A DNA stretch of 64,000 nt from an uncultured Vicingus sp. (lineage in GTDB: Bacteria; Bacteroidota; Bacteroidia; Flavobacteriales_E; Vicingaceae). A model generated the notes under the pieces. That model was not told the origin of the DNA. It saw only the letters and a list, made by a program, of their open reading frames with translations, and did not search any database. Both the position numbers and the translations under genes were made by a program. Location of the stretch: assembly GCA_964371285.1 (NCBI GenBank), contig CAYJMI010000002.1:880-64879 (forward strand), read 5' to 3'. Of the stretch, positions 1 to 64,000 are shown in pieces (position 1 is the stretch's first letter; each line of letters opens with the position of its first letter).

Positions 1-1187
1 CTTATTTTGTCTCCTTCTTTTTTATCAACAGGAATAGGCTCACCCGAAATCATAGACTCATCAATACTACTATGTCCATCTGTAATTTTTCCATCTACTG
101 GAATTTTATCCCCTGGTTTTACTCTCAATAAATTGCCTACTTGAATATCATGTATAGAAATAACTCTATCAACACCATTCTCGACTAAAACTGCTTCTGA
201 AGGGGTTAATTTCAGTAGCTCTTTAATTGCTCCACTGGTTTGACTGTGTGCTCTTGCTTCTAACAATTGTCCTAACAATACCAAAGTTAAAATAACTGCT
301 GCTGCTTCAAAATAAAGCAAAACTGTTCCTGATTCAGTTTTAAATTCATCTGGGAAAATATCTGGAAAAAGTAAACCTACAACACTAAACAGAAATGCAA
401 CTCCTGTTCCAATACCAACCAATGTAAACATGTTTAAATTCCATGTAATTATGGATTTCCATGCTCTAACAAAAAACATCCAACAAGCGTAAAAAACGAC
501 TGGTATAGTTAAAATTAATTGTACCCAATTCCAATTTTGTTGGCTTGTTATTTTTGCTAATGGATTTCCTGGAATTAAATCCGCCATAGCTATAACAAAA
601 ACTGGTAATGAAAATATAGTAGCAACTATCATTTTCTTTACCAATCCTTTATAAATTTTTTGTTCCTCACTTACACTAGGTTCTAAAGGAACTAAATCCA
701 TTCCGCATTTTGGACACGAACCTGGCTTATCAGTAATTACTTCAGGATGCATTGGGCAAGTGTATTGTTGTCCTGAATTAATTTTAGGTTGTTCTACTAA
801 ATGCATTCCGCAAACTGGGCAATCACCTAGTTTATTATAAGTTTTTTCACCCTCACAATGCATTGGACAATAATAAGTTCCATTGCCTTCTATCTTTTTA
901 GCTTCTTTATGATGATGTTCTTCTTTCTCTCCACCACAGCAAGAACTAGTAGCTTGTTTTTCAGAATTCACATCCATTTTATCCTCAACTTCAATCGTAT
1001 AGTTTCCAACTTTATTCAAAGCTTCTTGTATAATTTTGGTAGCAACATGAGTATCCATTTCTATAACTGCTTTATCAGGCAAACTGACTGCTGCTTTTGA
1101 AATTCCGCCTATGTCGTTAAGTACCATTTCTACTTTAGTTCTACAACTATCACAAGACATTCCTGTTACTTTATAAGTGTGTACCAT
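1..1187 (-). CDS. Heavy-metal translocating P1B-type ATPase, N-terminal ~395 aa (3' end lies beyond window start)
   Basis: ORF is open to position 1 with ATG at 1187-1185. Hand translation gives MVHTYKVTGMSCDSCRTKV (HMA, GMxCxxC), then YYCPMHCEGEKTYNKLGDCPVCGMHL and YTCPMHPEVITDKPGSCPKCGMDL cassettes. Hydrophobic helices follow, and actuator-domain IDESMISGEPIPVDKKEGDKI sits at the window edge. Absent from the ORF track because it has no stop. Confidence 0.85.
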   Translation of the reverse strand, partial: MVHTYKVTGMSCDSCRTKVEMVLNDIGGISKAAVSLPDKAVIEMDTHVATKIIQEALNKVGNYTIEVEDKMDVNSEKQATSSCCGGEKEEHHHKEAKKIEGNGTYYCPMHCEGEKTYNKLGDCPVCGMHLVEQPKINSGQQYTCPMHPEVITDKPGSCPKCGMDLVPLEPSVSEEQKIYKGLVKKMIVATIFSLPVFVIAMADLIPGNPLAKITSQQNWNWVQLILTIPVVFYACWMFFVRAWKSIITWNLNMFTLVGIGTGVAFLFSVVGLLFPDIFPDEFKTESGTVLLYFEAAAVILTLVLLGQLLEARAHSQTSGAIKELLKLTPSEAVLVENGVDRVISIHDIQVGNLLRVKPGDKIPVDGKITDGHSSIDESMISGEPIPVDKKEGDKI

Positions 1188-1342
1188 ATTTTGTAGTTTA
1201 TACTATTATTCAAATTTAGCTTCTAAGCATTTCAGTATCGTTACATAATTATCGTAAAAAATTATACAATTTATAGTTTGTCTAATGACACTCTTTTTTA
1301 AACAACTTTAATTTCTTTGCTTTTCAAAATCTTAATTTTAAA

Positions 1343-1373
1343 AGAGTTCTCCTTAATTTTTAAGGAGAACTCT
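1343..1373 (-). terminator. Rho-independent terminator candidate after the 74-aa lipoprotein gene
   Basis: Perfect 13-bp inverted repeat agagttctcctta / taaggagaactct with a 5-nt loop, followed on the minus strand by TTTT (1339-1342). Confidence 0.55.
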
Positions 1374-1381
1374 AATTGTAA

Positions 1382-1606
1382 TTACTCTGCAACGATGGTT
1401 AAATCCATACCACATTTTGGGCATGAACCAGCTTCGGTGTAGGTTTTTTCACCTTCGCATTTCATAGGGCAAGCATAAATTGTAGCGGAAATTTCGTCAG
1501 TTGAAGTTTCGGTTGCTTCTTCGTGGTTTTTTTCCCCGCCACAAGCTACTAAAGTAAATGTTCCAATAATAGCTATCACACTAAATTTTAAAATGCTCTT
1601 TTTCAT
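1382..1606 (-). CDS. Small lipoprotein with heavy-metal-binding cassette (HMBD-type CPM..CPxCGM)
   Basis: Signal peptide plus lipobox (LVAC); YACPMKCEGEKTYTEAGSCPKCGMDL matches the cassettes in the neighbouring ATPase. Confidence 0.7.
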   Translation of the reverse strand: MKKSILKFSVIAIIGTFTLVACGGEKNHEEATETSTDEISATIYACPMKCEGEKTYTEAGSCPKCGMDLTIVAE

Positions 1607-1632
1607 AAATTATTTTATTAAAGGGTTAATTT

Positions 1633-3663
1633 TTATTGTGTTATCATTAATTTTTTAGTTTCTATAACATCTCCATTAGTCAGTTTTACGAAATAGATTC
1701 CACCTGATAAGTGACTAATATTTAACTGATTATTTCTCTGTCCAATTTTCATACTAGCCACTTCTTTCCCAATAGAATTATATAATAGAACTTGAACTCC
1801 ATTAACAACAGGCTGGTTCAACCTAAAGTTAACTAAGTTTTTAGCAGGATTAGGCATCATTTCGAATAATGGTTGTGAAATGTTTAGCGTTTCAATTCCT
1901 GTCACACCAGTAATATTAATATCGTCAATATATAAATTATTACCCCCATCAGTAATATTCACTATTTTAATTCGAACATATTGTGCAGAACTATAACTGT
2001 TTAATGAAATAGTTGCATCACGCCACTGAGTTGAATCAGGAATAAATGGGGTAGTTTGCGTTGGTCCAGTTGCTAAAGCGGTATTCGATTTGTAAAATAT
2101 TTGTGTAAAGTTCGAGCCACAATCAGTCGAAAGTAACACAATTAATTCATCGGTAAACGAAGGGTCGGATTTAGCATATGCCCATTTAAAAGTCATAACC
2201 GGGCTGGTCAACGAGGACAAATCAAAATATGGTAGAATAATTTCATCGGCAGAACCATAATTAGTATTAATGTAATTATCTATTTTAACAGAATAATTTC
2301 CAGACACAGAAGCTGCTGAGTCTAAACCCCACGTAACTCCTCCATCAGGGTTATTAATCACAATATTTTGAGGTGGGAATATTCCAGAATCAAAATCTTC
2401 AGCAAAGGGAATCGGATCTCCTACACCAGGATTAGAAACGCTAATGTAATTTGGCATTAATAAGGTATCGGTAGAGGTTCCGTTAGATACAATAAGTTGC
2501 ACATCATAATTTCCAATTGTACTGTAGGTAATGGTAGGATTTTCCACTATTGATGACGTGGGTAAACCTCCTGGGAATGCCCACTGCCAACTTGTTGCAT
2601 CGTTGAGTGAAATATCCATAAAACGAACATTGTTACCAAAACAAATGATTTGCGTTAAAGTGACAAAATCAGCAACTACAGGGCAACTAGGTGGTGCGAC
2701 ATAAGCGGAATCACAGCCTGTTGAAATCAAATTAGCTTCTGACCAAATATTAGTTCTAATAGTGGTTAGTGTAGCTTGTATTCGATCTTTCTGACCTTGA
2801 GTAAACATATTTTTACATGCATCGTTAGTGTAATTCATGTAATTTTCTTTTTGATCGTTTACGTCAGGAAAATCATTGTTGCAAGTATTAAGTGTAGAGC
2901 AATTAAAACTAGGAGATGCTTGTGGAGGTGTATCACAAACGTAATCACCATCCAAACATAAATCTGTTCCACAACCATTGTTAAAAGTATGGTACAATCC
3001 AAACCAATGTCCAATTTCGTGTGAAGCTGTTCTACCTAAACTACCCGAGGCAGTTCCTATTTTCCCGAAAACACTATGTTTCATCACCATACCATCTTCA
3101 TCAGCGGGTCCACCCGGAAAAGACGAGTAGCCCAAAACACCACCATTAATAGTTTTTACGATGTAGATGTTCATGTAACGTGTATTATCCCAAAAAGACA
3201 ATTGCTTTAATTGAGCACGCTGGTAAGTTTGATGATTGGCTAATGGGGTATTAATACGGACAATTCCATTGGTGCATTTACCATTTGGATCAATTTTAGC
3301 CAAACAAAATCGAACTTTAGTGTCAACTCCACTACCATCTCCTAAAGTACCAGGAAGTTTCCCGTAATCTTCATTCATTATAGTAATTTGACTTTGGATT
3401 TGAGCATCAGAAATATTTTCTGTACCTCCCGTGTGCAACACATGAACCACCACAGGTATAACTCTGATGGTGTCGTTAGTTTTGTTCAATTTAGCTTTTA
3501 AAAGGCCTCGTTGAATCATTGTCTCAGTAGCGATGATTGATTTATTATTAGTGTATTCATCGAAATAACACGAGTTTATCTCTTTAAATTGGGCAAATGA
3601 TGAATTTATAACTATTGAAAAAAATAATCCAATTATTATTACTTGTTTAATTACGTGTTTCAT
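1633..3663 (-). CDS. Secreted zinc metalloprotease (M43/pappalysin-like HExxHxxGxxH) with T9SS C-terminal sorting domain
   Basis: Signal peptide; HEIGHWFGLYH zinc motif; C-terminal MPNPAKNLVNF...GIYFVKL... beta-sandwich tail typical of T9SS type A cargo. Confidence 0.75.
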   Translation of the reverse strand: MKHVIKQVIIIGLFFSIVINSSFAQFKEINSCYFDEYTNNKSIIATETMIQRGLLKAKLNKTNDTIRVIPVVVHVLHTGGTENISDAQIQSQITIMNEDYGKLPGTLGDGSGVDTKVRFCLAKIDPNGKCTNGIVRINTPLANHQTYQRAQLKQLSFWDNTRYMNIYIVKTINGGVLGYSSFPGGPADEDGMVMKHSVFGKIGTASGSLGRTASHEIGHWFGLYHTFNNGCGTDLCLDGDYVCDTPPQASPSFNCSTLNTCNNDFPDVNDQKENYMNYTNDACKNMFTQGQKDRIQATLTTIRTNIWSEANLISTGCDSAYVAPPSCPVVADFVTLTQIICFGNNVRFMDISLNDATSWQWAFPGGLPTSSIVENPTITYSTIGNYDVQLIVSNGTSTDTLLMPNYISVSNPGVGDPIPFAEDFDSGIFPPQNIVINNPDGGVTWGLDSAASVSGNYSVKIDNYINTNYGSADEIILPYFDLSSLTSPVMTFKWAYAKSDPSFTDELIVLLSTDCGSNFTQIFYKSNTALATGPTQTTPFIPDSTQWRDATISLNSYSSAQYVRIKIVNITDGGNNLYIDDINITGVTGIETLNISQPLFEMMPNPAKNLVNFRLNQPVVNGVQVLLYNSIGKEVASMKIGQRNNQLNISHLSGGIYFVKLTNGDVIETKKLMITQ

Positions 3664-3667
3664 TTTT

Positions 3668-3928
3668 TTAATTAAGGTTTGTGTTATTATAAATTTTTAA
3701 TTTCTGTTTGATATATTTTTTCATACCTCCTATTGTAAGAACATGCTTAATATCGTAAATAGGAATCTCTACTTGAAATATTGTTTGAATTTCTTTTATA
3801 AAACAAACTGTTTCTTCCAAACTAAATTCTAGTTCAACTAAAAATCTTGCATTATCAACAATAGATTTTTCATCAACTAGAAATTTCTCTTTTAAAAATA
3901 CATTAAATTGTTCATCAAAAGTTTTCAT
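3668..3928 (-). CDS. Hypothetical small protein (weak acyl-carrier-protein-like pattern)
   Basis: Tightly packed in the operon (4 nt from the next gene). LVELEFSLEETVCFIKEIQTIF loosely resembles the ACP helix II region; not firm. Confidence 0.35.
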   Translation of the reverse strand: MKTFDEQFNVFLKEKFLVDEKSIVDNARFLVELEFSLEETVCFIKEIQTIFQVEIPIYDIKHVLTIGGMKKYIKQKLKIYNNTNLN

Positions 3929-3932
3929 CTAA

Positions 3933-4307
3933 TTAAATTTTGCAGTTATTTTTTTTTTCTTGATAAAGAATATGAAGAACGACAGTGTCAATTTTTATCT
4001 TCTCAGTAAAAATTATTTTAAGTGCTTGTAAGTTTTTTGTAAGCTCTAATTGATGTCGTTCCTTACTTCCATCTTTTAAAGTAAATTCAACAAATCCATT
4101 TAAATTTTTATCTTCTATTGTTGTTTTTTCATCATTATCTAATAGGTAAAAGAACAATCTTTTAATGCCTTGAACTTTTTCAATAGAATAGCCATCATTG
4201 GCATGTTCGACAATTCCTCCATGTGGTGTTTCATCACCATGTTTACTGGGGTTTTCATTCATATTTAAAAAAGATAGCAATAATATAATCATCGTTAAAA
4301 GTTTCAT
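3933..4307 (-). CDS. Hypothetical secreted protein with N-terminal His-rich segment
   Basis: Signal peptide; SKHGDETPHGG; same-strand operon context. Confidence 0.5.
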   Translation of the reverse strand: MKLLTMIILLLSFLNMNENPSKHGDETPHGGIVEHANDGYSIEKVQGIKRLFFYLLDNDEKTTIEDKNLNGFVEFTLKDGSKERHQLELTKNLQALKIIFTEKIKIDTVVLHILYQEKKNNCKI

Positions 4308-4338
4308 TATACTTTGTTTAATGTTTAACTAAAATGTT

Positions 4339-4396
4339 AAAAACACCCCCTTTATTAAATTCAGTATGGGCCCAGAAAATAATAAATAAGGGGTGT
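4339..4396 (-). terminator. Terminator candidate downstream of 4464..4931
   Basis: Imperfect ~12-bp GC-containing stem (acaccccctttatt / aataaggggtgt) with a long loop, followed on the minus strand by T5 (4339-4343). Confidence 0.35.
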
Positions 4397-4463
4397 CTGT
4401 GTTTATAAAACATATAAACACAAAAAAGTATAGCACTAAAGCACTACACCTAAAAAGATGAAA

Positions 4464-4931
4464 TCAAATTTGAAAAGATTGGATGGCTATCCTAATATCT
4501 GGAAACCTCGGTAAAATATCAGGTGGAAGTCTATCGTTAGAAAAATATCCTGCTGATAGATTACAATTTGAAAGATTTGCTACTACAGTATATAAAACTG
4601 TGAGTTGAATAAAAGAGAAACTATATTCAGCTTGACTTATTGGTGCAACTTGAACCGAAGCAAAGAAAGTAGATGCTTCATCATCACAACAACCATCATC
4701 TTTATTCTTGTTTTCTTGTTTTTTACTACCTTCATCTCCATGATCATGATTGTGGCCATCTCCATGGTCGTGACTTCCATGACTATGTTTTTCAACTACT
4801 GGTGAAAACCAATTCAAATCCTCAACAACATTCCCAATCGAACAACCAATATTAATCATGTATATCCCTAAAAAGGAAAACAACAAGATAAAGGCACTTG
4901 TCTTAGGAGATATTTTACAAAACAGTTTCAT
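4464..4931 (-). CDS. Small membrane-anchored His-rich protein, HYC_CC_PP-like (CC and PP motifs)
   Basis: N-terminal TM; HSHGSHDHGDGHNHDHGDEG; DDGCCDDE; RLPPDILPRFPDIRIAIQSFQI tail, paralogous to the tails of 18765..19175 and 25019..25507. Confidence 0.55.
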   Translation of the reverse strand: MKLFCKISPKTSAFILLFSFLGIYMINIGCSIGNVVEDLNWFSPVVEKHSHGSHDHGDGHNHDHGDEGSKKQENKNKDDGCCDDEASTFFASVQVAPISQAEYSFSFIQLTVLYTVVANLSNCNLSAGYFSNDRLPPDILPRFPDIRIAIQSFQI

Positions 4932-5065
4932 TTATATATCCATCAAATATACAATATTTTAAGTTTACATTTATACAAAATGAGCTCATTTTTATCCAAA
5001 AAATCCATAAGTTTAATCATCTTACATTTTGTATTACAATTGTTTTTTTCTTCTAAAAACATTAA

Positions 5066-5521
5066 TTAAAACTTATCTCTTAAAGCAGTCAGCCATTCTA
5101 TCAATCTTATTTTTTCCTCGTCTGATAGTTTTGCATTTCGGTGTATTAAGGTATAGGATGATAAAGGCATTTCTTCCTTTTCAATTTGACTAATAATTGA
5201 TTTTAATTTGTTTTTTTGTCTACGTTTGCTATAGTTACCAAATTCGCTAAAATTAAGCTCTGCCTTACCTTCTTTAATATGCCGCTCCATAAACCAACTT
5301 ACAGGCTGAATTTTATTGTACCACGGATAAGCTGTATTGTTACTATGGCAATCGTAACAAGAAGTTTGTAATAATTGTTTTATGTTATTTGGAACTTTGT
5401 AAACGCGTTCAAAATTGGTAGGGAACACCTCTATGGTTTGATTACGTTTGGTTGGAATAAATTGTATTCCAACCAACACAACCAATAGAATTAAAGCGAT
5501 TATTTTTAACTTAGTCTTCAT
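5066..5521 (-). CDS. Haem-binding domain protein (Haem_bd family, CxxCH)
   Basis: CYDCHSNNTAYPWYNKIQPVSWFMERHIKEGKAELNFSEF matches the conserved core of this family. Confidence 0.75.
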   Translation of the reverse strand: MKTKLKIIALILLVVLVGIQFIPTKRNQTIEVFPTNFERVYKVPNNIKQLLQTSCYDCHSNNTAYPWYNKIQPVSWFMERHIKEGKAELNFSEFGNYSKRRQKNKLKSIISQIEKEEMPLSSYTLIHRNAKLSDEEKIRLIEWLTALRDKF

Positions 5522-5522
5522 G

Positions 5523-6125
5523 TTAGTTAATAACTTCTTTTACTTTTCCGCATTTAGGCATTTTACTCCCAATATATGGATTACTGATTTCTTCAGTATT
5601 ACTTAACCACATTGCTCCTTTACTATCAAAAGCCATCGGACAAAAATCTATATAAATTTTTTGGTTCGTACCAACCAAAGCAATTAGGTCTTTAATGTCT
5701 TCGCTCAATATTGCTAAATGTTCTCTTTGGTGATAAATTTCGCTTTTTACAATATGTTCAGCATTTTCAATAGCACTTCCTTCTATCTCAGTATACTCAG
5801 TAGATTTAGACTCATCTAATGTTGTTTTATCGAATTCTTTAAACGCAACAATTACCTTTTCTGCTGCGGTTGCAGCTTCTTTTTCATTATCATCGGCTAA
5901 CTTAGTTTTTAACTCAAAGTAAGCATCGATAATTAAAGATAAGTCTTTTACTTTTTCACCTTCAAGAGAAGCTGTATTTGTGTGAATTTCTTCACTTTCA
6001 TCTGAATGAGCATGTTCATCACCTTCAGTATGTTCATGATTTTCAGTGTTTCCACAACCAATAAAGGTTGTACTACTAATAGCAAATAACATTGCTGTTC
6101 CTAACGTTAAAATTTGTTTTTTCAT
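5523..6125 (-). CDS. DUF3347-type lipoprotein with His/Glu-rich N-terminus
   Basis: Lipobox (FIGC); C-terminal IYIDFCPMAFDSKGAMWLSNTEEISNPYIGSKMPKCGKVKEVI is nearly identical in pattern to the C-terminus of the 594-aa RND adaptor. Confidence 0.75.
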   Translation of the reverse strand: MKKQILTLGTAMLFAISSTTFIGCGNTENHEHTEGDEHAHSDESEEIHTNTASLEGEKVKDLSLIIDAYFELKTKLADDNEKEAATAAEKVIVAFKEFDKTTLDESKSTEYTEIEGSAIENAEHIVKSEIYHQREHLAILSEDIKDLIALVGTNQKIYIDFCPMAFDSKGAMWLSNTEEISNPYIGSKMPKCGKVKEVIN

Positions 6126-6134
6126 TTTGTTTAA

Positions 6135-6253
6135 TTTTTATGGTTTATTAATGTTAAATTTTTAGGTTAATAAACATGAAATAGTCCCTTAATAGAAATA
6201 TATTCTAAATGACTAGAATTCTTATTCCATGTTTCAAAGCTGTAATTAGCCAT
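6135..6253 (-). pseudogene. Degenerate 3' fragment of a paralogue of gene 8982..9521
   Basis: The 24-bp exact match ggttaataaacatgaaatagtccc occurs at 6165-6188 and 9090-9113, flanked by ~85% similar sequence. Hand translation gives NSSHLEYIS...GTISCLLT*KFNINK versus GSGHLEHISNRGTISCLLTLKFNINK, with a frameshift and a stop. Confidence 0.45.
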
Positions 6254-6373
6254 TTAAGATTGGCTAGATTCAGGCAGAATTGAAATACGCATTTTTGTTT
6301 ATCCATTTAATTAATTTTTTCAAAAAATAATTACTCAAATATGAGGATTTTTTTATGTCATTATTAATCATAA

Positions 6374-8063
6374 TCACTGTTTCACAATTCTTGATGAGTA
6401 GTAGGTATTATTGACTCTAATTAAAACCTGATAAATTCCTTCCGATAAATTTGAAGCATCTATGAAATTAAGTGTATTTCCATTTTGAGAGAAGACTACT
6501 CTCCCAGACATGTCTATTACACGTATATCATACGTTGAATTAATTTCAGGTAATTCAAACCTGAAGCTATTTGAAACTGGATTAGGAAACACTTTAATAC
6601 TTTGAGTTAATACAAGGTTTTCATCTAAACCTACAAATCCAGAAGGTACAACCAGAAATTGCCCCATCATTCCATCATCTTCGTGCATTAGAATATGACA
6701 GTGATATACATACGGAACAATGGTATCTGTAAAAGTTTCAAATTTTGTAATAAAACGAACAGTTTCATCTGCATGAACTAACACCACATCTTTTCTTCCT
6801 CTTTCGTGAGTAGGCGGCATATTACCATCTCTGTCTATTACATAAAACTGCACATCGTGAATATGGAAAGGATGAGCAACCATAGTATTGTTTTTCAATT
6901 CCCATATTTCTGTGTTGTCTATTGGTATATAAAAATCAATACGTTCCATATCAAACAATTGCCCGTTAAAATAAAAAGGGCCATCCATTGCCATCATATT
7001 AATAGAAGTCATATCAATGGTTCTTGTGATGTTAGATTGAGCAGAAGGAATAGGTGTAACTGGAACTAATGAAGTGGGAATTGTAGTAACTGGACTTGTT
7101 GTTTGACTACCTATGTTTAATTGAAGAATACTATAATCAACTCCATTTAACGGGCTATTCATTGGCGGATTACCCGGTGGCATTGGCATAGTTGGACCTC
7201 CCTGAACACCCATTGGTAATTCAGATCCATAACTTATCAAATTGATGCTTTGGCTATTCATTCCTGTAAAGTCAATGAGTATTTCATAGCGTTCACCAGG
7301 AGAAACTCGAATTCGGGTAGCCGTTACAGGTGTATTTAGTTTTAAAGCTCATGTTTCCGGTGAGTCCGAAATTAAAAGTGCGTTCCCCTGCTGCGTTTAA
7401 TAAACGTAACCTAACTACTTGAGAAGGAACATTCAAATAAGCCGAATAGCCAAAGTTAGCCCGAATACCATTAACAAGCAAAGTGCTGTCTTGCATACCA
7501 AAAGGCATGGGTTGATTTAAACTGTCGAATTGTGCTGATTGAACAATTATTGGAAAATCATCTATTCCATATTTTCGTGGTAAAGTAATTGCTGCTTCAT
7601 CATTATCTCTTACTATTATCAATCCTGCAGCACCTTTAATAACATGTTCTGCAGTTTTTCCATGAAAGTGTGGGTGATACCAATAAGTAGAGGCTCGGTC
7701 AAGAACTGTAAATTGCGGATTCCAACTCATACTGTCCATTATCATAGTATGCGGACCCCCATCATTTGATGGTGATACATGTAAGCCATGCCAATGAACA
7801 TTGGTGGTTTCACCAATTTGATTGTTTACCGTAATGTTAATATTTTGCCCCTTGTTTAAAATTACAGTAGGACCCAAATAAGCATATTGGTTGAATGCCA
7901 GTGTTTGCGTTTTGACTCCAGGGAAAAATTGAACGCTATCCTGATGCATCGTTAGACTAATATTACTTCCTGAAAGTGTATCTGGAATAGGAATTGCTGT
8001 TTGTGAAACTGCCGATTTTGTAGAAATCAGGCATGTTATTCCGATTAAAATTAAAGGTCTCAT
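6374..8063 (-). pseudogene. Multicopper oxidase with T9SS C-terminal domain, split by a frameshift near 7340
   Basis: Upstream ORF (7293..8063) has HWHGLHVSPSNDGGPH. Downstream ORF (6374..7261) has HPFHIHDVQFYV and YHCHILMHEDDGMMGQF plus a FPNPVSNSFRF... CTD. The second frame is open upstream and reads LNTPVTATRIRVSPGERYEILIDFTG. Confidence 0.8.
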
Positions 8064-8947
8064 TTTTTTACAAATTTCTGAGTTACTATACTTTTTTGAG
8101 TTTGAATTTTCAGCGAATAGTTTCCTGGTGGTAATTGACTTATAGAAATATTTTGTAATAAGGTTTCATTGGCATTTTTTAACCAAACAACCTTGCCATG
8201 TATATCAATGATTTCATAGTTTATTACCGAAGATTTTAATCCTGATAAATCAACCACCAGTATTTCAGAGGAAGGATTTGGATACACCTTAAAAAAATCT
8301 GTTACTTCAATATTTTCAACACTCGTAACCAATCCTGTAAAATCAAGATTATCGACATACAAATAACTATTTGCTTCAGGATTTGCTCCACTTGCATTCA
8401 AAATGATGATACAGCTATCAGGGAAATCTGTGCTATTGTATGAAATAGGAAAACTAAAATTGGCCCAACTCATTTGCATTCCATTCAAATTCTGAGTAGT
8501 ATATCCTATAGTATCTCTCATATTCATCCCTGTATCCCATTTAGTAAAATAAACTCTGATATAACCATTGTCATCTGGTGAATTCCCCATAAACTGCCAT
8601 TTACCTGTTAAAGCTGTTGGTCGTTGATTAAATGCAAAACCTGAAACGGGTGCTAAAGAATTTTCGTCCAAAACACCACTTACCGCAATTCCTGGCATAA
8701 TACCCATGCCAGTTACATTTTTAGAAACAAGTTTCAAATAAGATGCTCCAGGATTACCCGGGGTACCTTTAGTGCAAGTGTAAATATTTGCCATTGAGGT
8801 CATATCGTTTAGATTTCCCCAGTTGTCTGGTATGTTGTATCCATTTGGATTTGACCAGTTTTCAAAACCTGCATTAGGTATTGATTGTGCATTGGAAATC
8901 GCTACAGCGAACATCAACACACATGTTGTTAAAATTAATTTTTTCAT
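8060..8947 (-). CDS. Secreted protein with T9SS C-terminal sorting domain, function unknown
   Basis: Signal peptide; C-terminal VYPNPSSEILVVDL...GNYSLKIQT tail; ATGA overlap with the multicopper oxidase start. Confidence 0.6.
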   Translation of the reverse strand: MKKLILTTCVLMFAVAISNAQSIPNAGFENWSNPNGYNIPDNWGNLNDMTSMANIYTCTKGTPGNPGASYLKLVSKNVTGMGIMPGIAVSGVLDENSLAPVSGFAFNQRPTALTGKWQFMGNSPDDNGYIRVYFTKWDTGMNMRDTIGYTTQNLNGMQMSWANFSFPISYNSTDFPDSCIIILNASGANPEANSYLYVDNLDFTGLVTSVENIEVTDFFKVYPNPSSEILVVDLSGLKSSVINYEIIDIHGKVVWLKNANETLLQNISISQLPPGNYSLKIQTQKSIVTQKFVKK

Positions 8948-8981
8948 TTTGTTCGGATTTTATGTTTTATTAACAATTTAT

Positions 8982-9521
8982 TTAATGTTTATTTAATACG
9001 ACTTGAACTATTTCAATTTGTATTTCATCTTTTAAGTTTAAATCTCCTACATCTAATCCTAAATCATTTTTATTAATATTAAATTTTAAGGTTAATAAAC
9101 ATGAAATAGTCCCCCTATTAGAAATGTGTTCTAAATGGCCTGAACCCCTAATCATTTTATTGTTGGTAGAGATAATTCCTTCAACAACAAAATCAAGAGG
9201 AGGGTGTCCTTCTGTATTGATATTGTCAATAGCTAGTTTACCATTAAATGTGATGATGTCATACTTCATTAAAACCAATTTTTTATCCAATGAGTCGATA
9301 CCAGTATGAAACGTAGATTTGTCCATTTTCATAATGAATTCAGCATTGTCATAATTTAGTATCACAACTAAATCTTTGGTCAATATTTTTAACACCGAAT
9401 CTGATGCTATAGTTGTAATCAACATATCACCACTCTGTGTACGATATACTTCTTGTCCTTTTATGTAGTTGAAAAGAATCAAGAAGAAAAACAGAATTAT
9501 ACTTTTAAATATTGAGCTCAT
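8982..9521 (-). CDS. Hypothetical secreted protein (possibly YceI-like fold)
   Basis: Signal peptide; long ORF in the operon. The fold assignment is only a weak pattern impression. Confidence 0.45.
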   Translation of the reverse strand: MSSIFKSIILFFFLILFNYIKGQEVYRTQSGDMLITTIASDSVLKILTKDLVVILNYDNAEFIMKMDKSTFHTGIDSLDKKLVLMKYDIITFNGKLAIDNINTEGHPPLDFVVEGIISTNNKMIRGSGHLEHISNRGTISCLLTLKFNINKNDLGLDVGDLNLKDEIQIEIVQVVLNKH

Positions 9522-9623
9522 ACTTAATTTATTTTAAATACCTAGTGAAGGAAATGTAATTAATCAATAACCTATTTTAACTAAAAAGAATTTAAAATCA
9601 CATCTCCTTCTTAGGTTTTTTTA

Positions 9624-10043
9624 TTAATGTTTATGGCCACTATGGTCTTCTTCTTTTTTATTTTCTGGTCTTTCGTATTGACAACATCCTGCTAAATTAT
9701 TATATGCTTTATCTGTTGCTCTATACTCTTCAGTATCATAACCAACAGCAGCAATTTTCTTTTTTATTTCATCTAAAGAAATATCATGGGTATGGTAAAC
9801 AACTTCCATCATTTTGGTGTCTTTATTCCAATCTGCTTTTTCAATTCCTTTTACTCCTTTTAAAGAACCTTCAATAGTTTTTTCACACATACCACAATTT
9901 CCATATACTTTAAAACTGTCGGTTTTTTTATCGTCGTGTTTGCTAATTATTGTACTGTTTTCTAATTTCAGAACAGCACCTACGGCATTTGTTGTTAACA
10001 TTACTGTACTTAGTACGGTTACACTTAAAATTAATTTTTTCAT
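9624..10043 (-). CDS. Periplasmic heavy-metal-associated (HMA) domain protein
   Basis: Signal peptide; FKVYGNCGMCEKTIEGSLKGVKGI (CxxC ferredoxin-like HMA); C-terminal GCCQYE and HSGHKH. Confidence 0.75.
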   Translation of the reverse strand: MKKLILSVTVLSTVMLTTNAVGAVLKLENSTIISKHDDKKTDSFKVYGNCGMCEKTIEGSLKGVKGIEKADWNKDTKMMEVVYHTHDISLDEIKKKIAAVGYDTEEYRATDKAYNNLAGCCQYERPENKKEEDHSGHKH

Positions 10044-10076
10044 TTTTATTGGTTTTTATGGTTTATAAATTTTTAA

Positions 10077-10193
10077 TTATTTACTTACTATTAAAATGAT
10101 TATGCCAGCCAAAATCAAATAGATTATCCAGTTAAAGTGTTTTCTTATTCCTGTTTTTTTTGGTTCATCTCCTGTTTTACAACATGTTTTCAT
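10077..10193 (-). CDS. Unannotated 38-aa single-pass membrane peptide with N-terminal CC pair
   Basis: Hand translation MKTCCKTGDEPKKTGIRKHFNWIIYLILAGIIILIVSK*. It fills the gap between two same-strand genes and is below the ORF-track length cutoff. Confidence 0.3.
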   Translation of the reverse strand: MKTCCKTGDEPKKTGIRKHFNWIIYLILAGIIILIVSK

Positions 10194-10216
10194 TTTTAAA
10201 CAATTTTATGTTAATG

Positions 10217-10693
10217 TCAATGTTGATGCTCTCCATGCTGTTCTTCTTTTTTTATGGTTGTATTAGTGTCTAAACCTTTGTGGGAAAAATTAGCCGTTAT
10301 TGTTTTCTCTTTTATGATAAATTTTACCGTGCATAAAAATGAATCCAATCCATCCATTTGTGCTACAAAAAAATCATTCCCTTTCATCTGCAATGTTTGG
10401 GTTTTTGAAGTTCCATCTAACTTTCTGATGATTAATTCTCCTGTTATTCCTTCGTTTGGCATCGGCTTAAAATTTCCTTTAAACAAATAAAAAGTAAGCT
10501 GATCTTTTTTAAAATAGGCATTGGTTACCATTTCAATTTTGTACTTACCAACAGTTTTTACAACTCCATTATGGGGAGGTTGTTCAACATTGGTGGAATG
10601 TGTTGCTCCATGGCTACCATGATCGTGTTGAGCATAAGTGCTTAATGTACAAAATACAATTAGTATTAAAATGTAATTTTTTAATTGATTCAT
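10217..10693 (-). CDS. Secreted His-rich protein of unknown function
   Basis: Signal peptide; HDHGSHGATHS near the N-terminus and EEQHGEHQH at the C-terminus. Confidence 0.55.
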   Translation of the reverse strand: MNQLKNYILILIVFCTLSTYAQHDHGSHGATHSTNVEQPPHNGVVKTVGKYKIEMVTNAYFKKDQLTFYLFKGNFKPMPNEGITGELIIRKLDGTSKTQTLQMKGNDFFVAQMDGLDSFLCTVKFIIKEKTITANFSHKGLDTNTTIKKEEQHGEHQH

Positions 10694-10792
10694 TTTTTGA
10701 TAAATATTGAAGTTTTTAATAATTCAACTAATTGGTTTCCTACCACTAGAATAGGTAGTTTATAGTCCATATTTTTAATGTAAAAATTCATT

Positions 10793-11125
10793 TTATTCTA
10801 CTTTAATAGTTGTTTGTTCCTGAGTTATTGAATGGATAAAACAACTAAAACTAAATGTCCCTTTTGTATTAAAAGTATATGAATAAGTTTCTGCTGATTT
10901 TATCTTTCCACTATTAAATAAATTTCCATTTAAGGTATGATTACCACCTCCTTTATTAACAAAAGTAACTGTCGTTCCTACAGGAATAGTCAATTGAAAA
11001 GGGTGGAATGTTTTATATTCCAATCTAATTTCATTAACTCCCTGATCACTATCATCATGTTTTGTGCATGATGAAATACTATATACCGAAATAATAATGA
11101 TGGATATTTTTAAAAGGATTTGCAT
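10793..11125 (-). CDS. Cupredoxin-like lipoprotein
   Basis: Lipobox (ISSC); VGTTVTFVNKGGGNHT ... FSFSCFIHS resembles plastocyanin/amicyanin ligand spacing (His...Cys..His). Confidence 0.55.
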   Translation of the reverse strand: MQILLKISIIIISVYSISSCTKHDDSDQGVNEIRLEYKTFHPFQLTIPVGTTVTFVNKGGGNHTLNGNLFNSGKIKSAETYSYTFNTKGTFSFSCFIHSITQEQTTIKVE

Positions 11126-11127
11126 CT

Positions 11128-12912
11128 TTATTTAATCGTTTCTTTAACACTTCCACAGTCCAACATTTTACTTCCGAAATAAGGATTTTTAATTTTTTCT
11201 TCTAGACTTAACCAATCGGCACCTTTGTTATCGTTTGCCATTGGGCAATGCTCTATATAAAGTGTTTTGTTGTATGGTTTAAAAGAAGATATGATGCCTA
11301 TCATTCCATCAGAAACCGTTTGAAAAGCTGTACGCAATTCGCCAATTTCTTTAAAATGTTGTGCATGTTGTAACGCATTTTGAATTTCACTACTGTATTT
11401 CATCCAAACGGTGTGCGATTCTCCTTTAAATAACGACATATTTATGCCTTTTAAGGTTTTCTGTAAACGAGTGGATTGAACTTGAGCTTCCTTCATATTG
11501 TCAGCAGTTAATGCATCTTTTAAAGCTAAATAATCAACAATTAAAGGCTGTAAAGCATCTTTTCCTTTTTGATTAATCGTAGCACTTTTAATGGTTTCTT
11601 TCTCTGGTTTTTTTTCTGATTCAGACGTATTCGCTCCTCCATGGTTATGACCGGTCATTACTGCTCCTCCTTCTGGACTCATCATACTAGGTTTGCCAGC
11701 TAATTGTGCTGCGGCATCTATGGTAAATGTTCCATTTACAGCAATTTCTTCACCTTCTTGTAAACCTTCTTCAATAATATAAGCATCCCCTAAAGAAGGT
11801 CCTAAGGTTACTTTTCTCATTATGAAATTAACACCCTTTTCTGACGCTAGTTTTACATATACAACTGAGCGTTTTCCTGTCCACATTACTGCCGATTTTG
11901 GAATCACTATTGCATCAGTTTTCATTGGTAATTTTGCTTCAACATTACCAGAAACAAACATTTCTGGTTTAAACTTCAAGTCAGGGTTTGCCAATTCGAT
12001 TCGAGCTTTAGCAACTCTTGTTTTAGGGTCGATTATTGGATCTAAATAAGTAATCTTTCCTTCAAAAGTTTCTCCAGGAATAGATTGCACGGTAAAAGCA
12101 ACTTTATCTCCTTTTTTAATCCATATCATATCGCTCTCATAAACATCGAACAATAACCAAACACTTGATAAATTGGCTATTTCGTAAATCATTTCTCCTT
12201 TACGAACGTAATCGCCCATATTTACCATTTTTTTGGTTACATACCCTGAAACATCGGCAAGCATCGGAAATATTTCTTTGGTTTTTCCTGTTTGTAAAAT
12301 TTGTTCGATTTGATTTTCAGTCAGTTTCCAATTTTTTAATTTTTCTTTGGATGCATTGAATAATTGAGGTTGTAAGTCTTTTATTTTTTGCGTTTCCAAT
12401 AATTCTTCTTGTGCTGTTACCAATTCTGGTGAATAAATAGCAGCTATTTCTTGTCCTTTATTTACAAACTCTCCAGTAAAGTTTACAGTTATTCGCTCTA
12501 TTCTCCCTGGAATATGACTCGATTGTGAAACAACTAATCGTTCATCTGTTTGAATTTTACCATTTAAACGAATCGTTTTTACTGGCTTTATTTTTCCGAC
12601 AACAGCGGTACTAATATTTGCCAGTTGCATGGCCGTGTTAGACATGTTGATTGCCATTGGATCAGTTTCTACGCCATTTTCTTCTAGTGGAATTAAATCC
12701 ATCCCACAAAGAGGACATAAACCCGGTTCATTTTGTCGAATTTGAGGGTGCATGGAACAAGTCCAAATTTGGTCTTTTGAAGCTTCAACTTTTTGATTAT
12801 TTGAGTCAACCACTTTATTATTTGCTGATGGGCTTATTAACTTCCCAATGATTATCCCTACTACAAGTACGACAATCAATAATATCCATTTATTTTTAAG
12901 TATGTTTTTCAT
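11128..12912 (-). CDS. Efflux RND periplasmic adaptor (CusB/CzcB-like) with N-terminal HMBD cassette and C-terminal DUF3347 domain
   Basis: WTCSMHPQIRQNEPGLCPLCGMDL (aa 50-73); central HlyD-like barrel region; C-terminal LYIEHCPMANDNKGADWLSLEEKIKNPYFGSKMLDCGSVKETIK. Confidence 0.85.
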   Translation of the reverse strand: MKNILKNKWILLIVVLVVGIIIGKLISPSANNKVVDSNNQKVEASKDQIWTCSMHPQIRQNEPGLCPLCGMDLIPLEENGVETDPMAINMSNTAMQLANISTAVVGKIKPVKTIRLNGKIQTDERLVVSQSSHIPGRIERITVNFTGEFVNKGQEIAAIYSPELVTAQEELLETQKIKDLQPQLFNASKEKLKNWKLTENQIEQILQTGKTKEIFPMLADVSGYVTKKMVNMGDYVRKGEMIYEIANLSSVWLLFDVYESDMIWIKKGDKVAFTVQSIPGETFEGKITYLDPIIDPKTRVAKARIELANPDLKFKPEMFVSGNVEAKLPMKTDAIVIPKSAVMWTGKRSVVYVKLASEKGVNFIMRKVTLGPSLGDAYIIEEGLQEGEEIAVNGTFTIDAAAQLAGKPSMMSPEGGAVMTGHNHGGANTSESEKKPEKETIKSATINQKGKDALQPLIVDYLALKDALTADNMKEAQVQSTRLQKTLKGINMSLFKGESHTVWMKYSSEIQNALQHAQHFKEIGELRTAFQTVSDGMIGIISSFKPYNKTLYIEHCPMANDNKGADWLSLEEKIKNPYFGSKMLDCGSVKETIK

Positions 12913-12930
12913 ATCTTTTCTGTTTAATAA

Positions 12931-14163
12931 TTAATTTGTAGCAGTAATGTAATTTAACTTACTCAAAGCAATTTGATGCTGTGTAAGAGCAGTTACTCTC
13001 ATCTTTTCATATTTTAATATCTGTTGTTGTGTTCGTAATAATTCTTCAAACTCCTTACCTGAATTTCCATAAGCAACAAATAATAAATTAAGAATTTGTT
13101 TCGATTCTTCTATTTGTTGTTGATAGAGTGTAATAAAATTTAGTTGTTGTTGAATTTCAAATGAAGCCATTTCATAATTAGTTGAAAGATTATTACTTAT
13201 CTCTTGTCTTTGTAGGGCATAACTTTCTTGCATCAACTTTGCTTCATTCAAACTCGCCTTATATTTACCTCTGAAAATAGGTATACTGAAAGAAACCATT
13301 GGCATAATCACGTCTTTTCCATTATCTGAGACCATCATATCGGTTCGTTGACCAACGATAACATAATCTAAACCCACTCCAAATTTTGGTAGCCCTTGTT
13401 TTCGGGCAGCATTAGCCGCCGCTTCACTTGCTTTAATTTTTAGATTAATTTCATCTAATAAAGGATTATTAATCAAAGAATCTTTATTATAATTCATCAA
13501 TGAAGGTTTGGCAATTGGTAAATCATTAATTACCACCAATTCATCTTCATTTCTGTTTAAAATTTTATTAAATGATGTCCTTAATGGTTTTTCTTTCTTG
13601 TTTAAAATATCCAAATTGTTTTCGGCATCTTTCAACATAATGTCAACACGCAAAACATCTACAACAGAGCCATTACCATTTTCTAATTTATTGGTAGTAA
13701 TACTTTTGTAAGATTTTAATATTTTGATGTTGTTTTCTTCAATGGTTTTCCATTCTTTTAATTCATAGAGCGGATAAAAAGCATTAGCGACTTGCAAATA
13801 CAACTTATTTCGAGCATCAAGGTATGATTGATACTTGGCTTCTGCCATTAATGTTGCTACATTGCCCTGTGCTTTTAAGGTTCCAAACCAAGGAAACATC
13901 TGAGATAAAGAAAGCCTTGCTCTTTGTGGTCCAACTCTGGTTTCAACAGGTGATATAAAATATCCTACCGAAAAATTAGGGTCAGGTAAAGAACTTACTT
14001 GAGCTACTTTTTGCATCGATGCTTCAAACTCTTTTAATTTTGCTTGTAACCCAGGATTGTTTTCTTCTGCTATCTTTTGATAGTCTACAATCGTTTGACC
14101 TTGTAGAAACAGATTCAACAGTAGAAATGATATGATTAATATATTTTTCATAATTCGATGCAT
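12931..14163 (-). CDS. TolC-family outer-membrane efflux protein (CusC/CzcC-like)
   Basis: Signal peptide and coiled alpha-helical repeat pattern typical of outer-membrane factors; operon position. The likely start is the ATG at 14151, which forms an ATGA overlap with the upstream gene. Confidence 0.8.
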   Translation of the reverse strand: MHRIMKNILIISFLLLNLFLQGQTIVDYQKIAEENNPGLQAKLKEFEASMQKVAQVSSLPDPNFSVGYFISPVETRVGPQRARLSLSQMFPWFGTLKAQGNVATLMAEAKYQSYLDARNKLYLQVANAFYPLYELKEWKTIEENNIKILKSYKSITTNKLENGNGSVVDVLRVDIMLKDAENNLDILNKKEKPLRTSFNKILNRNEDELVVINDLPIAKPSLMNYNKDSLINNPLLDEINLKIKASEAAANAARKQGLPKFGVGLDYVIVGQRTDMMVSDNGKDVIMPMVSFSIPIFRGKYKASLNEAKLMQESYALQRQEISNNLSTNYEMASFEIQQQLNFITLYQQQIEESKQILNLLFVAYGNSGKEFEELLRTQQQILKYEKMRVTALTQHQIALSKLNYITATN

Positions 14164-14813
14164 TTTGAGGTTTCTACTAATTCAAGAGTCCCATAAACAG
14201 TTTCAAATTTTTTAACCGTTTCAGTAGTCTTAAAATTTGCTCCTTCTATCATAACATGGTAATTTCCAGATGCATGGTCGGATGTGTTTCTCCAACCGTC
14301 AAAGACCCTAAGAACATTAAACGCAATTTTTGAGTAAATACTTGAAGGCTTTCCCCAATCAACAAAAACAAGTTTTCCGTTTGGTTTTAGAACTCGATTA
14401 ATTTCAAAAAAAGCTTTTTGTTTTTCATCAGGTTTTAAATGATGAAAAACAAGGCTAGAAATTACCACACTAAAAGAATTTTCTCTAAAAGGAAGTTGTT
14501 TCCCATCATATTTTACTAATTCAACCTTTAGATTAGCATCAGTAACCTTCTTTTGAGCTATTTCTAGAATTTTCGCATCTACATCAACTCCAGTTAACCT
14601 AAGTTCTGGATACAATCTTTTTGCTAAAATAGAATTACTTGCTGTACCTACTCCAAATTCTAAAACATCTACATTTTTATTTTCTTTAAATGCTTGATAA
14701 ATCAAGCTATTTCGAAAATCATTTTCAGGCATTGTTCTAGCTATGATTGTATCATAAAAACCTGTTAATGCTTCAAAACTTAAAGCAGGGATATGTTTAT
14801 GCTGGTTTTTCAT
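14148..14813 (-). CDS. Class I SAM-dependent methyltransferase embedded in the RND operon
   Basis: Motif I VLEFGVGTASN; VVISSLVFHHL; LKPNGKLVFVDW; ATGA overlaps at both ends (14810-14813 and 14148-14151). Confidence 0.8.
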   Translation of the reverse strand: MKNQHKHIPALSFEALTGFYDTIIARTMPENDFRNSLIYQAFKENKNVDVLEFGVGTASNSILAKRLYPELRLTGVDVDAKILEIAQKKVTDANLKVELVKYDGKQLPFRENSFSVVISSLVFHHLKPDEKQKAFFEINRVLKPNGKLVFVDWGKPSSIYSKIAFNVLRVFDGWRNTSDHASGNYHVMIEGANFKTTETVKKFETVYGTLELVETSKCIEL

Positions 14814-17800
14814 GATAATTTTTTATTTTGATTTTTAATTACCGTTTCTCTCCAAAAAGCCTGCAATACAGGCACGACAAACATGGTCATAATTTGTATG
14901 GTCATTCCTCCAAACGTTGGTATCGCCATTGGAATCATCACATCTGCTCCTTTTCCTGTTGATGTTAATACTGGCAGTAAAGCTATAATGGCTACAGCAG
15001 CAGTCATCATTGCTGGACGAACTCTCTTTTTTCCTGCCTCTACAACTGCGGCCCTTACATCAGAAATAGTTTGTGGATTTCGCTCTTCAAAAACTTGATG
15101 AATGTATGTCCCCATAATTACACCATCATCGGTAGCAATACCAAATAGGGCAATAAATCCAACCCACACGGCAACACTTAAATTGATGGTGTGCATCTGA
15201 AATAAGTCTCGCATGTTGACCTCTGCAACAGAAAAATTCATAAACCATCCTTTGCTATACAACCACAACATGATAAACCCTCCTGCAAACGCAACAAATA
15301 CACCCGAAAAGTGGATAGACGAAGCTATTACCGTTTTAAACTGGAAGAACAACAGTAAGAATATGACAATTAAACTGATTGGAATAACTATCGCCAAACG
15401 TTTCACTGCTCGAACTTGATTCTCGTAGTTTCCAGAAAATTTATAACTAATTCCGGCAGGAACAATCAATTTACCTGCATCAATTTTTGCTTGAATGGCT
15501 TCTTGAGCATCGTTTACCACATCAACTTCCGCATAACCTTCTCTTTTGTCAAATAACACATAGCCAACCAAAAAGGTATTTTCACTTTTAATCATTTGTG
15601 GCCCTCTTACGTATTCAAAATCGACTAATTGTTTTAACGGTACTTGTGCTCCTGTTGGTGTTGGAATTAAAATTTTTCCTATCGACTCTGGGTCATCTCG
15701 TAATTCACGAGGGTAACGTACACGAATTGGAAACCGCTCTCTTCCTTCAACACTCGAAGTTATTTTCATACCTCCTATTGCTGTCTCTATACTTTGCTGA
15801 ATATCTTCTACATTTAGTCCGTATCTCGAAATTTCATCTCGGTTAATGTTTAAATGTAGGTATGGTTTTCCAACGATTCTATCCGCAAAAACGGCTTCTT
15901 TTTTTACCGATGGAACATCTTTCATAATGTTTTCCAATTGTAATCCAAACTCTTCTATTGTTTTTAAATCTGGGCCAAAAACCTTTACACCCATTGGTGC
16001 TCGCATACCTGTTTGCAACATTACCAATCTTGTTTCTATGGGTTGAAGTTTAGGTGCAGAGGTTACTCCAGGAATTTTGGTTACCCTTACAATTTCATCC
16101 CAAATATCGTTTGGTGATTTAATTTCAGGTCGCCAATTACGATAAAACTCTCCTTCCTCATCTGTAATTAAATCTGTTACAATAATTCCTTGTTTCAAGC
16201 CTTGTTTGTTTGTGATGGTATCTCCAGACCCAGTTATAAATCGCTCATTTTTATCTACTTTAAAACGAATTCGGTGTCCTGCTTCATTTAAAATAAATTC
16301 GGGCTTGTAATTAATGATATTCTCATACATCGAAATTGGAGCAGGGTCTAAAGCAGATTCTACTCGTCCTAATTTTCCAACTACCAATTCAACTTCTGGA
16401 ATATTACCTAACAACATATCCAACTGCCCTACTACCTTTCTGTTTTGCTCTACACCTGAATGAGGCATAGAGGTTGGCATCAACAAATAACTTCCTTCGT
16501 TTAAAGAAGGCATAAATTCAGAGCCTATTCCAGGAAAACTAGCAGTTGAACTTTTCCAAAAATTAGATTCTCTTGGGTTTAAACCAACTTTCTCTAATCC
16601 TGTTGCTACTACTCCAAAAGAACGATCGAAACCTAACCAAATAACTATTCCTAGCAATAGTGTAAACAGTGGTAACAACATAAACTTGCCTTTGTTTTGT
16701 AAACACCAATTTAATACTGGTACATAAAAGTGAACTATTGTTAGTAATGCACCTAAAATGGAACCTATTAATACAATAACAAAAATGTAATTAGAAAAAA
16801 TATTGTTTTGAGGCCCTAACGGCATCCATTCTTCAGTAAGGAAAAATGAAGCAACGAACAATGCCAATCCCAAGTTGATATAATTAGGATAAGCTTTAAA
16901 TTTTTCCGACCATTTGTACTCTAGCAAGTTATTTACTCCAATTAAGCTTAATGCTAATGGAAGCAGCATATTCGCATAAACTGCCAACACAATTCCACTA
17001 GCTATTAAAATAGAACTCCAAAGTCTCCGTACTTTCTTTTTGTCATAATCGATTCCAAAAACAAAATGTGTTAGTGCTGGTAAAATCACAATTCCAAGTA
17101 CAAAAGCACCTAACAACGCAAATGTTTTGGTAAATGCCAACGGGCGAAATAATTTACCTTCAGCTGATTCCATTGCAAAAACAGGCACAAAACTAACCAC
17201 AGTTGTTGCCAAAGCAGTGGTAATTGCTGATGCAACTTCAACCGTAGCATCATATATTACTTTCATTAATGCTTTTCCTTTTACGCCATGGTTTTCGGGC
17301 ATTTCGAGGTGCCGAATAATATTTTCGACAAAAACAATTCCAACATCTATCATTACACCGATAGCAATTGCAATTCCTGATAAAGCGACTACATTGGCAT
17401 CAACACCAGAGTATCGCATTACTATAAAAGTCATTAAAACTCCTACTGGTAATAAACTTGAAATGATAATAGATGCACGAAGGTTGAACATTAAAATAAG
17501 TACCACCATAATGCTGATTAAAATCTCATGCGACAAGGCATTCTCAAGAGTTCCAATAGTCTCTTGTATTAGTTTGGTACGATCGTAAAATGGAACAATG
17601 GTTAACTGACTTTCTTCTCCATTTGCCAGTATTTTTTTTGGCAAGCCCTGGGCTAATTCTTTTATTTTTTCTTTTACATTATTGATAACCTCTAAAGGAT
17701 TAGAACCGTATCGAGCAACTACAACGCCTCCAACAGCTTCAGCCCCTCCTTTGTCTAAAGCTCCTCTTCGAGTTGCTGGACCTAACGTAACTATTCCAAT

Positions 17801-18634
17801 ATCTTTAATTCGAACAGGAACATTGTCTTGAACTGCCACCACCGCTTTTTCGATGTCTTCTATTTTTTTGACATAACCTAAACCTCTTACCAAGTATTCT
17901 GCTTGATTAATTTCTATGGTTTTAGCTCCAACATCTCTATTCGATTTTTTAACGGCTTCCATTACTTTATGTAAAGGAATGTTGTAAGCTTTCAAAGCAT
18001 CAGGGTTCACATCAACTTGATATTCTTGAACAAAACCACCAATTGACGCTACTTCTGAAACACCATCTACGGCATTTAATCCATATTTAACATAAAAATC
18101 TTGTGCAGTTCGTATTTCATGTAAATCCCAACCACCAGTTGGTTTTCCATCCTTATCTCTACCTTCTAAGGTGTACCAATAAACTTGACCTAAAGCAGTT
18201 GCATCTGGCCCAAGTGTTGGTGTTACCGCATCGGGTAGAAGTCCTGTTGGGAGCGAGTTGAGTTTTTCCAATATTCGAGAACGAGACCAATAAAATTCAA
18301 CTTCATCTGAGAAAATAACATAAATACTTGAAAAACCAAAAATAGAAGAGCTACGGATGGTTTTTACTCCTGGTATTCCTAGTAAATAAGTGGTTAACGG
18401 ATAAGAGATTTGGTCTTCAATATCTTGAGGAGAACGTCCAGCCCACTGAGTAAATATAATTTGTTGATTTTCTCCAATATCTGGAATTGCATCAACTGGT
18501 ACTGGGTCTTTTGGCAAAAAACCTGTATTCCAATTAAAAGGAGAAGTAACAATACCCCAGCTTACCAACATAATTAGCACAAGAGCTGTAACTATTTTGT
18601 TCTCTAAGAAATACTTAATTATTTTATTTAACAT
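14810..18634 (-). CDS. CusA/CzcA-family heavy-metal efflux RND permease, extended form (1274 aa)
   Basis: Strong RND pattern throughout. Relative to the ~1040 aa I recall as typical, it carries an extra hydrophobic block and an extra soluble segment. Confidence 0.9.
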   Translation of the reverse strand: MLNKIIKYFLENKIVTALVLIMLVSWGIVTSPFNWNTGFLPKDPVPVDAIPDIGENQQIIFTQWAGRSPQDIEDQISYPLTTYLLGIPGVKTIRSSSIFGFSSIYVIFSDEVEFYWSRSRILEKLNSLPTGLLPDAVTPTLGPDATALGQVYWYTLEGRDKDGKPTGGWDLHEIRTAQDFYVKYGLNAVDGVSEVASIGGFVQEYQVDVNPDALKAYNIPLHKVMEAVKKSNRDVGAKTIEINQAEYLVRGLGYVKKIEDIEKAVVAVQDNVPVRIKDIGIVTLGPATRRGALDKGGAEAVGGVVVARYGSNPLEVINNVKEKIKELAQGLPKKILANGEESQLTIVPFYDRTKLIQETIGTLENALSHEILISIMVVLILMFNLRASIIISSLLPVGVLMTFIVMRYSGVDANVVALSGIAIAIGVMIDVGIVFVENIIRHLEMPENHGVKGKALMKVIYDATVEVASAITTALATTVVSFVPVFAMESAEGKLFRPLAFTKTFALLGAFVLGIVILPALTHFVFGIDYDKKKVRRLWSSILIASGIVLAVYANMLLPLALSLIGVNNLLEYKWSEKFKAYPNYINLGLALFVASFFLTEEWMPLGPQNNIFSNYIFVIVLIGSILGALLTIVHFYVPVLNWCLQNKGKFMLLPLFTLLLGIVIWLGFDRSFGVVATGLEKVGLNPRESNFWKSSTASFPGIGSEFMPSLNEGSYLLMPTSMPHSGVEQNRKVVGQLDMLLGNIPEVELVVGKLGRVESALDPAPISMYENIINYKPEFILNEAGHRIRFKVDKNERFITGSGDTITNKQGLKQGIIVTDLITDEEGEFYRNWRPEIKSPNDIWDEIVRVTKIPGVTSAPKLQPIETRLVMLQTGMRAPMGVKVFGPDLKTIEEFGLQLENIMKDVPSVKKEAVFADRIVGKPYLHLNINRDEISRYGLNVEDIQQSIETAIGGMKITSSVEGRERFPIRVRYPRELRDDPESIGKILIPTPTGAQVPLKQLVDFEYVRGPQMIKSENTFLVGYVLFDKREGYAEVDVVNDAQEAIQAKIDAGKLIVPAGISYKFSGNYENQVRAVKRLAIVIPISLIVIFLLLFFQFKTVIASSIHFSGVFVAFAGGFIMLWLYSKGWFMNFSVAEVNMRDLFQMHTINLSVAVWVGFIALFGIATDDGVIMGTYIHQVFEERNPQTISDVRAAVVEAGKKRVRPAMMTAAVAIIALLPVLTSTGKGADVMIPMAIPTFGGMTIQIMTMFVVPVLQAFWRETVIKNQNKKLS

Positions 18635-18764
18635 GATTTCAATTATTTAATGTGAAAATGAGCAAATGTTAGAATACAAATACCCTTATTGGAATTACAA
18701 CTATATTGTAACCAATAAATTAATCAATTCACCTATGAGTAAATTGATTAACACATTAAAATAA

Positions 18765-19175
18765 TCAAATAAGGAAAGACTGAACCATCACAGGAATGTC
18801 TCTAATAAGAGGTGGTGGTGAATAATCTTTATAAAAAGTTGTTTGTAAAGATGTTGATGGAACTAAATCTAATAATGTGGCAACAATAATTATTGCAAAA
18901 TCAATAGAAAAATTTATTGGAGTTAATTCTTGAGCATAATCTTCATCCATCTGAATTAAACGAAATTGATCTTGACAACAATTAGATTTCAGTTGCATAC
19001 CAGAGGCACAATTATTTTCTTCTTGCTCCATTCCACAAGAAACATCAGTAATGGTCATAGCATATTCCGTCTTCACTTCTTTGCCTCCACAAATGTGAGA
19101 AGAAACAGTAAATCCCATTGATGTAACAAGGATAACTAAACTTAATATGACTGAAAAAATCTTTTTCATAATCAA
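18765..19175 (-). CDS. HYC_CC_PP-family small protein at the head of the RND operon
   Basis: Signal/anchor; SSHICGG, SNCCQDQ, YSPPPLIRDIPVMVQSFLI. Confidence 0.6.
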   Translation of the reverse strand: MIMKKIFSVILSLVILVTSMGFTVSSHICGGKEVKTEYAMTITDVSCGMEQEENNCASGMQLKSNCCQDQFRLIQMDEDYAQELTPINFSIDFAIIIVATLLDLVPSTSLQTTFYKDYSPPPLIRDIPVMVQSFLI

Positions 19176-19300
19176 TCTAATAACATAAAATTATACTTTT
19201 TATTGTTTATTTATCATTTTATTTCTAAATAAAAGAAAATTACGTCCTTAACCTTGGTTAAGATTGACAAAAGTTAAGAAAAGTAATCTTCTTTTAATAT

Positions 19301-20512
19301 TTAATGTCCGTGGCCTCCATCGTCCTCCGTATTTTTCATTTTAGCTAATAATGAAAATGTTCCTTTTGTTACTAATTGAATATTAGAAGCGTCCATGTTT
19401 TTAATAAACACTATTTCTGAATAACCATTCTCCACAACTCCTTTTTGTACTTCTAACATTTCAAAATGAATATTATCTCCTTCTTTTTCTTTTAATTGAT
19501 ACACAAAATATTTCCCGTCAAACATTACTATAGCTGATTCAGGAACAGCATTTACTTTATTCTCATTTAGCTCTACTAATGCATTAATATACATTCCTGG
19601 TAATAATTCCGCATCTTCATCATTTAAGTGAGCATGAACCCTAACTGAACGGTCGGCATCAATTTTACGTCCAATTAAATAAATTTCAGCCATACGTTCT
19701 TTATCATTTTCGTTCGGTAGTGTAAATCGTATTTTCTGACCTATCTTTAATTTAACAACATCTTTTTCATAAACAGTCAATTCGGCATGTAAATGTTCGG
19801 TATCTATAATTTCAAACATTACTTCACTTGGGTTTACGTATTTTCCAATATTTACATTAACCATTGACACATAGCCATTTATAGGTGAGTATATTTTTAC
19901 TTTTCTTGAAATATCATTTTCAGTAAAATTGCTAGCATTAATTCCAATAATAGCTAGTTTTTCTTCTAACCCTTTCACTTGGGCTTTCATACTCATTAAA
20001 TCAGATTTAGCTTGTTGAAAAACCTTTGCTGAATTTACATTTTCTTTATTCAGCTCTTCTTGCCTGTTAAACTCCAAGGACAAATATTCTAACTTACTTT
20101 TTTTGTCGATATAATCTTGTTGCAATTGAACATAATCAGGATGTTCCATTACGGCTAACACTTGCCCTTTTTTAATTTTCATACCTTGTAATAAATCTGT
20201 ACTTGATACGAAACCACCCAAGGGTGCAGAAACACTTACTAAATTTTGAGGTGGAACATCCATCACACCGTTTACTTTTAAAACATTACTCAATGTTTTT
20301 TGCTCAATTTTGCCTAATTCTATCTCTGCCATTTTATATTGAGCAGCTGTTAATTCTACCATTGTTTCTTCTTCATGGTGTCCTTCTTCACTATGTTCAT
20401 TATTTTCATTGGGTGTATTGCTACAGCTTGACAAAGTGAATAATGAAACAGCGATGATTAACAAATGTTTATTCGTTAACCTAAAATTTATTTTATTTAT
20501 ATCTATTTTCAT
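19301..20512 (-). CDS. Efflux RND periplasmic adaptor (CzcB-like) with His-rich termini
   Basis: Lipobox; EHSEEGHHEEE near the N-terminus and DDGGHGH at the C-terminus; HlyD-type core. Confidence 0.85.
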   Translation of the reverse strand: MKIDINKINFRLTNKHLLIIAVSLFTLSSCSNTPNENNEHSEEGHHEEETMVELTAAQYKMAEIELGKIEQKTLSNVLKVNGVMDVPPQNLVSVSAPLGGFVSSTDLLQGMKIKKGQVLAVMEHPDYVQLQQDYIDKKSKLEYLSLEFNRQEELNKENVNSAKVFQQAKSDLMSMKAQVKGLEEKLAIIGINASNFTENDISRKVKIYSPINGYVSMVNVNIGKYVNPSEVMFEIIDTEHLHAELTVYEKDVVKLKIGQKIRFTLPNENDKERMAEIYLIGRKIDADRSVRVHAHLNDEDAELLPGMYINALVELNENKVNAVPESAIVMFDGKYFVYQLKEKEGDNIHFEMLEVQKGVVENGYSEIVFIKNMDASNIQLVTKGTFSLLAKMKNTEDDGGHGH

Positions 20513-20535
20513 TTTGAAATATTTTAATGGTATAA

Positions 20536-23500
20536 TTATTTAATTCCAGCTAAAAATTCTAACTGAATAATTGCTTGATTATAGTTGTTTAAAGTTTCTA
20601 GCCAATTGGTTTGAATTTGTGTGGCTTGATTGATAGCTTGTACATATTCTACATAACCAATTGTTCCATTTTTAAACGCTTTTTGAGCATTTTTTAAAAT
20701 CAACTCTGATTGTGCAAGGGCATTTTCCTCATAATAGCTTAAACCACTTTTATACTTATTGTATTCATGAATAGCTTGTTGATACTTTCCTTCTAGTGAT
20801 TTTTGATATTGTTCGAAATTCGATTCGGCTATTTGGGTTCTCACTTTAGCTGCTTGTACTTTAGAAGTGTATGGTCGAAACCATAAAGGAATTGCAATAC
20901 CTATCTGAAAGCCACTAAATCGATCTCCCGAACCAAAATATTGCTCCGTTCCATTAACAGTTTGATTGCCAATCATTGATTGATTAAAATAACCAACTGT
21001 GAAATCAGGTAGTAGTTTTGCATTTTCCAACGATTTTCTTTCTTCTTCAATAACTACTTCTTGTTGCAAATAAGCTAAAGCAGGATTGTTTGAATATGCA
21101 GAACCTGTATTTAAGGAAGTAGTAATTTCTTTTTTTACTGCTTCTTGGTTTGATATGGTTATGCGTTCATTCGTATTTAGTAAAATTTCCAATTGATTTC
21201 TGAAAATCTTAACATCAGCATTTACTAACCTCAATTTATTTTTCAACTCCATTGCTTGTGTTTGAGCAGTTGTTTTTTCCAATAAATTAGATTCTCCTGT
21301 TTGATATTTTATTTCAGCAGCTTTTGAAAAATCAGCATAAATGCTATCTAATTTTATCAGTAATTTTAAATTAGATTGAGTATTTAGTAGTTTGTAATAA
21401 GTAACCTTTACTTCTGCAATCAACTCATTTTCTATTATTGCTTGTTGATACTGACTACTTTTTATACTGGAATTGGCAACTTTATTATTCTTTATGTAAA
21501 CTGTTGGAAAAGCAAAAGTTTGTGAGACACTAAAGTAATTGTCATTTTTCACAATGCTATTGTATTGACCATGTTGCCAATTAAATTGTGTTTTACCAAC
21601 ATCTGTACTTGTCTTTTTTTGCTGTTGGTTATATTCTACTTCCAATTTTGCAGATTTTACAGTTAAATTATTTTCCAATGCCATATTAATAGCTTCATGT
21701 AACGAAAGTGATTTTTCTTCCTGATAGTTATCGGGATCATTTTGAGCAAAGGTTAAAGCAGGAAGAAGCATCATTCCTATCATAATTAATGTAGTATTCA
21801 TCTTAACTTTTTTTATTCCTTTTTCAAAATAGATGTACAATACGGGCAATACAATTAATGTTAGTAGTGTTGCTGTTAATAATCCACCTATTACAACTGT
21901 TGCCAATGGGCGTTGCACTTCTGCTCCAGACGAACCAGACAATGCCATTGGCAAAAACCCACAAGAGGCAACCAAAGCAGTCATTAAAACTGGTCTTAGC
22001 CGTATTTCAGTTCCTTTCAATACAATCTCTTTTAAATCAGTCATTCCGTCTTTCTTTAATCTGTTGAACTCTCCAATTAAGACAATCCCATTTAATACAG
22101 CTACACCAAATAAAGCAATGAATCCAATACCTGCGGATATACTAAATGGCATTCCTCTTAAATACAGGGCAAAAACACCTCCAATTGCAGACAATGGAAT
22201 GGCTGTAAAAATTAGCAATGATTGTTTTATAGACTTGAAAGTAAAAAACAGCAAAATAAAAATGAGAAAAAGTGCAACAGGAACAGCAATAGATAGTCTT
22301 TGCCTAGCTTCTACCAAATTCTCAAATTGCCCTCCGTAAGTTGGATAATAACCCACTGGAAAATCAATTTTAGCATCTATTTTATTTTTGATTTCATCTA
22401 CAATACTCTCTACATCACGATTTCTAACATTAAATCCAATGGTAATTCTACGTTTGGTGTCATCTCGTTGTATTTGATTAGGACCATCTTGAAACGAAAC
22501 ATTAGCCACCTGATTTAACGGTATCTGATGACCATCAGGAGTTGTAACAAATAAATTACTTACGTTTTCTATCTCTTCACGGTGTTGTTTATCAAATCGA
22601 ACCACTATATCAAACTTTCTTTCTCCTTCATAAACCACACCTGCAGATTTTCCTGCAAAAGCGGTTTCTATTACCGTGTTTACATCTTGAATATTTAACC
22701 CATATTTGGCAATTTCATCACGATTAAATTCAATTTGGATTTGTGGTAATCCTTCTACTTGCTCAACGTATAAATCGGATGCTCCATTAACTGTTTTAAC
22801 GATTCCACCAACCTTATTAGCGTATTCGGACAAGACAGCTAAATCATCTCCGTATATTTTAATCACCACATCCTGTCTAGCTCCTGTCATTAATTCATTA
22901 AATCGCATTTGAATGGGTTGTTGAAATCCAAAAGTTACCCCTGGAATTACAGCCAAGGCTTCACCCATTTTTTCAGCTAATTCTTCTCTGGTTTGAGCAC
23001 TTGTCCATTCATCTTTATCTTTTAAAATAATCATTAAATCACAAGCTTCTACTGGCATTGGGTCTGTCGGGATTTCTCCTGAACCAATTTTTCCAACGAC
23101 TTGTATTACTTCGGGAAAGTTTACGAGTAAAACTTTTTCTGCCTTTGTTGCAGCATCAACTGTTTCAGATAAAGAACTCCCTGTCATTACACGAGTTTCA
23201 ACGGCAAAATCTCCTTCATCCAATGTAGGTATAAACTCTCCTCCCATATTCATAAACGTAAAAATGCTCAATAAAAACAAACCACTAGAAACCAATATAA
23301 CGGATCCTTTATGCTTTAGTGCTGTATGAATAAACGGTGAATAAATTCGTTGAAAAAACTCCATTAACTTGTCGGAAATGTTCTTTTTATAAGCGGTTTT
23401 TCTACTCAGCACCAATGCCGACATCATTGGCACATAGGTTAAGGATAAAATGAAAGCTCCTAAAATGGCAAAAGATACTGTTTGAGCCATAGGTTTAAAC

Positions 23501-24930
23501 ATCTTTCCTTCCACACCTACCAATGCCAAAATAGGCAAGTAAACAATCAGAATAATAATTTCTCCAAATGCTGCTGAGCTTCTAATTTTTGTAGAAGCGA
23601 TATAAACTTGCTCATTCATTTGCTTTCTTGTAAGCAATGATGTGCCTGATAATTGTTTATTGTGTACAAGTATTCGATGTACAATACTTTCAACAATAAT
23701 TACCGCTCCATCTACAATTAATCCAAAATCAATGGCTCCTAAACTCATTAAATTACCTGAAACGCCAAACAAATTCATCATCCCAAATGCAAATAACATG
23801 GCTAATGGAATAACGGAAGCAACGACTAATCCAGCTCTAACATTCCCAAGTAAAAGAATCAAGATAAAAATGACAATTAATGCTCCTTCTAACAAATTTT
23901 TTGTCACAGTTCCAATGGCATTATCAACTAATTTTGTTCTATCTAAAAAAGGTTCAATTACTACACCTTCAGGTAATGTTTTTTCTATTTGGATTATTCG
24001 CTCTTTAATGTTCTCAATTACTTTAGCTGAGTTTTCTCCTTTCAACATCATGACAATAGAACTCACAACTTCCCCTTCTCCATTTCGGGTTGATGCTCCG
24101 TAACGAACAGCACTTCCATATTGAACGATAGCTGCATCTCTAATCAAAACAGGATTCCCAGATGGATTATTTTTAATCACAATCTTTTCTATATCTTCAA
24201 TACTCCCAACCATTCCTTCACTTCTAATAAAGTAAGCATTCGGCTTTTTATCTATATAAGCTCCTCCGGTATTTTGATTGTTTTTTTCTAGAGCAGTAAA
24301 AACATCAGAAATACTGATGTTCATACTTCGTAATTTTTCTGGGTTAATGGCTATTTCATATTGCTTCAAGTAACCACCAAAACTACTTACATCAGCTACT
24401 CCGGGTGTACCCAATAATTGTCGTTTGATAATCCAGTCCTGGATGGTTCTAAGCTCCATTGCAGAATACTTATCCTCATAACCTTTTTTAGTATGCACAA
24501 CATATTGGTAAATTTCTCCCAACCCCGTAGTTACAGGAGCCATTTCAGGAGTTCCAATACCCTTTGGAATTTGATTTTTAGCCTCCGTAAGCCTTTCGTT
24601 TACTTGCTGTCTTGCCCAATAGACATCAACATTTTCTTTAAATACAATGGTTACAACTGACAATCCAAAACGAGAAAAAGAGCGTATCTCTTCTATCTCT
24701 GGAATAGTTGCCATCGTGATTTCAACAGGAAATGTAATAAGTTTTTCTACTTCCTGTGCTGCCAATGAAGAAGCAATCGTGATTACTTGTACTTGATTAT
24801 TGGTAATATCTGGAACTGCATCTATGGGAAGTTGCTTTAAGGAATAACTCCCCCATGCAATTAGACCTAATATCATAAGGACTATTACCAATTTATTTTT
24901 TATGGAAAATCCAATTAATTTATCTATCAT
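20536..24930 (-). CDS. CusA/CzcA RND permease (aa 1-1043) fused in frame to a TolC-family outer-membrane factor (aa 1044-1464)
   Basis: No stop between ...VLPVLYIYFEKGIKKVK and MNTTLIMIGMMLLPALTFAQ, an intact signal peptide with its internal ATG at 21801. The downstream 421 aa have an outer-membrane-factor repeat pattern. Confidence 0.9.
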   Translation of the reverse strand: MIDKLIGFSIKNKLVIVLMILGLIAWGSYSLKQLPIDAVPDITNNQVQVITIASSLAAQEVEKLITFPVEITMATIPEIEEIRSFSRFGLSVVTIVFKENVDVYWARQQVNERLTEAKNQIPKGIGTPEMAPVTTGLGEIYQYVVHTKKGYEDKYSAMELRTIQDWIIKRQLLGTPGVADVSSFGGYLKQYEIAINPEKLRSMNISISDVFTALEKNNQNTGGAYIDKKPNAYFIRSEGMVGSIEDIEKIVIKNNPSGNPVLIRDAAIVQYGSAVRYGASTRNGEGEVVSSIVMMLKGENSAKVIENIKERIIQIEKTLPEGVVIEPFLDRTKLVDNAIGTVTKNLLEGALIVIFILILLLGNVRAGLVVASVIPLAMLFAFGMMNLFGVSGNLMSLGAIDFGLIVDGAVIIVESIVHRILVHNKQLSGTSLLTRKQMNEQVYIASTKIRSSAAFGEIIILIVYLPILALVGVEGKMFKPMAQTVSFAILGAFILSLTYVPMMSALVLSRKTAYKKNISDKLMEFFQRIYSPFIHTALKHKGSVILVSSGLFLLSIFTFMNMGGEFIPTLDEGDFAVETRVMTGSSLSETVDAATKAEKVLLVNFPEVIQVVGKIGSGEIPTDPMPVEACDLMIILKDKDEWTSAQTREELAEKMGEALAVIPGVTFGFQQPIQMRFNELMTGARQDVVIKIYGDDLAVLSEYANKVGGIVKTVNGASDLYVEQVEGLPQIQIEFNRDEIAKYGLNIQDVNTVIETAFAGKSAGVVYEGERKFDIVVRFDKQHREEIENVSNLFVTTPDGHQIPLNQVANVSFQDGPNQIQRDDTKRRITIGFNVRNRDVESIVDEIKNKIDAKIDFPVGYYPTYGGQFENLVEARQRLSIAVPVALFLIFILLFFTFKSIKQSLLIFTAIPLSAIGGVFALYLRGMPFSISAGIGFIALFGVAVLNGIVLIGEFNRLKKDGMTDLKEIVLKGTEIRLRPVLMTALVASCGFLPMALSGSSGAEVQRPLATVVIGGLLTATLLTLIVLPVLYIYFEKGIKKVKMNTTLIMIGMMLLPALTFAQNDPDNYQEEKSLSLHEAINMALENNLTVKSAKLEVEYNQQQKKTSTDVGKTQFNWQHGQYNSIVKNDNYFSVSQTFAFPTVYIKNNKVANSSIKSSQYQQAIIENELIAEVKVTYYKLLNTQSNLKLLIKLDSIYADFSKAAEIKYQTGESNLLEKTTAQTQAMELKNKLRLVNADVKIFRNQLEILLNTNERITISNQEAVKKEITTSLNTGSAYSNNPALAYLQQEVVIEEERKSLENAKLLPDFTVGYFNQSMIGNQTVNGTEQYFGSGDRFSGFQIGIAIPLWFRPYTSKVQAAKVRTQIAESNFEQYQKSLEGKYQQAIHEYNKYKSGLSYYEENALAQSELILKNAQKAFKNGTIGYVEYVQAINQATQIQTNWLETLNNYNQAIIQLEFLAGIK

Positions 24931-25018
24931 AATAGATTATTTTCTTGTTATTAATATAAAATGAAGTCTCCTTGAAGGAATTCAAGGGAAACAAATGGTG
25001 TAATTCAATTACGCCTGA

Positions 25019-25507
25019 TTAACAAGAAAATGATGGAGGACCTCTATGAGGTGAGGATTTGACGAGCGATAATTGATAATCGTCAACAAAAACAGTATTA
25101 AATTCTTGATAAGATTCAATTGTAGTAGAGTCAACAAAAACAGCGAATAAAACTGCTATGATTTTTGTTTTTGATAACCCTTTATAATCAGTACTATTTA
25201 TTTCTGATGTGGTAAAATGTGGATGAATTATGTCGGATTGTGGATGTTCTAATTCACTTAAAAAACATTCAACAATACACAAAATATCTTCACAAGAATA
25301 TTTTTTAATAGCAATACTCTCATCATCAATTATTTTAGCTTGAACATGATTATGATGCTCATGTTGAGAAACAGATTGATTAATTTCAACATGCTCCGTT
25401 ACATCATTAAAACAGTGACAATGAGGTATTAATTCAACTGCAAAAGCAAAAGAATAAGTCAATAATAAAAAGACAGCTATTATTGGTTTAATCAATTTCA
25501 TTACCAC
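25019..25507 (-). CDS. HYC_CC_PP-like small protein at the head of the second RND operon
   Basis: N-terminal anchor; IPHCHCF; HEHHNH; C-terminal SSPHRGPPSFSC. The likely true start is the ATG at 25501, 5 nt after a TATATTTG box. Confidence 0.5.
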   Translation of the reverse strand: MVMKLIKPIIAVFLLLTYSFAFAVELIPHCHCFNDVTEHVEINQSVSQHEHHNHVQAKIIDDESIAIKKYSCEDILCIVECFLSELEHPQSDIIHPHFTTSEINSTDYKGLSKTKIIAVLFAVFVDSTTIESYQEFNTVFVDDYQLSLVKSSPHRGPPSFSC

Positions 25508-25514
25508 AAATATA
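25507..25514 (-). promoter_or_regulatory. Bacteroidota -7 promoter box TAtaTTTG
   Basis: Minus-strand TATATTTG sits 5 nt upstream of the ATG at 25501. Confidence 0.35.
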
Positions 25515-25574
25515 ATAAGTTAATATTTAACACTTAAATTATTATGGAAATTTAACATTTAGAGTTAACTAATT

Positions 25575-25600
25575 ATATTTTTAGATTAATCTAAAAATAT
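25575..25600. promoter_or_regulatory. 26-bp perfect palindrome, candidate operator in a divergent promoter region
   Basis: atatttttagattaatctaaaaatat is its own reverse complement. It lies 5 nt upstream of the plus-strand -7 box. Confidence 0.5.
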
Positions 25601-25604
25601 TTAG

Positions 25605-25612
25605 TAGGTTTG
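25605..25612 (+). promoter_or_regulatory. Bacteroidota -7 promoter box TAggTTTG
   Basis: 16 nt upstream of the ATG at 25629. Confidence 0.35.
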
Positions 25613-25628
25613 CAAAAAAATAAACTCT

Positions 25629-26813
25629 ATGAATAAATTTATTGCTTTTACTATTTGTTCTTTAACAATAGTGGCATGTGAAAAAACAATGCCATTTGCA
25701 CCAGAAGAAAATGAATTATTTGATGGACCCATTGCAGGACTTTCAACTGCCGAACAAATTCAGTTTCTTAAAGGAGATGAAGCTTTTGGAGATGTATTTA
25801 CAATCGAAGAAGGACTAGGCCCTGTATTTGTTGCCAATCAGTGTGCCAGTTGTCACGCTGGAGATGGAAAAGGTTCTCCTTTTGTAAAATTTACCCGATT
25901 TGGACAACCTGACACATTGGGCAACCAATTTCTAAATTTTGGAGGTCCACAACTTCAGCACAAAGCGATTCCTGGATACCTACCTGAACAATTACCCTCT
26001 GGTGCAACATCAACAGATTTAATTGCTCCTGCTGTATCGGGTCTTGGCTTTTTAGATGCTGTAAGCGATGCCGACTTAATCTCACTATCCGATCCGAATG
26101 ATGCAAATGGAGATGGAATAAGCGGAAGGCCTCATTGGAATAATATCCCTAATTATGTTCAGCTCAGACCTAATTCAATTTCTCAAAATGGGAGATATAT
26201 CACTCGGTTTGGAAAAAAAGGAAGCGCTTATGATTTACTTCACCAAACTTCTGGAGCATATAATCAAGATATGGGAATTACTTCTTTATTTGAACCAATT
26301 GACCCCTATAGTGGATTAGAATTTGATCCAGAGGTAAGCACACAAACCGTTCATAATGTGGTGTTTTATTTGAAGACTTTAAAAGCACCACTTCCAAGAA
26401 ATCAAGATGATGCTGAAGTGATTGTGGGTAAACAACTATTTTCTCAACTTGATTGTGCGAAATGTCACATTCCAACACTTCAAACTTCATATTCAAAAAT
26501 TGCTGGATTGTCAAATAAAATATTTCATCCTTATACAGATTTATTGTTGCACGATATGGGGGCAGGATTAGATGATGGTTATACAGAAGGATTCGCATTA
26601 ACCTCGGAATGGAAAACACCTGCACTTTGGGGACTTGGGCTATCCAAAAATGCTCAAGGGGGAACATATTTTTTACTACATGATGGTCGTGCAAGGAGTA
26701 TTGAAGAAGCTATTTTGTTACATGGAGGAGAAGCTCAGCAATCAAAAACGAAATACAACCAACTCTCCGAGACTGAAAAGCAACAGTTAATCAAGTTCTT
26801 AGAATCACTTTAG
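25629..26813 (+). CDS. Di-haem cytochrome c family oxidoreductase (DUF1111/peroxidase-like)
   Basis: Lipoprotein signal; two CxxCH motifs (CASCHAGDG and CAKCHIP) at the spacing typical of this family. Confidence 0.7.
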   Translation: MNKFIAFTICSLTIVACEKTMPFAPEENELFDGPIAGLSTAEQIQFLKGDEAFGDVFTIEEGLGPVFVANQCASCHAGDGKGSPFVKFTRFGQPDTLGNQFLNFGGPQLQHKAIPGYLPEQLPSGATSTDLIAPAVSGLGFLDAVSDADLISLSDPNDANGDGISGRPHWNNIPNYVQLRPNSISQNGRYITRFGKKGSAYDLLHQTSGAYNQDMGITSLFEPIDPYSGLEFDPEVSTQTVHNVVFYLKTLKAPLPRNQDDAEVIVGKQLFSQLDCAKCHIPTLQTSYSKIAGLSNKIFHPYTDLLLHDMGAGLDDGYTEGFALTSEWKTPALWGLGLSKNAQGGTYFLLHDGRARSIEEAILLHGGEAQQSKTKYNQLSETEKQQLIKFLESL

Positions 26814-26817
26814 TAAT

Positions 26818-27255
26818 ATGGAACGTAGAAAATTTATCAAAACTTGTTGCTATTCCGCTATTGGTATTCCAATAGTTGCTACACTCGTGCAATCGTGCGG
26901 AGGAATTTATTATGCTACTACAAATCATAATAATGGAAGATTGGCTATTTCAAAATCAGAATTCATCCAGACAAAAAAAAATAAGAAAATCAACAGAAAA
27001 TATGTTATTATAAAAACAGAAGCCCTTGATTTTCCTATTTGCATTTATAATACAGGGGAGAATACTTATTCCGTTTCATTACTTAAATGTACACACAGGG
27101 GTTGTGAATTAAATGTTGGTGGGGGTATTTATACATGCCCGTGTCATGGAAGTGAATTCTCGATTACCGGAAAAGTATTAGAAGGACCAGCAGATAAAAA
27201 TTTAATGACATTCAAAACAGAAACAGATAATGAAAATATTTATATCTATATCTAA
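26818..27255 (+). CDS. Rieske [2Fe-2S] domain protein with twin-arginine signal
   Basis: MERRKFIKT Tat motif; CTHRGCEL...CPCHGSEF Rieske ligands. Confidence 0.8.
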   Translation: MERRKFIKTCCYSAIGIPIVATLVQSCGGIYYATTNHNNGRLAISKSEFIQTKKNKKINRKYVIIKTEALDFPICIYNTGENTYSVSLLKCTHRGCELNVGGGIYTCPCHGSEFSITGKVLEGPADKNLMTFKTETDNENIYIYI

Positions 27256-28477
27256 ACAAGTCTTAATTGCTTGTTTACTTTGCACTATAATAAGCAACAT
27301 TCAAGCACAAATTATCGACTCGGTTATTACCCGTGTTCCTCTTGATACTTCAAAAACTTCATTAAATATGGATGCGGTTTACAACCGCCCTTTCCTTACT
27401 ACGGATAAATTGCCTGTTGCTTTAGGGGGTTATTTGGAGGCTAATTCTTTTTATAGTTCTGAAGATGGAGTTTCAGAGGGATTATCATTTCAAGCAAGAA
27501 GATTAACCGTTTTTATGTCTGCATCTATCAGTAAGCGAATTAAATTTTTATCCGAAATAGAATTTGAAGATGGAACAAAAGAAATAGGGATAGAATTTGC
27601 AGCAATGGATGTAACGTTTCATCCTGTTTTTAATTTTAGAGGAGGAATCATCATGAACCCAATAGGTGCATTTAATCAAAATCATGATGGTCCTAAATGG
27701 GAATTTGTCGAACGTCCAGATGTAGCCGTAAATATGTTGCCTGCAACATGGTCTAATGCCGGATTCGGTTTATTTGGTAAAACACACAAGAAAAATTGGG
27801 TATTTGGGTATGAAGTTTATCTGACAAATGGCTTTGATAATAGCATTATTGATAATGAAGAAAACAAAACATTTCTGCCAGCAGCTAAAGAAAATAAGGA
27901 ACGATTTGAAGAAAGTAACAATGGTAAAGCTCTTATTACTGGAAAACTTGCTATTAAAAATAGAAAAATAGGTGAAATAGGCTTGTCATACATGGGAGGT
28001 ATTTATAATAAATTTGAAGAAGATGGACTTATTCTTGATGAACAGAGAAGACTTGACGTTTTTGCTGTTGATTTTAACACCACTATCAAAAAAACTGCTA
28101 CTTATATTGTTGGAGAATATGTTGTAGCAACTATTGATGTTCCTGACACATACACTCAACAATTTGGCAGTAAACAACAAGGCTTTTTTGTTGATGTGGT
28201 TCAAACTATTTTTAAAAGAAAAATATTAGATTGGGAAAATGCAAGTTTCAATCTTGCTGCAAGATTAGATTATGTCGATTGGAATGTAGGAACATTTAAA
28301 GAAACTGGAACAAATATAGGAGAAGATTTATGGGCTATATCACCAGCTATAAGCTTTAGACCAACTTCACAAACTGTTTTCAGATTAAATTACAGGTATC
28401 AATGGCAAAAAGATATTTTAAATAATCCTCCCTCATTAACCGCAGCATGGCTTTTTGGTTTTAGCACTTATTTTTAA
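27230..28477 (+). CDS. Putative outer-membrane beta-barrel/porin-like protein
   Basis: Signal peptide, alternating beta-strand pattern, C-terminal aromatic residue (..FGFSTYF). Confidence 0.45.
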   Translation: MKIFISISKQVLIACLLCTIISNIQAQIIDSVITRVPLDTSKTSLNMDAVYNRPFLTTDKLPVALGGYLEANSFYSSEDGVSEGLSFQARRLTVFMSASISKRIKFLSEIEFEDGTKEIGIEFAAMDVTFHPVFNFRGGIIMNPIGAFNQNHDGPKWEFVERPDVAVNMLPATWSNAGFGLFGKTHKKNWVFGYEVYLTNGFDNSIIDNEENKTFLPAAKENKERFEESNNGKALITGKLAIKNRKIGEIGLSYMGGIYNKFEEDGLILDEQRRLDVFAVDFNTTIKKTATYIVGEYVVATIDVPDTYTQQFGSKQQGFFVDVVQTIFKRKILDWENASFNLAARLDYVDWNVGTFKETGTNIGEDLWAISPAISFRPTSQTVFRLNYRYQWQKDILNNPPSLTAAWLFGFSTYF

Positions 28478-28482
28478 TCCCA

Positions 28483-28689
28483 TTAACAACAATTTTTGCT
28501 TTCCTGAATAGGAGGACAAGGAACCGACCCATAAGAACAATACACACAACAATCATTGTTAATGGGTTTTAGAACCGTTTTACATTTCTCACATTCGTAG
28601 AAATATTGACAAGCATCTGTCGGCATTGTTTCTTCTTTTTTATGTCCACAATTAGGACAAGTAATAGTTGATTTTAATTCTAGGGTCAT
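28483..28689 (-). CDS. GDCCVxC-motif cysteine-rich small protein
   Basis: Zinc-ribbon-like CPNCGH ... CEKCK and NDCCVYCSYGSVPCPP; overlaps the merTP stop. Confidence 0.7.
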   Translation of the reverse strand: MTLELKSTITCPNCGHKKEETMPTDACQYFYECEKCKTVLKPINNDCCVYCSYGSVPCPPIQESKNCC

Positions 28690-29294
28690 TTTTTCTCGAT
28701 TTTAGTTATTTTATATCCTGTTGAATTTACCGCTTCCTCAATTTCTAATATATTAGTTTGAGTGTTATCAAACTCAATAGTTGCTTTTCTTTTAGTATAA
28801 GAAGTTTTTACCGCTACAATTCCTGATAGCTCTTTTACCGCATGATTCACATGGTTTTGGCAAGCATCACAAGTCATCCCTTCTATACTTACTTCAATTT
28901 TCTGAATATTTGAATTATTCACTACAACTACTTCTTGTTGATTATCTAGGAAAAATATTCCTGAATAATAAGGTAAGGTAATTGAAATAGATGCAAATAA
29001 AGTAATCCCTACTAAAAAGCCTTTGGTTTGATACCACTTCGGTTTTTCAATATCGCAGTCACAATCATCGACTTTAGTAGGTTTTAAATAATTATACCAA
29101 GCATATCCAATAGCGATAACTGCTAATCCAATTAAGTAAGGTCGAAAAGGTTCTATCCATGATAAACTTCCAACAGCTCCACCAACTCCTGCTATGGCTG
29201 CAATTACAGGTGGAATACAACAAGAAGATGCAGCCAATGCTGCAATAATACCAGTTGTAACAGCTCCTTTTGATTTTTTGTTTTGGTTCTTCAT
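28686..29294 (-). CDS. merTP: Mercuric transport protein MerT-like fused to an HMA (MerP-like) domain
   Basis: AASSCCIPPVIAAIAG in TM1; C-terminal GMTCDACQNHVNHAVKEL HMA domain. Confidence 0.8.
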   Translation of the reverse strand: MKNQNKKSKGAVTTGIIAALAASSCCIPPVIAAIAGVGGAVGSLSWIEPFRPYLIGLAVIAIGYAWYNYLKPTKVDDCDCDIEKPKWYQTKGFLVGITLFASISITLPYYSGIFFLDNQQEVVVVNNSNIQKIEVSIEGMTCDACQNHVNHAVKELSGIVAVKTSYTKRKATIEFDNTQTNILEIEEAVNSTGYKITKIEKK

Positions 29295-29698
29295 TATGCA
29301 ACCTTTTTAATTGATTTGTGATTAAATATTTCAAATATATGTTTCAATATTTCTTGAGCATCAGGATGGATAGCATAATGAATAGTCTGTCCTTCTTTTT
29401 CGCTTTTTAAAAGATCTGTGTCTTTCAATTTTCTTAATTGTTGGGAAACAGCAGAAATGGAAATCCCCAAAATATCGCTCAAATCACATACACATACTTT
29501 TTGCTCGTTTTTAATGAGTAATAAAATTTTTAGCCGTGTCTTGTTTCCAATTAAGTTTAATATTTTGGCAGATTTTTCAATTTGTTCGGACAAATCATTT
29601 ACTTCTAATATCCCTCTATTTATAAGATTTACATTAGCACACCCTCTGATACAAGTTTCTTCTGTTTTTTTCATATTTAAGTATTTGCTTAAATTCAA
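29294..29698 (-). CDS. ArsR/SmtB-family metalloregulator
   Basis: KVCVCDLSDILGISISAVSQQLRKLKD (CVC metal site plus wHTH). The track start is a TTG lying inside a -7 box, so the ATG at 29674 is the more likely start. Confidence 0.8.
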   Translation of the reverse strand: MNLSKYLNMKKTEETCIRGCANVNLINRGILEVNDLSEQIEKSAKILNLIGNKTRLKILLLIKNEQKVCVCDLSDILGISISAVSQQLRKLKDTDLLKSEKEGQTIHYAIHPDAQEILKHIFEIFNHKSIKKVA

Positions 29699-29703
29699 AT
29701 ATA
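29696..29703 (-). promoter_or_regulatory. Bacteroidota -7 promoter box TAtaTTTG for the arsR-merTP operon
   Basis: Minus-strand TATATTTG is 21 nt upstream of the ATG at 29674. The inverted repeat atttaag-N6-cttaaat (29675-29694) lies between the box and the ATG. Confidence 0.4.
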
Positions 29704-29752
29704 GGAAAAATTACCCCATTATTTAAGCATTCTCATAAATAGTTTTTACAAG

Positions 29753-31087
29753 TTATAATTCCCTAATAATTACTCCCTCATCAATTGAGTACACCCAACC
29801 GATAGTTCCATAACGTCCTTTTTCCATAACAGCAATTCGTTCTTCGTCTTTGAGTTGAACATCAATGGTAGCCGAACTGTTGAATTTGATAGATGAACCA
29901 CCTCTCATTGTTCCTGCTTTAGTCTTTTGAAAAATGATAATAAAAATGGTTTTCGGAAAATCCTGTCGTAATCGTTCAAATTCTTCCGCTTTTACATTCA
30001 GCTTTTGAAAACTGTCAATCACAATCAAATCATAATTTTTGGCATCATTTCTCACTTCTCTTAATGTTCCGTTGCCTGTGATGGTCAGGTTGTTATCCAA
30101 GTTGTAATACCTCACTTTGTTTTGGGTTAGTTTTCCCAATCCTTCTTCTAAAGCAAAATATTTAGCTTTAAAGTTATGGTCAATAAATGCTTTTGCCAGT
30201 TCAAAGGAAAAATAGCTTTTCCCTGCTCCATCTAATTGCTTAAATCCGTTTGAACCATATTGGAAGGTTTCCACCATATAAGCGAAGTTTTTATGTGAAT
30301 TTCCAACAACTGCGTGAAGGTTTCTACCTCCGAAACTTCCACCTAACAAACTTATTTTTCCTAAAAATTCATTAGGAATTTCTGTAGAAATTAGATTGAT
30401 TGCACCTCCTGTTGTGTAAGGGCCGTATTTAATCTGACTACTCCCTTTTATAATTTCTATACCTTGCATTCTTCCTATTGTGGGGAAATAGTAAGCGGCT
30501 GGTGCTGCATAAGGAGCGGGAGCCATTAATATACCATCCTCCATTACCGTTATTTTTGTATTCCGATCAACTCCTGTACCTCTTAATCCGATATTTGGAA
30601 AGAGTCCAAATCCATCTTCCTCTTGTACATTTACTCCTGGTACAGATCGTAAAGTGCGGTTAATATCTGTATAGCTGAATTTTTGAATTTCTTTTGGTGA
30701 GATATAATGTACTGAACCTGGAATATCTCGTATGCCATTACTACCACCAGTTATAGTTACTTCTAGTAGAGTAGATATGGTTTCTCTCATTATAAAATCC
30801 TGTTTCGTAATCCCACTTTTCCCAACGCTTATTTCTTTTTTAATAGTAGAATAACCGATACTTGAAACTACCAATGTATAGTTCCCTTCTGGCACATTTT
30901 TTATTACATAATTACCGCTTGCATTAGTTGAAGTACCAATATTGGTTTTGTCCAAGTAAACTGAGACATTTGCCAAGGCACTTGTACTATCTGTGTTTTT
31001 TATACTCCCTTCAATGCTTGCGTTTTGGGCGAAAGCACCTATATAACTTATTGTCGCAATTACTGTTGTTATGATAATTTTCTTCAT
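29753..31087 (-). pseudogene. Chimeric ORF: TonB-dependent receptor N-terminus (CarbopepD_reg plus plug) joined to the C-terminal part of a RecA/DnaB-like P-loop ATPase
   Basis: aa 1-~286 show signal peptide, GSIKNTDSTSALANVSVYL, and plug motifs IEIIKGSSQIKYGPYTTGGAINLIS. From ~aa 288 the sequence reads AGKSYFSFELAKAF...YDLIVIDSFQKL...IFIIIFQKTKAGTMRGGSSIKFNSSATIDV. There is no beta-barrel. Confidence 0.6.
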
Positions 31088-32214
31088 TTTAGATGATTTA
31101 TTTAAGATTAATCCGAGGCAAATATCTTATTTAGAATCGTTCTAAACAATGCCTTAAAAGAGGTATTTTGCACTTGGAATTGTATAAAAAAGTGAGACAA
31201 AAAAGATAAGACTGTTCTTATATTTTTTTCAGGAAATTTTCAGTGATAGTTCAGTATTTAGATATAAACTTGTAAATCTAATTTTCAGAAAAAATTTAAT
31301 TGAATACAGCTATAGCAAATAGTTGGTCTAATTAATTATAAATAATTTAACTTATTATAAATGCACTAATTCAGAGGTATATTAGTTTTTTAATTTGTTA
31401 GAAAATTTAAATAAATCCCTCCAAAACTCCTATCCTACTTGAGTTATCAAGGCTTTTTTATTTGAGAGTTAGATTACTGTTTCAACTTGTGATTCACATA
31501 TGTAAGAGTTTATTTAAATTGTTCACTACAGCTTATAAGAAATGTACACTCTTGTATAATTAATTTCAGAATAGCTTTTTGTGAGTTGAATATAGGTCTT
31601 ATGAATCACAAGTTAAAATATTAAAAATTCCAAGTAAGATGATTAAAATTTCGAGTGATATTCATAATTAAAAAGAAACTTTAGATTTAAGAACTTCTAT
31701 AAGTTTACTATCATTGTATTTATAAATATCGCTTATATGCAGCACAGAAATTTTCTTTGAATAAATATTTCCAAATAATGAACAGATGGTTATTATTTTT
31801 TGTTTCAAAGGAAAATTTGAAACGGTATTTTAATGCAGCTATGACTTTAAGAGAGCTTGTATTTTTAAATCAAAAGGACTTTGTTTATTTCATTGATATT
31901 GACAGTAATGTTGATTATAAAAACATTATCCGAAAAGCAGTTAAAGATTTTCCAATGAAATACGCCCTGGTGAAAGAAGCTTTTTTCATCCTAATTTTGC
32001 TACTGATTACAGAATTAAAGAATGATAGGTCAAGATTTCTTTAGAAACCTAATTTCTTACCTAATCGTTCTTAATTCAAACTTAAGAAACCGTAATCCAT
32101 TTGATAAATTTCGATCAGAGTTATCAAATAACAATTTTTTCATTTTATCTACTTCATTTAATGGTTTAAAAACTGTTAGATGTTCATAATATGCATTTGG
32201 ATAGAGTTATTATC

Positions 32215-32874
32215 TTATACAGAACAGTAAGAATCCATAAATATTTTAAACTTTTCAATATTTGAATCTTCTGTTATGGTTAATTGCCAATATTCCGAAT
32301 CTTTGTAATTCCTTTTACCAACATTTGATTCCTGATTACAAGTATATAGGTAATAACCTATTTGAGTTTTTAAATCAGCGACTTTCAAATTATTATGATT
32401 TAAACTCACCAAACAATTCTGGTGGGATTCTATACATTCAAAAATATTTTGTTTATTCTTAGGAATTAACTCTTTTAATAAGGTTTCTATTACACCATCA
32501 TCATTATTATTTGGCCATATAAAATAATCAAATTTTACATTTTTATTATTTATTATATCAACTAATTTTCTCTTACAAGCTGCATACCCTTTATTCCCTA
32601 GCCTAGTCCTTTCATAATCAGCATCAAATATAACAATGTTTTGATATCCAGTATCTATGTTATCTTGCAACTCGTTAATATAAATTTGATTTGATAACTT
32701 CGTACACCCTCCTACATCTGTTATTGTAATATCTAGTTGATTATTCTTAATCTTAAATGGTTTTTTTTTTGACTCCTCGTCTCTTAATAATTGGATGCCA
32801 TAAAATAAACGAAGAAAGTCCGAAATAAACACTTGATCAGTTAACCCTTCACAATATATTTTCAATTTAATCAT
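32215..32874 (-). CDS. Toprim-like small protein (DUF4276/RloB-type), putative nuclease partner of the upstream ATPase
   Basis: KIYCEGLTDQVFI (conserved Glu) and NIVIFDADYE (DxD) at Toprim-like spacing; 8-nt overlap with the upstream gene. Confidence 0.6.
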   Translation of the reverse strand: MIKLKIYCEGLTDQVFISDFLRLFYGIQLLRDEESKKKPFKIKNNQLDITITDVGGCTKLSNQIYINELQDNIDTGYQNIVIFDADYERTRLGNKGYAACKRKLVDIINNKNVKFDYFIWPNNNDDGVIETLLKELIPKNKQNIFECIESHQNCLVSLNHNNLKVADLKTQIGYYLYTCNQESNVGKRNYKDSEYWQLTITEDSNIEKFKIFMDSYCSV

Positions 32875-35800
32875 GTGATAACCCTCCCCTAATTTCTATT
32901 TGATCTACATATGCTAAACTAAAACTCGAATATTCTAAAGAGCGTATTTTTAAGTTATTAACCTGCTTCATTTGAACAACTCTTGAAACTGATTGATATT
33001 CTAGACCAAAAGCAGATTCATTTAATACTTCCTTGAAAAATTTTATACATTCATCATTATGAGTTGTTGCTATTATTTGCGTGCCGTCTTCTTTTGCTAT
33101 ATTTAATAAGATCCTCCAAAACTGTTTAAATCTTGAAAAATGAATTCCAGCATCTATCTCATCTATTAATAATATTTTCCCTTTATGAACAGTTAAAAAG
33201 ATAAGAATTCTAAAAAGCTTATTAGCTCCTTCCCCATATTGACTCAAACCTCTATCTTCCTCATAGTCATTATCTCTAATATCTATTGCTCCATCAGTTC
33301 TAACAAAAACTTGTTCTGCATTAGGAATAAATACTCTCAATCGATTTAAAAATTCTTTTTCTAACCTCTTATTTGGTCTAATCTTAGAATCATAAACCAA
33401 AGATAAATCGAATCCATAACCTTTTCCATATGGAATATAGGGTTGATTAGTTCCGTCGTTATATGGTATATTATTTAAAACCTCTAAATCCTTTTCCGAG
33501 AAATAAGGTTTTTCAGTATTAGGTTCAAATTGATAATTTATTTCATAATTCCAAAAGCTTCTCTTATCAAAAAGATTAAAATGAGTGCTTTTTAATTGAT
33601 TATTACAATTTTTGTATTCAGATATAAATTCAGGATTAATATTATAATAAAGGTCTGTTGATTTTGAATTTTCCTTTTTATCAGGGTGTATATTTATTCT
33701 GTCAATATATGCAAATGCCAATCTTTCTAAATATTTTTTCTTTTCAGGAACAAATAACAAAGCTTCTAATAATGATGTTTTACCAATATTATTATCTCCA
33801 ACCACGAGATTAAATAGACCTAAATTTTCTATTATTACATAATCAAACCTTCTAAAATTCTTAATTTCAATATTATAAATATGATTTGGGAACTGTTCCC
33901 TTAGTTCTTTAGGTTGTAAATCAATTTGATCTATTTCTGATTTAGTAAAAGGAAAATATTTAAACTCAAACTTATTAGCTAATTTTTTATATTTATCATT
34001 AATATCTTCAAGTAAAAATCCAGATAAAAAACTATTCTTAACCCACCTATTAAGTACAAAATTAAATATGTTGAGATTTATTAAATTACCATTTAATAAA
34101 TCTTCATAATAACTCACCAATTCTGAGTTTCTATTGTTTTCATGAAATAAATTTTCAACTTTCTGAGAAATAAATAGTAAATCATTATTCTCTATGTCCG
34201 TTGTTAAGAATGATAAGTATAAATATAGATTAGTATAGATATTATTCGATTTCCTTAATGTAGCAAAATTAGCCTGATAAACATCATTCAATTCTTCTGC
34301 AATCTCCTTTTTATTTACTATTTCTATTTCTATTGCTATTCTTCCTAAATAAATAATAATTTCTTCTATATCATTCTTCTTCTTAGCTAATTCTAATTTC
34401 ACTTTTAGATATAGCTGATTTTCAATACCATTGTTTTCAAGAATTGATATTGCCGATTGAAACTTGCCTATCAAATAATACTTATTAGCTATAATTTCAA
34501 TAATATCTCTATCTTCATTAGTACAAATTTCTTCTAAAATATCACAAATTAAAGTGATTTCATCATTATCAGCAGATCTCTCTAGCACATTACGAATCTC
34601 ATCTATAGCTTCTCTTCTCCAAGTTGTAAGTTGGATTATCTTTCTCAAATTAGAACTCTCTCTATGTAAAATTTGTAAGTCAGAAACAGACAATGTAGAT
34701 TCAATGAAAAGAATTGATATTAATTTTTTTAATTGATTATCCTCACTTGGAGATTTTTCAAAAATTTCTATCAGTTTCCCCCAATATTTCCCTTGCCAAT
34801 AACAATCTATTGCATATTCTACTCCTTCACTTCCAACTTCTTTTTCTAAATAAAACAAAGCTGCTTTATCCCAATTCTGGTGAATTTTTTGAATCTCAGC
34901 TAAACATAAAAAATACTCTTTCTTGTTTCCAAGTTTTATAAAGTGACTTGATGCAACCTGTAACAATGGTATATTCCCTTCAAATACTCCTTGTTTTTTT
35001 TGTCTATGAGCATCTTCTTCAAGAATTGATTCAGAACTTTGAATTATTTCGTTAGCATCAAAAATTATTAAATCAGTAAAATTATTAAGATCAACACCTA
35101 CTTTTTTTACCCATTCAGATTTAATATAATTATCAATCAAATCCTTCCAAAAATTATCTTTTGACTCTTGACTATCAATTATTACTAATTCTGTTTGTGC
35201 ACGAGTAACAGCGACATATAGTTTATTATAAAAAAATCTTTTACCATAAATGCCTGCTGTTTCAATTTTTTTAATATACTCTTCTCCAAATCCAAAAATA
35301 GCTACTTCGCTAAAGTCCAATCCTTTAGCATCAACTGCAGAAATTATATTTTTAAATTTTTTTAAAATTTCATACCTTTCTTTATACTCTGGAATTTCAT
35401 CGTAATTAACAGGAACAATTATTGTTTTATACTCAACCTTTTTTTGAAGTTCTATATTATTGGAAAAAGTATTAATATCCACAAAAACATTTAAATGTTC
35501 ATTTTGATACATTACTGGTCTTTTTGAAGTTTGTGGATTTTGTACGTTTGCTTTTAGCTTATCTTTTCTATAATATTGAATAGAATTTGCCACATTAACA
35601 ATTGACTGGGAAGAACGATAATTATAAGTAGGTGTAAAAACCAATTTTGACTGGTCTAATTTATACCCAGTTTTTTCTTTTGTTAATTCTTCATAAATCA
35701 TTGAAGTTAAAACTTCTGATCTAAACCCTGTTGGATTAACTGTTTGAAGTGCATCTCCTGCAAAAACAATTGGATATTGTTCTACATTGGATAAATTATA

Positions 35801-37423
35801 TTTTGCATAAGTAGAAAGTTGCATTATAAACTCTAGTTCAACTTTACTAAAATCTTGTGATTCATCACAGAAAATAACATCAAAGGTTTTATCAATTTCA
35901 ACATTTGAATTAATATAGCGAATAAGTTTTATTTTATCCCAATACCCTTCTTCATTTAGAAGTTTATTATAGAAAGGGGATATTATTTCTGTTTCAATTC
36001 CTTTAAGATCATCCTTCGAAATAATGTCTTTACCTTCTTTTGGCATTTTCTCATCATAATTTTCACTATTAATTTGAAAGTCTAAACTATTCCCATTAAC
36101 ATAAGTACTTATAGTAAACCAAACTAACTCCGCTGAAAACCTTTGTTTAATATGTTTTTGAATATTTGATTGTTCATATAAATACTTAAACTTAGAAAAA
36201 TCTAAATATTTATCTGGTTTAAATTCATTATTATCCTTTGGAATTAGTTCTAATAAGAATTTTTTAAATGGATAAAAATGTTTATCAACATTAACTATGG
36301 CTTCAGGTTCAGATGATAAATCAAATTCTGGATTATTAATTAAAAGATCGTATACTGCTCTTTGGGTATGCCCTAAAAGCTTTTCATTTTCAGTTAAAAA
36401 TATAATATCTCCAGGTATTTCTCCTGCATATTTATAATAATACACATTAGAAAAAAGATAATACAACATTGTTGATTTCCCACTTCCAGCTTGACCATTT
36501 ATATATTTAGGAAATTTAAACTCTTTTAAAAATTCCGTCTGTTCAGGTAATAGCGATAAATTACCTAATTCATTATTTTTTTCAATTTTAACCCATAAAT
36601 CAGCATCATTTATTGCCCAACTTGGATAAGCTTTTGACGCTATACTACTCATATCTTTATAAGAAGTAAATCTTACTTCTTTTTCAAATTTAAAATTTTT
36701 AACTTTCTCCCAATGTTCATTTTGAGTCTTAATATTTGCACCATTTTCAAGCAAATAAAAATTATTATTATCTAGAACAACTTTTATAAATACTACTCCT
36801 ATATCATTATAAATAATATTTAATACTTCATAGGTTTCTGTTTTTTTAATAGAAGTAATAAACTCTTTACTTTCTCTAATAATTTCCTTAATTGTCAACA
36901 AGAATAGTTTTACTTCATCATTTTTCATTCCAACAGTTTTTGAATCGCTCATTGCAAACTTAACCCAAGTCTGAGATTCAAAAATATTATAATCGACCTT
37001 TAACTTATAATCACTTTGCCAAGTTATAAGCTCCTGAGGCGGTGGCAAAATATCATCTTCTCCTTTTTGTTCTCTTAAAATACTTTCTTCAAATCTAGAG
37101 ACATCTTCTTCTGGCAATGGGTTATATGTAAGCCACTTACCGTCCCGTATAGATACATAATCTTCTAACCCATTTTTTTGACCTCTAACAAAATAGACTA
37201 AATACTCTTTGTCATTAATAGAGATGCGTTTTTCTTGAAAAATTATCTCTGAATAAGGATTTTTTATTCTTAAAACATTAATTCCTTTTGTAAAACCTGT
37301 AACTTTTCCAATACCTTTAAGAGTTGTTGAATTTTTATTATTCTCAATAAAAGTGGACACTGCTTTTTTTACATCAGAAGAAATATTATCTATATATAAT
37401 TGGCAATAATGAAATTTCATCAT
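32867..37423 (-). CDS. 1518-aa multidomain protein: unknown N-domain, SF1 UvrD-like helicase, helical repeat region, C-terminal ABC/AAA_21 (OLD/GajA/AriA-type) ATPase
   Basis: Helicase motifs are GQAGSGKST (aa 310-318), FCDESQDF (518-525), FAGDALQTV, YNYRSSQSI, AKGLDFSEV and LYVAVTRAQTELVII. ATPase motifs are VVGDNNIGKTSLLEAL (1207-1221), LSQYGEGANKLF, ILLIDEIDAGIH and IIATTHN. Confidence 0.85.
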   Translation of the reverse strand: MMKFHYCQLYIDNISSDVKKAVSTFIENNKNSTTLKGIGKVTGFTKGINVLRIKNPYSEIIFQEKRISINDKEYLVYFVRGQKNGLEDYVSIRDGKWLTYNPLPEEDVSRFEESILREQKGEDDILPPPQELITWQSDYKLKVDYNIFESQTWVKFAMSDSKTVGMKNDEVKLFLLTIKEIIRESKEFITSIKKTETYEVLNIIYNDIGVVFIKVVLDNNNFYLLENGANIKTQNEHWEKVKNFKFEKEVRFTSYKDMSSIASKAYPSWAINDADLWVKIEKNNELGNLSLLPEQTEFLKEFKFPKYINGQAGSGKSTMLYYLFSNVYYYKYAGEIPGDIIFLTENEKLLGHTQRAVYDLLINNPEFDLSSEPEAIVNVDKHFYPFKKFLLELIPKDNNEFKPDKYLDFSKFKYLYEQSNIQKHIKQRFSAELVWFTISTYVNGNSLDFQINSENYDEKMPKEGKDIISKDDLKGIETEIISPFYNKLLNEEGYWDKIKLIRYINSNVEIDKTFDVIFCDESQDFSKVELEFIMQLSTYAKYNLSNVEQYPIVFAGDALQTVNPTGFRSEVLTSMIYEELTKEKTGYKLDQSKLVFTPTYNYRSSQSIVNVANSIQYYRKDKLKANVQNPQTSKRPVMYQNEHLNVFVDINTFSNNIELQKKVEYKTIIVPVNYDEIPEYKERYEILKKFKNIISAVDAKGLDFSEVAIFGFGEEYIKKIETAGIYGKRFFYNKLYVAVTRAQTELVIIDSQESKDNFWKDLIDNYIKSEWVKKVGVDLNNFTDLIIFDANEIIQSSESILEEDAHRQKKQGVFEGNIPLLQVASSHFIKLGNKKEYFLCLAEIQKIHQNWDKAALFYLEKEVGSEGVEYAIDCYWQGKYWGKLIEIFEKSPSEDNQLKKLISILFIESTLSVSDLQILHRESSNLRKIIQLTTWRREAIDEIRNVLERSADNDEITLICDILEEICTNEDRDIIEIIANKYYLIGKFQSAISILENNGIENQLYLKVKLELAKKKNDIEEIIIYLGRIAIEIEIVNKKEIAEELNDVYQANFATLRKSNNIYTNLYLYLSFLTTDIENNDLLFISQKVENLFHENNRNSELVSYYEDLLNGNLINLNIFNFVLNRWVKNSFLSGFLLEDINDKYKKLANKFEFKYFPFTKSEIDQIDLQPKELREQFPNHIYNIEIKNFRRFDYVIIENLGLFNLVVGDNNIGKTSLLEALLFVPEKKKYLERLAFAYIDRINIHPDKKENSKSTDLYYNINPEFISEYKNCNNQLKSTHFNLFDKRSFWNYEINYQFEPNTEKPYFSEKDLEVLNNIPYNDGTNQPYIPYGKGYGFDLSLVYDSKIRPNKRLEKEFLNRLRVFIPNAEQVFVRTDGAIDIRDNDYEEDRGLSQYGEGANKLFRILIFLTVHKGKILLIDEIDAGIHFSRFKQFWRILLNIAKEDGTQIIATTHNDECIKFFKEVLNESAFGLEYQSVSRVVQMKQVNNLKIRSLEYSSFSLAYVDQIEIRGGLSHD

Positions 37424-37496
37424 AAAATAACTTTTTAGACTCTTTTAGCCAAGTCTCTATTTTTAATTTTTATTAAATCTAAAATACCCAAAATAT

Positions 37497-37518
37497 ATTA
37501 CTTTTTACAAAAAGTAAT
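37497..37518. promoter_or_regulatory. 22-bp palindrome in the divergent intergenic region between the two candidate defence operons
   Basis: attacttttt-ac-aaaaagtaat, a perfect 10-bp inverted repeat. Confidence 0.3.
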
Positions 37519-37851
37519 CAAAATATAGTTAAACTTAACTATTAACATTCTTTACTAAGAAAATATATTAAATAACAAGACTACAGAGATTAACTCATCA
37601 AAAGTTTTAACCCCTCTATATTTTTATAATTTTTTTCCAAACCTTTTTCTGATATAAAGGCCAAACACTTTTCGGTTTCCGATTTATACAGTACTCAAAC
37701 GTAGTAAATAAAATCGAATTTATCTATGTGTTTAAACATTCAACTAACATTGCTATTTTTTTATATTTCAAAAACCTAGATACCCTTAAACTTTGTAAAT
37801 TAAAAATTAGGTGTAAAATGAAAAATCGATTAGGCAAACTCAATAATTGAG

Positions 37852-37859
37852 TATCTTTG
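37852..37859 (+). promoter_or_regulatory. Bacteroidota -7 promoter box TAtcTTTG
   Basis: 31 nt upstream of the ATG at 37891. Confidence 0.35.
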
Positions 37860-37890
37860 ATTTATTCAATATGTAATATAAAATAGAATA

Positions 37891-38820
37891 ATGAACGATA
37901 TAAAAACCTTGATTGGATCATTTAAGAAAGTTCCCGTCTGGAAAGATTTTATTAAAGAAAATTTTGATAGAAAGACAAGCAACTATAATTATGCTGATGT
38001 TTCAAATATAAAGGTTGAATATGATAATCAAACCTACTTCTATCCAACTAAAATTATTTTAAAAGATGGGTATGTTAGACAAAAAAAAAATATACAAAAA
38101 GTAGAAAATACATCTTTAAATAATAAACCAGTAAAAATTACTGAAACAACTAGTATTATTCCATTTAGTTTTTATAAAAGAAATGAAAAATATACAGGAG
38201 ATTTATTTGAATGTCTTGACGATATTTTATGTGATAATGATATGAAAATAAAAGATTATGGATTTTACTCTCCAGAACTACTCTCGTATAGAAATACACC
38301 CCTTTTTAGTATTGATTCTAAATTAAGGTGGTCTTCATATATGTTAATTCTAGAACAAGAAAAACCAAAGACTGAAGTTTCAAAAGAGGCCCCTGCTGAA
38401 TTAAAGGATATTTTAGCAGATTATGGTATTAATTACAATTATGAAAATGAGTTAAATAATTATACCATTATCCTTTTCCCTATGGCTTTTGTTAAGGCAA
38501 TAGAAAATAGAATACAAAAAAAGGATGGAAGAGAATCAATTTTTTTAGTTTTAGAATACAATCAACTTGGCTTGTTCTTTTCTTCAAAATTTGAAATTAC
38601 AATTGATATAATAATTAAAGATTTTAATCAGAAAATAATATATAGAAAAAATTATCCTATCGAGTTTCAGAAATCAAAATATCAAATAGTAAATATATAT
38701 CCCGAGAAAGATGGAGAAATAGGTTATTGTTCTTTTTCAATAAAGATAAATAATGCTATTGTTGATACCTCCTCTGGATATTACATCCGTGATATAAAGG
38801 TAAATATTAAACCACAATAA
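37891..38820 (+). CDS. Hypothetical protein, first gene of a three-gene operon
   Basis: 309-aa ORF with no motif I recognise, no signal peptide and no TM; 1 nt from the next gene. Confidence 0.6.
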   Translation: MNDIKTLIGSFKKVPVWKDFIKENFDRKTSNYNYADVSNIKVEYDNQTYFYPTKIILKDGYVRQKKNIQKVENTSLNNKPVKITETTSIIPFSFYKRNEKYTGDLFECLDDILCDNDMKIKDYGFYSPELLSYRNTPLFSIDSKLRWSSYMLILEQEKPKTEVSKEAPAELKDILADYGINYNYENELNNYTIILFPMAFVKAIENRIQKKDGRESIFLVLEYNQLGLFFSSKFEITIDIIIKDFNQKIIYRKNYPIEFQKSKYQIVNIYPEKDGEIGYCSFSIKINNAIVDTSSGYYIRDIKVNIKPQ

Positions 38821-38821
38821 A

Positions 38822-39709
38822 ATGAGGAGACCGATATTTGAAAAAGCTCCTGATTATCCTGTCCGTGTAGCAGTTTGTTCTTTATATTCGTTTTTAGAAG
38901 TAGATCCTTTTTCTGTAAAAATTGATGCTGAAAAAATGAAAAAGATTGATTTCATTCTAGAACAATCTAAAGGAGTAAATTTTATATTATTTCCTGAATA
39001 TACTTATTCTGATGTATTACGTCTTAAATTACAGAAGTATTGTGATGATAATGATTGTATTATAATTGCAGGAAGTGGATTGGAAAAAACACCAGAAGAT
39101 ACTTTTTATGCTTATTGTCCTGTTTTTTCTCCAAATAATGAACTAACTAAAGTCTATAAAAAATTTATAACTCCATCTGAAAAAGTTTATGCTGCTAATA
39201 AAATAGTTCCTTACCCTAATGAAACTCAAAGAATAATTAGATTAAATGCAAATTCATTAGACGACTACTGTTTTACTATTTCAGTATATGTATGTTATGA
39301 TTTCATACAAGAAAATAAGAAAGAAAGAACCGATATTATTTTTGTTCCACAATATGAAAAATCTCCACATATGTTTATTAATGAAGGTGATAGGATTTCA
39401 AAAGGAGAGAATTGTTTTGTTTTAGGTGCCAATAATGTAGATAATAATCAAAGAAGCTTAGGATTTGTTGGACTCAACTCTACTATAATTAATGCATTAT
39501 CTAATAAATGTTGGCGTCCATCAAGTTATAATGATGGAGACAAAGAAAAGAAATTTCCTTATCATCATACTATAATATATGATACAACTGGGGAACGAAT
39601 CTTAATTCTTGATATCAATCTTTCAAAGCCCTATTCTCTGTCTCATGATTATAGTGTTAACGAAACGATGCCAGTAGTTATACCAATTAAAATAATTGAA
39701 ATAACTTAA
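38822..39709 (+). CDS. Carbon-nitrogen hydrolase (nitrilase) superfamily protein
   Basis: VRVAVCS first strand; FILFPEY (E59), VYKKFITPSE (K113) and ISVYVCYDFIQE (C158) give a Glu-Lys-Cys triad context and spacing typical of the superfamily. Confidence 0.65.
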   Translation: MRRPIFEKAPDYPVRVAVCSLYSFLEVDPFSVKIDAEKMKKIDFILEQSKGVNFILFPEYTYSDVLRLKLQKYCDDNDCIIIAGSGLEKTPEDTFYAYCPVFSPNNELTKVYKKFITPSEKVYAANKIVPYPNETQRIIRLNANSLDDYCFTISVYVCYDFIQENKKERTDIIFVPQYEKSPHMFINEGDRISKGENCFVLGANNVDNNQRSLGFVGLNSTIINALSNKCWRPSSYNDGDKEKKFPYHHTIIYDTTGERILILDINLSKPYSLSHDYSVNETMPVVIPIKIIEIT

Positions 39710-39714
39710 ACACT

Positions 39715-40932
39715 ATGCAAAAGAATGAAAAAAATAATTTACTTGATTTCTTAGGGCAAGAGAAACCTGTTAATCAATACAAACAGTTTTTTAAAATGCA
39801 TCTAATTAATCTTAGTAATAGACAAGAAATATTAACTAAACTAGTTCATTTATGTAATGAAGTCCGAAAAACTGAACCAAAATTTGTGTTTAGTCCTGAC
39901 CCTGAAAGACACAAATTGGAAGTTAAAATTGATAGTTTTCTCAAAGAAAACTTTGATGATGAAATTATAAAGTTATTCAATAAAGAAATCCCCACTCTCA
40001 AACCAAATAGAAAAGATAATGAATTTGAAGACTCATTTTTATTAGGATTATTAGCAGCAATGTCTGATTCTTTTGAACAACTTAATGAGAAATATAAAAA
40101 AGAATGGAACTATAAAACAAATTTCTTAAATTTTCTTTATGATTGTTTATACCACTATGGTTTGCACCCAAATATATTAATAAGGGATGCTGAAATCAAT
40201 AAATCATTTAATTTAATTATCTACCATAATTATAGAAGTGATACTAAACTTCTAGATTTTAAAATTTTGATGACTTATGAAGAATTTGATAAAAGTTTTA
40301 TCAGTCAATATGTAAAACAAAAGCCAATAAAAATGGGTGGTAAATTAATTCCTTTTGAAAATATACATGAAGTAAAAATCACAACTAGCTTATTAAAAGA
40401 AGATGAAATAGAGTTATTTGCTTTAAAAAATCGATTTTGTTGGACAGAGAATAAAAAAGATTATCTCTCATTTATTAATTGTTCTAAGGATGAAACAGAA
40501 ACATATCATCCTAATCCATTTGATGAAACAACACACAATACTGAATTAAATAAATTTCTTATTGAGGAAATAAAACACTATCTAATATCTTATCCTAAAT
40601 CATTTAAATTATACATGAGTGCCTTAAGTAAATTTAATCAAGGTAATCTTGAAAGAAATGTATTGGATGATTTAAGACTATCGCTTGAATTATTATTAAG
40701 GGAAATATTGAACAATAAAAAATCTTTGGAAAATCAATTATCAGAAGTTGGAAATTATCAAAATAAAAGAGGGGCTACTCGAGAGGCGACTAATATGTTT
40801 CACAAGTTGATAGAGTATTACACTAAATACCATAATAGTTATATTAAACACGATGATTTAGTTCAGAAAAATGAAGTTGAGTTTGTTTTTGATTTAACAG
40901 GAACATTTATTAAATACTTGATTAAAGAATAG
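39715..40932 (+). CDS. Hypothetical protein, third gene of the operon; helical C-terminus with a possible HEPN/DUF4145-like Rx6H
   Basis: 405-aa ORF, 5 nt after the previous stop. LRLSLELLLREIL ... REATNMFH (R356-H363) is only suggestive. Confidence 0.6.
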   Translation: MQKNEKNNLLDFLGQEKPVNQYKQFFKMHLINLSNRQEILTKLVHLCNEVRKTEPKFVFSPDPERHKLEVKIDSFLKENFDDEIIKLFNKEIPTLKPNRKDNEFEDSFLLGLLAAMSDSFEQLNEKYKKEWNYKTNFLNFLYDCLYHYGLHPNILIRDAEINKSFNLIIYHNYRSDTKLLDFKILMTYEEFDKSFISQYVKQKPIKMGGKLIPFENIHEVKITTSLLKEDEIELFALKNRFCWTENKKDYLSFINCSKDETETYHPNPFDETTHNTELNKFLIEEIKHYLISYPKSFKLYMSALSKFNQGNLERNVLDDLRLSLELLLREILNNKKSLENQLSEVGNYQNKRGATREATNMFHKLIEYYTKYHNSYIKHDDLVQKNEVEFVFDLTGTFIKYLIKE

Positions 40933-41008
40933 ATTGTTAAATCACAACCGACTAATTAAGATTAGAGAAAAATGTATTGAAAATTAATACCTTTTTAATT
41001 GAAAGTTA

Positions 41009-41785
41009 CTATATCTTACTAGAATAATATTCTTTAAACCAGTCAGGAACAATGTCTTTATCAATTACATCCCAATTCTTAATGTTATCTTTATCCAGTT
41101 TAAAATGAGCAAATAATGATTGTTTACCATCGCCATCTTCCGAATTGTCAAAATAAAATGCCTGATAAGCATATTGAGATGCTTCATGAAGTAAATCCAT
41201 TGAACGATAATACCTATCGGTTATTTTATCTTTAGGGACATCATGACCACCTTGTTTAACTCTTACTTCAACACGGTATTGATTAATGGCAGGTGATTTA
41301 GTTGAAATAAAGTATAAATAAACTTTATATCCAGCTCTCACAGCCTCTTTCATAATATCAACTTTGCTAGGATGTGAAAAAACCGTTTCAAAAGAGAATT
41401 TTTTTCGCTCTGCTAATAATTTTTTTCTTAACACATGTGCAATTATTTGTGCTAAATGCTCATCTGCCTTTGGTTCTACCAAATGAATTGTATTTTCTGT
41501 AAGTTTAAATGACGATTTGAATAGTTTTTCATTAAAACTATTCCCAACTAATCCTGAATCCAAGGCAATCCTTACAAACTCTTCTTCTTGAAGATTTATC
41601 TTGTATTTTCTAAAGGAACATTTGCCTTTTCTCAGTTCTTTAGCAATTAAATCAGCATTTACATAAATACCAAAATCTATAGGCACATTATTTACTTTAT
41701 GGTTTCGTACTTTGTTAATGATGGTGCTTTTCCCAGATCCATTTGGACCGGCAAAAACCCTCATTCTTAATGTTCCGTTAGTCAA
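41009..41785 (-). CDS. Zeta-toxin-like P-loop kinase family protein
   Basis: VFAGPNGSGKSTI Walker A; GGHDVPKDKITDRYYRSMDLL signature of the zeta/COG4185 family. Confidence 0.75.
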   Translation of the reverse strand: MTNGTLRMRVFAGPNGSGKSTIINKVRNHKVNNVPIDFGIYVNADLIAKELRKGKCSFRKYKINLQEEEFVRIALDSGLVGNSFNEKLFKSSFKLTENTIHLVEPKADEHLAQIIAHVLRKKLLAERKKFSFETVFSHPSKVDIMKEAVRAGYKVYLYFISTKSPAINQYRVEVRVKQGGHDVPKDKITDRYYRSMDLLHEASQYAYQAFYFDNSEDGDGKQSLFAHFKLDKDNIKNWDVIDKDIVPDWFKEYYSSKI

Positions 41786-41999
41786 GGATTAGTTTTTGAT
41801 TTTTGTTATTCGCTTCAATTTTTTCAATCTTCTCAACTGTTCCATCTTGGTATTCTTTGACTACCCACCCTTCTCTGGCGACAACAATATAACCCAAAAG
41901 TTCCATAGCTTTTTCTGAGGCTTCTTGGAAAGCTTCTGTTGATTTACGTATTAGAATACGTTTAGTGAAATACGACTTATTTTTTTTCGAATCATTCAT
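41778..41999 (-). CDS. Small protein upstream of and overlapping the zeta-like toxin, putative antitoxin
   Basis: 73 aa with an 8-nt overlap with the toxin gene. Assigned by position only. Confidence 0.45.
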   Translation of the reverse strand: MNDSKKNKSYFTKRILIRKSTEAFQEASEKAMELLGYIVVAREGWVVKEYQDGTVEKIEKIEANNKNQKLILD

Positions 42000-42085
42000 A
42001 TTACCCCAAAGTTACGAAAATATGTATATAAATGTTGCAAAAAACTATTATCTCCCCTCCTACTCTCATTCTGAAAATACACTAA

Positions 42086-42307
42086 TCAAATTTGTTTTTC
42101 AATCCTATCTATTAAATACGATGCTGAAACACCTAAAGCTTTGGAAATACTAAAAATGGTTGTTAATGATGGTTGTAATTTACCGTTTTCCATTTTGGAA
42201 ATAAAAGTAACATCCAGATTACTTAATTCAGCTAATTTTTCTTGAGTAAATCCTTTCTCAATTCTCAGACTTTTAAGTGTATTACCAAATGCGATTTTTA
42301 ATTCCAT
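42086..42307 (-). CDS. XRE-family helix-turn-helix regulator
   Basis: LKSLRIEKGFTQEKLAELSNLDVTFISKMENGK is a classic Cro/C1 HTH. Confidence 0.8.
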   Translation of the reverse strand: MELKIAFGNTLKSLRIEKGFTQEKLAELSNLDVTFISKMENGKLQPSLTTIFSISKALGVSASYLIDRIEKQI

Positions 42308-42385
42308 TGTTTTTGTAAAACACGAAATGTAGTTTACTTAGTAATTTTACACCATAGACTATAGTCATAGTTTTAATAAATTTCC

Positions 42386-42393
42386 TACCTTTG
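42386..42393 (+). promoter_or_regulatory. Bacteroidota -7 promoter box TAccTTTG
   Basis: 18 nt upstream of the ATG at 42412. The track ORF start (TTG at 42391) is the TTG of this box. Confidence 0.4.
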
Positions 42394-43041
42394 ATTTATA
42401 ATAACACGGATATGGAAAAACAAATTAAAGTAACCGAACGAGCCATTAATCGTGAAAAAAAGAATACAGATAATTTGCAGAAATTATTAATGAATATAAA
42501 AGAAATTATATCAAAAAATCACCCCGATTTTATTTGTAGAACAAATGAAATCAAAGGTCGTTCTTTGGTTCCTAATAATACCTATACATTTTGTTGGTCA
42601 GGTGATAACATTCCAAATGAATTCTTAAATACCGAGTTGGAAACCTTTGGGTACATTTGTTTTGGGTTTGAAGGAAAATCTGTTATAGAGGAAATACCTA
42701 GAATCTATAATCTCGGATGTTCTTCTTTGATTATAGATAAAATAGACGACGATAAAGTTAATAATTCAGGTGGCTTATATTGTTTAATCAATTTTAACCT
42801 CTTACCTAGTGAGTTTATTAATAAAAATGGTTCTGATGAACTAATGAATACTAAATATGATGCTTTTGAGATAGAATTTTACCAGTTAATTAAACCATTC
42901 TTAAAAAGTGGTATAGATGTATCTTTGCCAGAAGTTAATTCATTAAGTTTTGACGATTACCTCTCCATTTTTAAATCCATCTTGCTTGATAAAGACAACA
43001 AAAACATACTAACACAAACAGGACTATTTGACAACAAATAA
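42391..43041 (+). CDS. Hypothetical protein (likely true start ATG 42412)
   Basis: Long ORF, divergent from the XRE regulator, with no recognisable motif. Confidence 0.55.
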   Translation: MIYNNTDMEKQIKVTERAINREKKNTDNLQKLLMNIKEIISKNHPDFICRTNEIKGRSLVPNNTYTFCWSGDNIPNEFLNTELETFGYICFGFEGKSVIEEIPRIYNLGCSSLIIDKIDDDKVNNSGGLYCLINFNLLPSEFINKNGSDELMNTKYDAFEIEFYQLIKPFLKSGIDVSLPEVNSLSFDDYLSIFKSILLDKDNKNILTQTGLFDNK

Positions 43042-43053
43042 TTAAGTAATAAA

Positions 43054-43290
43054 ATGAGTACTATAGAGATAAATCCAAATCTAACTATCCTTTATGATAA
43101 AGGAACGGATGTTTTTGGAAGCCTAAAAAAATTTACTAAATGGCTTTTAGAAGACAACATTGCATTAGAAAACAAAAAACCAATTGATGTTATTAAAACA
43201 GAAGAAGGTTATAAAACAGTAATGACTGAACTGATGCGTATTAAAGAGGCTGCGTTTGTTGATTTGGGAGTACTAAAGTCCGACAAATAA
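43054..43290 (+). CDS. DUF2384-like (Xre/MbcA/ParS antitoxin toxin-binding domain) small protein
   Basis: DVFGSLKKFTKWLLEDNIALENKKPIDVIKTEEGYKTVMTELMRIKEAAFV follows the F-G..a..WL...N.aL....P.d...T..G...V...L.RI pattern I recall for this domain. Confidence 0.5.
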   Translation: MSTIEINPNLTILYDKGTDVFGSLKKFTKWLLEDNIALENKKPIDVIKTEEGYKTVMTELMRIKEAAFVDLGVLKSDK

Positions 43291-43329
43291 ATATTCACAC
43301 AAAATTGATTTAGAAACATTATTTAGTTT

Positions 43330-44076
43330 ATGAAAATCCAATACGCATCAGACCTTCATCTTGAATTTCCACAAAACAGAAACTGGATTGCTCAATATCC
43401 AATCATACCTGTAGGAGATGTTTTAATCCTAAATGGAGACATTACCATTTTAAGAAAAGGCTTTGAAAATGACTCTTTCTTTGATTTTGTTTCTGAGAAT
43501 TTTAAGCAAACCTACATTATCCCAGGTAATCACGAATTTTATGGAGGTTATGACATGAGAAATGTTTTGGAGTTAAATCTTGATATACGCCACAATGTTA
43601 AACTTTTAAATAACCAAACGATTAATTTTGGTTCAACAAAAATTATTTTCACTACTTTGTGGACACACATTAGCAATAGTTTAATTGAGAATTATTTAAA
43701 CGATTTCCATAAATCCTATTATAAAAACACCCGACTAAATACAAAAAATTACAACCTACTCCACCAAGAATGTGTTGCATTTTTAGAAAAGGAATTAGCG
43801 AATAACAACTCCGAAAAAACAATTGTGGTTTCTCATCATATCCCTACTGAAAAAGCCAATGGTTTTGTTGGTGGTGACCCAATAATGGGTCAAGCTTTTG
43901 TGGTTAATTTAGAATCTTTATTAGAGAAATACTCCATAGATTATTGGATATATGGTCACTCTCATAGAAATAAAGATTGTGAAGATTTTGGAATACAATT
44001 TAAAAGTAACCAGTTGGGATATGTACACTGGGATGAACATAAAGATTTTAATAGAGAAGCCCTAATCGAAATCTAA
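43330..44076 (+). CDS. Metallophosphoesterase (calcineurin-like)
   Basis: ASDLHLEF, LNGDIT, PGNHEFYGG, VVSHH, YGHSH metal-ligand motifs in canonical order. Confidence 0.8.
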   Translation: MKIQYASDLHLEFPQNRNWIAQYPIIPVGDVLILNGDITILRKGFENDSFFDFVSENFKQTYIIPGNHEFYGGYDMRNVLELNLDIRHNVKLLNNQTINFGSTKIIFTTLWTHISNSLIENYLNDFHKSYYKNTRLNTKNYNLLHQECVAFLEKELANNNSEKTIVVSHHIPTEKANGFVGGDPIMGQAFVVNLESLLEKYSIDYWIYGHSHRNKDCEDFGIQFKSNQLGYVHWDEHKDFNREALIEI

Positions 44077-44083
44077 TGTACTT

Positions 44084-44260
44084 ATGAAAACACCGAATAA
44101 AAAAAGTTTGTTCGAAATTAAACTTGATGAACTTAAAACTAATAAAGAAAACGTCTATGCTTTGATGCAACAACAAGCATCCGACCCTGAAACCATTGCT
44201 TACTATGAGCAACAAGCAAAAGAGTTGGGCGATATTGATATTGAAATTCTAGAAGACTAA
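44084..44260 (+). CDS. 58-aa acidic helical protein, unannotated (below track cutoff)
   Basis: Hand translation MKTPNKKSLFEIKLDELKTNKENVYALMQQQASDPETIAYYEQQAKELGDIDIEILED*. It fills the gap between same-strand genes. Confidence 0.3.
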   Translation: MKTPNKKSLFEIKLDELKTNKENVYALMQQQASDPETIAYYEQQAKELGDIDIEILED

Positions 44261-44286
44261 ATGTTTATAGTTTTAAAGCAATAACC

Positions 44287-45060
44287 ATGAGCTATACCAC
44301 CATAAAAAATAAAAAGCAATATCAGGAGTATTCCGATAAGGTTATAGAGTTGGCTTCAAAAAAACCTACTAAGGAGATTGAAGATGAAATGGAATTGTTG
44401 GAACTCCTTATTGATAACTATGAAAGTAAGATTTACGCTACTGAAACGAAAGACCCTATTGTGTTGTTAAAAAGCTTGATGGAAGTCCATCAGCTTAAGA
44501 GTGTTGATTTAGTTAATATTTTAGGAATTCAGCGAAGTGCTGTAAGCCAAATATTATCCTACAAAAAAGGGCTTTCTAAAGATGTTATCCGCAAACTATC
44601 TGAACACTTTAAATTATCTCAAGAGGCATTTAATAGAAGCTATGAACTTTTATCACGTTCAAATCAAAGAAATATTTCCAAAAAGAAAAAAGAAACAACT
44701 TATTTACTTAGCAACCCTAATAATGCTAAAGCCTTAGAAGAAAGCAAACAAGAGATTGAACAAGGGGAAACCATTCGATACAAACTATTGGAACTAAAGA
44801 AAAAGATTGGTAACAAGGGATTAGTAAAAAAATACCTGGTTAAATCAACCTTTTGGGATGCCGAATTTGAGAGTTTAGATCTTGAAAAAGATAAAGGCTA
44901 TATTATTTCAAGAATTGCTGAAAGAGGAACAGATATTGAAGTGAATTTTATCATATCTTATTATCCAAAAGAAGATGTTCTTTTTGTCGTAAACAACTCT
45001 CCTGAAATAACACCAAAAACAAAAAATTACTTCAATACCATTGTTTACGAAAGCTGCTGA
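44287..45060 (+). CDS. HigA-like HTH antitoxin-type N-terminus fused to a DUF6922-like C-terminal domain
   Basis: The N-terminus (IKNKKQYQEYSDKVIEL...LLELLIDNYE...LKSVDLVNILGIQRSAVSQILSYKKGLS) matches the HigA/YddM layout. The C-terminus has STFWDAEFESLDLEKDKGYIISRIAERG. Confidence 0.6.
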   Translation: MSYTTIKNKKQYQEYSDKVIELASKKPTKEIEDEMELLELLIDNYESKIYATETKDPIVLLKSLMEVHQLKSVDLVNILGIQRSAVSQILSYKKGLSKDVIRKLSEHFKLSQEAFNRSYELLSRSNQRNISKKKKETTYLLSNPNNAKALEESKQEIEQGETIRYKLLELKKKIGNKGLVKKYLVKSTFWDAEFESLDLEKDKGYIISRIAERGTDIEVNFIISYYPKEDVLFVVNNSPEITPKTKNYFNTIVYESC

Positions 45061-45100
45061 CTATTTAAAGTTTATATCAGTAACTTCGCTGCTCAATTAA

Positions 45101-45817
45101 ATGAGTAGAATTTTAGCCATATCAGACATTCACGGTTGCGGAAAAACATTTATAAAACTGCTACAACAAATCAAATTCAACAAAACAGACAAACTTTATT
45201 TGCTTGGCGATTTTGTTGATAGAGGAACAAACACCAAACTATTAATCGACCACATTTTAAAATTTAAGGCAGAGGGACATTTAATTGAAAAATTAATGGG
45301 AAACCATGAGGAATTGATGTTAAACAGTGTTAACTCCAATTCAGACCATGAAAGATGGTTGAGAAATGGTGGAAAAGAAACGCTTAAAAGTTTTGGAGTA
45401 ACCAACTACAACGAATTGGAGCAGCAATACAAGTTGTTCTTTAAATCCATGCTGCTTAAAGCTGAAGTGGATAATTATATCTTTGTTCATGCAGGAATAA
45501 ACAACCTTCAGTTTAAAGACCCGTTTTTACCAAGTGTGGTTTTGTGGACCAGGAATTGGTATGAGTTTTTGGATTACAAATGGTTAGGAAACCGTTATGT
45601 AATTCACGGTCATACGGCACAAACACAACTCGATATTGAAATTCAGTTTCACAACTTTGAAGAAAAAAGGGTGCTTAATATTGATGCAGGTTGTTGTTAC
45701 ACCAAAACTTATTTGTTAAAATCAGAAAGTCAGAACACTAAACCAGAATTAGGAAAACTTTGTTGTGTCGATTTAACTAACCGAAAAATATATTTTGAAG
45801 ATAACTGCGAACTTTAG
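45101..45817 (+). CDS. PPP-family metallophosphoesterase (Ser/Thr phosphatase / ApaH-like)
   Basis: ISDIHGC, LGDFVDRG, GNHE, VHAG, HGHT motifs. Confidence 0.8.
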   Translation: MSRILAISDIHGCGKTFIKLLQQIKFNKTDKLYLLGDFVDRGTNTKLLIDHILKFKAEGHLIEKLMGNHEELMLNSVNSNSDHERWLRNGGKETLKSFGVTNYNELEQQYKLFFKSMLLKAEVDNYIFVHAGINNLQFKDPFLPSVVLWTRNWYEFLDYKWLGNRYVIHGHTAQTQLDIEIQFHNFEEKRVLNIDAGCCYTKTYLLKSESQNTKPELGKLCCVDLTNRKIYFEDNCEL

Positions 45818-45901
45818 CTCAATTGGAATATGTTTCTGGCGAAAAAAGCTTTTTTAATCCTGATTTGCTACTAGTTATAGGGTAGAGATATAAAAAACTT
45901 C

Positions 45902-46765
45902 TTATTTACCAAAACCATTATCTTTAAATGGATTAGGTTTGTTTTTCATAACTTGATAATGTTTCTGTTCATTAGTTTTATTCCCCATCACTATATCCTT
46001 CATATCCTTTTGAATCTTCTTAATCTCATCTTCAGCTTCTAGCTTTGTAATCTCATTCAGACTTACCATAACCTTTAATTCATTTATTTTATCAGTGTAT
46101 GGTGCTAATAAGTGACTGGTATATTTCATATAACTCTTTTTTCTCTCCGAAACAGGCACCCCTCTTTTCAATACAATCGGCACATCAGCATTGTTTCCAT
46201 AACTTTCAACCTTTAAACGTATATATTCATTATAATCCGTTTGCAGTTTTTCTAAATCTTTTTTTAAACACCTAACATTTCTACGTTTAATTACATTAAC
46301 CCCTTCTCCATTTTGGTTTTTCCACTTTTGTTCTTTTCTGATGATTTCACCCATCACAATAATATGCATGTGGGGATTGTTTTCGTCATTATGTATTACT
46401 TTAGAAACGATATTATGTTCTCCATGTTTCTCTTCTATAAACTTTGAGGCGAAAATCAGGAAAGAATCACTATAGTAGTAATAATCATAAAATTCCTTTC
46501 TTCTCTCACCCACTAAACCTATAATATATTCAGCTCCAATATTTGCATTAGTTGTTTCTTTCAATTCTTCTTTTTCACCAACTTCATCAAAAATCTGAAG
46601 TAGTGTTTTATTTTCTAAATCTGAATATTTATTCAATTCCATCTTATCTGAATTAATATTTGCTGGAATATTATTTTCAGCATATTCTCGATAATTATGC
46701 TCTTGTATTTTCCCCATATCACTTCTTGATATGGGTCTAAATCTAATCAATCCTGTTACACTCAT
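45902..46765 (-). CDS. MobV-family (Mob/Pre) plasmid mobilisation relaxase
   Basis: N-terminal IQEHNYRE...NINSDKMELN and the HxDE..PHxH signature VIHNDENNPHMHIIV. Confidence 0.75.
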   Translation of the reverse strand: MSVTGLIRFRPISRSDMGKIQEHNYREYAENNIPANINSDKMELNKYSDLENKTLLQIFDEVGEKEELKETTNANIGAEYIIGLVGERRKEFYDYYYYSDSFLIFASKFIEEKHGEHNIVSKVIHNDENNPHMHIIVMGEIIRKEQKWKNQNGEGVNVIKRRNVRCLKKDLEKLQTDYNEYIRLKVESYGNNADVPIVLKRGVPVSERKKSYMKYTSHLLAPYTDKINELKVMVSLNEITKLEAEDEIKKIQKDMKDIVMGNKTNEQKHYQVMKNKPNPFKDNGFGK

Positions 46766-46824
46766 ATATATAATTTTTAACCTCGTAGAGCTCGTTCACA
46801 AATAGGCAGAATCTTGAAAAGTTC

Positions 46825-46857
46825 GCCTTTTGTTAACGAGTTACCATAACAAAAGGC
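46825..46857. other. oriT-like hairpin upstream of the relaxase gene
   Basis: Perfect 11-bp inverted repeat gccttttgtta / taacaaaaggc with an 11-nt loop, 60-90 bp upstream of the mob start. Confidence 0.4.
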
Positions 46858-46958
46858 AAAAATAATTTTATCTCTTTTAAAATTACCTTTTTTTCCTATA
46901 GCCTTTCTGCTATGAAAAAAAGAAATTAACGCCGTATTTTTTAAAGACAATTTTTGCA

Positions 46959-48242
46959 TCACATCGACACACCCCTACTCCTACTTTTAATATACGATTC
47001 TTGAATTTTAGAATCTATTTTAATTATTCTTTCAGTTGAAATTTTTAATTCTTCAGCATATTTTCTCCAGCCCCCTACCCCATTTTTTACTTCTAATAAA
47101 ATTGTTAGGCTGTTTTTAATTCCAACTTTTTTTGCAAGTGTTTGAAGATCGTCAACCGAAATATCTTTTGATTTTCCATTTATTGTCATTTGATGACTAT
47201 TAACCATCCGACTGCTTGCATTATAAGAATACGCTAAATCATAAGCTGGACTTAACCGCCATTCTCCGTTTTTATTCATTAAAAAACTGATGTTCTTGGT
47301 ATGGTCGTCATTATTACAAGAAAAAACATTAAAAGCAGCTCGTCTAAATAATTGTTCTTTATCATGATAAGTTAGGTTTAACCCATTCATTATACGAAAA
47401 GCATCTTCATAACTATATGTTCTAGGATTATTATAATCCATGTGAGCCAGTCCACAGAGCGTTTGCATATGAAGTTTTTCGTTTCCAACACGGTCAAATC
47501 TTTTAGTCATAAAATGAAATCTTCCGTTTTCTTCTAATAACTTACAGTTGGTCATTTCTATTCTTGCATCTTTAGCCATTTTATGATAGCAAAATTCTAT
47601 TTTACCATATTCCTCTGGGTCTCCCAATGCTTTATTAGTTACACCATCAAATTTTAACAACCAATGACTAAATCCTTCGGGTGCATCAACTTGACCTGAA
47701 CGAACTTCATTGGTATCTTCATTCAAGGCAATAACCGCTTTTGCCCTCGCTCCTCCTGCCGACGAAGAAACACTTACGATACTTTCTATTTCCTCAATTG
47801 TGCTTTTGAAATTTTTCCTGTGATTGATAACATCTGATGCCACTTTAACTAATTCAGCAATATCTAATGATATGGATTGATTCATTTTGTTTGGAGTAAT
47901 AACAGGTTCAAATTCTAAAGCTCCCATCCCCCTACTCCCAATATACGCTAACTTCTGAATCGCATTAATCTCTCTTACCCCATTCGCTTCTGCCCACTGG
48001 TTTAATACACTGTCACCCCATTTATCGGGCAAAGAATCAGCCAACATTCCAGGTAGTCCTTTAAAAGTATCTTCGCTTAATGAATTGAATTGATATACTT
48101 CAGGAGTTAATGGCATATATATTGGAGCTGGGCAAATACCTTTTTTGATAAATGAATCTTCATATTGAAAAGCACAATTGTTGTTTTCATCAATAGAACA
48201 CAGTCCTACAATATTTCCCCATAATTTAACCTTTACTACCAT
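46959..48242 (-). CDS. hipA: HipA-family serine/threonine kinase toxin
   Basis: N-terminal coupling domain (LWGNIVGL...), catalytic FNVFSCNNDDHTKNISFLM and LSPAYDL. Confidence 0.85.
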   Translation of the reverse strand: MVVKVKLWGNIVGLCSIDENNNCAFQYEDSFIKKGICPAPIYMPLTPEVYQFNSLSEDTFKGLPGMLADSLPDKWGDSVLNQWAEANGVREINAIQKLAYIGSRGMGALEFEPVITPNKMNQSISLDIAELVKVASDVINHRKNFKSTIEEIESIVSVSSSAGGARAKAVIALNEDTNEVRSGQVDAPEGFSHWLLKFDGVTNKALGDPEEYGKIEFCYHKMAKDARIEMTNCKLLEENGRFHFMTKRFDRVGNEKLHMQTLCGLAHMDYNNPRTYSYEDAFRIMNGLNLTYHDKEQLFRRAAFNVFSCNNDDHTKNISFLMNKNGEWRLSPAYDLAYSYNASSRMVNSHQMTINGKSKDISVDDLQTLAKKVGIKNSLTILLEVKNGVGGWRKYAEELKISTERIIKIDSKIQESYIKSRSRGVSM

Positions 48243-48553
48243 TACCGAGCTCTTTTACGTTTTTTTAATGTTTCTTTTAAAACTTCTCTTGGAGATTTAA
48301 CCACGGTAGGAATAAGGAGTTCAATATTATCCAATATCTTTAATCCCCTCATGATTTCTATTAATGATACCATAGAAGATGGCGACCCATTTTCAATATC
48401 ACTAATTCTGGACCTGCTCACTCCCGTAATCTCTGACAGTTGTTTTTGTGAAATGTTTTTACTTACTCGGTATTCTTGAAGCTTCTTTCCAATCAGCTCC
48501 AGAATTTCATTGTTGTTATAAAAATCGAATTTCATGTAACAAATATACGACAT
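48242..48553 (-). CDS. hipB: HipB-like XRE-family antitoxin
   Basis: LQEYRVSKNISQKQLSEITGVSRSRISDIENG HTH; 1-nt overlap with hipA. The likely start is the internal ATG (MKFDFYNN). Confidence 0.7.
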   Translation of the reverse strand: MSYICYMKFDFYNNNEILELIGKKLQEYRVSKNISQKQLSEITGVSRSRISDIENGSPSSMVSLIEIMRGLKILDNIELLIPTVVKSPREVLKETLKKRKRAR

Positions 48554-48798
48554 TATATTAAAATATGGTAGTTATTGTCGTATATTTAAGTAAATACTCA
48601 TTTTGTAAAAATTCTATAGAATAAATATTTGGACATGTGTCAATTACAAAAGAAGATAATAAATACAATAGATTCTGATAATATTACATTGAATTGATAG
48701 TAATAATTCTTTTTCAGATTTCATTTATTCAAAATAAGTAGTTTTACATATTAAAGTTCTACTATATTAATTGCATTTTTGTATTTTAGTACAAAAAA

Positions 48799-51777
48799 AT
48801 GGGTATACAATCAAATGAATATATTAGTGGATTATCTCAGCTTGAGATGCTCAATGCTGATAGGAGTTCTTTTGGATTAGTCCATACTTCAGAAATTGAA
48901 AATTCAAACATAAATTACTATCAACGATTATCACTTGAAAAAGCAAAAAAAGTTGGTGCCAATGCTATATATTTTAGAAATTTCCCTGATTCGAATAGAC
49001 CCTCTAAACCACAACTATATATCTTTGATTTTACTTCTAAAGAGCAAGATGTAGTAGAAATTCATAAAAATGTTTGGAGCAGCACAGAAGTTCGTCTATA
49101 CCTCGTAATCACTAAATCTGAAATAAAATTTTTTAATTCATCTAAACCTGTAGAGCAAACCAAAAGTGGAACTTTGCAAGTTTTTCCTTTTGAAACACTA
49201 AAAATTGCAGGTGAAGCAATTAAAAAGTATAAAGAATATTCAGCAAAAAAATTTGACAATGGTTCTTTTTGGGAAGAAACCAAATATGATTTTGGGTATA
49301 GTGAAACTGCTTATGAAAAACTTATTTCTCAACTCAAAGTTACAAGAAATCAGTTTCTTGGAATAATAAAACTAGACAGAGAAATTGCAAGCAAACTTTT
49401 AGTTTTAGGAATTTTAGTGAAATACCTAGAAGAAAGAGTAGATATAGATGAAGATGGAAATGAAACAAGAGTTTTTGCTTCTGATTTTTTCAATCAAGAA
49501 AAATTCGGGTACACTACTGATTTTACAGAAACGATACGAAAAGGAAATCAATTTACGCTAAATCTATTTGAATATCTTAGTAATCATTTTAATGGAAAAA
49601 TATTTTATTTGTCAGAAGATTATAAAGAACAAATAAAAGACAAAGACTTATCGCCATTAGCTGATTTTTTATCCGGTGTATTAGATAACAATCAATTTGT
49701 TTTTTGGAGATTATATTCCTTCAATTATCTACCTATTGAGTTAATCAGTAGTATTTATGAAATGTTCTTAGAAGCTGATAACAATACAGGTGTTGCTTAC
49801 ACTCCTTCTTACTTGGTTAGTTTTATGATTGATGAGTGTATGCCTATCAATCAACCAAAAGAGAATTTTAAGATATTAGATCCAGCTTGTGGCTCTGGAA
49901 TTTTTTTAGTTTCAGCCTATAAGAGAATCATTGATTGGTGGAGAGTTTCAACTTATGAAAAAACCGGAAACTGGATTCAACCTGGAAAAGAAAACTTAAA
50001 TGAACTGAAAAGGCTACTAAAGGAAAGTATCTATGGAATTGACATTGCCAAAGAAGCAGTTGATTTAGCTATTTTCAGCTTAAGTTTAACTCTGTGCGAT
50101 ATATTATCACCAAAAGTTATTTGGGAAAATCTGCGATTTGATAATTTAAGTGACAATGTGGTAGATTCAGATTTTTTTGATTGGTATCCTGAAAATACAG
50201 ATAAAAAATTTGATTTAGTTATTGGGAATCCTCCTTTCATCGAATATGGACTAAGAGAAACTAAAATTAATAGTTTAATCTCGACTTTGAATTTCAAAGA
50301 ACAAGTTCCCAACAATCAAAGTGCCTTATTATTTACCATACTTGGAATGAATCTTATAAAAAAAGAGAAAGGATTACTTTCTTTTATTTTACCTTCTGGT
50401 CCATTATTGTATAATAATTCTCAAAAGCCTATAAGCTTTAGAAAATGGCTATTCGCTGAATATAACATTCCTCAAATTATAGATTTCACATACTTAAGTA
50501 ATACACTTTTTAAAAACAAAGGAAACGAGAAAAATGTAGCTGTTTCTGCTTTTTTCCTAGAGAACAAAGTGCCAGATAAAAATCCTATTTATCATATTAC
50601 GGTTAAAAAATTAAAGACAGCTAAAGAGCGTCAGTATTTTGAAATCGATCATTATGATTTTCACAAAGTAACTAAAACAGATGCTTTAGAAAGCCCTTTC
50701 ATTTGGAAATCCAATTTATTAGGCGGTGGACGATTAGTCTCTTTTATTAATCGATTAAGTAACTTTCAAACATTAGAAAATTTTCTTGAATTAAGAAAAG
50801 ATAGAGGATGGGTTTATGGAGACGGAATTATTGAAGGAAAAAAGTTAGATACAGAAATAACTCAAAAAGATTTAGAAGAGAAAATTTATAAAACAGCTGA
50901 TTTTCTAACAAATAAAGAAATATTTGATCCTTCTGATTTTGATGAGGAAGGAATTCACAGAAAATATATATGTGAAAGAAAATATTTTCAAAGAAGTAGA
51001 AATACAAAATTAGAAATCTTTAAAAAACCTCATTTACTATTAAAAAAGAATATAGGAAATGAATCTATTCCTTGTGTTTTATTGGATTACGATATTGTTT
51101 TTAAAAATGAAGTAATAGGTATACATGCACCATCAGACGAAATAGATAAATTAGAAAAGGTTTTTTTACGCGTTAAAAACAATTCCATTTATAGATTTTA
51201 TATTTTAGTAACTAGTGCAAGAAGTGGTGTAAGTCGCTCAACAAAAACAACATTACAGAAAGATATTTTAGGTATCCCTTTTCCAGAAGATGAAAAAGAT
51301 ATTGAGTTGACTAAATTTGATGAAATTCTAGTTAAAGATACTTTAGAGTATGGTTTAGAATTTTTAGGAAAAGATACTAATGTAAAAGTATTAAAAGAGA
51401 GTACCGAAAGGGAACTAATTAGTTTTGGAGAAATATTTTGTAAAGTTTTAAATTCATTATTTCAGACTGAAACAAAAAAATACGCTCAAAAAAGCATTTA
51501 CCAAACGGAATCTTTTATTTGTTCTATTTTCGAGTATGGCAATAAAAACAACACTGTTTCCAAATCGCTGAAAACTGAAATTGAGATTGAAAATCATATT
51601 GCTGAACTTGTTTATAATAAAATAGGGACTAGTTATAGAATAAATAGAGTTGTCAAAATTTATGATGGAGATTTAATTTATTTGATTAAACCTAAAGAGT
51701 TAAGGTATTGGCTTCAATCTATAGCTTTAAGAGATGCTGATGAAACCATTGTTGACCTTTATAATGCAGGATACTAA
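48799..51777 (+). CDS. Large gamma-class N6-adenine DNA methyltransferase (Eco57I/type IIG-like layout with C-terminal specificity region)
   Basis: AYTPSYLVSFMIDE, motif I ILDPACGSGIFLV, IYGIDIAKEAVDLAIFSL, motif IV VIGNPPFIEY. Confidence 0.85.
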   Translation: MGIQSNEYISGLSQLEMLNADRSSFGLVHTSEIENSNINYYQRLSLEKAKKVGANAIYFRNFPDSNRPSKPQLYIFDFTSKEQDVVEIHKNVWSSTEVRLYLVITKSEIKFFNSSKPVEQTKSGTLQVFPFETLKIAGEAIKKYKEYSAKKFDNGSFWEETKYDFGYSETAYEKLISQLKVTRNQFLGIIKLDREIASKLLVLGILVKYLEERVDIDEDGNETRVFASDFFNQEKFGYTTDFTETIRKGNQFTLNLFEYLSNHFNGKIFYLSEDYKEQIKDKDLSPLADFLSGVLDNNQFVFWRLYSFNYLPIELISSIYEMFLEADNNTGVAYTPSYLVSFMIDECMPINQPKENFKILDPACGSGIFLVSAYKRIIDWWRVSTYEKTGNWIQPGKENLNELKRLLKESIYGIDIAKEAVDLAIFSLSLTLCDILSPKVIWENLRFDNLSDNVVDSDFFDWYPENTDKKFDLVIGNPPFIEYGLRETKINSLISTLNFKEQVPNNQSALLFTILGMNLIKKEKGLLSFILPSGPLLYNNSQKPISFRKWLFAEYNIPQIIDFTYLSNTLFKNKGNEKNVAVSAFFLENKVPDKNPIYHITVKKLKTAKERQYFEIDHYDFHKVTKTDALESPFIWKSNLLGGGRLVSFINRLSNFQTLENFLELRKDRGWVYGDGIIEGKKLDTEITQKDLEEKIYKTADFLTNKEIFDPSDFDEEGIHRKYICERKYFQRSRNTKLEIFKKPHLLLKKNIGNESIPCVLLDYDIVFKNEVIGIHAPSDEIDKLEKVFLRVKNNSIYRFYILVTSARSGVSRSTKTTLQKDILGIPFPEDEKDIELTKFDEILVKDTLEYGLEFLGKDTNVKVLKESTERELISFGEIFCKVLNSLFQTETKKYAQKSIYQTESFICSIFEYGNKNNTVSKSLKTEIEIENHIAELVYNKIGTSYRINRVVKIYDGDLIYLIKPKELRYWLQSIALRDADETIVDLYNAGY

Positions 51778-52463
51778 TGCTAAAGGACGATCACAACCCA
51801 ATATCTAATGTTCCTAATCCTTCAATAAAGAAAGGTACAATTAAAGAAAAGCTACTTATTTTTCTGGAAGAAACATTATTTAAATTTCAAGAGCATTTTA
51901 AAGGTAAAGTAAATGAATCTGAAGAGAATCTTAACGAACAACTTGGAAAAACACTAACTTATTTTTCCAAAAATGAAGCTTTTATTTTTCAAGCAGAAAC
52001 TAAACAAAAGCAAGGAAAAGGAATTGATAGGCGAGTTGATATAGGTGTGTTTAGGCATTTCTCTGACCCAAACCCTTTCTTCACTATTGAGGCAAAAAGG
52101 TTGTCAACTTCAATTCCAAATAATAGAGAGAAAGAATATGTCCTAGGCAGTGACCCTACCAAATATACAGGCGGTATAGAAAGATTTAAACATAATATTC
52201 ATGGTGTAAACTTGGAACATAGTGCTTTAATTGGGTATATTCAAAATGAAAATGGAAATCACTGGTTCAATACTGTTAACAGTTGGATTCAAGAACTAAT
52301 TGATAATAAAGTCAATTCTCCTTTAAAATGGTTTTCAAATGATTTATTAATTAACACTTGCGGTTTTCAAGATTTTAGATATGCAAAATTCATTTCAGAA
52401 AATGTAAAAGTCGACAAAACTAAAATTAACTTAAATCATTATTTTGTCAATTTGTGTATATAA
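51777..52463 (+). CDS. Putative PD-(D/E)xK nuclease coupled to the methyltransferase
   Basis: RRVDIGVF ... FFTIEAKRL (D...ExK). Its start overlaps the methyltransferase stop (TAATG). Confidence 0.5.
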   Translation: MLKDDHNPISNVPNPSIKKGTIKEKLLIFLEETLFKFQEHFKGKVNESEENLNEQLGKTLTYFSKNEAFIFQAETKQKQGKGIDRRVDIGVFRHFSDPNPFFTIEAKRLSTSIPNNREKEYVLGSDPTKYTGGIERFKHNIHGVNLEHSALIGYIQNENGNHWFNTVNSWIQELIDNKVNSPLKWFSNDLLINTCGFQDFRYAKFISENVKVDKTKINLNHYFVNLCI

Positions 52464-52670
52464 AAAAAACGAAATGCTAACGCTATGTAAAAATATAGCT
52501 CCACAAGGCTGTCATATAATGCAAAGCTAATTTCCATTTACAAATAATTGAGTTTCTTCTCACCTACTTGATTTCTAGAATCTAATTAAATCTTTATGAA
52601 ATATTTAAAGACTCTAGATAATTTTTCAATCCTCCTACCCTATTAAGATAAAAATATAATTTTATTAAAA

Positions 52671-52990
52671 TCTATTTATATAGATCTATAGACGTATAGT
52701 TAAATATTTTTAAGAATTAAGCCCTTTACATTTAGAATCACACTTCCTTATTTATATTAATATAGGTCTATAGTATCATATTTCTATATTAATTTAGTTA
52801 AATTAATTATATTGATTTTTTCTAGTCTTAAATTTTAAATATATAGTACTATATTTTCATTTTATCATAGGTCTATAGTTATATAGAATATAAATAGCAT
52901 AGTAAATAAAGGCATTATGTAAATTATTAAGGTTCGTTGATAATGATAAATATTATCATATATTTCTTTATGTCTATAGGTCTATTTTAT
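52671..52990. repeat. Dispersed (A/G)GTCTATAG-type repeats upstream of parA, candidate partition centromere
   Basis: gatctatag 52683-52691, ggtctatag 52765-52773, ggtctatag 52870-52878, tgtctataggtctat 52971-52985. Spacings are 82, 105 and 101 bp. Confidence 0.45.
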
Positions 52991-53030
52991 AATATTTTCA
53001 TATAACTAGTGTAATATTGTTAAATATATC

Positions 53031-53038
53031 TATATTTG
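53031..53038 (+). promoter_or_regulatory. Bacteroidota -7 promoter box TAtaTTTG
   Basis: 33 nt upstream of the parA ATG at 53072. Confidence 0.35.
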
Positions 53039-53071
53039 AATCCGATTTAATCATTAAACCGTTAATTAACT

Positions 53072-53824
53072 ATGGCTATAAAAATTGCAATTGCTTGTAC
53101 GAAAGGGGGAGTATCAAAAACAACTACAACATTTGAATTAGCATCTGCTCTAGCACGAAAAAAGAAAAAGGTACTGCTGTTTGACTTAGATCCTCAAGGA
53201 GATTGTTCAACCTGGGCAGATGTAAAATCTGATGAAATCTCCATATTTAATTCACTTACAGAAAAAGATACATCACCGCCAATTTCGCATATTAATGCGT
53301 TTTTAGACATTATTCCTTCAAGTTCAAGGTTAGAGTCGTTTGAGAGTTTTAATGTTACTGGAAAGGAGGTAAGGTTGAAAAAAATAGTGGATAGACTGGA
53401 AGATAAGTATGACTTTATTGTTTACGATACTCAGCCAGCCATAAGTTTTTTAGTGGGAAACGCTTTAGTGGCAAGCGACTATGTGATAACACCGTTAACC
53501 TGCGATGAATTTTCGGTTAAAGGAATAACAAAAATTATTGAGTTGATAGATGATGTTCAGGATGTTTACAACAAAAATTTAAAGCTGGGTGGAATCTTAA
53601 TTACCAATTTTCATAAGGGGATGACTATGCACAGAGAAGCATTAGACTTTTACAAATCATCAGATGCTTTTAAAGATAAATTATTTAAAACCGTTATACG
53701 TCAGACACAAAAAATCAAGACGGCAGTTGTTAAGCGAATGTCGATTTATGATTTAGATAAAACTTCTCATGCTGCAGTTGATTATCAAAAGTTAGCTGAA
53801 GAGATTATTAAAAAATTCAAATAA
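53072..53824 (+). CDS. parA: ParA-family partition ATPase (small type Ib)
   Basis: Deviant Walker A ACTKGGVSKTTT; VLLFDLDPQGD; FIVYDTQPA. Confidence 0.9.
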   Translation: MAIKIAIACTKGGVSKTTTTFELASALARKKKKVLLFDLDPQGDCSTWADVKSDEISIFNSLTEKDTSPPISHINAFLDIIPSSSRLESFESFNVTGKEVRLKKIVDRLEDKYDFIVYDTQPAISFLVGNALVASDYVITPLTCDEFSVKGITKIIELIDDVQDVYNKNLKLGGILITNFHKGMTMHREALDFYKSSDAFKDKLFKTVIRQTQKIKTAVVKRMSIYDLDKTSHAAVDYQKLAEEIIKKFK

Positions 53825-53830
53825 GTAGTT

Positions 53831-54250
53831 ATGAGCTTTAAAGATGCATTAAATAAAAGTGCTGAAGCACAAAAAAAACTGGAAGACGATAGTAAAAGAA
53901 AGACTGTTTTAGGTTCAACACCAGTCATTTCATCAAAGGAAAGTGATGTTAGTGAAGAAACAGAAACACCGCCAGTAGTTGAAATCGCTAGTAATATCGT
54001 TAAACAAGAAAAAGCAAACATAAAGCAATTTGAGGGTTCATTACCCGAATATCTAACTGAGGATGAATTAAGGGATATGTCAAACCGAAAAACTTATCAG
54101 ACTTACCCAACTATCCATAAAATGGTAAAATTGGCTTGTAATAAGACGGGGAAAGATTTGATTACTTATGTAAATGAAGCTATACTTGAGCAATTAAAGA
54201 AAGATGACATCATCAGTCTCTATGAAATTGTGCATGGAAAACTAAAGTAA
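53831..54250 (+). CDS. Small partition partner (ParG/RHH-like centromere-binding candidate)
   Basis: Position 6 nt after parA; disordered acidic N-terminus. The C-terminal RKTYQTYPTIHKMVKLACNKTGKDLITYVNEAILEQLKK resembles a ribbon-helix-helix. Confidence 0.5.
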   Translation: MSFKDALNKSAEAQKKLEDDSKRKTVLGSTPVISSKESDVSEETETPPVVEIASNIVKQEKANIKQFEGSLPEYLTEDELRDMSNRKTYQTYPTIHKMVKLACNKTGKDLITYVNEAILEQLKKDDIISLYEIVHGKLK

Positions 54251-54566
54251 TTACATTAATGAAACTACTGTTTATGGTTATTCCAGCTAGTATTTTCTTT
54301 TTAATGTAGGAAAACCTCATAGTTCTACTTTTTTCGCGGAACTTTTTTGAAAACAAATTTGCCTTTGCTCTTCTTTTGTTCTTTGTTTTTCCTGAAAAAA
54401 AAATTGCATTTTGTTTTTTCTATTACCTTTTAAAAAGAGGGAGGAATAATTTGATACTACATCATTGTTTGTTATTTTATATTAACAGTTTATTTTATAT
54501 ATTTATATTCTTTATATGTTTAAGAACGCTGGAGATAAGTGTTTATAAGCGTTACAGCTCTTATAT

Positions 54567-54865
54567 ATGAGTAAAAACAAGGTTTAAAGGGTGTATTTCC
54601 AACTTTAATATGAGTATTTGCAATATTAAAATGGAGGTAAAACAACTTATCTAATGAGAGCATTTCCTATAGATAGATGGTGTATTTGCTATATAGCATG
54701 GAGTAAAAACAAGAGTCGGAGAGGTTAACCAACCTAAATATGAGTATTTCCTACGTTAATATGAGGTTAATAAATATTAATATGAGTAAATACATTAAAC
54801 TATGAGGTTTTCCTACTCAATTATGAGTATTTACTACTTAACTATGAAAATTCCTTTACACCACT
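54567..54865. repeat. Iteron array 1 (about 14 units of 20-23 bp)
   Basis: Units start at 54567, 54589, 54610, 54631, 54654, 54677, 54698, (54719), 54740, 54761, 54782, 54802, 54823 and 54844. The best core is ATGAGTATTTCCTAC. Confidence 0.75.
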
Positions 54866-54960
54866 GATTTTGCACTATAATTATGCCCGATTAGGAATGT
54901 AAATAAATTACTTTTTAACACTGATTTGTTTATAGTCGATTTGTTAATAATCAAACTACT

Positions 54961-55066
54961 ATGAGTATTTCCTACATTAATATGAGGGTAATAAATATTA
55001 ATAAGAGTATTTCCTATATTAATAAGAGTATTTCCAACCCAAAAATGAGGATTTACAATGTTAAAA
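54961..55066. repeat. Iteron array 2 (5 units of exactly 21 bp)
   Basis: Units start at 54961, 54982, 55003, 55024 and 55045. The 42-mer at 54961-55002 is near-identical to the one at 54740-54781. Confidence 0.8.
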
Positions 55067-55208
55067 CAAAAAATGTTATAATTTTCAATCAAACACCAAT
55101 AAAATCAATAGTATGGAGTGATTATTTGAAATTAAGGTCTATCCATAATTTAAATATTCAATCATGGAAAATATTACAAAGTATTTTTCCATGATAATGA
55201 TAAGTTCT

Positions 55209-55216
55209 TATCTTTG
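55209..55216 (+). promoter_or_regulatory. Bacteroidota -7 promoter box TAtcTTTG
   Basis: 25 nt upstream of the rep ATG at 55242. Confidence 0.35.
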
Positions 55217-55241
55217 AAGTATCAATATAAAAGATAGACTG

Positions 55242-56882
55242 ATGCAAGATACTAAACCAGAAATCGTACGTAAAGGTAATTTATTAATTGCTTCAAAACT
55301 TAATTTAACTCGTAATGAGTCTAGAGTTTTAGAGTTGGTATTCGCTCAAATAAACCCTTTTGAAGATGTATCATTTCAAAAACAATATAGAGTTGAAGTT
55401 GTTGATTTGGTAAAAATTAAGAAGAATAACAAAGTGTACATGGAGTTAGAAGATATCGCTAATGGTCTAACTTCAAAGAATATTCACTTGAGACAAGAAG
55501 ACGGAAGTTTTGAATTCTTGACGATTACCAATATGGTGAAGTACGATGCCGACGAAGGAGCGATATTCGTTGAGCTGAATAACAACTTGTTGACTTATCT
55601 TTTGAAATCGCCCAAGCAAATTGAATCCGAAAAAAAACAACTGGAATTAAAAGAAAAGAAAGACCGAATAGATGCTTTAAAAACAGAAAAGGCAGGTTGG
55701 GCATATACTTCATACCAATTAAAATACCATTTAATACTTCAATCCAATCATGCTTTACGTTTTTATGAACTACTGAAGCAATATGAATCCATCGGAAAAA
55801 GAGTTTTGTATGTGGAGGAAATAAAAATTTTATTAGAAATAGAAACAAGGTACAATGCGTACGCCGATTTTAAACGAAATGTTATATTAATTGCCCAGAA
55901 AGAGCTGAAAAGTAAAACCGATATTTGTTTTGATTTTGAAGAAATAAAGAAAAGAAGACGTGTTTATGCCATTCGGTTTACCATTTATAAAAATAATAGG
56001 GTAGAGGAGGGGCTTAGTAATAAATCTAAATCTGAACCAAAAGTTGAAAGCTCACAAGAATTTCTAAATAGCAATTTCGATGATACTATTGCCGAGTTAA
56101 AAAAGCTAAAAAAACCATCTGATGAAGAAATAACAGACCAAAAGGCTCTTCAATTAATTAACCGTTTTGGTGAGGAACATATAAGAAAATGTATTTCTTT
56201 ATTGCAAATGGAAGATAAATCGACTAAGAATAACTTTGTTGGATTTGTGATTAAAGCAATAGAAAACAATTGGCTGGATGACAAAATATTAGAAATAGGG
56301 CGTAAGGAAAAAAAAATAGAAAAGAATAAAGAGAAGAAACAAGAAGAAGAACGCCAAAAAAGAGAAGAAGAATACATTGATAACTTATTTGGTAAATATT
56401 GGGAAAACCAGTTAGAATTGCTATTAGCTTCTGTAAATATTGATACAGAAGTTAGCAACTACCTAGAAACCAAAGAAAATTTGAGAGAATATCGGGAGTT
56501 AAAGATAGATTTAGAAAATAGAAACATCTACTCCATGAATTGGTCATTATTTATAGGTTGGTTGCAGGAACAAAATCCTCAGGTAAAATTTCTTACAAAA
56601 GCGGAATTTAAAAACAGATACTATACCAATAAGAATCTAAAACCAGTAGATAAGATAGTGGTAAACAAAAAGAATGATTTACCATTATTTTCACAAGATG
56701 AATTGGTTGGCAGGATTGTAAAAAAAGATACAGTAGAGGATACTTCAAAAAGAAAAGCAACAAAGATTCCTATTTCTGATATTCAAGAACTAGCAAAGGA
56801 GTTGAATTGTTCTGTTGAAGAGGTGATAGCTAAAAATGGATACAATATTGAAGGAGATTTTGCTGTAAAATATGATATCTAA
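55242..56882 (+). CDS. Iteron-type plasmid replication initiator (Rep_3/RepB-like N-terminus, Lys/Glu-rich extended C-terminus)
   Basis: KGNLLIASKLNLTRNESRVLELVFAQINP and YQLKYHLILQSNHALRFYELLKQY are typical of the winged-helix Rep_3 family. The gene is immediately downstream of the iterons. Confidence 0.8.
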   Translation: MQDTKPEIVRKGNLLIASKLNLTRNESRVLELVFAQINPFEDVSFQKQYRVEVVDLVKIKKNNKVYMELEDIANGLTSKNIHLRQEDGSFEFLTITNMVKYDADEGAIFVELNNNLLTYLLKSPKQIESEKKQLELKEKKDRIDALKTEKAGWAYTSYQLKYHLILQSNHALRFYELLKQYESIGKRVLYVEEIKILLEIETRYNAYADFKRNVILIAQKELKSKTDICFDFEEIKKRRRVYAIRFTIYKNNRVEEGLSNKSKSEPKVESSQEFLNSNFDDTIAELKKLKKPSDEEITDQKALQLINRFGEEHIRKCISLLQMEDKSTKNNFVGFVIKAIENNWLDDKILEIGRKEKKIEKNKEKKQEEERQKREEEYIDNLFGKYWENQLELLLASVNIDTEVSNYLETKENLREYRELKIDLENRNIYSMNWSLFIGWLQEQNPQVKFLTKAEFKNRYYTNKNLKPVDKIVVNKKNDLPLFSQDELVGRIVKKDTVEDTSKRKATKIPISDIQELAKELNCSVEEVIAKNGYNIEGDFAVKYDI

Positions 56883-56977
56883 ATAAGTGTATTTTATTAC
56901 CATTATATTTCTACTTCTTACTTCATTTGCTTTTCAAAACTATGTTTATAGAGGTCATTATATGAATACTAAAAAGC

Positions 56978-57076
56978 ATGAATATTTTCAAAGGACAAAA
57001 CCTTATAGACTTTACTGAATACTTCAAAACAAACGAAGATTTCTTAATTTTTCCAAAACTGAAAAATATTTTGTAA
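56978..57076 (+). mobile_element. Remnant of an IS1595-family transposase 5' end
   Basis: Hand translation MNIFKGQNLIDFTEYFKTNEDF resembles the conserved N-terminus of IS1595/ISXO2-like transposases (F-K-G-Q-x-L-x-x-F...F-x-T-x-E-D). It then degenerates and stops after 32 codons. Confidence 0.4.
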
Positions 57077-57227
57077 AATACAATTTATATAGTTACAGTT
57101 GAAATAAAAAATCAATGAAAGAAGGTTTAAAATTAGCCAATCAAGTGTGTTTTTCACCCGACCCGACCTGCCGACACAGAATTTAAAAAAAACCAATGAT
57201 TTGTTAAACCCTGACAGCTTTCGCAAC

Positions 57228-57593
57228 CTACTCCTTATTTCCGACAACCATTTTTCGGTGTTGCAATCCCCAGGATATCATGGCATCTAAAACCGTATTG
57301 AGGTGGTTTCCCGATTTTGTCAGTTTATACTCAACCGTAACAGGTATGGTATTATAAACCGTACGGGTTATAATGCCGTTTGCTTCCAAGTCTTTTAACT
57401 CTTTGGAAAGCATACGAGGTGTAATCTTAGGAATTTCTCGTTCTAGTTCCTTAAAGCGTTTTTTGTCATAAAGCAAAGAACCTATAATGGGCAGTTTCCA
57501 TTTTCCGTTTAACACATTCATAGTATCATTTATGGCTAATACAAATTCCCCAGAACAATTTTTTATTTTTTTTAATTGTGATATTTTACTCAT
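57228..57593 (-). CDS. HxlR-family winged-helix transcriptional regulator
   Basis: GKWKLPIIGSLLYDKKRFKELEREIPKITPRMLSKELKDLEANGIITR. Confidence 0.85.
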   Translation of the reverse strand: MSKISQLKKIKNCSGEFVLAINDTMNVLNGKWKLPIIGSLLYDKKRFKELEREIPKITPRMLSKELKDLEANGIITRTVYNTIPVTVEYKLTKSGNHLNTVLDAMISWGLQHRKMVVGNKE

Positions 57594-57724
57594 TCTATCT
57601 ATTGTTTGTTTATGCTATACTATAGTATATTGCTATACTTTAATATAGTAGTTACTAAAGTATAGCAAAGTTAAGTATATTTGTACCATTAAAAAAATAA
57701 ATCACTAAAAAACTAAAATGAATT

Positions 57725-58621
57725 ATGAGTAAAATGTTTATTACAGGAGCAACAGGTCAATTAGGAAAGTCAACTATTAACTTTCTGCTGCAAAAAGGAG
57801 TTGCAGCAAATCAAATTTCGGTTTTGGCAAGAGATGAGATTAAGTCAGCAGAACTAAAATCTAAAGGTATTGATGTAAAAATTGGAAATTATGATGATTT
57901 GGACTCACTACGTTCTGCAATGCAAGGTATAGAAACCATGCTTCTAATTTCTTCTAGCGAAATGACCAAAAGCAGAGCAGTGCAGCACATTAATGCAATT
58001 AAAGCAGCAAAAGAAAATGGTGTGAAGCATATCATCTATACTGGTTTTATGAGAACCCATGAAGACCCAACATCTCCGCTTTGGTTTATAGCCGAAGATC
58101 ATGTGAAAACAGAAAAATACCTTAAAGAATCCGGTATTAACTATACTATTTTTGCAAACGGTTTTTATATGGATATGTTGATGGATTATGTGGGGGAACA
58201 GATATTAGAAAGCAAAACCATTTTTGTTCCTGCAGGTGATGGAAAAATAAATTTTGTACTGCGTAATGAAGTTGCTGAGGCACTTGCTAACGTGCTAACT
58301 ACAAACGGTCACGAAAATAAAACGTACAACATCGGTATCGAACAACCAGTATCGTTTGGGGAAATTGCGAAGTACATTTCTAAAATTACCGGAGTTGCTA
58401 TCAATTATGTTACACCCGAACCAGAAGCTTATCAACAAACCCTAATGCAACATGGTGTGCCAGAGGATTACGCACGTATGTTTACAGCATTTGCAGTTGC
58501 TTTTGCTGCCGATACTATGAATGTTCCTACAACTGAATTAACTCAACTACTCGGTCGTAAACCAACTTCAGTTCAAGAATTTCTTTTGAAAAAATTTAAA
58601 AAAATAAAAAATGGAAAATAA
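57725..58621 (+). CDS. NmrA/SDR-family NAD(P)H-binding oxidoreductase
   Basis: FITGATGQLGKS Rossmann motif; divergent from the HxlR regulator. Confidence 0.8.
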   Translation: MSKMFITGATGQLGKSTINFLLQKGVAANQISVLARDEIKSAELKSKGIDVKIGNYDDLDSLRSAMQGIETMLLISSSEMTKSRAVQHINAIKAAKENGVKHIIYTGFMRTHEDPTSPLWFIAEDHVKTEKYLKESGINYTIFANGFYMDMLMDYVGEQILESKTIFVPAGDGKINFVLRNEVAEALANVLTTNGHENKTYNIGIEQPVSFGEIAKYISKITGVAINYVTPEPEAYQQTLMQHGVPEDYARMFTAFAVAFAADTMNVPTTELTQLLGRKPTSVQEFLLKKFKKIKNGK

Positions 58622-59009
58622 AAATAAAGTATTACACATTACAGTTTGGATTTTACAAATATTTATGGGGCTAATGTTTCTTATGGTGGGAGGAATGAAA
58701 GCATTTTCGCCTTTAGAAAGCTTGCCACCAGAAATGGCATGGGCACTAGAAAATCCAAACTTAGTTCGGTTTGTGGGTATATCTCAGTTGTTAGGTGCTA
58801 TTGGTTTGATTGTTCCTTCATTGCTTCGGATTAAACCATTTTTAACCCCACTTGCAGCATTAGGGTTTGCCACTATTATGATTCTTGCTATAGGATTTCA
58901 TGCCATGCGTAGCGAAATGGAAGCAATACCTACAAACATTGTATTGCTTCTTGTATTTGCTTTTATTGCTTGGGCAAGATGGAAAAAAGTACCTATACAA
59001 GCTAAATAA
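58611..59009 (+). CDS. DoxX-family membrane protein
   Basis: Four hydrophobic helices, typical size and pattern; overlaps the upstream gene. Confidence 0.7.
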   Translation: MENKNKVLHITVWILQIFMGLMFLMVGGMKAFSPLESLPPEMAWALENPNLVRFVGISQLLGAIGLIVPSLLRIKPFLTPLAALGFATIMILAIGFHAMRSEMEAIPTNIVLLLVFAFIAWARWKKVPIQAK

Positions 59010-59171
59010 TTAACACATTAGCTCCTAAGGGTTATCACTAAACTTATTTTAGGAAATATTATTTTATCGACTAATGGATACTAAAAGTATCTATAAAACT
59101 ACTTTCATCACAAACTAATAAGCTTGATGCGATTCTTTGGAAAAAATAAAATAAATTAAATATCTTTTTTA

Positions 59172-60071
59172 ATGGAAAGAAGAAAATTTATAAAAAATAC
59201 ATTAGCAACAATATTAGCTATGGCTACATTAAACGAACTAAAGGCATTTACGGATGCTTTACCCACACAAAGTAAAAAAATGCCGGTGCTGTTTACCTCT
59301 CACGGAAATCCTATGGATATTCCTGTTTCAAGAAGTGACAGGGAATTTTGGCAAAAGCTTTATGATTTAGGAATTAATCTTCAAAAAAATTATGAAGTAA
59401 AAGCTGCATTGGTTGTATCAGCACATTGGTGTACTAAAGGCACATTCGTAAATGTTTCTCCTGATCAAAAACAGATTTACGACTACTATGGTTTTCCCGA
59501 AGAATACTACAAAGTGTATTACAATGCCAAAGGTTCGCCCGAAATTGCTCACGAAGTAAAGAAAATTGTTCCTTCCGTTTCCGAAACAACCGATTGGGGA
59601 TTAGACCACGGTGCGTGGCCCATGCTGATGCACTTATTTCCAGATGCCAATATCCCAGTTTTCCAGCTAAGTATTGACTATTACGCCAAACCCGAATACC
59701 ATTATGAGTTGGGCAAACAACTAAAATCATTGCGAAACAAAGGGGTGTTAATAATTGGTAGCGGTGCACTCATCCATAACTTGCCATTGGCAATGCAAAA
59801 AATGCGTACAAACAATACTACTCCTTATGGCTGGGAGGCAGAATACGATGCTTGGCTCAAACAACAGATTGATTCCCGAAACTTTGCCAATCTCATTAAT
59901 TACCAAAACAGTCATAAGTTAGGAAAATTAGCCGCACCTACGCCCGATCACTACGTGCCTGTACTTTACAGTTTAGGACTTATGGATAAGACTGATGAAA
60001 TCAAGTATTTTTTCGAAGGTGAGCCAAACATTCCGGCTTTTAGTGAGCGGAGTTTTATTATTGAATCCTGA
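59172..60071 (+). CDS. Class III extradiol dioxygenase (LigB/4,5-DOPA dioxygenase-like) with Tat-like signal
   Basis: MERRKFIKN; PVLFTSHGNPMD; SAHW; GSGALIHNL. Confidence 0.8.
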   Translation: MERRKFIKNTLATILAMATLNELKAFTDALPTQSKKMPVLFTSHGNPMDIPVSRSDREFWQKLYDLGINLQKNYEVKAALVVSAHWCTKGTFVNVSPDQKQIYDYYGFPEEYYKVYYNAKGSPEIAHEVKKIVPSVSETTDWGLDHGAWPMLMHLFPDANIPVFQLSIDYYAKPEYHYELGKQLKSLRNKGVLIIGSGALIHNLPLAMQKMRTNNTTPYGWEAEYDAWLKQQIDSRNFANLINYQNSHKLGKLAAPTPDHYVPVLYSLGLMDKTDEIKYFFEGEPNIPAFSERSFIIES

Positions 60072-60140
60072 AAAGAAAATGTATTGTTATTCTGATAATA
60101 TCCTTGTTTTTAACTAATTATTGACAAAAAAATAAAAAAA

Positions 60141-60824
60141 ATGGAAACAACAACTAGTGTAAATACTAAAATGAAAGTAGAAATTTGGAGCGATGTAATG
60201 TGTCCCTTCTGTTATATCGGTAAACGAAAATTTGAATCCGCATTATCACAATTTGAGCATAAAGAAAAAGTTGAAATTGTTTGGCACAGTTTTCAACTCG
60301 CCCCTGAATTGAAAACCCAACCTGATAAAAATATACATCAGTTTTTGGCCGAACACAAAGGAATGAGCGTTGAGCAAGCCAAAGGAATGAATGACCAAGT
60401 AACCCAAATGGCAAAGCAGGTAGGTTTAGTCTATAATTTTGATACATCCATTGTGGCAAATTCGTTTAATGCCCATCGATTTACCCATTTTGCCAAGCAA
60501 TACGGAAAACAAAATGAAGCGGAAGAACTGCTTTTTCGCTCCTATTTTACTGATGGAAAAAATATAGATGATTATCCAACCCTTATTCAATTAGGTGAAG
60601 AAGCAGATTTGGATACCGAATCTCTAAAAACAGCTTTGGAAAACGGAAGTTATGCTAACGAAGTGCAAAAGGATATTTATGAAGCACAACAAGTAGGTGT
60701 GCGTGGTGTGCCTTTTTTTATTTTCAACAGAAAATATGCGGTATCAGGAGCACAGGAAAGCAAGGCATTTTTGGAAACCTTACGCAAATCATTTAAAGCG
60801 TGGGAAAAGGAAATCCTGAAGTAA
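60141..60824 (+). CDS. DsbA/FrnE-family thiol oxidoreductase
   Basis: VEIWSDVMCPFCYIGKRKFE CxxC motif; GVRGVPFFIF. Confidence 0.85.
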   Translation: METTTSVNTKMKVEIWSDVMCPFCYIGKRKFESALSQFEHKEKVEIVWHSFQLAPELKTQPDKNIHQFLAEHKGMSVEQAKGMNDQVTQMAKQVGLVYNFDTSIVANSFNAHRFTHFAKQYGKQNEAEELLFRSYFTDGKNIDDYPTLIQLGEEADLDTESLKTALENGSYANEVQKDIYEAQQVGVRGVPFFIFNRKYAVSGAQESKAFLETLRKSFKAWEKEILK

Positions 60825-60973
60825 AATTGGAAGTGACAGAAGGAAAAGTATGCACACCCGACAACAAATGTGACTAACATCATCGCAAAGGTTCAAGCAT
60901 ATACGCAATAGATAATTTATAAACTTAAAAATAAACATAGAGAATATTCACAAATAATAAAAACAAATAGATT

Positions 60974-61561
60974 ATGGAAACATTCAAACAAAAAGTATTG
61001 CGTTTTCTTTATCCGTTTATTCGCAAAGCAGGTAATAATGGTAAATTCAGCAAAGTGATAAGTAATGATGATAAAAATTCTGCTAAAATTTCTTTCTATG
61101 AACAAAAGGCAACATTGAGCAATGGAAAACCAATTGACTTTTCTATTTATAAAGGGAAAAAAGTTTTGATTGTGAATACAGCTTCAAATTGCGGTTACAC
61201 CGGACAGTATGCCGAATTACAAGAACTGCATGAAAAAATGAGCGACAGATTGGCTATAATTGCTTTTCCTGCCAACGATTTTAAAGAACAGGAAAAAAGT
61301 AATGACAATGAAATTTCACAATTTTGCCAAGTGAATTACGGTGTAACATTTCCGATAGCAAAAAAAGGAGTTGTATTAAAAAAAGAGGAGCAACAACCTG
61401 TTTTTAAATGGCTCACAGATAGTAAAGCAAATGGTTGGAACAACCATGAACCCGATTGGAATTTTAGTAAATATGTAATTGATGAAAAAGGAAATCTCAC
61501 CTCCTATTTCGGTCCTTCAATTTCGCCTTTAGATAATGACTTTTTAAAAGCAGTTGAATAA
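60974..61561 (+). CDS. Glutathione peroxidase (Cys type)
   Basis: KVLIVNTASNCGYTGQYAELQELH, FPANDFKEQE, FCQVNYGVTFP. Confidence 0.85.
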   Translation: METFKQKVLRFLYPFIRKAGNNGKFSKVISNDDKNSAKISFYEQKATLSNGKPIDFSIYKGKKVLIVNTASNCGYTGQYAELQELHEKMSDRLAIIAFPANDFKEQEKSNDNEISQFCQVNYGVTFPIAKKGVVLKKEEQQPVFKWLTDSKANGWNNHEPDWNFSKYVIDEKGNLTSYFGPSISPLDNDFLKAVE

Positions 61562-61897
61562 TTCATTAAAACACAACCAATATAATACTAAGCTCAAGTA
61601 GAGGTTTCAATCTTTGTAGCAAGTATAGATAATATTAATGTGCTGTTATCATTTTTAAATAAATCTCTAAAATTTTTTATAGAATATACTTTACAAATTT
61701 AGTTCTTCAATAAGAGAACTAAATTTGAAAATAAATATATTTTAAGTTTTAATTTATGATAAACTTTCAACTAAATTCTAATAAACTAATAAATTAAATT
61801 ACTTAAAAGTCAGTATTTTAAATGTTTTTATGAAAGAAAATACACAAAACTTTTTAAGTTATATTAGTTTCTGTAGTTTTGTAGAAAAAAAACTAAA

Positions 61898-62509
61898 ATG
61901 ATTTTTGAAGACCAAATAATAGAAAAAGCTCAAGATTTATTTTTTAAATATGGAGTGAAAAGTATTACGATAGATGATCTTGCAAAAGAGCTAAGGATTT
62001 CTAAAAAAACACTTTATAAATCTTTTAATAACAAACAAGAAATAATAAATATCATCACAATTAAACTAATAAAAGAGCATGAAAATAGTTGTGATAAAAT
62101 TGAAAAAGAGGCAAATGATGCGATACAAGAACTGTTAATCTATATCCATAACTTTAAGTCAATTTTTCAACAATTTAACTATAAAATCATTTTTGAAATG
62201 AAGAAATATTATACCGAATCGTGGGAAATATTTAAAAATTATAAATATGAATTTTTATCAGAAAGGATTAAAAACAATTTAAACAGAGGCATAAAAGAAG
62301 GTTTATATAGAAAAAATATCAATAAAGATATTATTGCAAAATTAAGACTTGAACAAATGCAAATAATCTCAAATCCATTATTGTTTTCTTCTACTGATTA
62401 TAGCACGAAAGAATTGTTCCAAGAATTGTCCTTTCAAATTCTCTATGGAATGTCGACTATAAAAGGACATCGATTAATCAATAAATACTTAGGTGTTGAA
62501 GAAGAATAA
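61898..62509 (+). CDS. TetR/AcrR-family transcriptional regulator
   Basis: IIEKAQDLFFKYGVKSITIDDLAKELRISKKTLYKSF HTH. Confidence 0.8.
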   Translation: MIFEDQIIEKAQDLFFKYGVKSITIDDLAKELRISKKTLYKSFNNKQEIINIITIKLIKEHENSCDKIEKEANDAIQELLIYIHNFKSIFQQFNYKIIFEMKKYYTESWEIFKNYKYEFLSERIKNNLNRGIKEGLYRKNINKDIIAKLRLEQMQIISNPLLFSSTDYSTKELFQELSFQILYGMSTIKGHRLINKYLGVEEE

Positions 62510-62536
62510 CATCAAACAATTATTTTTTAAATTAAA

Positions 62537-63913
62537 ATGATAAACAAAAAACTCAAAAGAAACACTAAAAGAGTGAAAGTGTGCTTAATGTTAGTTGCCA
62601 TAACTTTTATTAATACAGAAAGCTTTGCTCAGCAACAGAATTACACTAACCTTGCCTTAAAAGACCTGTTGCAAATAGCGTTGAATACGAACCATGAAAT
62701 TAAAAAGGCTAAATTAGATGTTGAGAGCGGCAGCTACAGAACAAAAGAAGTATGGGCATCAGCATTGCCCAAAGTAGAGGGATTAGGTGGATTAACTCAC
62801 AACCCTTTATTACAACAAAGTGCATTACCTGGTGAATTTTTTGGACAACCAGGCACAACCATATTGGTAGCGTTAGGTCAAAAATGGAATACCAACATTG
62901 GAGTAAGTGTGTCTCAAGTTTTGCTTAATCAATCTGTATTTGCCGGATTAAAGGCTGCAAAAACTTCTCAGGATCTATATGAGTTGCAATCTTCACTTAC
63001 CGAAGAGGCGGTTATTGAACATATAACTTCTGCTTTCTATGCTATATTAATCCAACAGAAAAAATTAAGTGTGGTAGATACTACAATCGGTAATACACAA
63101 AAAACTTTAAATATAGCTATAACTCAATATGAAAACGGGTTGATAAAAGAAGTGGACGTAAAAAGATTGAAAGTAACGGTTTCTAATCTTAAAAGTCAAC
63201 GTCAGCAATTACAAAATGAGTTGGATATTTTAACCAATCAATTAAAACTGATTGCAGGAATACCAATAGCAGAAACCCTAACACTTGCAAAAACAGAATC
63301 GTTTGAAGAAAAAGCAGCCTTGGCAGACAATGTGAACATTTCTAACAGAACCGAAATGGCAATGTTAGAAACTAAGCAAAAGTTGTTGCAAATAGAATTG
63401 CAGGCAACAAAAGCGGGAAGATACCCTACTCTTTCATTAAATGGAAATTATTCCTATCAAGGGTTGAGTGACGAATTTCCTTATACTGCCGGAGATCAAG
63501 CAAATTGGTTTGATGTAGCCTCTATTGGTTTAGCCTTAAGAATACCCATATTCAATGGATTTTCCACCAGTTCAAAAATACAACAATCTAAAATTGCTAA
63601 TCTGAAAATACAGGAAGACATAGCTTTAACCACCAACCAATTGAATTTTGCTGTTACCAATGCAAAAAACCAAATGGAAAACAGCTTAATTACATTAAAC
63701 ATTCAAAAAGAAAATGTGGAATTGGCAAGAGAAGTAGCAGCGAGTATTAAGGTAAATTATAATAATGGGTTGGCGAGTTTAAATGACTTATTATCATCAG
63801 AAACATCGCTAACAGAATCAGAAAATAATTATCTAATGGCGATGTTAAATTATAAAATAGCCGAAATAGAATTGATAAAAGCAGCTGGAAATCTTAAAAG
63901 TTTAATAAAGTAA
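62537..63913 (+). CDS. TolC-family outer-membrane efflux protein
   Basis: Signal peptide and duplicated outer-membrane-factor repeat pattern; follows the TetR gene. Confidence 0.8.
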   Translation: MINKKLKRNTKRVKVCLMLVAITFINTESFAQQQNYTNLALKDLLQIALNTNHEIKKAKLDVESGSYRTKEVWASALPKVEGLGGLTHNPLLQQSALPGEFFGQPGTTILVALGQKWNTNIGVSVSQVLLNQSVFAGLKAAKTSQDLYELQSSLTEEAVIEHITSAFYAILIQQKKLSVVDTTIGNTQKTLNIAITQYENGLIKEVDVKRLKVTVSNLKSQRQQLQNELDILTNQLKLIAGIPIAETLTLAKTESFEEKAALADNVNISNRTEMAMLETKQKLLQIELQATKAGRYPTLSLNGNYSYQGLSDEFPYTAGDQANWFDVASIGLALRIPIFNGFSTSSKIQQSKIANLKIQEDIALTTNQLNFAVTNAKNQMENSLITLNIQKENVELAREVAASIKVNYNNGLASLNDLLSSETSLTESENNYLMAMLNYKIAEIELIKAAGNLKSLIK

Positions 63914-63933
63914 TTCATCTAACAATAATAAAA

Positions 63934-64000
63934 ATGACAAAAAAATCAAAAAATACACTAATAGTAGCAGTTTCTATTGTTCTGTTTATTACAATCATTG
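63934..64000 (+). CDS. Start of the next efflux gene (probably a membrane-fusion/adaptor protein), truncated by the window end
   Basis: ATG at 63934; MTKKSKNTLIVAVSIVLFITII N-terminal anchor. Function is inferred only from operon context. Confidence 0.35.
   Translation, partial: MTKKSKNTLIVAVSIVLFITII

Follow-up and report, generated by a model that had tools for sequence, protein, structure and literature searches.

A UvrD-like helicase fused to an AbiL-type ABC ATPase and paired with a predicted Toprim-superfamily protein: a candidate anti-invader operon from an uncultured Vicingus sp.

Background

ABC ATPase-Toprim systems (OLD, Gabija, PARIS, AbiL, MADS3-4 and retron-linked types) belong to the most widespread immune modules of bacteria. 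How their ATPase senses infection has, to our knowledge, been worked out in just a few cases.

The described systems differ in the distribution of their activities between polypeptides. AbiL of Lactococcus (AbiLi plus AbiLii) is an abortive-infection system demonstrated experimentally, while PARIS (AriA plus AriB) senses Ocr, cuts tRNA-Lys and formally behaves as a toxin-antitoxin pair; in the literature on both, an ATPase sensor gates a Toprim effector. Gabija is composed of an OLD-type ATPase-Toprim protein (GajA) and a UvrD-type helicase (GajB).

Here we analyze a two-gene operon residing in a 64,000-nucleotide stretch of DNA of an uncultured Vicingus sp. (Bacteroidota; assembly GCA_964371285.1, contig CAYJMI010000002.1, positions 880 to 64,879), referred to below as the window. 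In this operon a UvrD-like helicase and an ABC ATPase are encoded as one polypeptide, and a predicted Toprim-type protein is encoded by the adjoining gene.

Results and Discussion

Layout of the operon

Both open reading frames and their overlap lie exactly where the first-pass annotation, made from the sequence alone, had placed them, and all of the motifs it quoted were found in the two translations (Table 1). The translated ORFs were mapped with Pfam, NCBIfam and single-gene PADLOC models, and the four-region map of the large protein was recovered with region-specific HMMs in 29 complete genome loci. A promoter and terminator scan gave results no better than those for shuffled sequence in the AT-rich operon region, and the window yielded no match in Rfam and tRNA scans.

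Table 1. Features of the operon (window coordinates) and motifs of the encoded proteins (amino acid positions)
Feature	Position	Strand	Amino acids	Basis
Large gene: N-terminal domain, SF1 helicase, helical region and ABC ATPase in a single polypeptide	32867..37423	-	1518 aa	ORF and translation
Small gene: DUF3226/PDC-M38B protein, predicted Toprim superfamily, presumed nuclease effector	32215..32874	-	219 aa	Pfam DUF3226, PADLOC PDC-M38B
8-nt overlap ATGATTAA: start codon of small gene and stop codon of large gene	32867..32874	-		sequence
N-terminal domain (NTD), family-specific	36554..37423	-	1-290	homologue search, AlphaFold model
UvrD-like SF1 helicase core	35144..36553	-	291-760	motifs I-VI, Pfam
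Helical middle region, weakly TPR-like	33884..35143	-	761-1180	profile matches
C-terminal ABC ATPase	32870..33883	-	1181-1518	Pfam AAA_21/AAA_15, PADLOC AbiLi
Helicase motifs, large protein			GQAGSGKST 310-318, CDESQD 519-524, GDALQ 556-560, NYRSSQSI 601-608, KGLDFSEV 700-707, VTRAQTELV 739-747	
ABC motifs, large protein			GDNNIGKTS 1209-1217, LSQYGEGA 1393-1400, LLIDEIDAGIH 1418-1428, ATTHN 1452-1456	
Motifs, small protein			IYCEGLTDQ 6-14, IFDADYE 82-88	

The ABC ATPase

The proposal that the large protein ends in an AAA_15/AAA_21-type ABC ATPase with K1215 as its Walker A lysine is borne out, since both Pfam models score above their cut-offs (AAA_21, E 5.8e-15, 56.6 bits, cut-off 27; AAA_15, E 6.8e-14, 52.7 bits, cut-off 32.1) and the motif core residues are invariant in 31 aligned members of the family. 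These residues include, besides K1215, the signature GEGA (approximately 1397-1400), the Walker B/D-loop segment DEIDAGIH (1421-1428) and the H-loop histidine H1455. The PADLOC AbiLi model (PDLC02336) is covered from position 2 to 340 of 340 by residues 1182-1512 (E 3.6e-37), PDC-M38A, five models of which match, reaches E 3.7e-29, and AriA models match at E 1e-17. The GajA match (E 5e-8) is restricted to stretches of about 45-70 aa at the P-loop or signature region, and the matches to AbiLi and PDC-M38A surpass those to GajA and GajB by 20-30 orders of magnitude.

NCBIfam provided no family name: its RecF and MAD3 P-loop matches were sub-threshold, and the former, confined to the P-loop region, scored 30.6 bits where the cut-off is 172. 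A PDB profile search returned Rad50, RecF, PtuA and OLD at the P-loop level only, and single-sequence PDB searches yielded nothing useful for either the large or the small protein. End-to-end alignments were obtained with a stand-alone ATPase of 355 aa (38% identity) and with a 348-aa stand-alone ATPase whose gene adjoins a DUF3226 gene (26% identity).

The helicase and the helical middle region

The SF1 UvrD-like motif set is complete, comprising motifs I (Walker A lysine K316), II (DExQD, with D520/E521), III (GDxxQ), IV (NYRS), V (KGLEF-like) and VI (TRA). GQAGSGKST, CDExQDF, GDxxQTVNPxGF, NYRS, KG and TRAxxEL are invariant in the 31 aligned members. The annotation of a UvrD-type helicase thus stands on the located motifs and on a nucleotide site conserved throughout the family, with a marginal Pfam match: the window protein scores 22.0 bits against UvrD-helicase, just under the cut-off of 23, and 18 bits against UvrD_C_2 (cut-off 27.4). 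Across the family, UvrD_C_2 matches all 31 members, UvrD-helicase 21 of them (best E 2.7e-6) and UvrD_C four. A PDB profile search with the helicase gave short, weak matches to PcrA, Rep and UvrD, and the weak PADLOC GajB match (E 3e-7) extends over residues 694-776 only, i.e. motifs V-VI. The 96 aa separating motifs IV and V would leave no space for a 2B domain, a further difference from Gabija.

The region that follows had been described as about 400 aa of helical repeats. Its helical character is retained, but the evidence for repeats of the TPR type is weak, consisting of profile matches of residues ~969-1120 to designed TPR proteins in the PDB (E 6e-4 to 0.03) and of Pfam TPR_2 and TPR_1 matches in 11/31 and 7/31 members, respectively. 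No family other than TPR was matched in Pfam or among PDB profiles.

The N-terminal domain and a sister family

The additional N-terminal domain of about 290 aa, noticed in the first-pass annotation, is confined to the family of the window protein and one sister family. Among 1.84 billion proteins, 54 representatives match it, always at the N-terminus of members of these two families or of their fragments. No Pfam match was obtained and the PDB profile search was empty. The AlphaFold model (pLDDT 92.2, pTM 0.55) has two alpha/beta subdomains, and its best PDB folds in a Foldseek search are, weakly, the RelE/ParE/YoeB and HigB toxins (1wmi_A, E 8e-3, TM-score 0.65 on the target). When aligned by hhalign with E. 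coli RelE, the domain adopted the expected register at only 11% probability. Since the sequence tests gave no confirmation, kinship with RelE/ParE is kept as a lead only. Within the first subdomain, W97 is the sole residue nearly invariant across both families. An internal duplication of the domain was also considered and rejected, as hhalign detected no similarity between the two halves.

The sister family consists of single-gene proteins of approximately 1400-1580 aa found in cyanobacteria. They share part of the NTD, the helicase and the helical region with the window protein, but lack an ATPase, and neither a DUF3226 gene nor any other conserved neighbour accompanies their genes; their C-terminal part matched nothing in Pfam or PADLOC.

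The small protein

The sole Pfam match of the small protein is DUF3226 (E 1.4e-10), which replaces the earlier DUF4276/RloB-like assignment, and PADLOC PDC-M38B matches it at E 7.6e-8. In 35 orthologues the residues E9, G10, G56, D84, D86, G127, E130, K169 and F212 are invariant. All 34 relatives match PDC-M38B, 20 match AbiLii (best E 3.3e-15), 17 match mad4, 18 match OLD-like_TOPRIM (best E 8.4e-7), four match AriB and five, weakly, DUF4435; DUF4276 and Toprim_2 models also match among these relatives, and the PADLOC Old model touches them. The window's own small protein has no AbiLii match at E 0.1 and no direct match to AriB in PADLOC.

The structural model of the protein (pLDDT 93.9) displays a beta-alpha-beta order of secondary structure. 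A PDB fold search performed with this model identified PH0156 (2p62), the structural representative of DUF3226, as the best match, a protein that is also the reported HHpred match of a phage-protective lactococcal AriB (PMC11381338). The top 50 folds contained no OLD, GajA or AriB Toprim and, apart from PH0156, comprised generic Rossmann-like folds; the best viral fold match was a DnaG Toprim-domain protein (E 3e-3). Because the PDB fold search missed OLD, GajA and AriB, the Toprim assignment rests on motifs, profile cross-matches and the literature. On these grounds the small protein is provisionally placed in the Toprim superfamily and is presumed to be a nuclease. The Toprim-like nature originally proposed for it is supported by the invariance of E9, D84 and D86 and by the OLD-like_TOPRIM and AbiLii matches among its relatives, but the motif aspartates had been misnumbered as D94/D96.

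Distribution and genomic context

At least 115 full-length homologues of the large protein (1500-1570 aa, 35-75% identity) were found. The 31 aligned members show no variation in the Walker A/B sets of the two ATPase sites or in any of the helicase motifs. This number of homologues and the invariance of the motif core residues argue that the fusion is real and selected rather than a product of chance. The small gene directly follows the large gene in 29/29 complete genome loci, and in the loci inspected the two overlap by up to 8 nt or are separated by a gap of at most ~30 nt. In 185,579 species genomes there are about 32 full-length loci, a rare and patchy occurrence. There are also operons composed of a stand-alone ATPase (348-355 aa) and a DUF3226 protein, both of which align with the window's pair.

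The window is plasmid-like, carrying Rep3, ParA and Mob_Pre genes, and a PDC-S32 match, toxin genes (zeta-like and HipA) and a gene for type IIG restriction-modification lie nearby. The GC content of the locus is 0.264, compared with 0.31 for the window. Of nine related neighbourhoods, seven resemble mobile-element or defence regions in that they contain integrases, relaxases, restriction-modification genes, AbiC/AbiEii or TIR-domain genes, and the other two have no defence or mobile-element hallmark. Some relatives sit in integrative or conjugative elements. A search of 72,556 plasmids gave no near-DNA match and no protein match covering at least 80% of the query, and 50,697 phage records gave no match at all.

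Comparison with described systems

A close counterpart is PDC-M38, an uncharacterised PADLOC candidate. The models of both its components match the window's overlapping genes, at the E-values given above, and the gene order and tight coupling are the same as in the stand-alone pairs. A typical A-type ATPase of PDC-M38 has ~350 aa, whereas that of the window makes up the final 338 residues of a protein of 1518 aa, and the PDC-M38 models stop short of the helicase arm. A literature search found no paper on PDC-M38 or DUF3226 and none describing this fusion. The core of the operon already matches a listed candidate, and what seems to be new is the helicase-fused layout.

AbiL shares with the window's operon a full-length AbiLi match and the separation of ATPase and Toprim into two proteins, yet AbiLi lacks the helicase, TPR and N-terminal arm, and the AbiLii models match relatives of the small protein but, at E 0.1, not the window's protein itself. 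PARIS likewise combines an ABC ATPase with a separate Toprim effector, but AriB belongs to DUF4435 rather than DUF3226 (both the DUF4435 and AriB models match few of the 34 relatives), and PARIS has no helicase fusion. Class 1 OLD (P2 Old) has the ABC ATPase and Toprim logic in common, with both parts fused in a single polypeptide and no helicase. In Gabija the same three activities (helicase, ATPase and Toprim) are encoded in one operon; GajA, however, fuses the ATPase with the Toprim, which in the window is the separate 219-aa protein, and GajB is the product of a separate helicase gene. The first-pass annotation was accordingly right in noting that the activities are wired differently, with helicase and ATPase in cis and Toprim in trans, while the descent implied by its term "permuted Gabija" finds no support in the weak, partial GajA and GajB matches.

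Interpretation

We consider it probable (roughly 0.65) that the operon acts against phages or mobile elements and belongs to the "ABC ATPase plus Toprim nuclease" class, with an AbiL/PDC-M38-type core and an added helicase arm. The core consists of the C-terminal 338-aa ATPase and the 219-aa DUF3226 protein, with the presumed nuclease as a separate protein in the AbiL/PARIS manner, and is homologous to the stand-alone AbiL/PDC-M38-type pair. In the added arm of 1180 aa, the family-specific domain precedes a compact UvrD-like SF1 helicase, which is followed by the TPR-like helical region. Given the existence of stand-alone ATPase and DUF3226 pairs, the simplest history is that a two-gene core of this type gained an N-terminal helicase arm.

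An alternative, to which we assign a low probability, is a rearranged Gabija, by descent or by mode of action, in which a fall in nucleotide pools would cause the Toprim protein to nick DNA, and the UvrD-like domain would sense the ends so produced and hydrolyse (d)NTPs. All three activities are indeed present, Gabija too combines an OLD-type ATPase-Toprim with a UvrD-type helicase, and there are GajA and GajB matches. As these are weak and partial (P-loop or signature region, and motifs V-VI, respectively), a rearrangement of Gabija is not the preferred explanation; moreover, helicase-free ATPase and DUF3226 relatives and a sister helicase arm free of ATPase and Toprim exist separately, which points to independent modules joined secondarily. 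The sister family could be taken to mean that the helicase arm is the primary immune protein, with the RelE/ParE-like domain(s) of the NTD working as an RNase and the TPR-like region serving as the sensor; the ABC-Toprim pair would then be a second effector added on. Such single-gene proteins with part of the NTD, the helicase and the helical region, together with the RelE, YoeB/ParE and HigB folds and the expected hhalign register, would fit this proposal, but we find it similarly doubtful: the fold matches are weak (E 8e-3 and worse) and have no Pfam or PDB profile counterpart, W97 alone is near-invariant in the first subdomain, and the NTD halves have no detectable relationship.

A role in addiction or in competition between elements, in place of phage defence, is unlikely. 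The ATPase protein would here be the antitoxin to a toxic Toprim nuclease, stabilizing a plasmid or island or excluding rival plasmids and conjugative elements, as might be expected from the plasmid-like window with its HipA and zeta-like toxins and partition genes, from the relatives in integrative or conjugative elements and from the formal toxin-antitoxin behaviour of PARIS. In complexity, however, a 1518-aa protein with two ATPase sites greatly exceeds the usual antitoxin, and its helicase points toward surveillance of nucleic acids; this reading is, in any case, compatible with defence. Very improbable is a housekeeping factor of DNA repair or recombination built of a RecF/Rad50-like ATPase, a UvrD-like helicase and a Toprim nuclease. 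Some support for it comes from the UvrD-type motifs and from weak RecF and Rad50 N-terminal matches, but the RecF match does not extend beyond the P-loop and is far below its cut-off, the family is rare and patchy, its members sit on plasmids, islands and low-GC segments, and the best matches are to models of defence systems.

Returning to the reading as a defence system with an added helicase arm, we infer the following working model from the observed parts list, conservation and gene linkage. The large protein would assemble via its ABC heads and keep its Toprim partner in an inactive state; an interaction of the two proteins is suggested by the close linkage of their genes. The arm formed by the helicase, TPR-like and N-terminal regions would detect infection, and may do so by loading onto the ends of foreign DNA or onto replication intermediates, or by binding a phage protein. 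ATP turnover at the ABC site, to which the helicase site would be coupled, could then release or activate the Toprim enzyme, which would cut nucleic acid with a metal site formed by E9, D84, D86 and E130. DNA, the substrate of OLD and GajA, and tRNA, that of AriB, are both conceivable targets, and cutting would stop the invader or abort the infection. A bolder form of this model is rather unlikely, although it merits statement: the operon may represent a distinct, unnamed type of defence, in which an SF1 helicase travelling along the nucleic acid of the invader is coupled in cis to the ABC gate of a Toprim nuclease acting in trans, and the helicase arm, by comparison with the cyanobacterial sister family, is an autonomous immune module with an N-terminal RelE/ParE-like RNase domain, making a dual-effector machine that joins Gabija-type and PARIS/AbiL-type logics.

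Conclusions

By uniting the smallest AbiL-type ATPase with a helicase in one chain, the family offers a natural test of whether the action of a helicase on DNA can be the input for opening an ABC-gated Toprim nuclease, and it suggests that a Gabija-like combination of helicase, ATPase and Toprim arose at least twice, via different wiring. If protection were demonstrated, the as yet uncharacterised DUF3226 of Pfam, with the crystal structure of PH0156, would be linked to defence effectors of the Toprim type, attention would be drawn to a helicase-TPR family that is likewise uncharacterised and has an N-terminal domain of its own, and a defence system would be gained for the Bacteroidota, whose defence repertoire is experimentally little explored.

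Organization of the operon

The large and the small gene overlap by 8 nt: the small gene's start codon and the large gene's stop codon both fall within ATGATTAA. The ORF positions and sizes and this overlap agree with the first-pass annotation, and a position lookup located all of the motifs that it quoted in the two proteins. The GC content of the locus is 0.264, compared with 0.31 for the window. Downstream, approximately 1.1 kb devoid of a convincing ORF separates the small gene from a fragment of a TonB-dependent receptor, which lacks a barrel and is therefore probably a truncated gene.

Coordinates of the operon, its domains and motifs, neighbouring genes and related loci (window positions unless marked aa or with a locus handle)
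Feature	Location	Strand	Remarks
RND pump-OEP ORF	20536-24930	-	1464 aa; whole AcrB-type RND pump (aa 6-1035, E 1.7e-287), OEP domain (aa 1277-1462)
MerT-HMA fusion	28686-29294	-	metal resistance
ArsR-type regulator	29294-29698	-	metal resistance
TonB-dependent-receptor fragment	29753-31087	-	N-terminal, 444 aa; CarboxypepD_reg, Plug
Small gene	32215-32874	-	219-aa ORF
Small-protein motifs	aa 6-14; 82-88		IYCEGLTDQ; IFDADYE
Large gene	32867-37423	-	1518-aa ORF
N-terminal domain	aa 1-290 (36554-37423)	-	family-specific
Helicase	aa 291-760		UvrD-like SF1
Helicase motifs	aa 310-318; 519-524; 556-560; 601-608; 700-707; 739-747		GQAGSGKST; CDESQD; GDALQ; NYRSSQSI; KGLDFSEV; VTRAQTELV
Middle region	aa 761-1180		helical, weak TPR signals
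ABC ATPase	aa 1181-1518		Pfam AAA_21 (E 5.8e-15), AAA_15 (E 6.8e-14)
ABC ATPase motifs	aa 1209-1217; 1393-1400; 1418-1428; 1452-1456		GDNNIGKTS; LSQYGEGA; LLIDEIDAGIH; ATTHN
Three co-directional genes	37891-40932	+	309, 295 and 405 aa
Zeta-toxin-like P-loop protein	41009-41785	-
Calcineurin-like phosphoesterases	43330-44076; 45101-45817		one weakly matches PDC-S10
DUF6922 gene	44287-45060		between the phosphoesterase genes
Mob_Pre relaxase	45902-46765
HipA toxin	46959-48242
Type IIG restriction-modification protein	48799-51777		Eco57I/MmeI-like, 992 aa
ParA	53072-53824		small partner gene 53831-54250
Rep3 initiator	55242-56882
Sister family (examples from loci L033-L070)	L035 9632-13861; L036 9524-14161; L064 9260-13699
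1981-aa variant, Sphingobacteriales	L068 1282-7867		helicase aa 354-850, ABC ATPase aa 1625-1981, then DUF3226 gene

A conserved helicase-ATPase fusion

A search of 5.8 billion proteins yielded 188 relatives of the large protein, at least 115 of them full-length homologues (1500-1570 aa; 35-75% identity), which their sources name 'AAA family ATPase' and nothing more. Across 31 aligned members, the helicase shows no variation in its Walker A, DExQD, GDxxQTVNPxGF, NYRS, KG and TRAxxEL motifs. The Walker A (GxNNxGKT), DEIDxGIH and H1455 of the ABC ATPase are likewise invariant, and its signature GEGA is fully or almost fully conserved. The union of a UvrD-type helicase and an ABC ATPase in one polypeptide, as first proposed from the window alone, is thus real and conserved. 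Pfam UvrD_C_2 was detected in all 31 members and UvrD-helicase in 21; for the window protein the latter falls just short, at 22 bits where the cut-off is 23. Since only 96 residues lie between motifs IV and V, this interval, set against the known UvrD layout, would appear too short to accommodate a 2B domain of the UvrD type.

The N-terminal domain matched no Pfam, PADLOC or NCBIfam model (for Pfam, in any of the 31 members), and of 1.84 billion representative proteins searched exhaustively with HMMER only 54 matched, in every case at the N-terminus of the large-protein family or the sister family (single-gene proteins carrying the helicase arm), or in a fragment. The AlphaFold model (pLDDT 92.2, pTM 0.55) fits two subdomains of uncertain relative orientation, each with the predicted order beta-alpha-alpha-beta-beta-beta-beta; no relationship between the two halves could be detected. 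The best PDB fold match was archaeal RelE (1wmi_A; E 8e-3, TM-score 0.65 on the target, RMSD 3.2 Å), followed by further weak matches to Methanocaldococcus jannaschii RelE, a YoeB/ParE toxin and HigB2. A PDB profile search gave no match, and hhalign against E. coli RelE returned the expected register with a probability of only 11%. The predicted RelE-like fold, which these sequence-level checks did not confirm, should be regarded as a lead only.

A scan of 185,579 species (one genome each) revealed about 32 full-length loci, nearly all in Bacteroidota, with four in Campylobacterota and one in a MAG labelled only 'bacterium'; a Delongbacteria homologue was present among the relatives from the protein search. 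Gene linkage is strict: a DUF3226 gene lies directly 3' of the large gene, on the same strand, in 29 of 29 complete genome loci, the seeming exception (L029) having fallen into line once a broader profile was applied. Where loci were inspected, the genes of the pair share at most 8 nt or leave a gap of up to about 30 nt, and no third conserved gene was found in the neighbourhoods.

Identity and origin of the ABC ATPase-Toprim core

The small protein belongs to Pfam DUF3226 (E 1.4e-10) and matches PADLOC PDC-M38B (E 7.6e-8), a model found in all 34 relatives scanned. AbiLii was matched by 20 of these (best 3.3e-15), OLD-like_TOPRIM by 18 (best 8.4e-7), mad4 by 17, OLD-like_TOPRIM_1 by eight, DUF4435 by five and AriB by four, with occasional matches to RT-Toprim and Old. 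DUF4276 was recorded in four. The earlier description of the protein as DUF4276/RloB-like is replaced by DUF3226. Its Toprim-like character was upheld by its motifs. Residues E9, G10, G56, D84, D86, G127, E130, K169 and F212 are invariant in 35 orthologues from the loci, and they supply the Toprim glutamate and DxD signature; the position of the IFDADYE motif places the aspartates at D84/D86, correcting the D94/D96 of the first-pass annotation. The sole strong PDB fold match of the AlphaFold model (pLDDT 93.9, pTM 0.91) was PH0156/2p62 (E 2.3e-5), and the best viral match was a DnaG Toprim-domain protein (E 3e-3, RMSD 3.8 Å over 127 columns).

The ABC ATPase covers the whole PADLOC AbiLi model (2-340 of 340; E 3.6e-37); further matches are to five PDC-M38A models (best E 3.7e-29) and to AriA models (E 1e-17). 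The system belongs to the class of OLD-like ABC ATPase plus Toprim systems with the nuclease in trans, an arrangement shared with AbiL, PARIS and MADS3-4; its closest relatives by homology are AbiL and PDC-M38, an uncharacterised candidate in PADLOC. Identity with PARIS was rejected, as its defining partner is a DUF4435 protein and DUF3226 is found here instead. Gabija was likewise rejected on domain wiring and homology: the matches of the large protein to GajA and GajB were short and weak (E 5e-8 and 3e-7), and the notion of a permuted Gabija was not borne out.

How, then, did this architecture arise? We found stand-alone operons in which a 348-355-aa AAA_15/21 ATPase is followed by a DUF3226 gene (e.g. 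L071). The window ABC domain aligns end to end with such ATPases (38% and 26% identity), and the small protein shares 26% identity with the partner of one of them. Conversely, the helicase arm occurs without the core in about 35 loci of the sister family (1400-1580 aa), which shares with the large proteins the SF1 helicase along with portions of the N-terminal domain and of the TPR-like helical region. Its hosts are cyanobacteria, Melioribacteraceae, Saprospira, and Ilumatobacteraceae and Heimdallarchaeota MAGs; these loci contain no ABC ATPase, DUF3226 gene or conserved neighbour, and matched nothing in Pfam or PADLOC beyond weak UvrD and GajB. Since core without arm and arm without core both exist, the simplest reading is a fusion of two independent modules, and rearrangement of a Gabija system is a less likely history. 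The Sphingobacteriales variant has a longer linker, with about 770 aa between helicase and ABC ATPase.

Genomic context

The gene content of the window resembles that of a plasmid or mobilisable element, with relaxase, ParA and Rep3 genes alongside toxin, defence-type and metal-resistance genes; tRNA and Rfam scans found no elements in it. The three co-directional genes are divergent from the large gene and similarly low in GC (0.26). No family matches the first two, whereas the third matches PDC-S32 through its C-terminal 220 aa (E 8e-47). In other loci the helicase-ATPase gene is not accompanied by this trio. The joining of an inner-membrane pump to an outer-membrane channel, as in the 1464-aa ORF, is unusual.

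Mobile or defence-like neighbourhoods were observed in seven of nine related loci, L082 being borderline. The related loci, with their neighbours, come from Flavobacterium difficile (L072; integrase, SEFIR/TIR gene, SocA/MqsA-type genes, RadC), Pedobacter agri (L073; putAbiC, SAD_SRA plus HNH, P4 cII-like gene, integrase), Myroides (L074; AbiEii, DUF6922, RadC, DUF3408), a marine MAG (L075; relaxase, T4SS coupling protein, two integrases), another MAG (L080; type I restriction-modification S subunit), Delongbacteria (L081; CAP12/Pycsar-type TIR gene) and the metagenome contig L082 (RHS toxin). The Flavobacteriaceae locus (L076) has no recognisable mobile or defence neighbour. The DUF6922 gene of Myroides, a family present in the window as well, lies a few genes upstream of the homologue.

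Proposed function

What the analysis establishes is the inventory of parts, the conservation of the two ATPase sites and the Toprim acidic residues, the strict linkage of the genes, and surroundings typical of mobile elements or defence. We consider it probable (roughly 0.65) that the operon encodes a defence or conflict system, in which a Toprim nuclease effector would be controlled by the large ATPase. By analogy with PARIS, AbiL and Gabija, the large protein would keep the Toprim protein in check. The helicase/TPR/N-terminal arm would provide the infection signal by engaging foreign DNA or binding a phage factor, and ATP turnover would free or activate the Toprim enzyme, which would cleave DNA or tRNA. 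This specific order of steps is tentative.

None of the searched models (Pfam, PADLOC, NCBIfam) covers a helicase-TPR-N-terminal arm fused to the ATPase, and no description of such a fusion was found in the literature covered, outside which the 2020 ABC ATPase classification falls. Domain shuffling among helicase, ATPase and Toprim modules is common, which tempers the weight of the fusion. It is clean and conserved, lends itself to testing and bridges two defence logics.

Follow-up and report, generated by a model that had tools for sequence, protein, structure and literature searches.

The window analysed here (64,000 nt from an uncultured Vicingus sp.) contains three consecutive open reading frames (ORFs) on the forward strand, and the question raised by this locus is which of them belong together and what they might do. 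The initial annotation treated them as a single three-gene system, with an effector of the nitrilase superfamily (CN-hydrolases) in the middle and a sensor and a regulator on its two sides. We refer to the ORFs as g1 (37891..38820, +; 309 aa, a cytoplasmic beta-rich partner protein), g2 (38822..39709, +; 295 aa, a divergent nitrilase-superfamily enzyme and putative effector) and g3 (39715..40932, +; 405 aa, a stand-alone PDC-S32-family protein that adjoins g1 and g2).

As annotated, the intergenic gaps are only 1 nt (g1-g2) and 5 nt (g2-g3), and no terminator is predicted between the genes, so that g1, g2 and g3, all on the same strand, are probably co-transcribed in this genome. The proposed -7 box is present (TATCTTTG at 37852..37859, +, 32 nt 5' of the g1 ATG) and could be a promoter element of the Bacteroidota type, but the window shows no enrichment of the pattern TAnnTTTG (92 matches versus 115 expected from shuffling); the box therefore carries little weight by itself and is at most a plausible promoter. 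At the g1-g3 locus, no sigma-70-type promoter or terminator signal stands out, and neither Rfam nor tRNA scans found anything in the window, giving no sign of an associated ncRNA like those in some reverse transcriptase (RT) systems. The locus does lie in the most AT-rich part of the window (GC of 0.24–0.28 over 31–41 kb versus 0.31 for the whole window), and the GC of g1-g2 is below that of its surroundings. TM segments and signal peptides are absent from all three proteins, as originally noted (the maximum 19-residue Kyte-Doolittle mean is at most 1.19).

The flanks are also as first described, with a helicase/ATPase module upstream (a DUF3226/PDC-M38B gene and a gene for a 1518-aa fusion of a UvrD helicase and an AbiLi-type ATPase) and, on the downstream side, a zeta toxin preceded by a small ORF. 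Defence and mobile genes in the window comprise AbiL-like/PDC-M38, PDC-S32, zeta toxin, HipA, type IIG RM, Mob relaxase and Rep3 genes, which places g1-g3 inside a defence/mobile island. Searching the 52–64 kb part of the window against plasmids by megablast gave no match.

For g2, the expected Pfam family (CN_hydrolase, PF00795) was found, but at 17.9 bits (E=2.1e-3) the match stays under the gathering score of 23.2 bits, and we therefore rest the nitrilase assignment on fold and catalytic residues. NCBIfam returned no match to g2, and a search of its profile against PDB sequences returned chance-level matches only. The AF2 model (pLDDT 88.5, pTM 0.89) has the alpha-beta-beta-alpha sandwich of solved nitrilase-superfamily structures: Foldseek against the PDB gave 128 matches at E<=1e-3 (best 6e-11), and the best 50 of these 128 are all nitrilase-superfamily proteins (probability 1.00, TM 0.42–0.62). 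The N-terminal amidase Nta1 is among the matches. The motifs and residue numbers given in the initial annotation (E59, K113 and C158) are exact, and these residues, together with E120, are invariant across 24 homologous sequences, so g2 carries the Glu-Lys-Cys triad plus a second acidic residue. E59, K113, C158, D160 and F161 are invariant in a distant sister clade as well, in which position 120 is either E or D. In the AF2 model E59, K113 and C158 each directly follow a beta strand, which is also their place in known nitrilases; catalytic equivalence to the solved enzymes is thus read from motif and topology. On fold and conserved residues, the middle protein belongs to the nitrilase superfamily and has kept its catalytic set intact, as had been proposed, and we predict it to be a cytoplasmic thiol amidase whose Glu-Lys-(Glu)-Cys active site is complete.

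We compared g2 with metabolic enzymes of the superfamily (beta-ureidopropionase, N-carbamoylputrescine amidohydrolase, the formamidase AmiF, Nit2/Nit3 and aliphatic amidases). They share the fold (Foldseek E-values down to 6e-11, TM 0.5–0.6) and the Glu-Lys-Cys (+Glu) residues with g2, whereas identity to g2 is only 12–16%, the Pfam score is sub-gathering, and NCBIfam or PDB sequence matches are lacking. Judged by these sequence comparisons, the g2 family is a very divergent branch of the superfamily. Unlike the metabolic nitrilases, g2 also comes with an obligate partner that is not an enzyme, and it is set in an island.

That partner is g1. Both flanking proteins were initially said to resemble nothing recognisable, which stands for g1 (no relative outside its own family) but not for g3, as described below. 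There is no match to g1 in Pfam, NCBIfam or PADLOC, PHROGs gives one weak match (E=0.014), and the g1 profile finds chance-level matches only in the PDB. An exhaustive HMMER scan of 1.84e9 representative sequences recovered 32 relatives of g1, and a search of 5.8e9 proteins recovered 17 clusters; complete relatives are about 290–336 aa long, with a few fragments besides. AlphaFold produced a confident model (AF2 pLDDT 85.5, pTM 0.80, beta strands predominating), but Foldseek found only generic Ig/beta-sandwich similarity. Homology to Ig-like proteins, GH2 sandwiches or Brr2 was rejected, the similarity being generic at TM of about 0.2 in the PDB and BFVD. Neither the profile nor the Foldseek searches revealed a recognisable sensor, DNA-binding or antitoxin fold in g1. 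Conserved motifs of the family are DSxxKWPSY, NRI and a C-terminal SGxYIRxIK, and the most deeply conserved residues are S143, E215, I277, Y298 and R300.

The strongest evidence on gene grouping comes from other genomes. Among the other loci with the upstream side present, g1 is found directly upstream of g2 in 20 out of 20, the two genes overlapping by up to 8 nt or lying up to 10 nt apart, and identity to the window copy co-varies between g1 and g2 (r=0.70, p=0.007). Of the distant g1 relatives, three (E 1e-14 to 3e-4) were checked, and all three are followed by a nitrilase-like gene for a 292–322-aa protein with the same hhFPE...K...CxDF motifs as g2. A single architecture is seen throughout, with no fusions in any of the relatives of g1 (32 in 1.84e9 proteins) or of g2 (32 clusters). 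We conclude that g1 and g2 (37891–39709) make up an obligate two-gene cassette with apparent translational coupling. The cassette is rare, with 5 loci in 185,579 species genomes, and no copies of g2 were found in IMG/VR viral contigs, INPHARED phages or PLSDB plasmids.

The cassette is found mainly in Bacteroidota, where defence islands and mobile elements host it; the clusters of the distant clade carry almost no taxonomic names. Gabija GajA/GajB genes lie directly upstream of it in L012; in L004, it is preceded by a PDC-S35 TIR protein and a PIN gene and followed by a gene with a PglZ domain. Other neighbours include ParDE (L005), DUF5343 and HEPN_Swt1 (L017), an integrase and a TIR-pentapeptide protein (L019), and Rep3, UmuC, SRAP and RadC (L015), while the neighbours in L001, L013 and L018 are unannotated or metabolic only. 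The association with defence genes is qualitative and was seen at 8 of about 13 distinct loci; several loci have unannotated neighbours alone. A PADLOC census of 99 pooled neighbour proteins has an output dominated by redundant GajB models.

Nitrilases have been seen in conflict systems before. The statement in the initial annotation that CN-hydrolase effectors occur in no anti-phage system no longer holds, since DRT1/UG1, UG5/DRT11, UG6, UG29 and Rst_RT-nitrilase-Tm all use nitrilase domains. In DRT1 and DRT11 the nitrilase domain is a required effector, the part that kills or arrests, with an abortive-infection phenotype, and both are large RT fusions that form filaments; the known nitrilase effectors in defence (DRT1, DRT11/UG5) always come with a reverse transcriptase. 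The class 3 UG/Abi RT-nitrilase systems, for which an abortive-infection outcome is proposed, resemble the cassette in that the presumed effector of the defence-island module is a nitrilase whose catalytic set is intact, and in UG5-small and UG6 the nitrilase is, like g2, a separate gene beside its partner. The cassette differs from them in that the partner is a beta-rich protein of about 300 aa without RT motifs and that no TM protein is present. No reverse transcriptase was found in g1, g3 or the neighbouring genes, either in the window or at the related loci, and the match of g2 to the PADLOC RTasNitrilase model is marginal (14.8 bits, E=2.6e-3).

CARF-nitrilase and NACHT-CN-hydrolase fusions, conflict systems whose sensor has the CN-hydrolase as its output domain, are also already catalogued. 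In these fusions the sensor is fused and recognisable, whereas the partner in g1-g2 is separate and has no recognisable fold family. The PADLOC CARF_nitrilase model does match g2 (E=1.7e-4), but only in its nitrilase part (positions 312–384 of 457); neither g1 nor g2 contains a CARF domain, and no CRISPR-Cas match was obtained among the scanned neighbours. In sequence, g2 matches these defence-associated nitrilase models no better than it matches generic Pfam CN_hydrolase. PADLOC had been expected to call none of the three genes, which is the case for g1 and g2 but not for g3, a match to PDC-S32. What is new is the RT-free pairing of a nitrilase with a beta-rich partner that lacks recognisable relatives.

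Taking these results together, we favour the reading that g1-g2 is a new cassette of effector and partner that works as a conflict system without an RT, with g3 independent of it, and we put its probability at roughly 0.55. The earlier idea of a new defence system with an amidase effector is thus a reasonable hypothesis for g1-g2, but it has to leave g3 outside the unit, and nitrilase effectors as such are already known. Under the favoured reading, the g2 amidase would be the effector, and g1, found only with g2, would be its specificity or regulatory partner. g1 could either keep g2 inactive in an antitoxin- or lid-like manner, or sense an invader and license g2. Once activated, g2 might hydrolyse an amide in an essential metabolite (e.g. 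NAD+, or one of the glutamine/asparagine or pantetheine type) or deamidate a protein, and the outcome would be growth arrest of the infected cell or a block to the invader, as proposed for the nitrilase domain of DRT1. More tentatively, and at somewhat less than even odds, g1-g2 may be an undescribed RT-independent abortive-infection system, in which a stand-alone amidase is controlled by a beta-sandwich sensor or inhibitor of a new fold family.

The alternative that survives best, though we consider it unlikely, is that g1-g2 is a toxin-antitoxin (TA) or addiction module that stabilises plasmids and islands, with g2 as the toxin, g1 as a proteinaceous antitoxin and no dedicated anti-phage role. 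In type II TA systems, a small DNA-binding antitoxin is encoded upstream of the toxin and neutralises it by complex formation. The order of partner then enzyme, with translational coupling, fits such operons; two cassettes (that of the window and that of L015) are on elements with a Rep3 initiator, and ParDE, zeta and HipA are among the neighbours. However, g1 is 300–320 aa long and has neither a DNA-binding domain (no HTH, RHH or AbrB match) nor similarity to known antitoxins, and we found no nitrilase-fold TA toxin in the literature. We note that this alternative overlaps the favoured reading, as a TA module can also serve in abortive-infection defence.

Less probable still is a role in accessory metabolism, in which g2 would be an amidase or carbamoylase acting on an environmental amide and g1 a non-catalytic chaperone or substrate-binding subunit. 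It is consistent with the nearest structural matches of g2 (beta-ureidopropionase, N-carbamoylputrescine amidohydrolase, formamidase and aliphatic amidases) and with the three loci whose neighbours are unannotated or metabolic only. However, the pair has no conserved transporter, regulator or pathway gene beside it, the neighbours being different at every locus. The extremely patchy distribution, the low GC and the setting in islands and mobile elements also argue against it, as does the large sequence divergence of g2 from all curated CN-hydrolase families. To our knowledge, metabolic nitrilases can do without a dedicated beta-rich partner of 300 aa, which we count against this role.

It is also conceivable, although we consider it distinctly improbable, that g1 is the substrate or product carrier of g2, which would deamidate or acyl-transfer g1 and so give a modified structural or toxic protein. 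Nitrilase-superfamily enzymes that modify proteins include Nta1 and Lnt, the former being among the Foldseek matches of g2, and both the strict 1:1 pairing and the highly conserved C-terminal SGxYIRxIK of g1 would fit. This proposal is purely inferential, and no conserved Asn, Gln or Cys of g1 stands out as an acceptor.

There remains g3. According to PADLOC, its C-terminal 219 residues (187–405) match the PDC-S32 profile over nearly its full length (positions 15–232 of 237; E=8.3e-47, 158 bits); PDC entries in PADLOC are defence candidates. Our literature search found no paper mentioning PDC-S32 and no function for it. The architecture of g3 combines a Bacteroidota-specific N-terminal half with a widely conserved C-terminal helical domain, of which the last 115 aa or so share 50–60% identity with 240–255-aa proteins of Burkholderia, Gallionella and Orbus; the N-terminal half is different from, and longer than, that of this proteobacterial form. 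The g3 profile finds only chance-level matches in the PDB. An interpretation of the C-terminus as HEPN (Rx4-6H) was rejected, as neither the R nor the H is conserved among the aligned sequences. The full-length homologues of g3 (L007–L011; 5 loci in 3 distinct places) are self-contained single genes in variable and often defence-rich contexts, and their neighbours differ each time: they are beside AbiH/pP_pnuc, beside Mrr, or alone.

The trio as one system, with g1 and g3 as sensor and regulator of the nitrilase, agrees with the shared strand, short gaps and missing terminators noted above, but it is largely refuted and highly improbable on the comparative data, as g3 occurs in none of the 20 other loci with g1-g2, neither g1 nor g2 occurs in any of the 5 full-length g3 loci, g3 matches a stand-alone PADLOC candidate, and its family is far larger (230 homologues, other phyla included, versus 17–32). 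Only g1 and g2 co-occur, and a regulatory role for g3 in the trio does not hold for a member of an already catalogued single-gene family that is absent from the other pair loci. On these comparisons, g3 is an independent defence candidate of the PDC-S32 type that lies 5 nt downstream of the cassette by chance here.

Were g1-g2 to be a TA or metabolic module instead of a conflict system, the main value of this analysis would be the corrected gene grouping and the recognition of g3 as a member of PDC-S32. If g1 and g2 do act as an RT-independent conflict system, the cassette of about 600 aa would represent an independent recruitment of the nitrilase class into such systems, and g1 would add a new protein family to their sensors and regulators. 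As a minimal two-protein system, it would also offer a much simpler route than DRT1 or DRT11 to the substrate of immune nitrilases.

The three ORFs lie on the plus strand at 37891-38820 (g1, 309 aa), 38822-39709 (g2, 295 aa) and 39715-40932 (g3, 405 aa), 1 and 5 nt apart, exactly as in the initial annotation, and the AT-rich setting it described was also recovered (GC of 0.24–0.28 over 31–41 kb as compared to 0.31 for the whole window; 0.265 for the g1-g2 cassette and 0.251 for g3). Neither hydrophobic segments (maximum 19-residue Kyte-Doolittle mean of 1.19) nor signal-peptide-like N-termini were found in the three proteins, which bears out the earlier reading. The proposed -7 box, TATCTTTG, is present at 37852-37859, 32 nt ahead of the g1 ATG, but has little statistical weight because the window contains 92 TAnnTTTG matches where 115 are expected from shuffled sequence. 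The 467-nt AT-rich intergenic stretch between g1 and the divergent AbiL-like gene (37424-37890) has no Rfam match, and no ncRNA family was detected in a scan of the window; spacers upstream of the cassette in other loci are shorter (93–368 nt).

The reading of g2 as a CN hydrolase is supported by fold and residues, although the expected Pfam CN_hydrolase match is below threshold (17.9 bits; gathering score 23.2). PADLOC gave CARF_nitrilase (1.7e-4) and RTasNitrilase (2.6e-3), searches against NCBIfam and PDB sequences gave no match, and the family assignment from sequence alone is marginal. The AF2 model (pLDDT 88.5, pTM 0.89) matched 128 PDB chains at E≤1e-3 (best E-value 6e-11), of which the best 50 are all nitrilase-superfamily; the matches listed include beta-ureidopropionase, N-carbamoylputrescine amidohydrolase, AmiF, aliphatic amidases, Nit3 and Nta1. 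This match of the predicted structure settles g2 as a divergent nitrilase-superfamily enzyme. E59, K113, E120 and C158 are invariant across 24 family members, and P58-E59, G84, K113, C158-x-D160-F161, P176 and N204 are still invariant once a far more distant sister clade is included, so the earlier assignment of E59/K113/C158 is correct. The g2 family contains 32 clusters (90% identity) among 5.8e9 proteins.

Both flanking proteins had been described as matching nothing recognisable, apart from a helical C-terminus in g3; this holds for g1 but not for g3. The g1 model (AF2; pLDDT 85.5, pTM 0.80) consists mainly of beta strands with few short helices, the C-terminal third being all-beta. Foldseek against PDB and viral models found only generic Ig-like/beta-sandwich similarity at TM of about 0.2 (e.g. 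GH2 accessory domains, the Brr2 Sec63 Ig-like domain and cytokine receptors), and a profile search of PDB found nothing. The g1 family comprises 17 clusters (5.8e9 proteins), and when 1.84e9 representatives were scanned exhaustively with a HMMER profile only 32 relatives emerged, complete members being about 290–336 aa. Conservation across the extended family falls in the C-terminal two-thirds, with near-invariant S143 (DSxxKWPSY), NRI, E215, I277 and a C-terminal SGxYIRxIK (Y298, R300). All relatives share one architecture and are found only with a nitrilase-like gene, which makes g1 a dedicated partner and not a modular sensor reused elsewhere.

Genomic contexts were gathered by exact look-up and scans of genome and metagenome contigs, followed by tblastn with g1, g2 and g3. 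The initial annotation had proposed the trio as one system; only g1 and g2 co-occur in other genomes, g1 being directly upstream of g2 in 20/20 other loci having upstream sequence (two further loci, L022 and L026, end at a contig edge that hides this side), the two genes overlapping by up to 8 nt or standing up to 10 nt apart, and g3 is present in none of these loci. Sequence identity to the window copy rises and falls together for g1 and g2 (r=0.70, p=0.007). Downstream of each of three remote relatives of g1 (profile E-values of 1.7e-14, 7.9e-8 and 3.2e-4), the next gene (292–322 aa) has the motifs IKIAxCxF, hhIFPE, CGT, K...SPYD, hLICYDF and hIVPM; these motifs mark a nitrilase-like sister clade of divergent sequence. 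At one of the three loci the GC is 56%, so the wider family is not limited to Bacteroidota. Linkage kept over so large a divergence strongly indicates that the two genes function as a pair. The pair is rare, being carried by 5 of 185,579 species-representative genomes and absent from IMG/VR, INPHARED and PLSDB. One copy (L013) comes from a 17-kb contig assigned by binning to 'Candidatus Saccharibacteria' (CAJCJB010000286.1), which may be mis-binned Bacteroidota rather than real CPR carriage, given its 35% GC and the ~50% identity of its cassette to Flavobacterium copies.

Neighbors of the pair differ at every locus and repeatedly have conflict or mobility functions. The clearest defence-island neighbor is a Gabija system at L012, with GajA (4e-178) and GajB (1e-157) 228 nt upstream of the cassette; this system (4951-8848; 680 and 623 aa) is complete, on the cassette's strand, in a Bacteroidota MAG. 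Other neighbors include a PDC-S35 TIR protein (PDC, PADLOC phage-defence candidate; 1.4e-89) and a PIN gene upstream with a PglZ-domain gene downstream (L004), ParDE (L005), DUF5343 and HEPN_Swt1 (L017), an integrase and a TIR-pentapeptide protein (L019), HNH, RadC and a DNA methylase (L002), IS110 (L001), and a Rep3 initiator (3 kb from the cassette), UmuC, SRAP and RadC (L015). Since several loci have unannotated neighbors only, the association with defence and mobility genes is suggestive and qualitative.

In the window, the helicase/ATPase module and zeta-toxin pair were found where they had been placed. The module, on the minus strand, comprises a 1518-aa protein (32867-37423) with an unassigned N-terminal region, a UvrD-like helicase and a C-terminal PDC-M38A-like AbiLi/AAA_21 ATPase (PADLOC: AbiLi 3.6e-37, PDC-M38A 3.7e-29), and a 219-aa DUF3226/PDC-M38B gene overlapping it by 8 nt (both within 32215-37423). 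The two resemble a two-gene system of AbiL/PDC-M38 type to which a helicase is fused, an unusual arrangement that recalls GajA and GajB joined in one polypeptide. Downstream of g3, also on the minus strand, are the zeta toxin (annotated TTG start, with an ATG at 41764) and a 73-aa ORF upstream of it without family match (8-nt overlap), presumably the antitoxin (both within 41009-41999), then a 73-aa XRE-type HTH ORF (42086-42307). Another candidate defence cluster may lie at 43330-45817, where two genes for calcineurin-like metallophosphoesterases, of which one weakly matches PDC-S10, surround the gene of a 257-aa protein matching PADLOC PD-Lambda-2_B N-terminally (1.4e-21) and DUF6922 C-terminally. 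A Mob_Pre relaxase (45902-46765), a HipA kinase toxin with a 103-aa gene upstream in HipB-like position (46959-48553, minus strand), a 992-aa type IIG restriction-modification enzyme beside it with an unannotated 228-aa gene following at 1-nt overlap (48799-52463), and a Rep3-type initiator (55242-56882) are also present. From its gene content the window looks like a plasmid or (integrated) mobilisable element; PLSDB has no near-identical plasmid. It also carries RND metal-efflux operons: heavy-metal-type operons (HlyD with HMBD, OEP) at about 11–25 kb surround a 1464-aa minus-strand ORF (20536-24930) joining a full AcrB-type RND transporter (ACR_tran, residues 6-1035) to a C-terminal outer-membrane factor domain (OEP, residues 1277-1462), which would be an unusual inner-membrane pump/outer-membrane channel fusion unless it is a sequencing frameshift artefact.

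The statement that no anti-phage or TA system uses a CN-hydrolase effector does not stand, as nitrilase effectors are established. The effector domain of DRT1/UG1 is its nitrilase, kept closed in filaments by a C-terminal lid; its activity leads to abortive infection and its substrate is still unknown (PMC13275509). In UG5/DRT11 the reverse transcriptase (RT) and its fused nitrilase suffice for defence, in UG5-small and UG6 the nitrilase is encoded separately, adjoining the RT (PMC13436386), and Rst_RT-nitrilase-Tm is a further such system (PMC9122126). Bacterial NACHT proteins also have CN-hydrolase among their catalogued effector domains, and PADLOC contains a CARF_nitrilase model. Every experimentally characterised nitrilase defence system involves an RT. 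No RT, CARF or NACHT domain was found at the window or related pair loci; g1-g2 has the effector class of the RT-nitrilase systems without their defining member.

We favor, at a probability of roughly 55%, a conflict module in which g2 would be a thiol amidase damaging the cell or an invader, by hydrolysis of an essential amide or by protein deamidation, and g1 would control it as inhibitor/antitoxin or trigger sensor. By analogy with DRT1, the conserved C-terminal strand of g1 could be a candidate lid over g2. A pure addiction (TA) module, with g1 as antitoxin, is possible and clearly less probable. An accessory metabolic amidase with g1 as helper subunit is doubtful; metabolic amidases are among the structural matches of g2, but the neighbors of the pair differ at every locus and the setting is an island or mobile element. 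That g1, found only with nitrilase-like genes, is a substrate modified by g2 is less likely again.

Least credible is the original model of g1, g2 and g3 as one system: g3 and the pair probably share a transcript in the window, given the 5-nt gap and the lack of terminator-like sites within 37300-41200, but g1 and g2 are never found beside full-length g3 homologues, which adjoin AbiH and a pP_pnuc protein, an Mrr nuclease, or housekeeping genes. Residues 187-405 of g3 match the entire PADLOC PDC-S32 model (E=8.3e-47); g3 is an independent PDC-S32 gene, and its position is a juxtaposition common in defence islands. Its family has 230 detectable members, including about 40 Bacteroidota forms of ~400 aa and many 240–255-aa forms (Burkholderia, Gallionella, Orbus and others). 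The two forms have only the last ~115 residues in common (50–60% identity; RNxLDDLRLSLELLL, NxKSLENQ, YYxKYxNxYVKHDD), a striking conservation for an uncharacterised domain, and their N-terminal halves are unrelated (g3 and L007-L011 compared with the short proteins). Pfam has no family for this C-terminal domain and PDB no relative, and we found no paper on PDC-S32.

Overall, the observation and enzyme call of the initial annotation stand, but not its system boundaries or its claim of no precedent. The g1-g2 pair is a rare, formerly uncatalogued, RT-free nitrilase-plus-partner cassette of defence/mobile islands, at this stage a candidate defence system and a worthwhile candidate for experiment.
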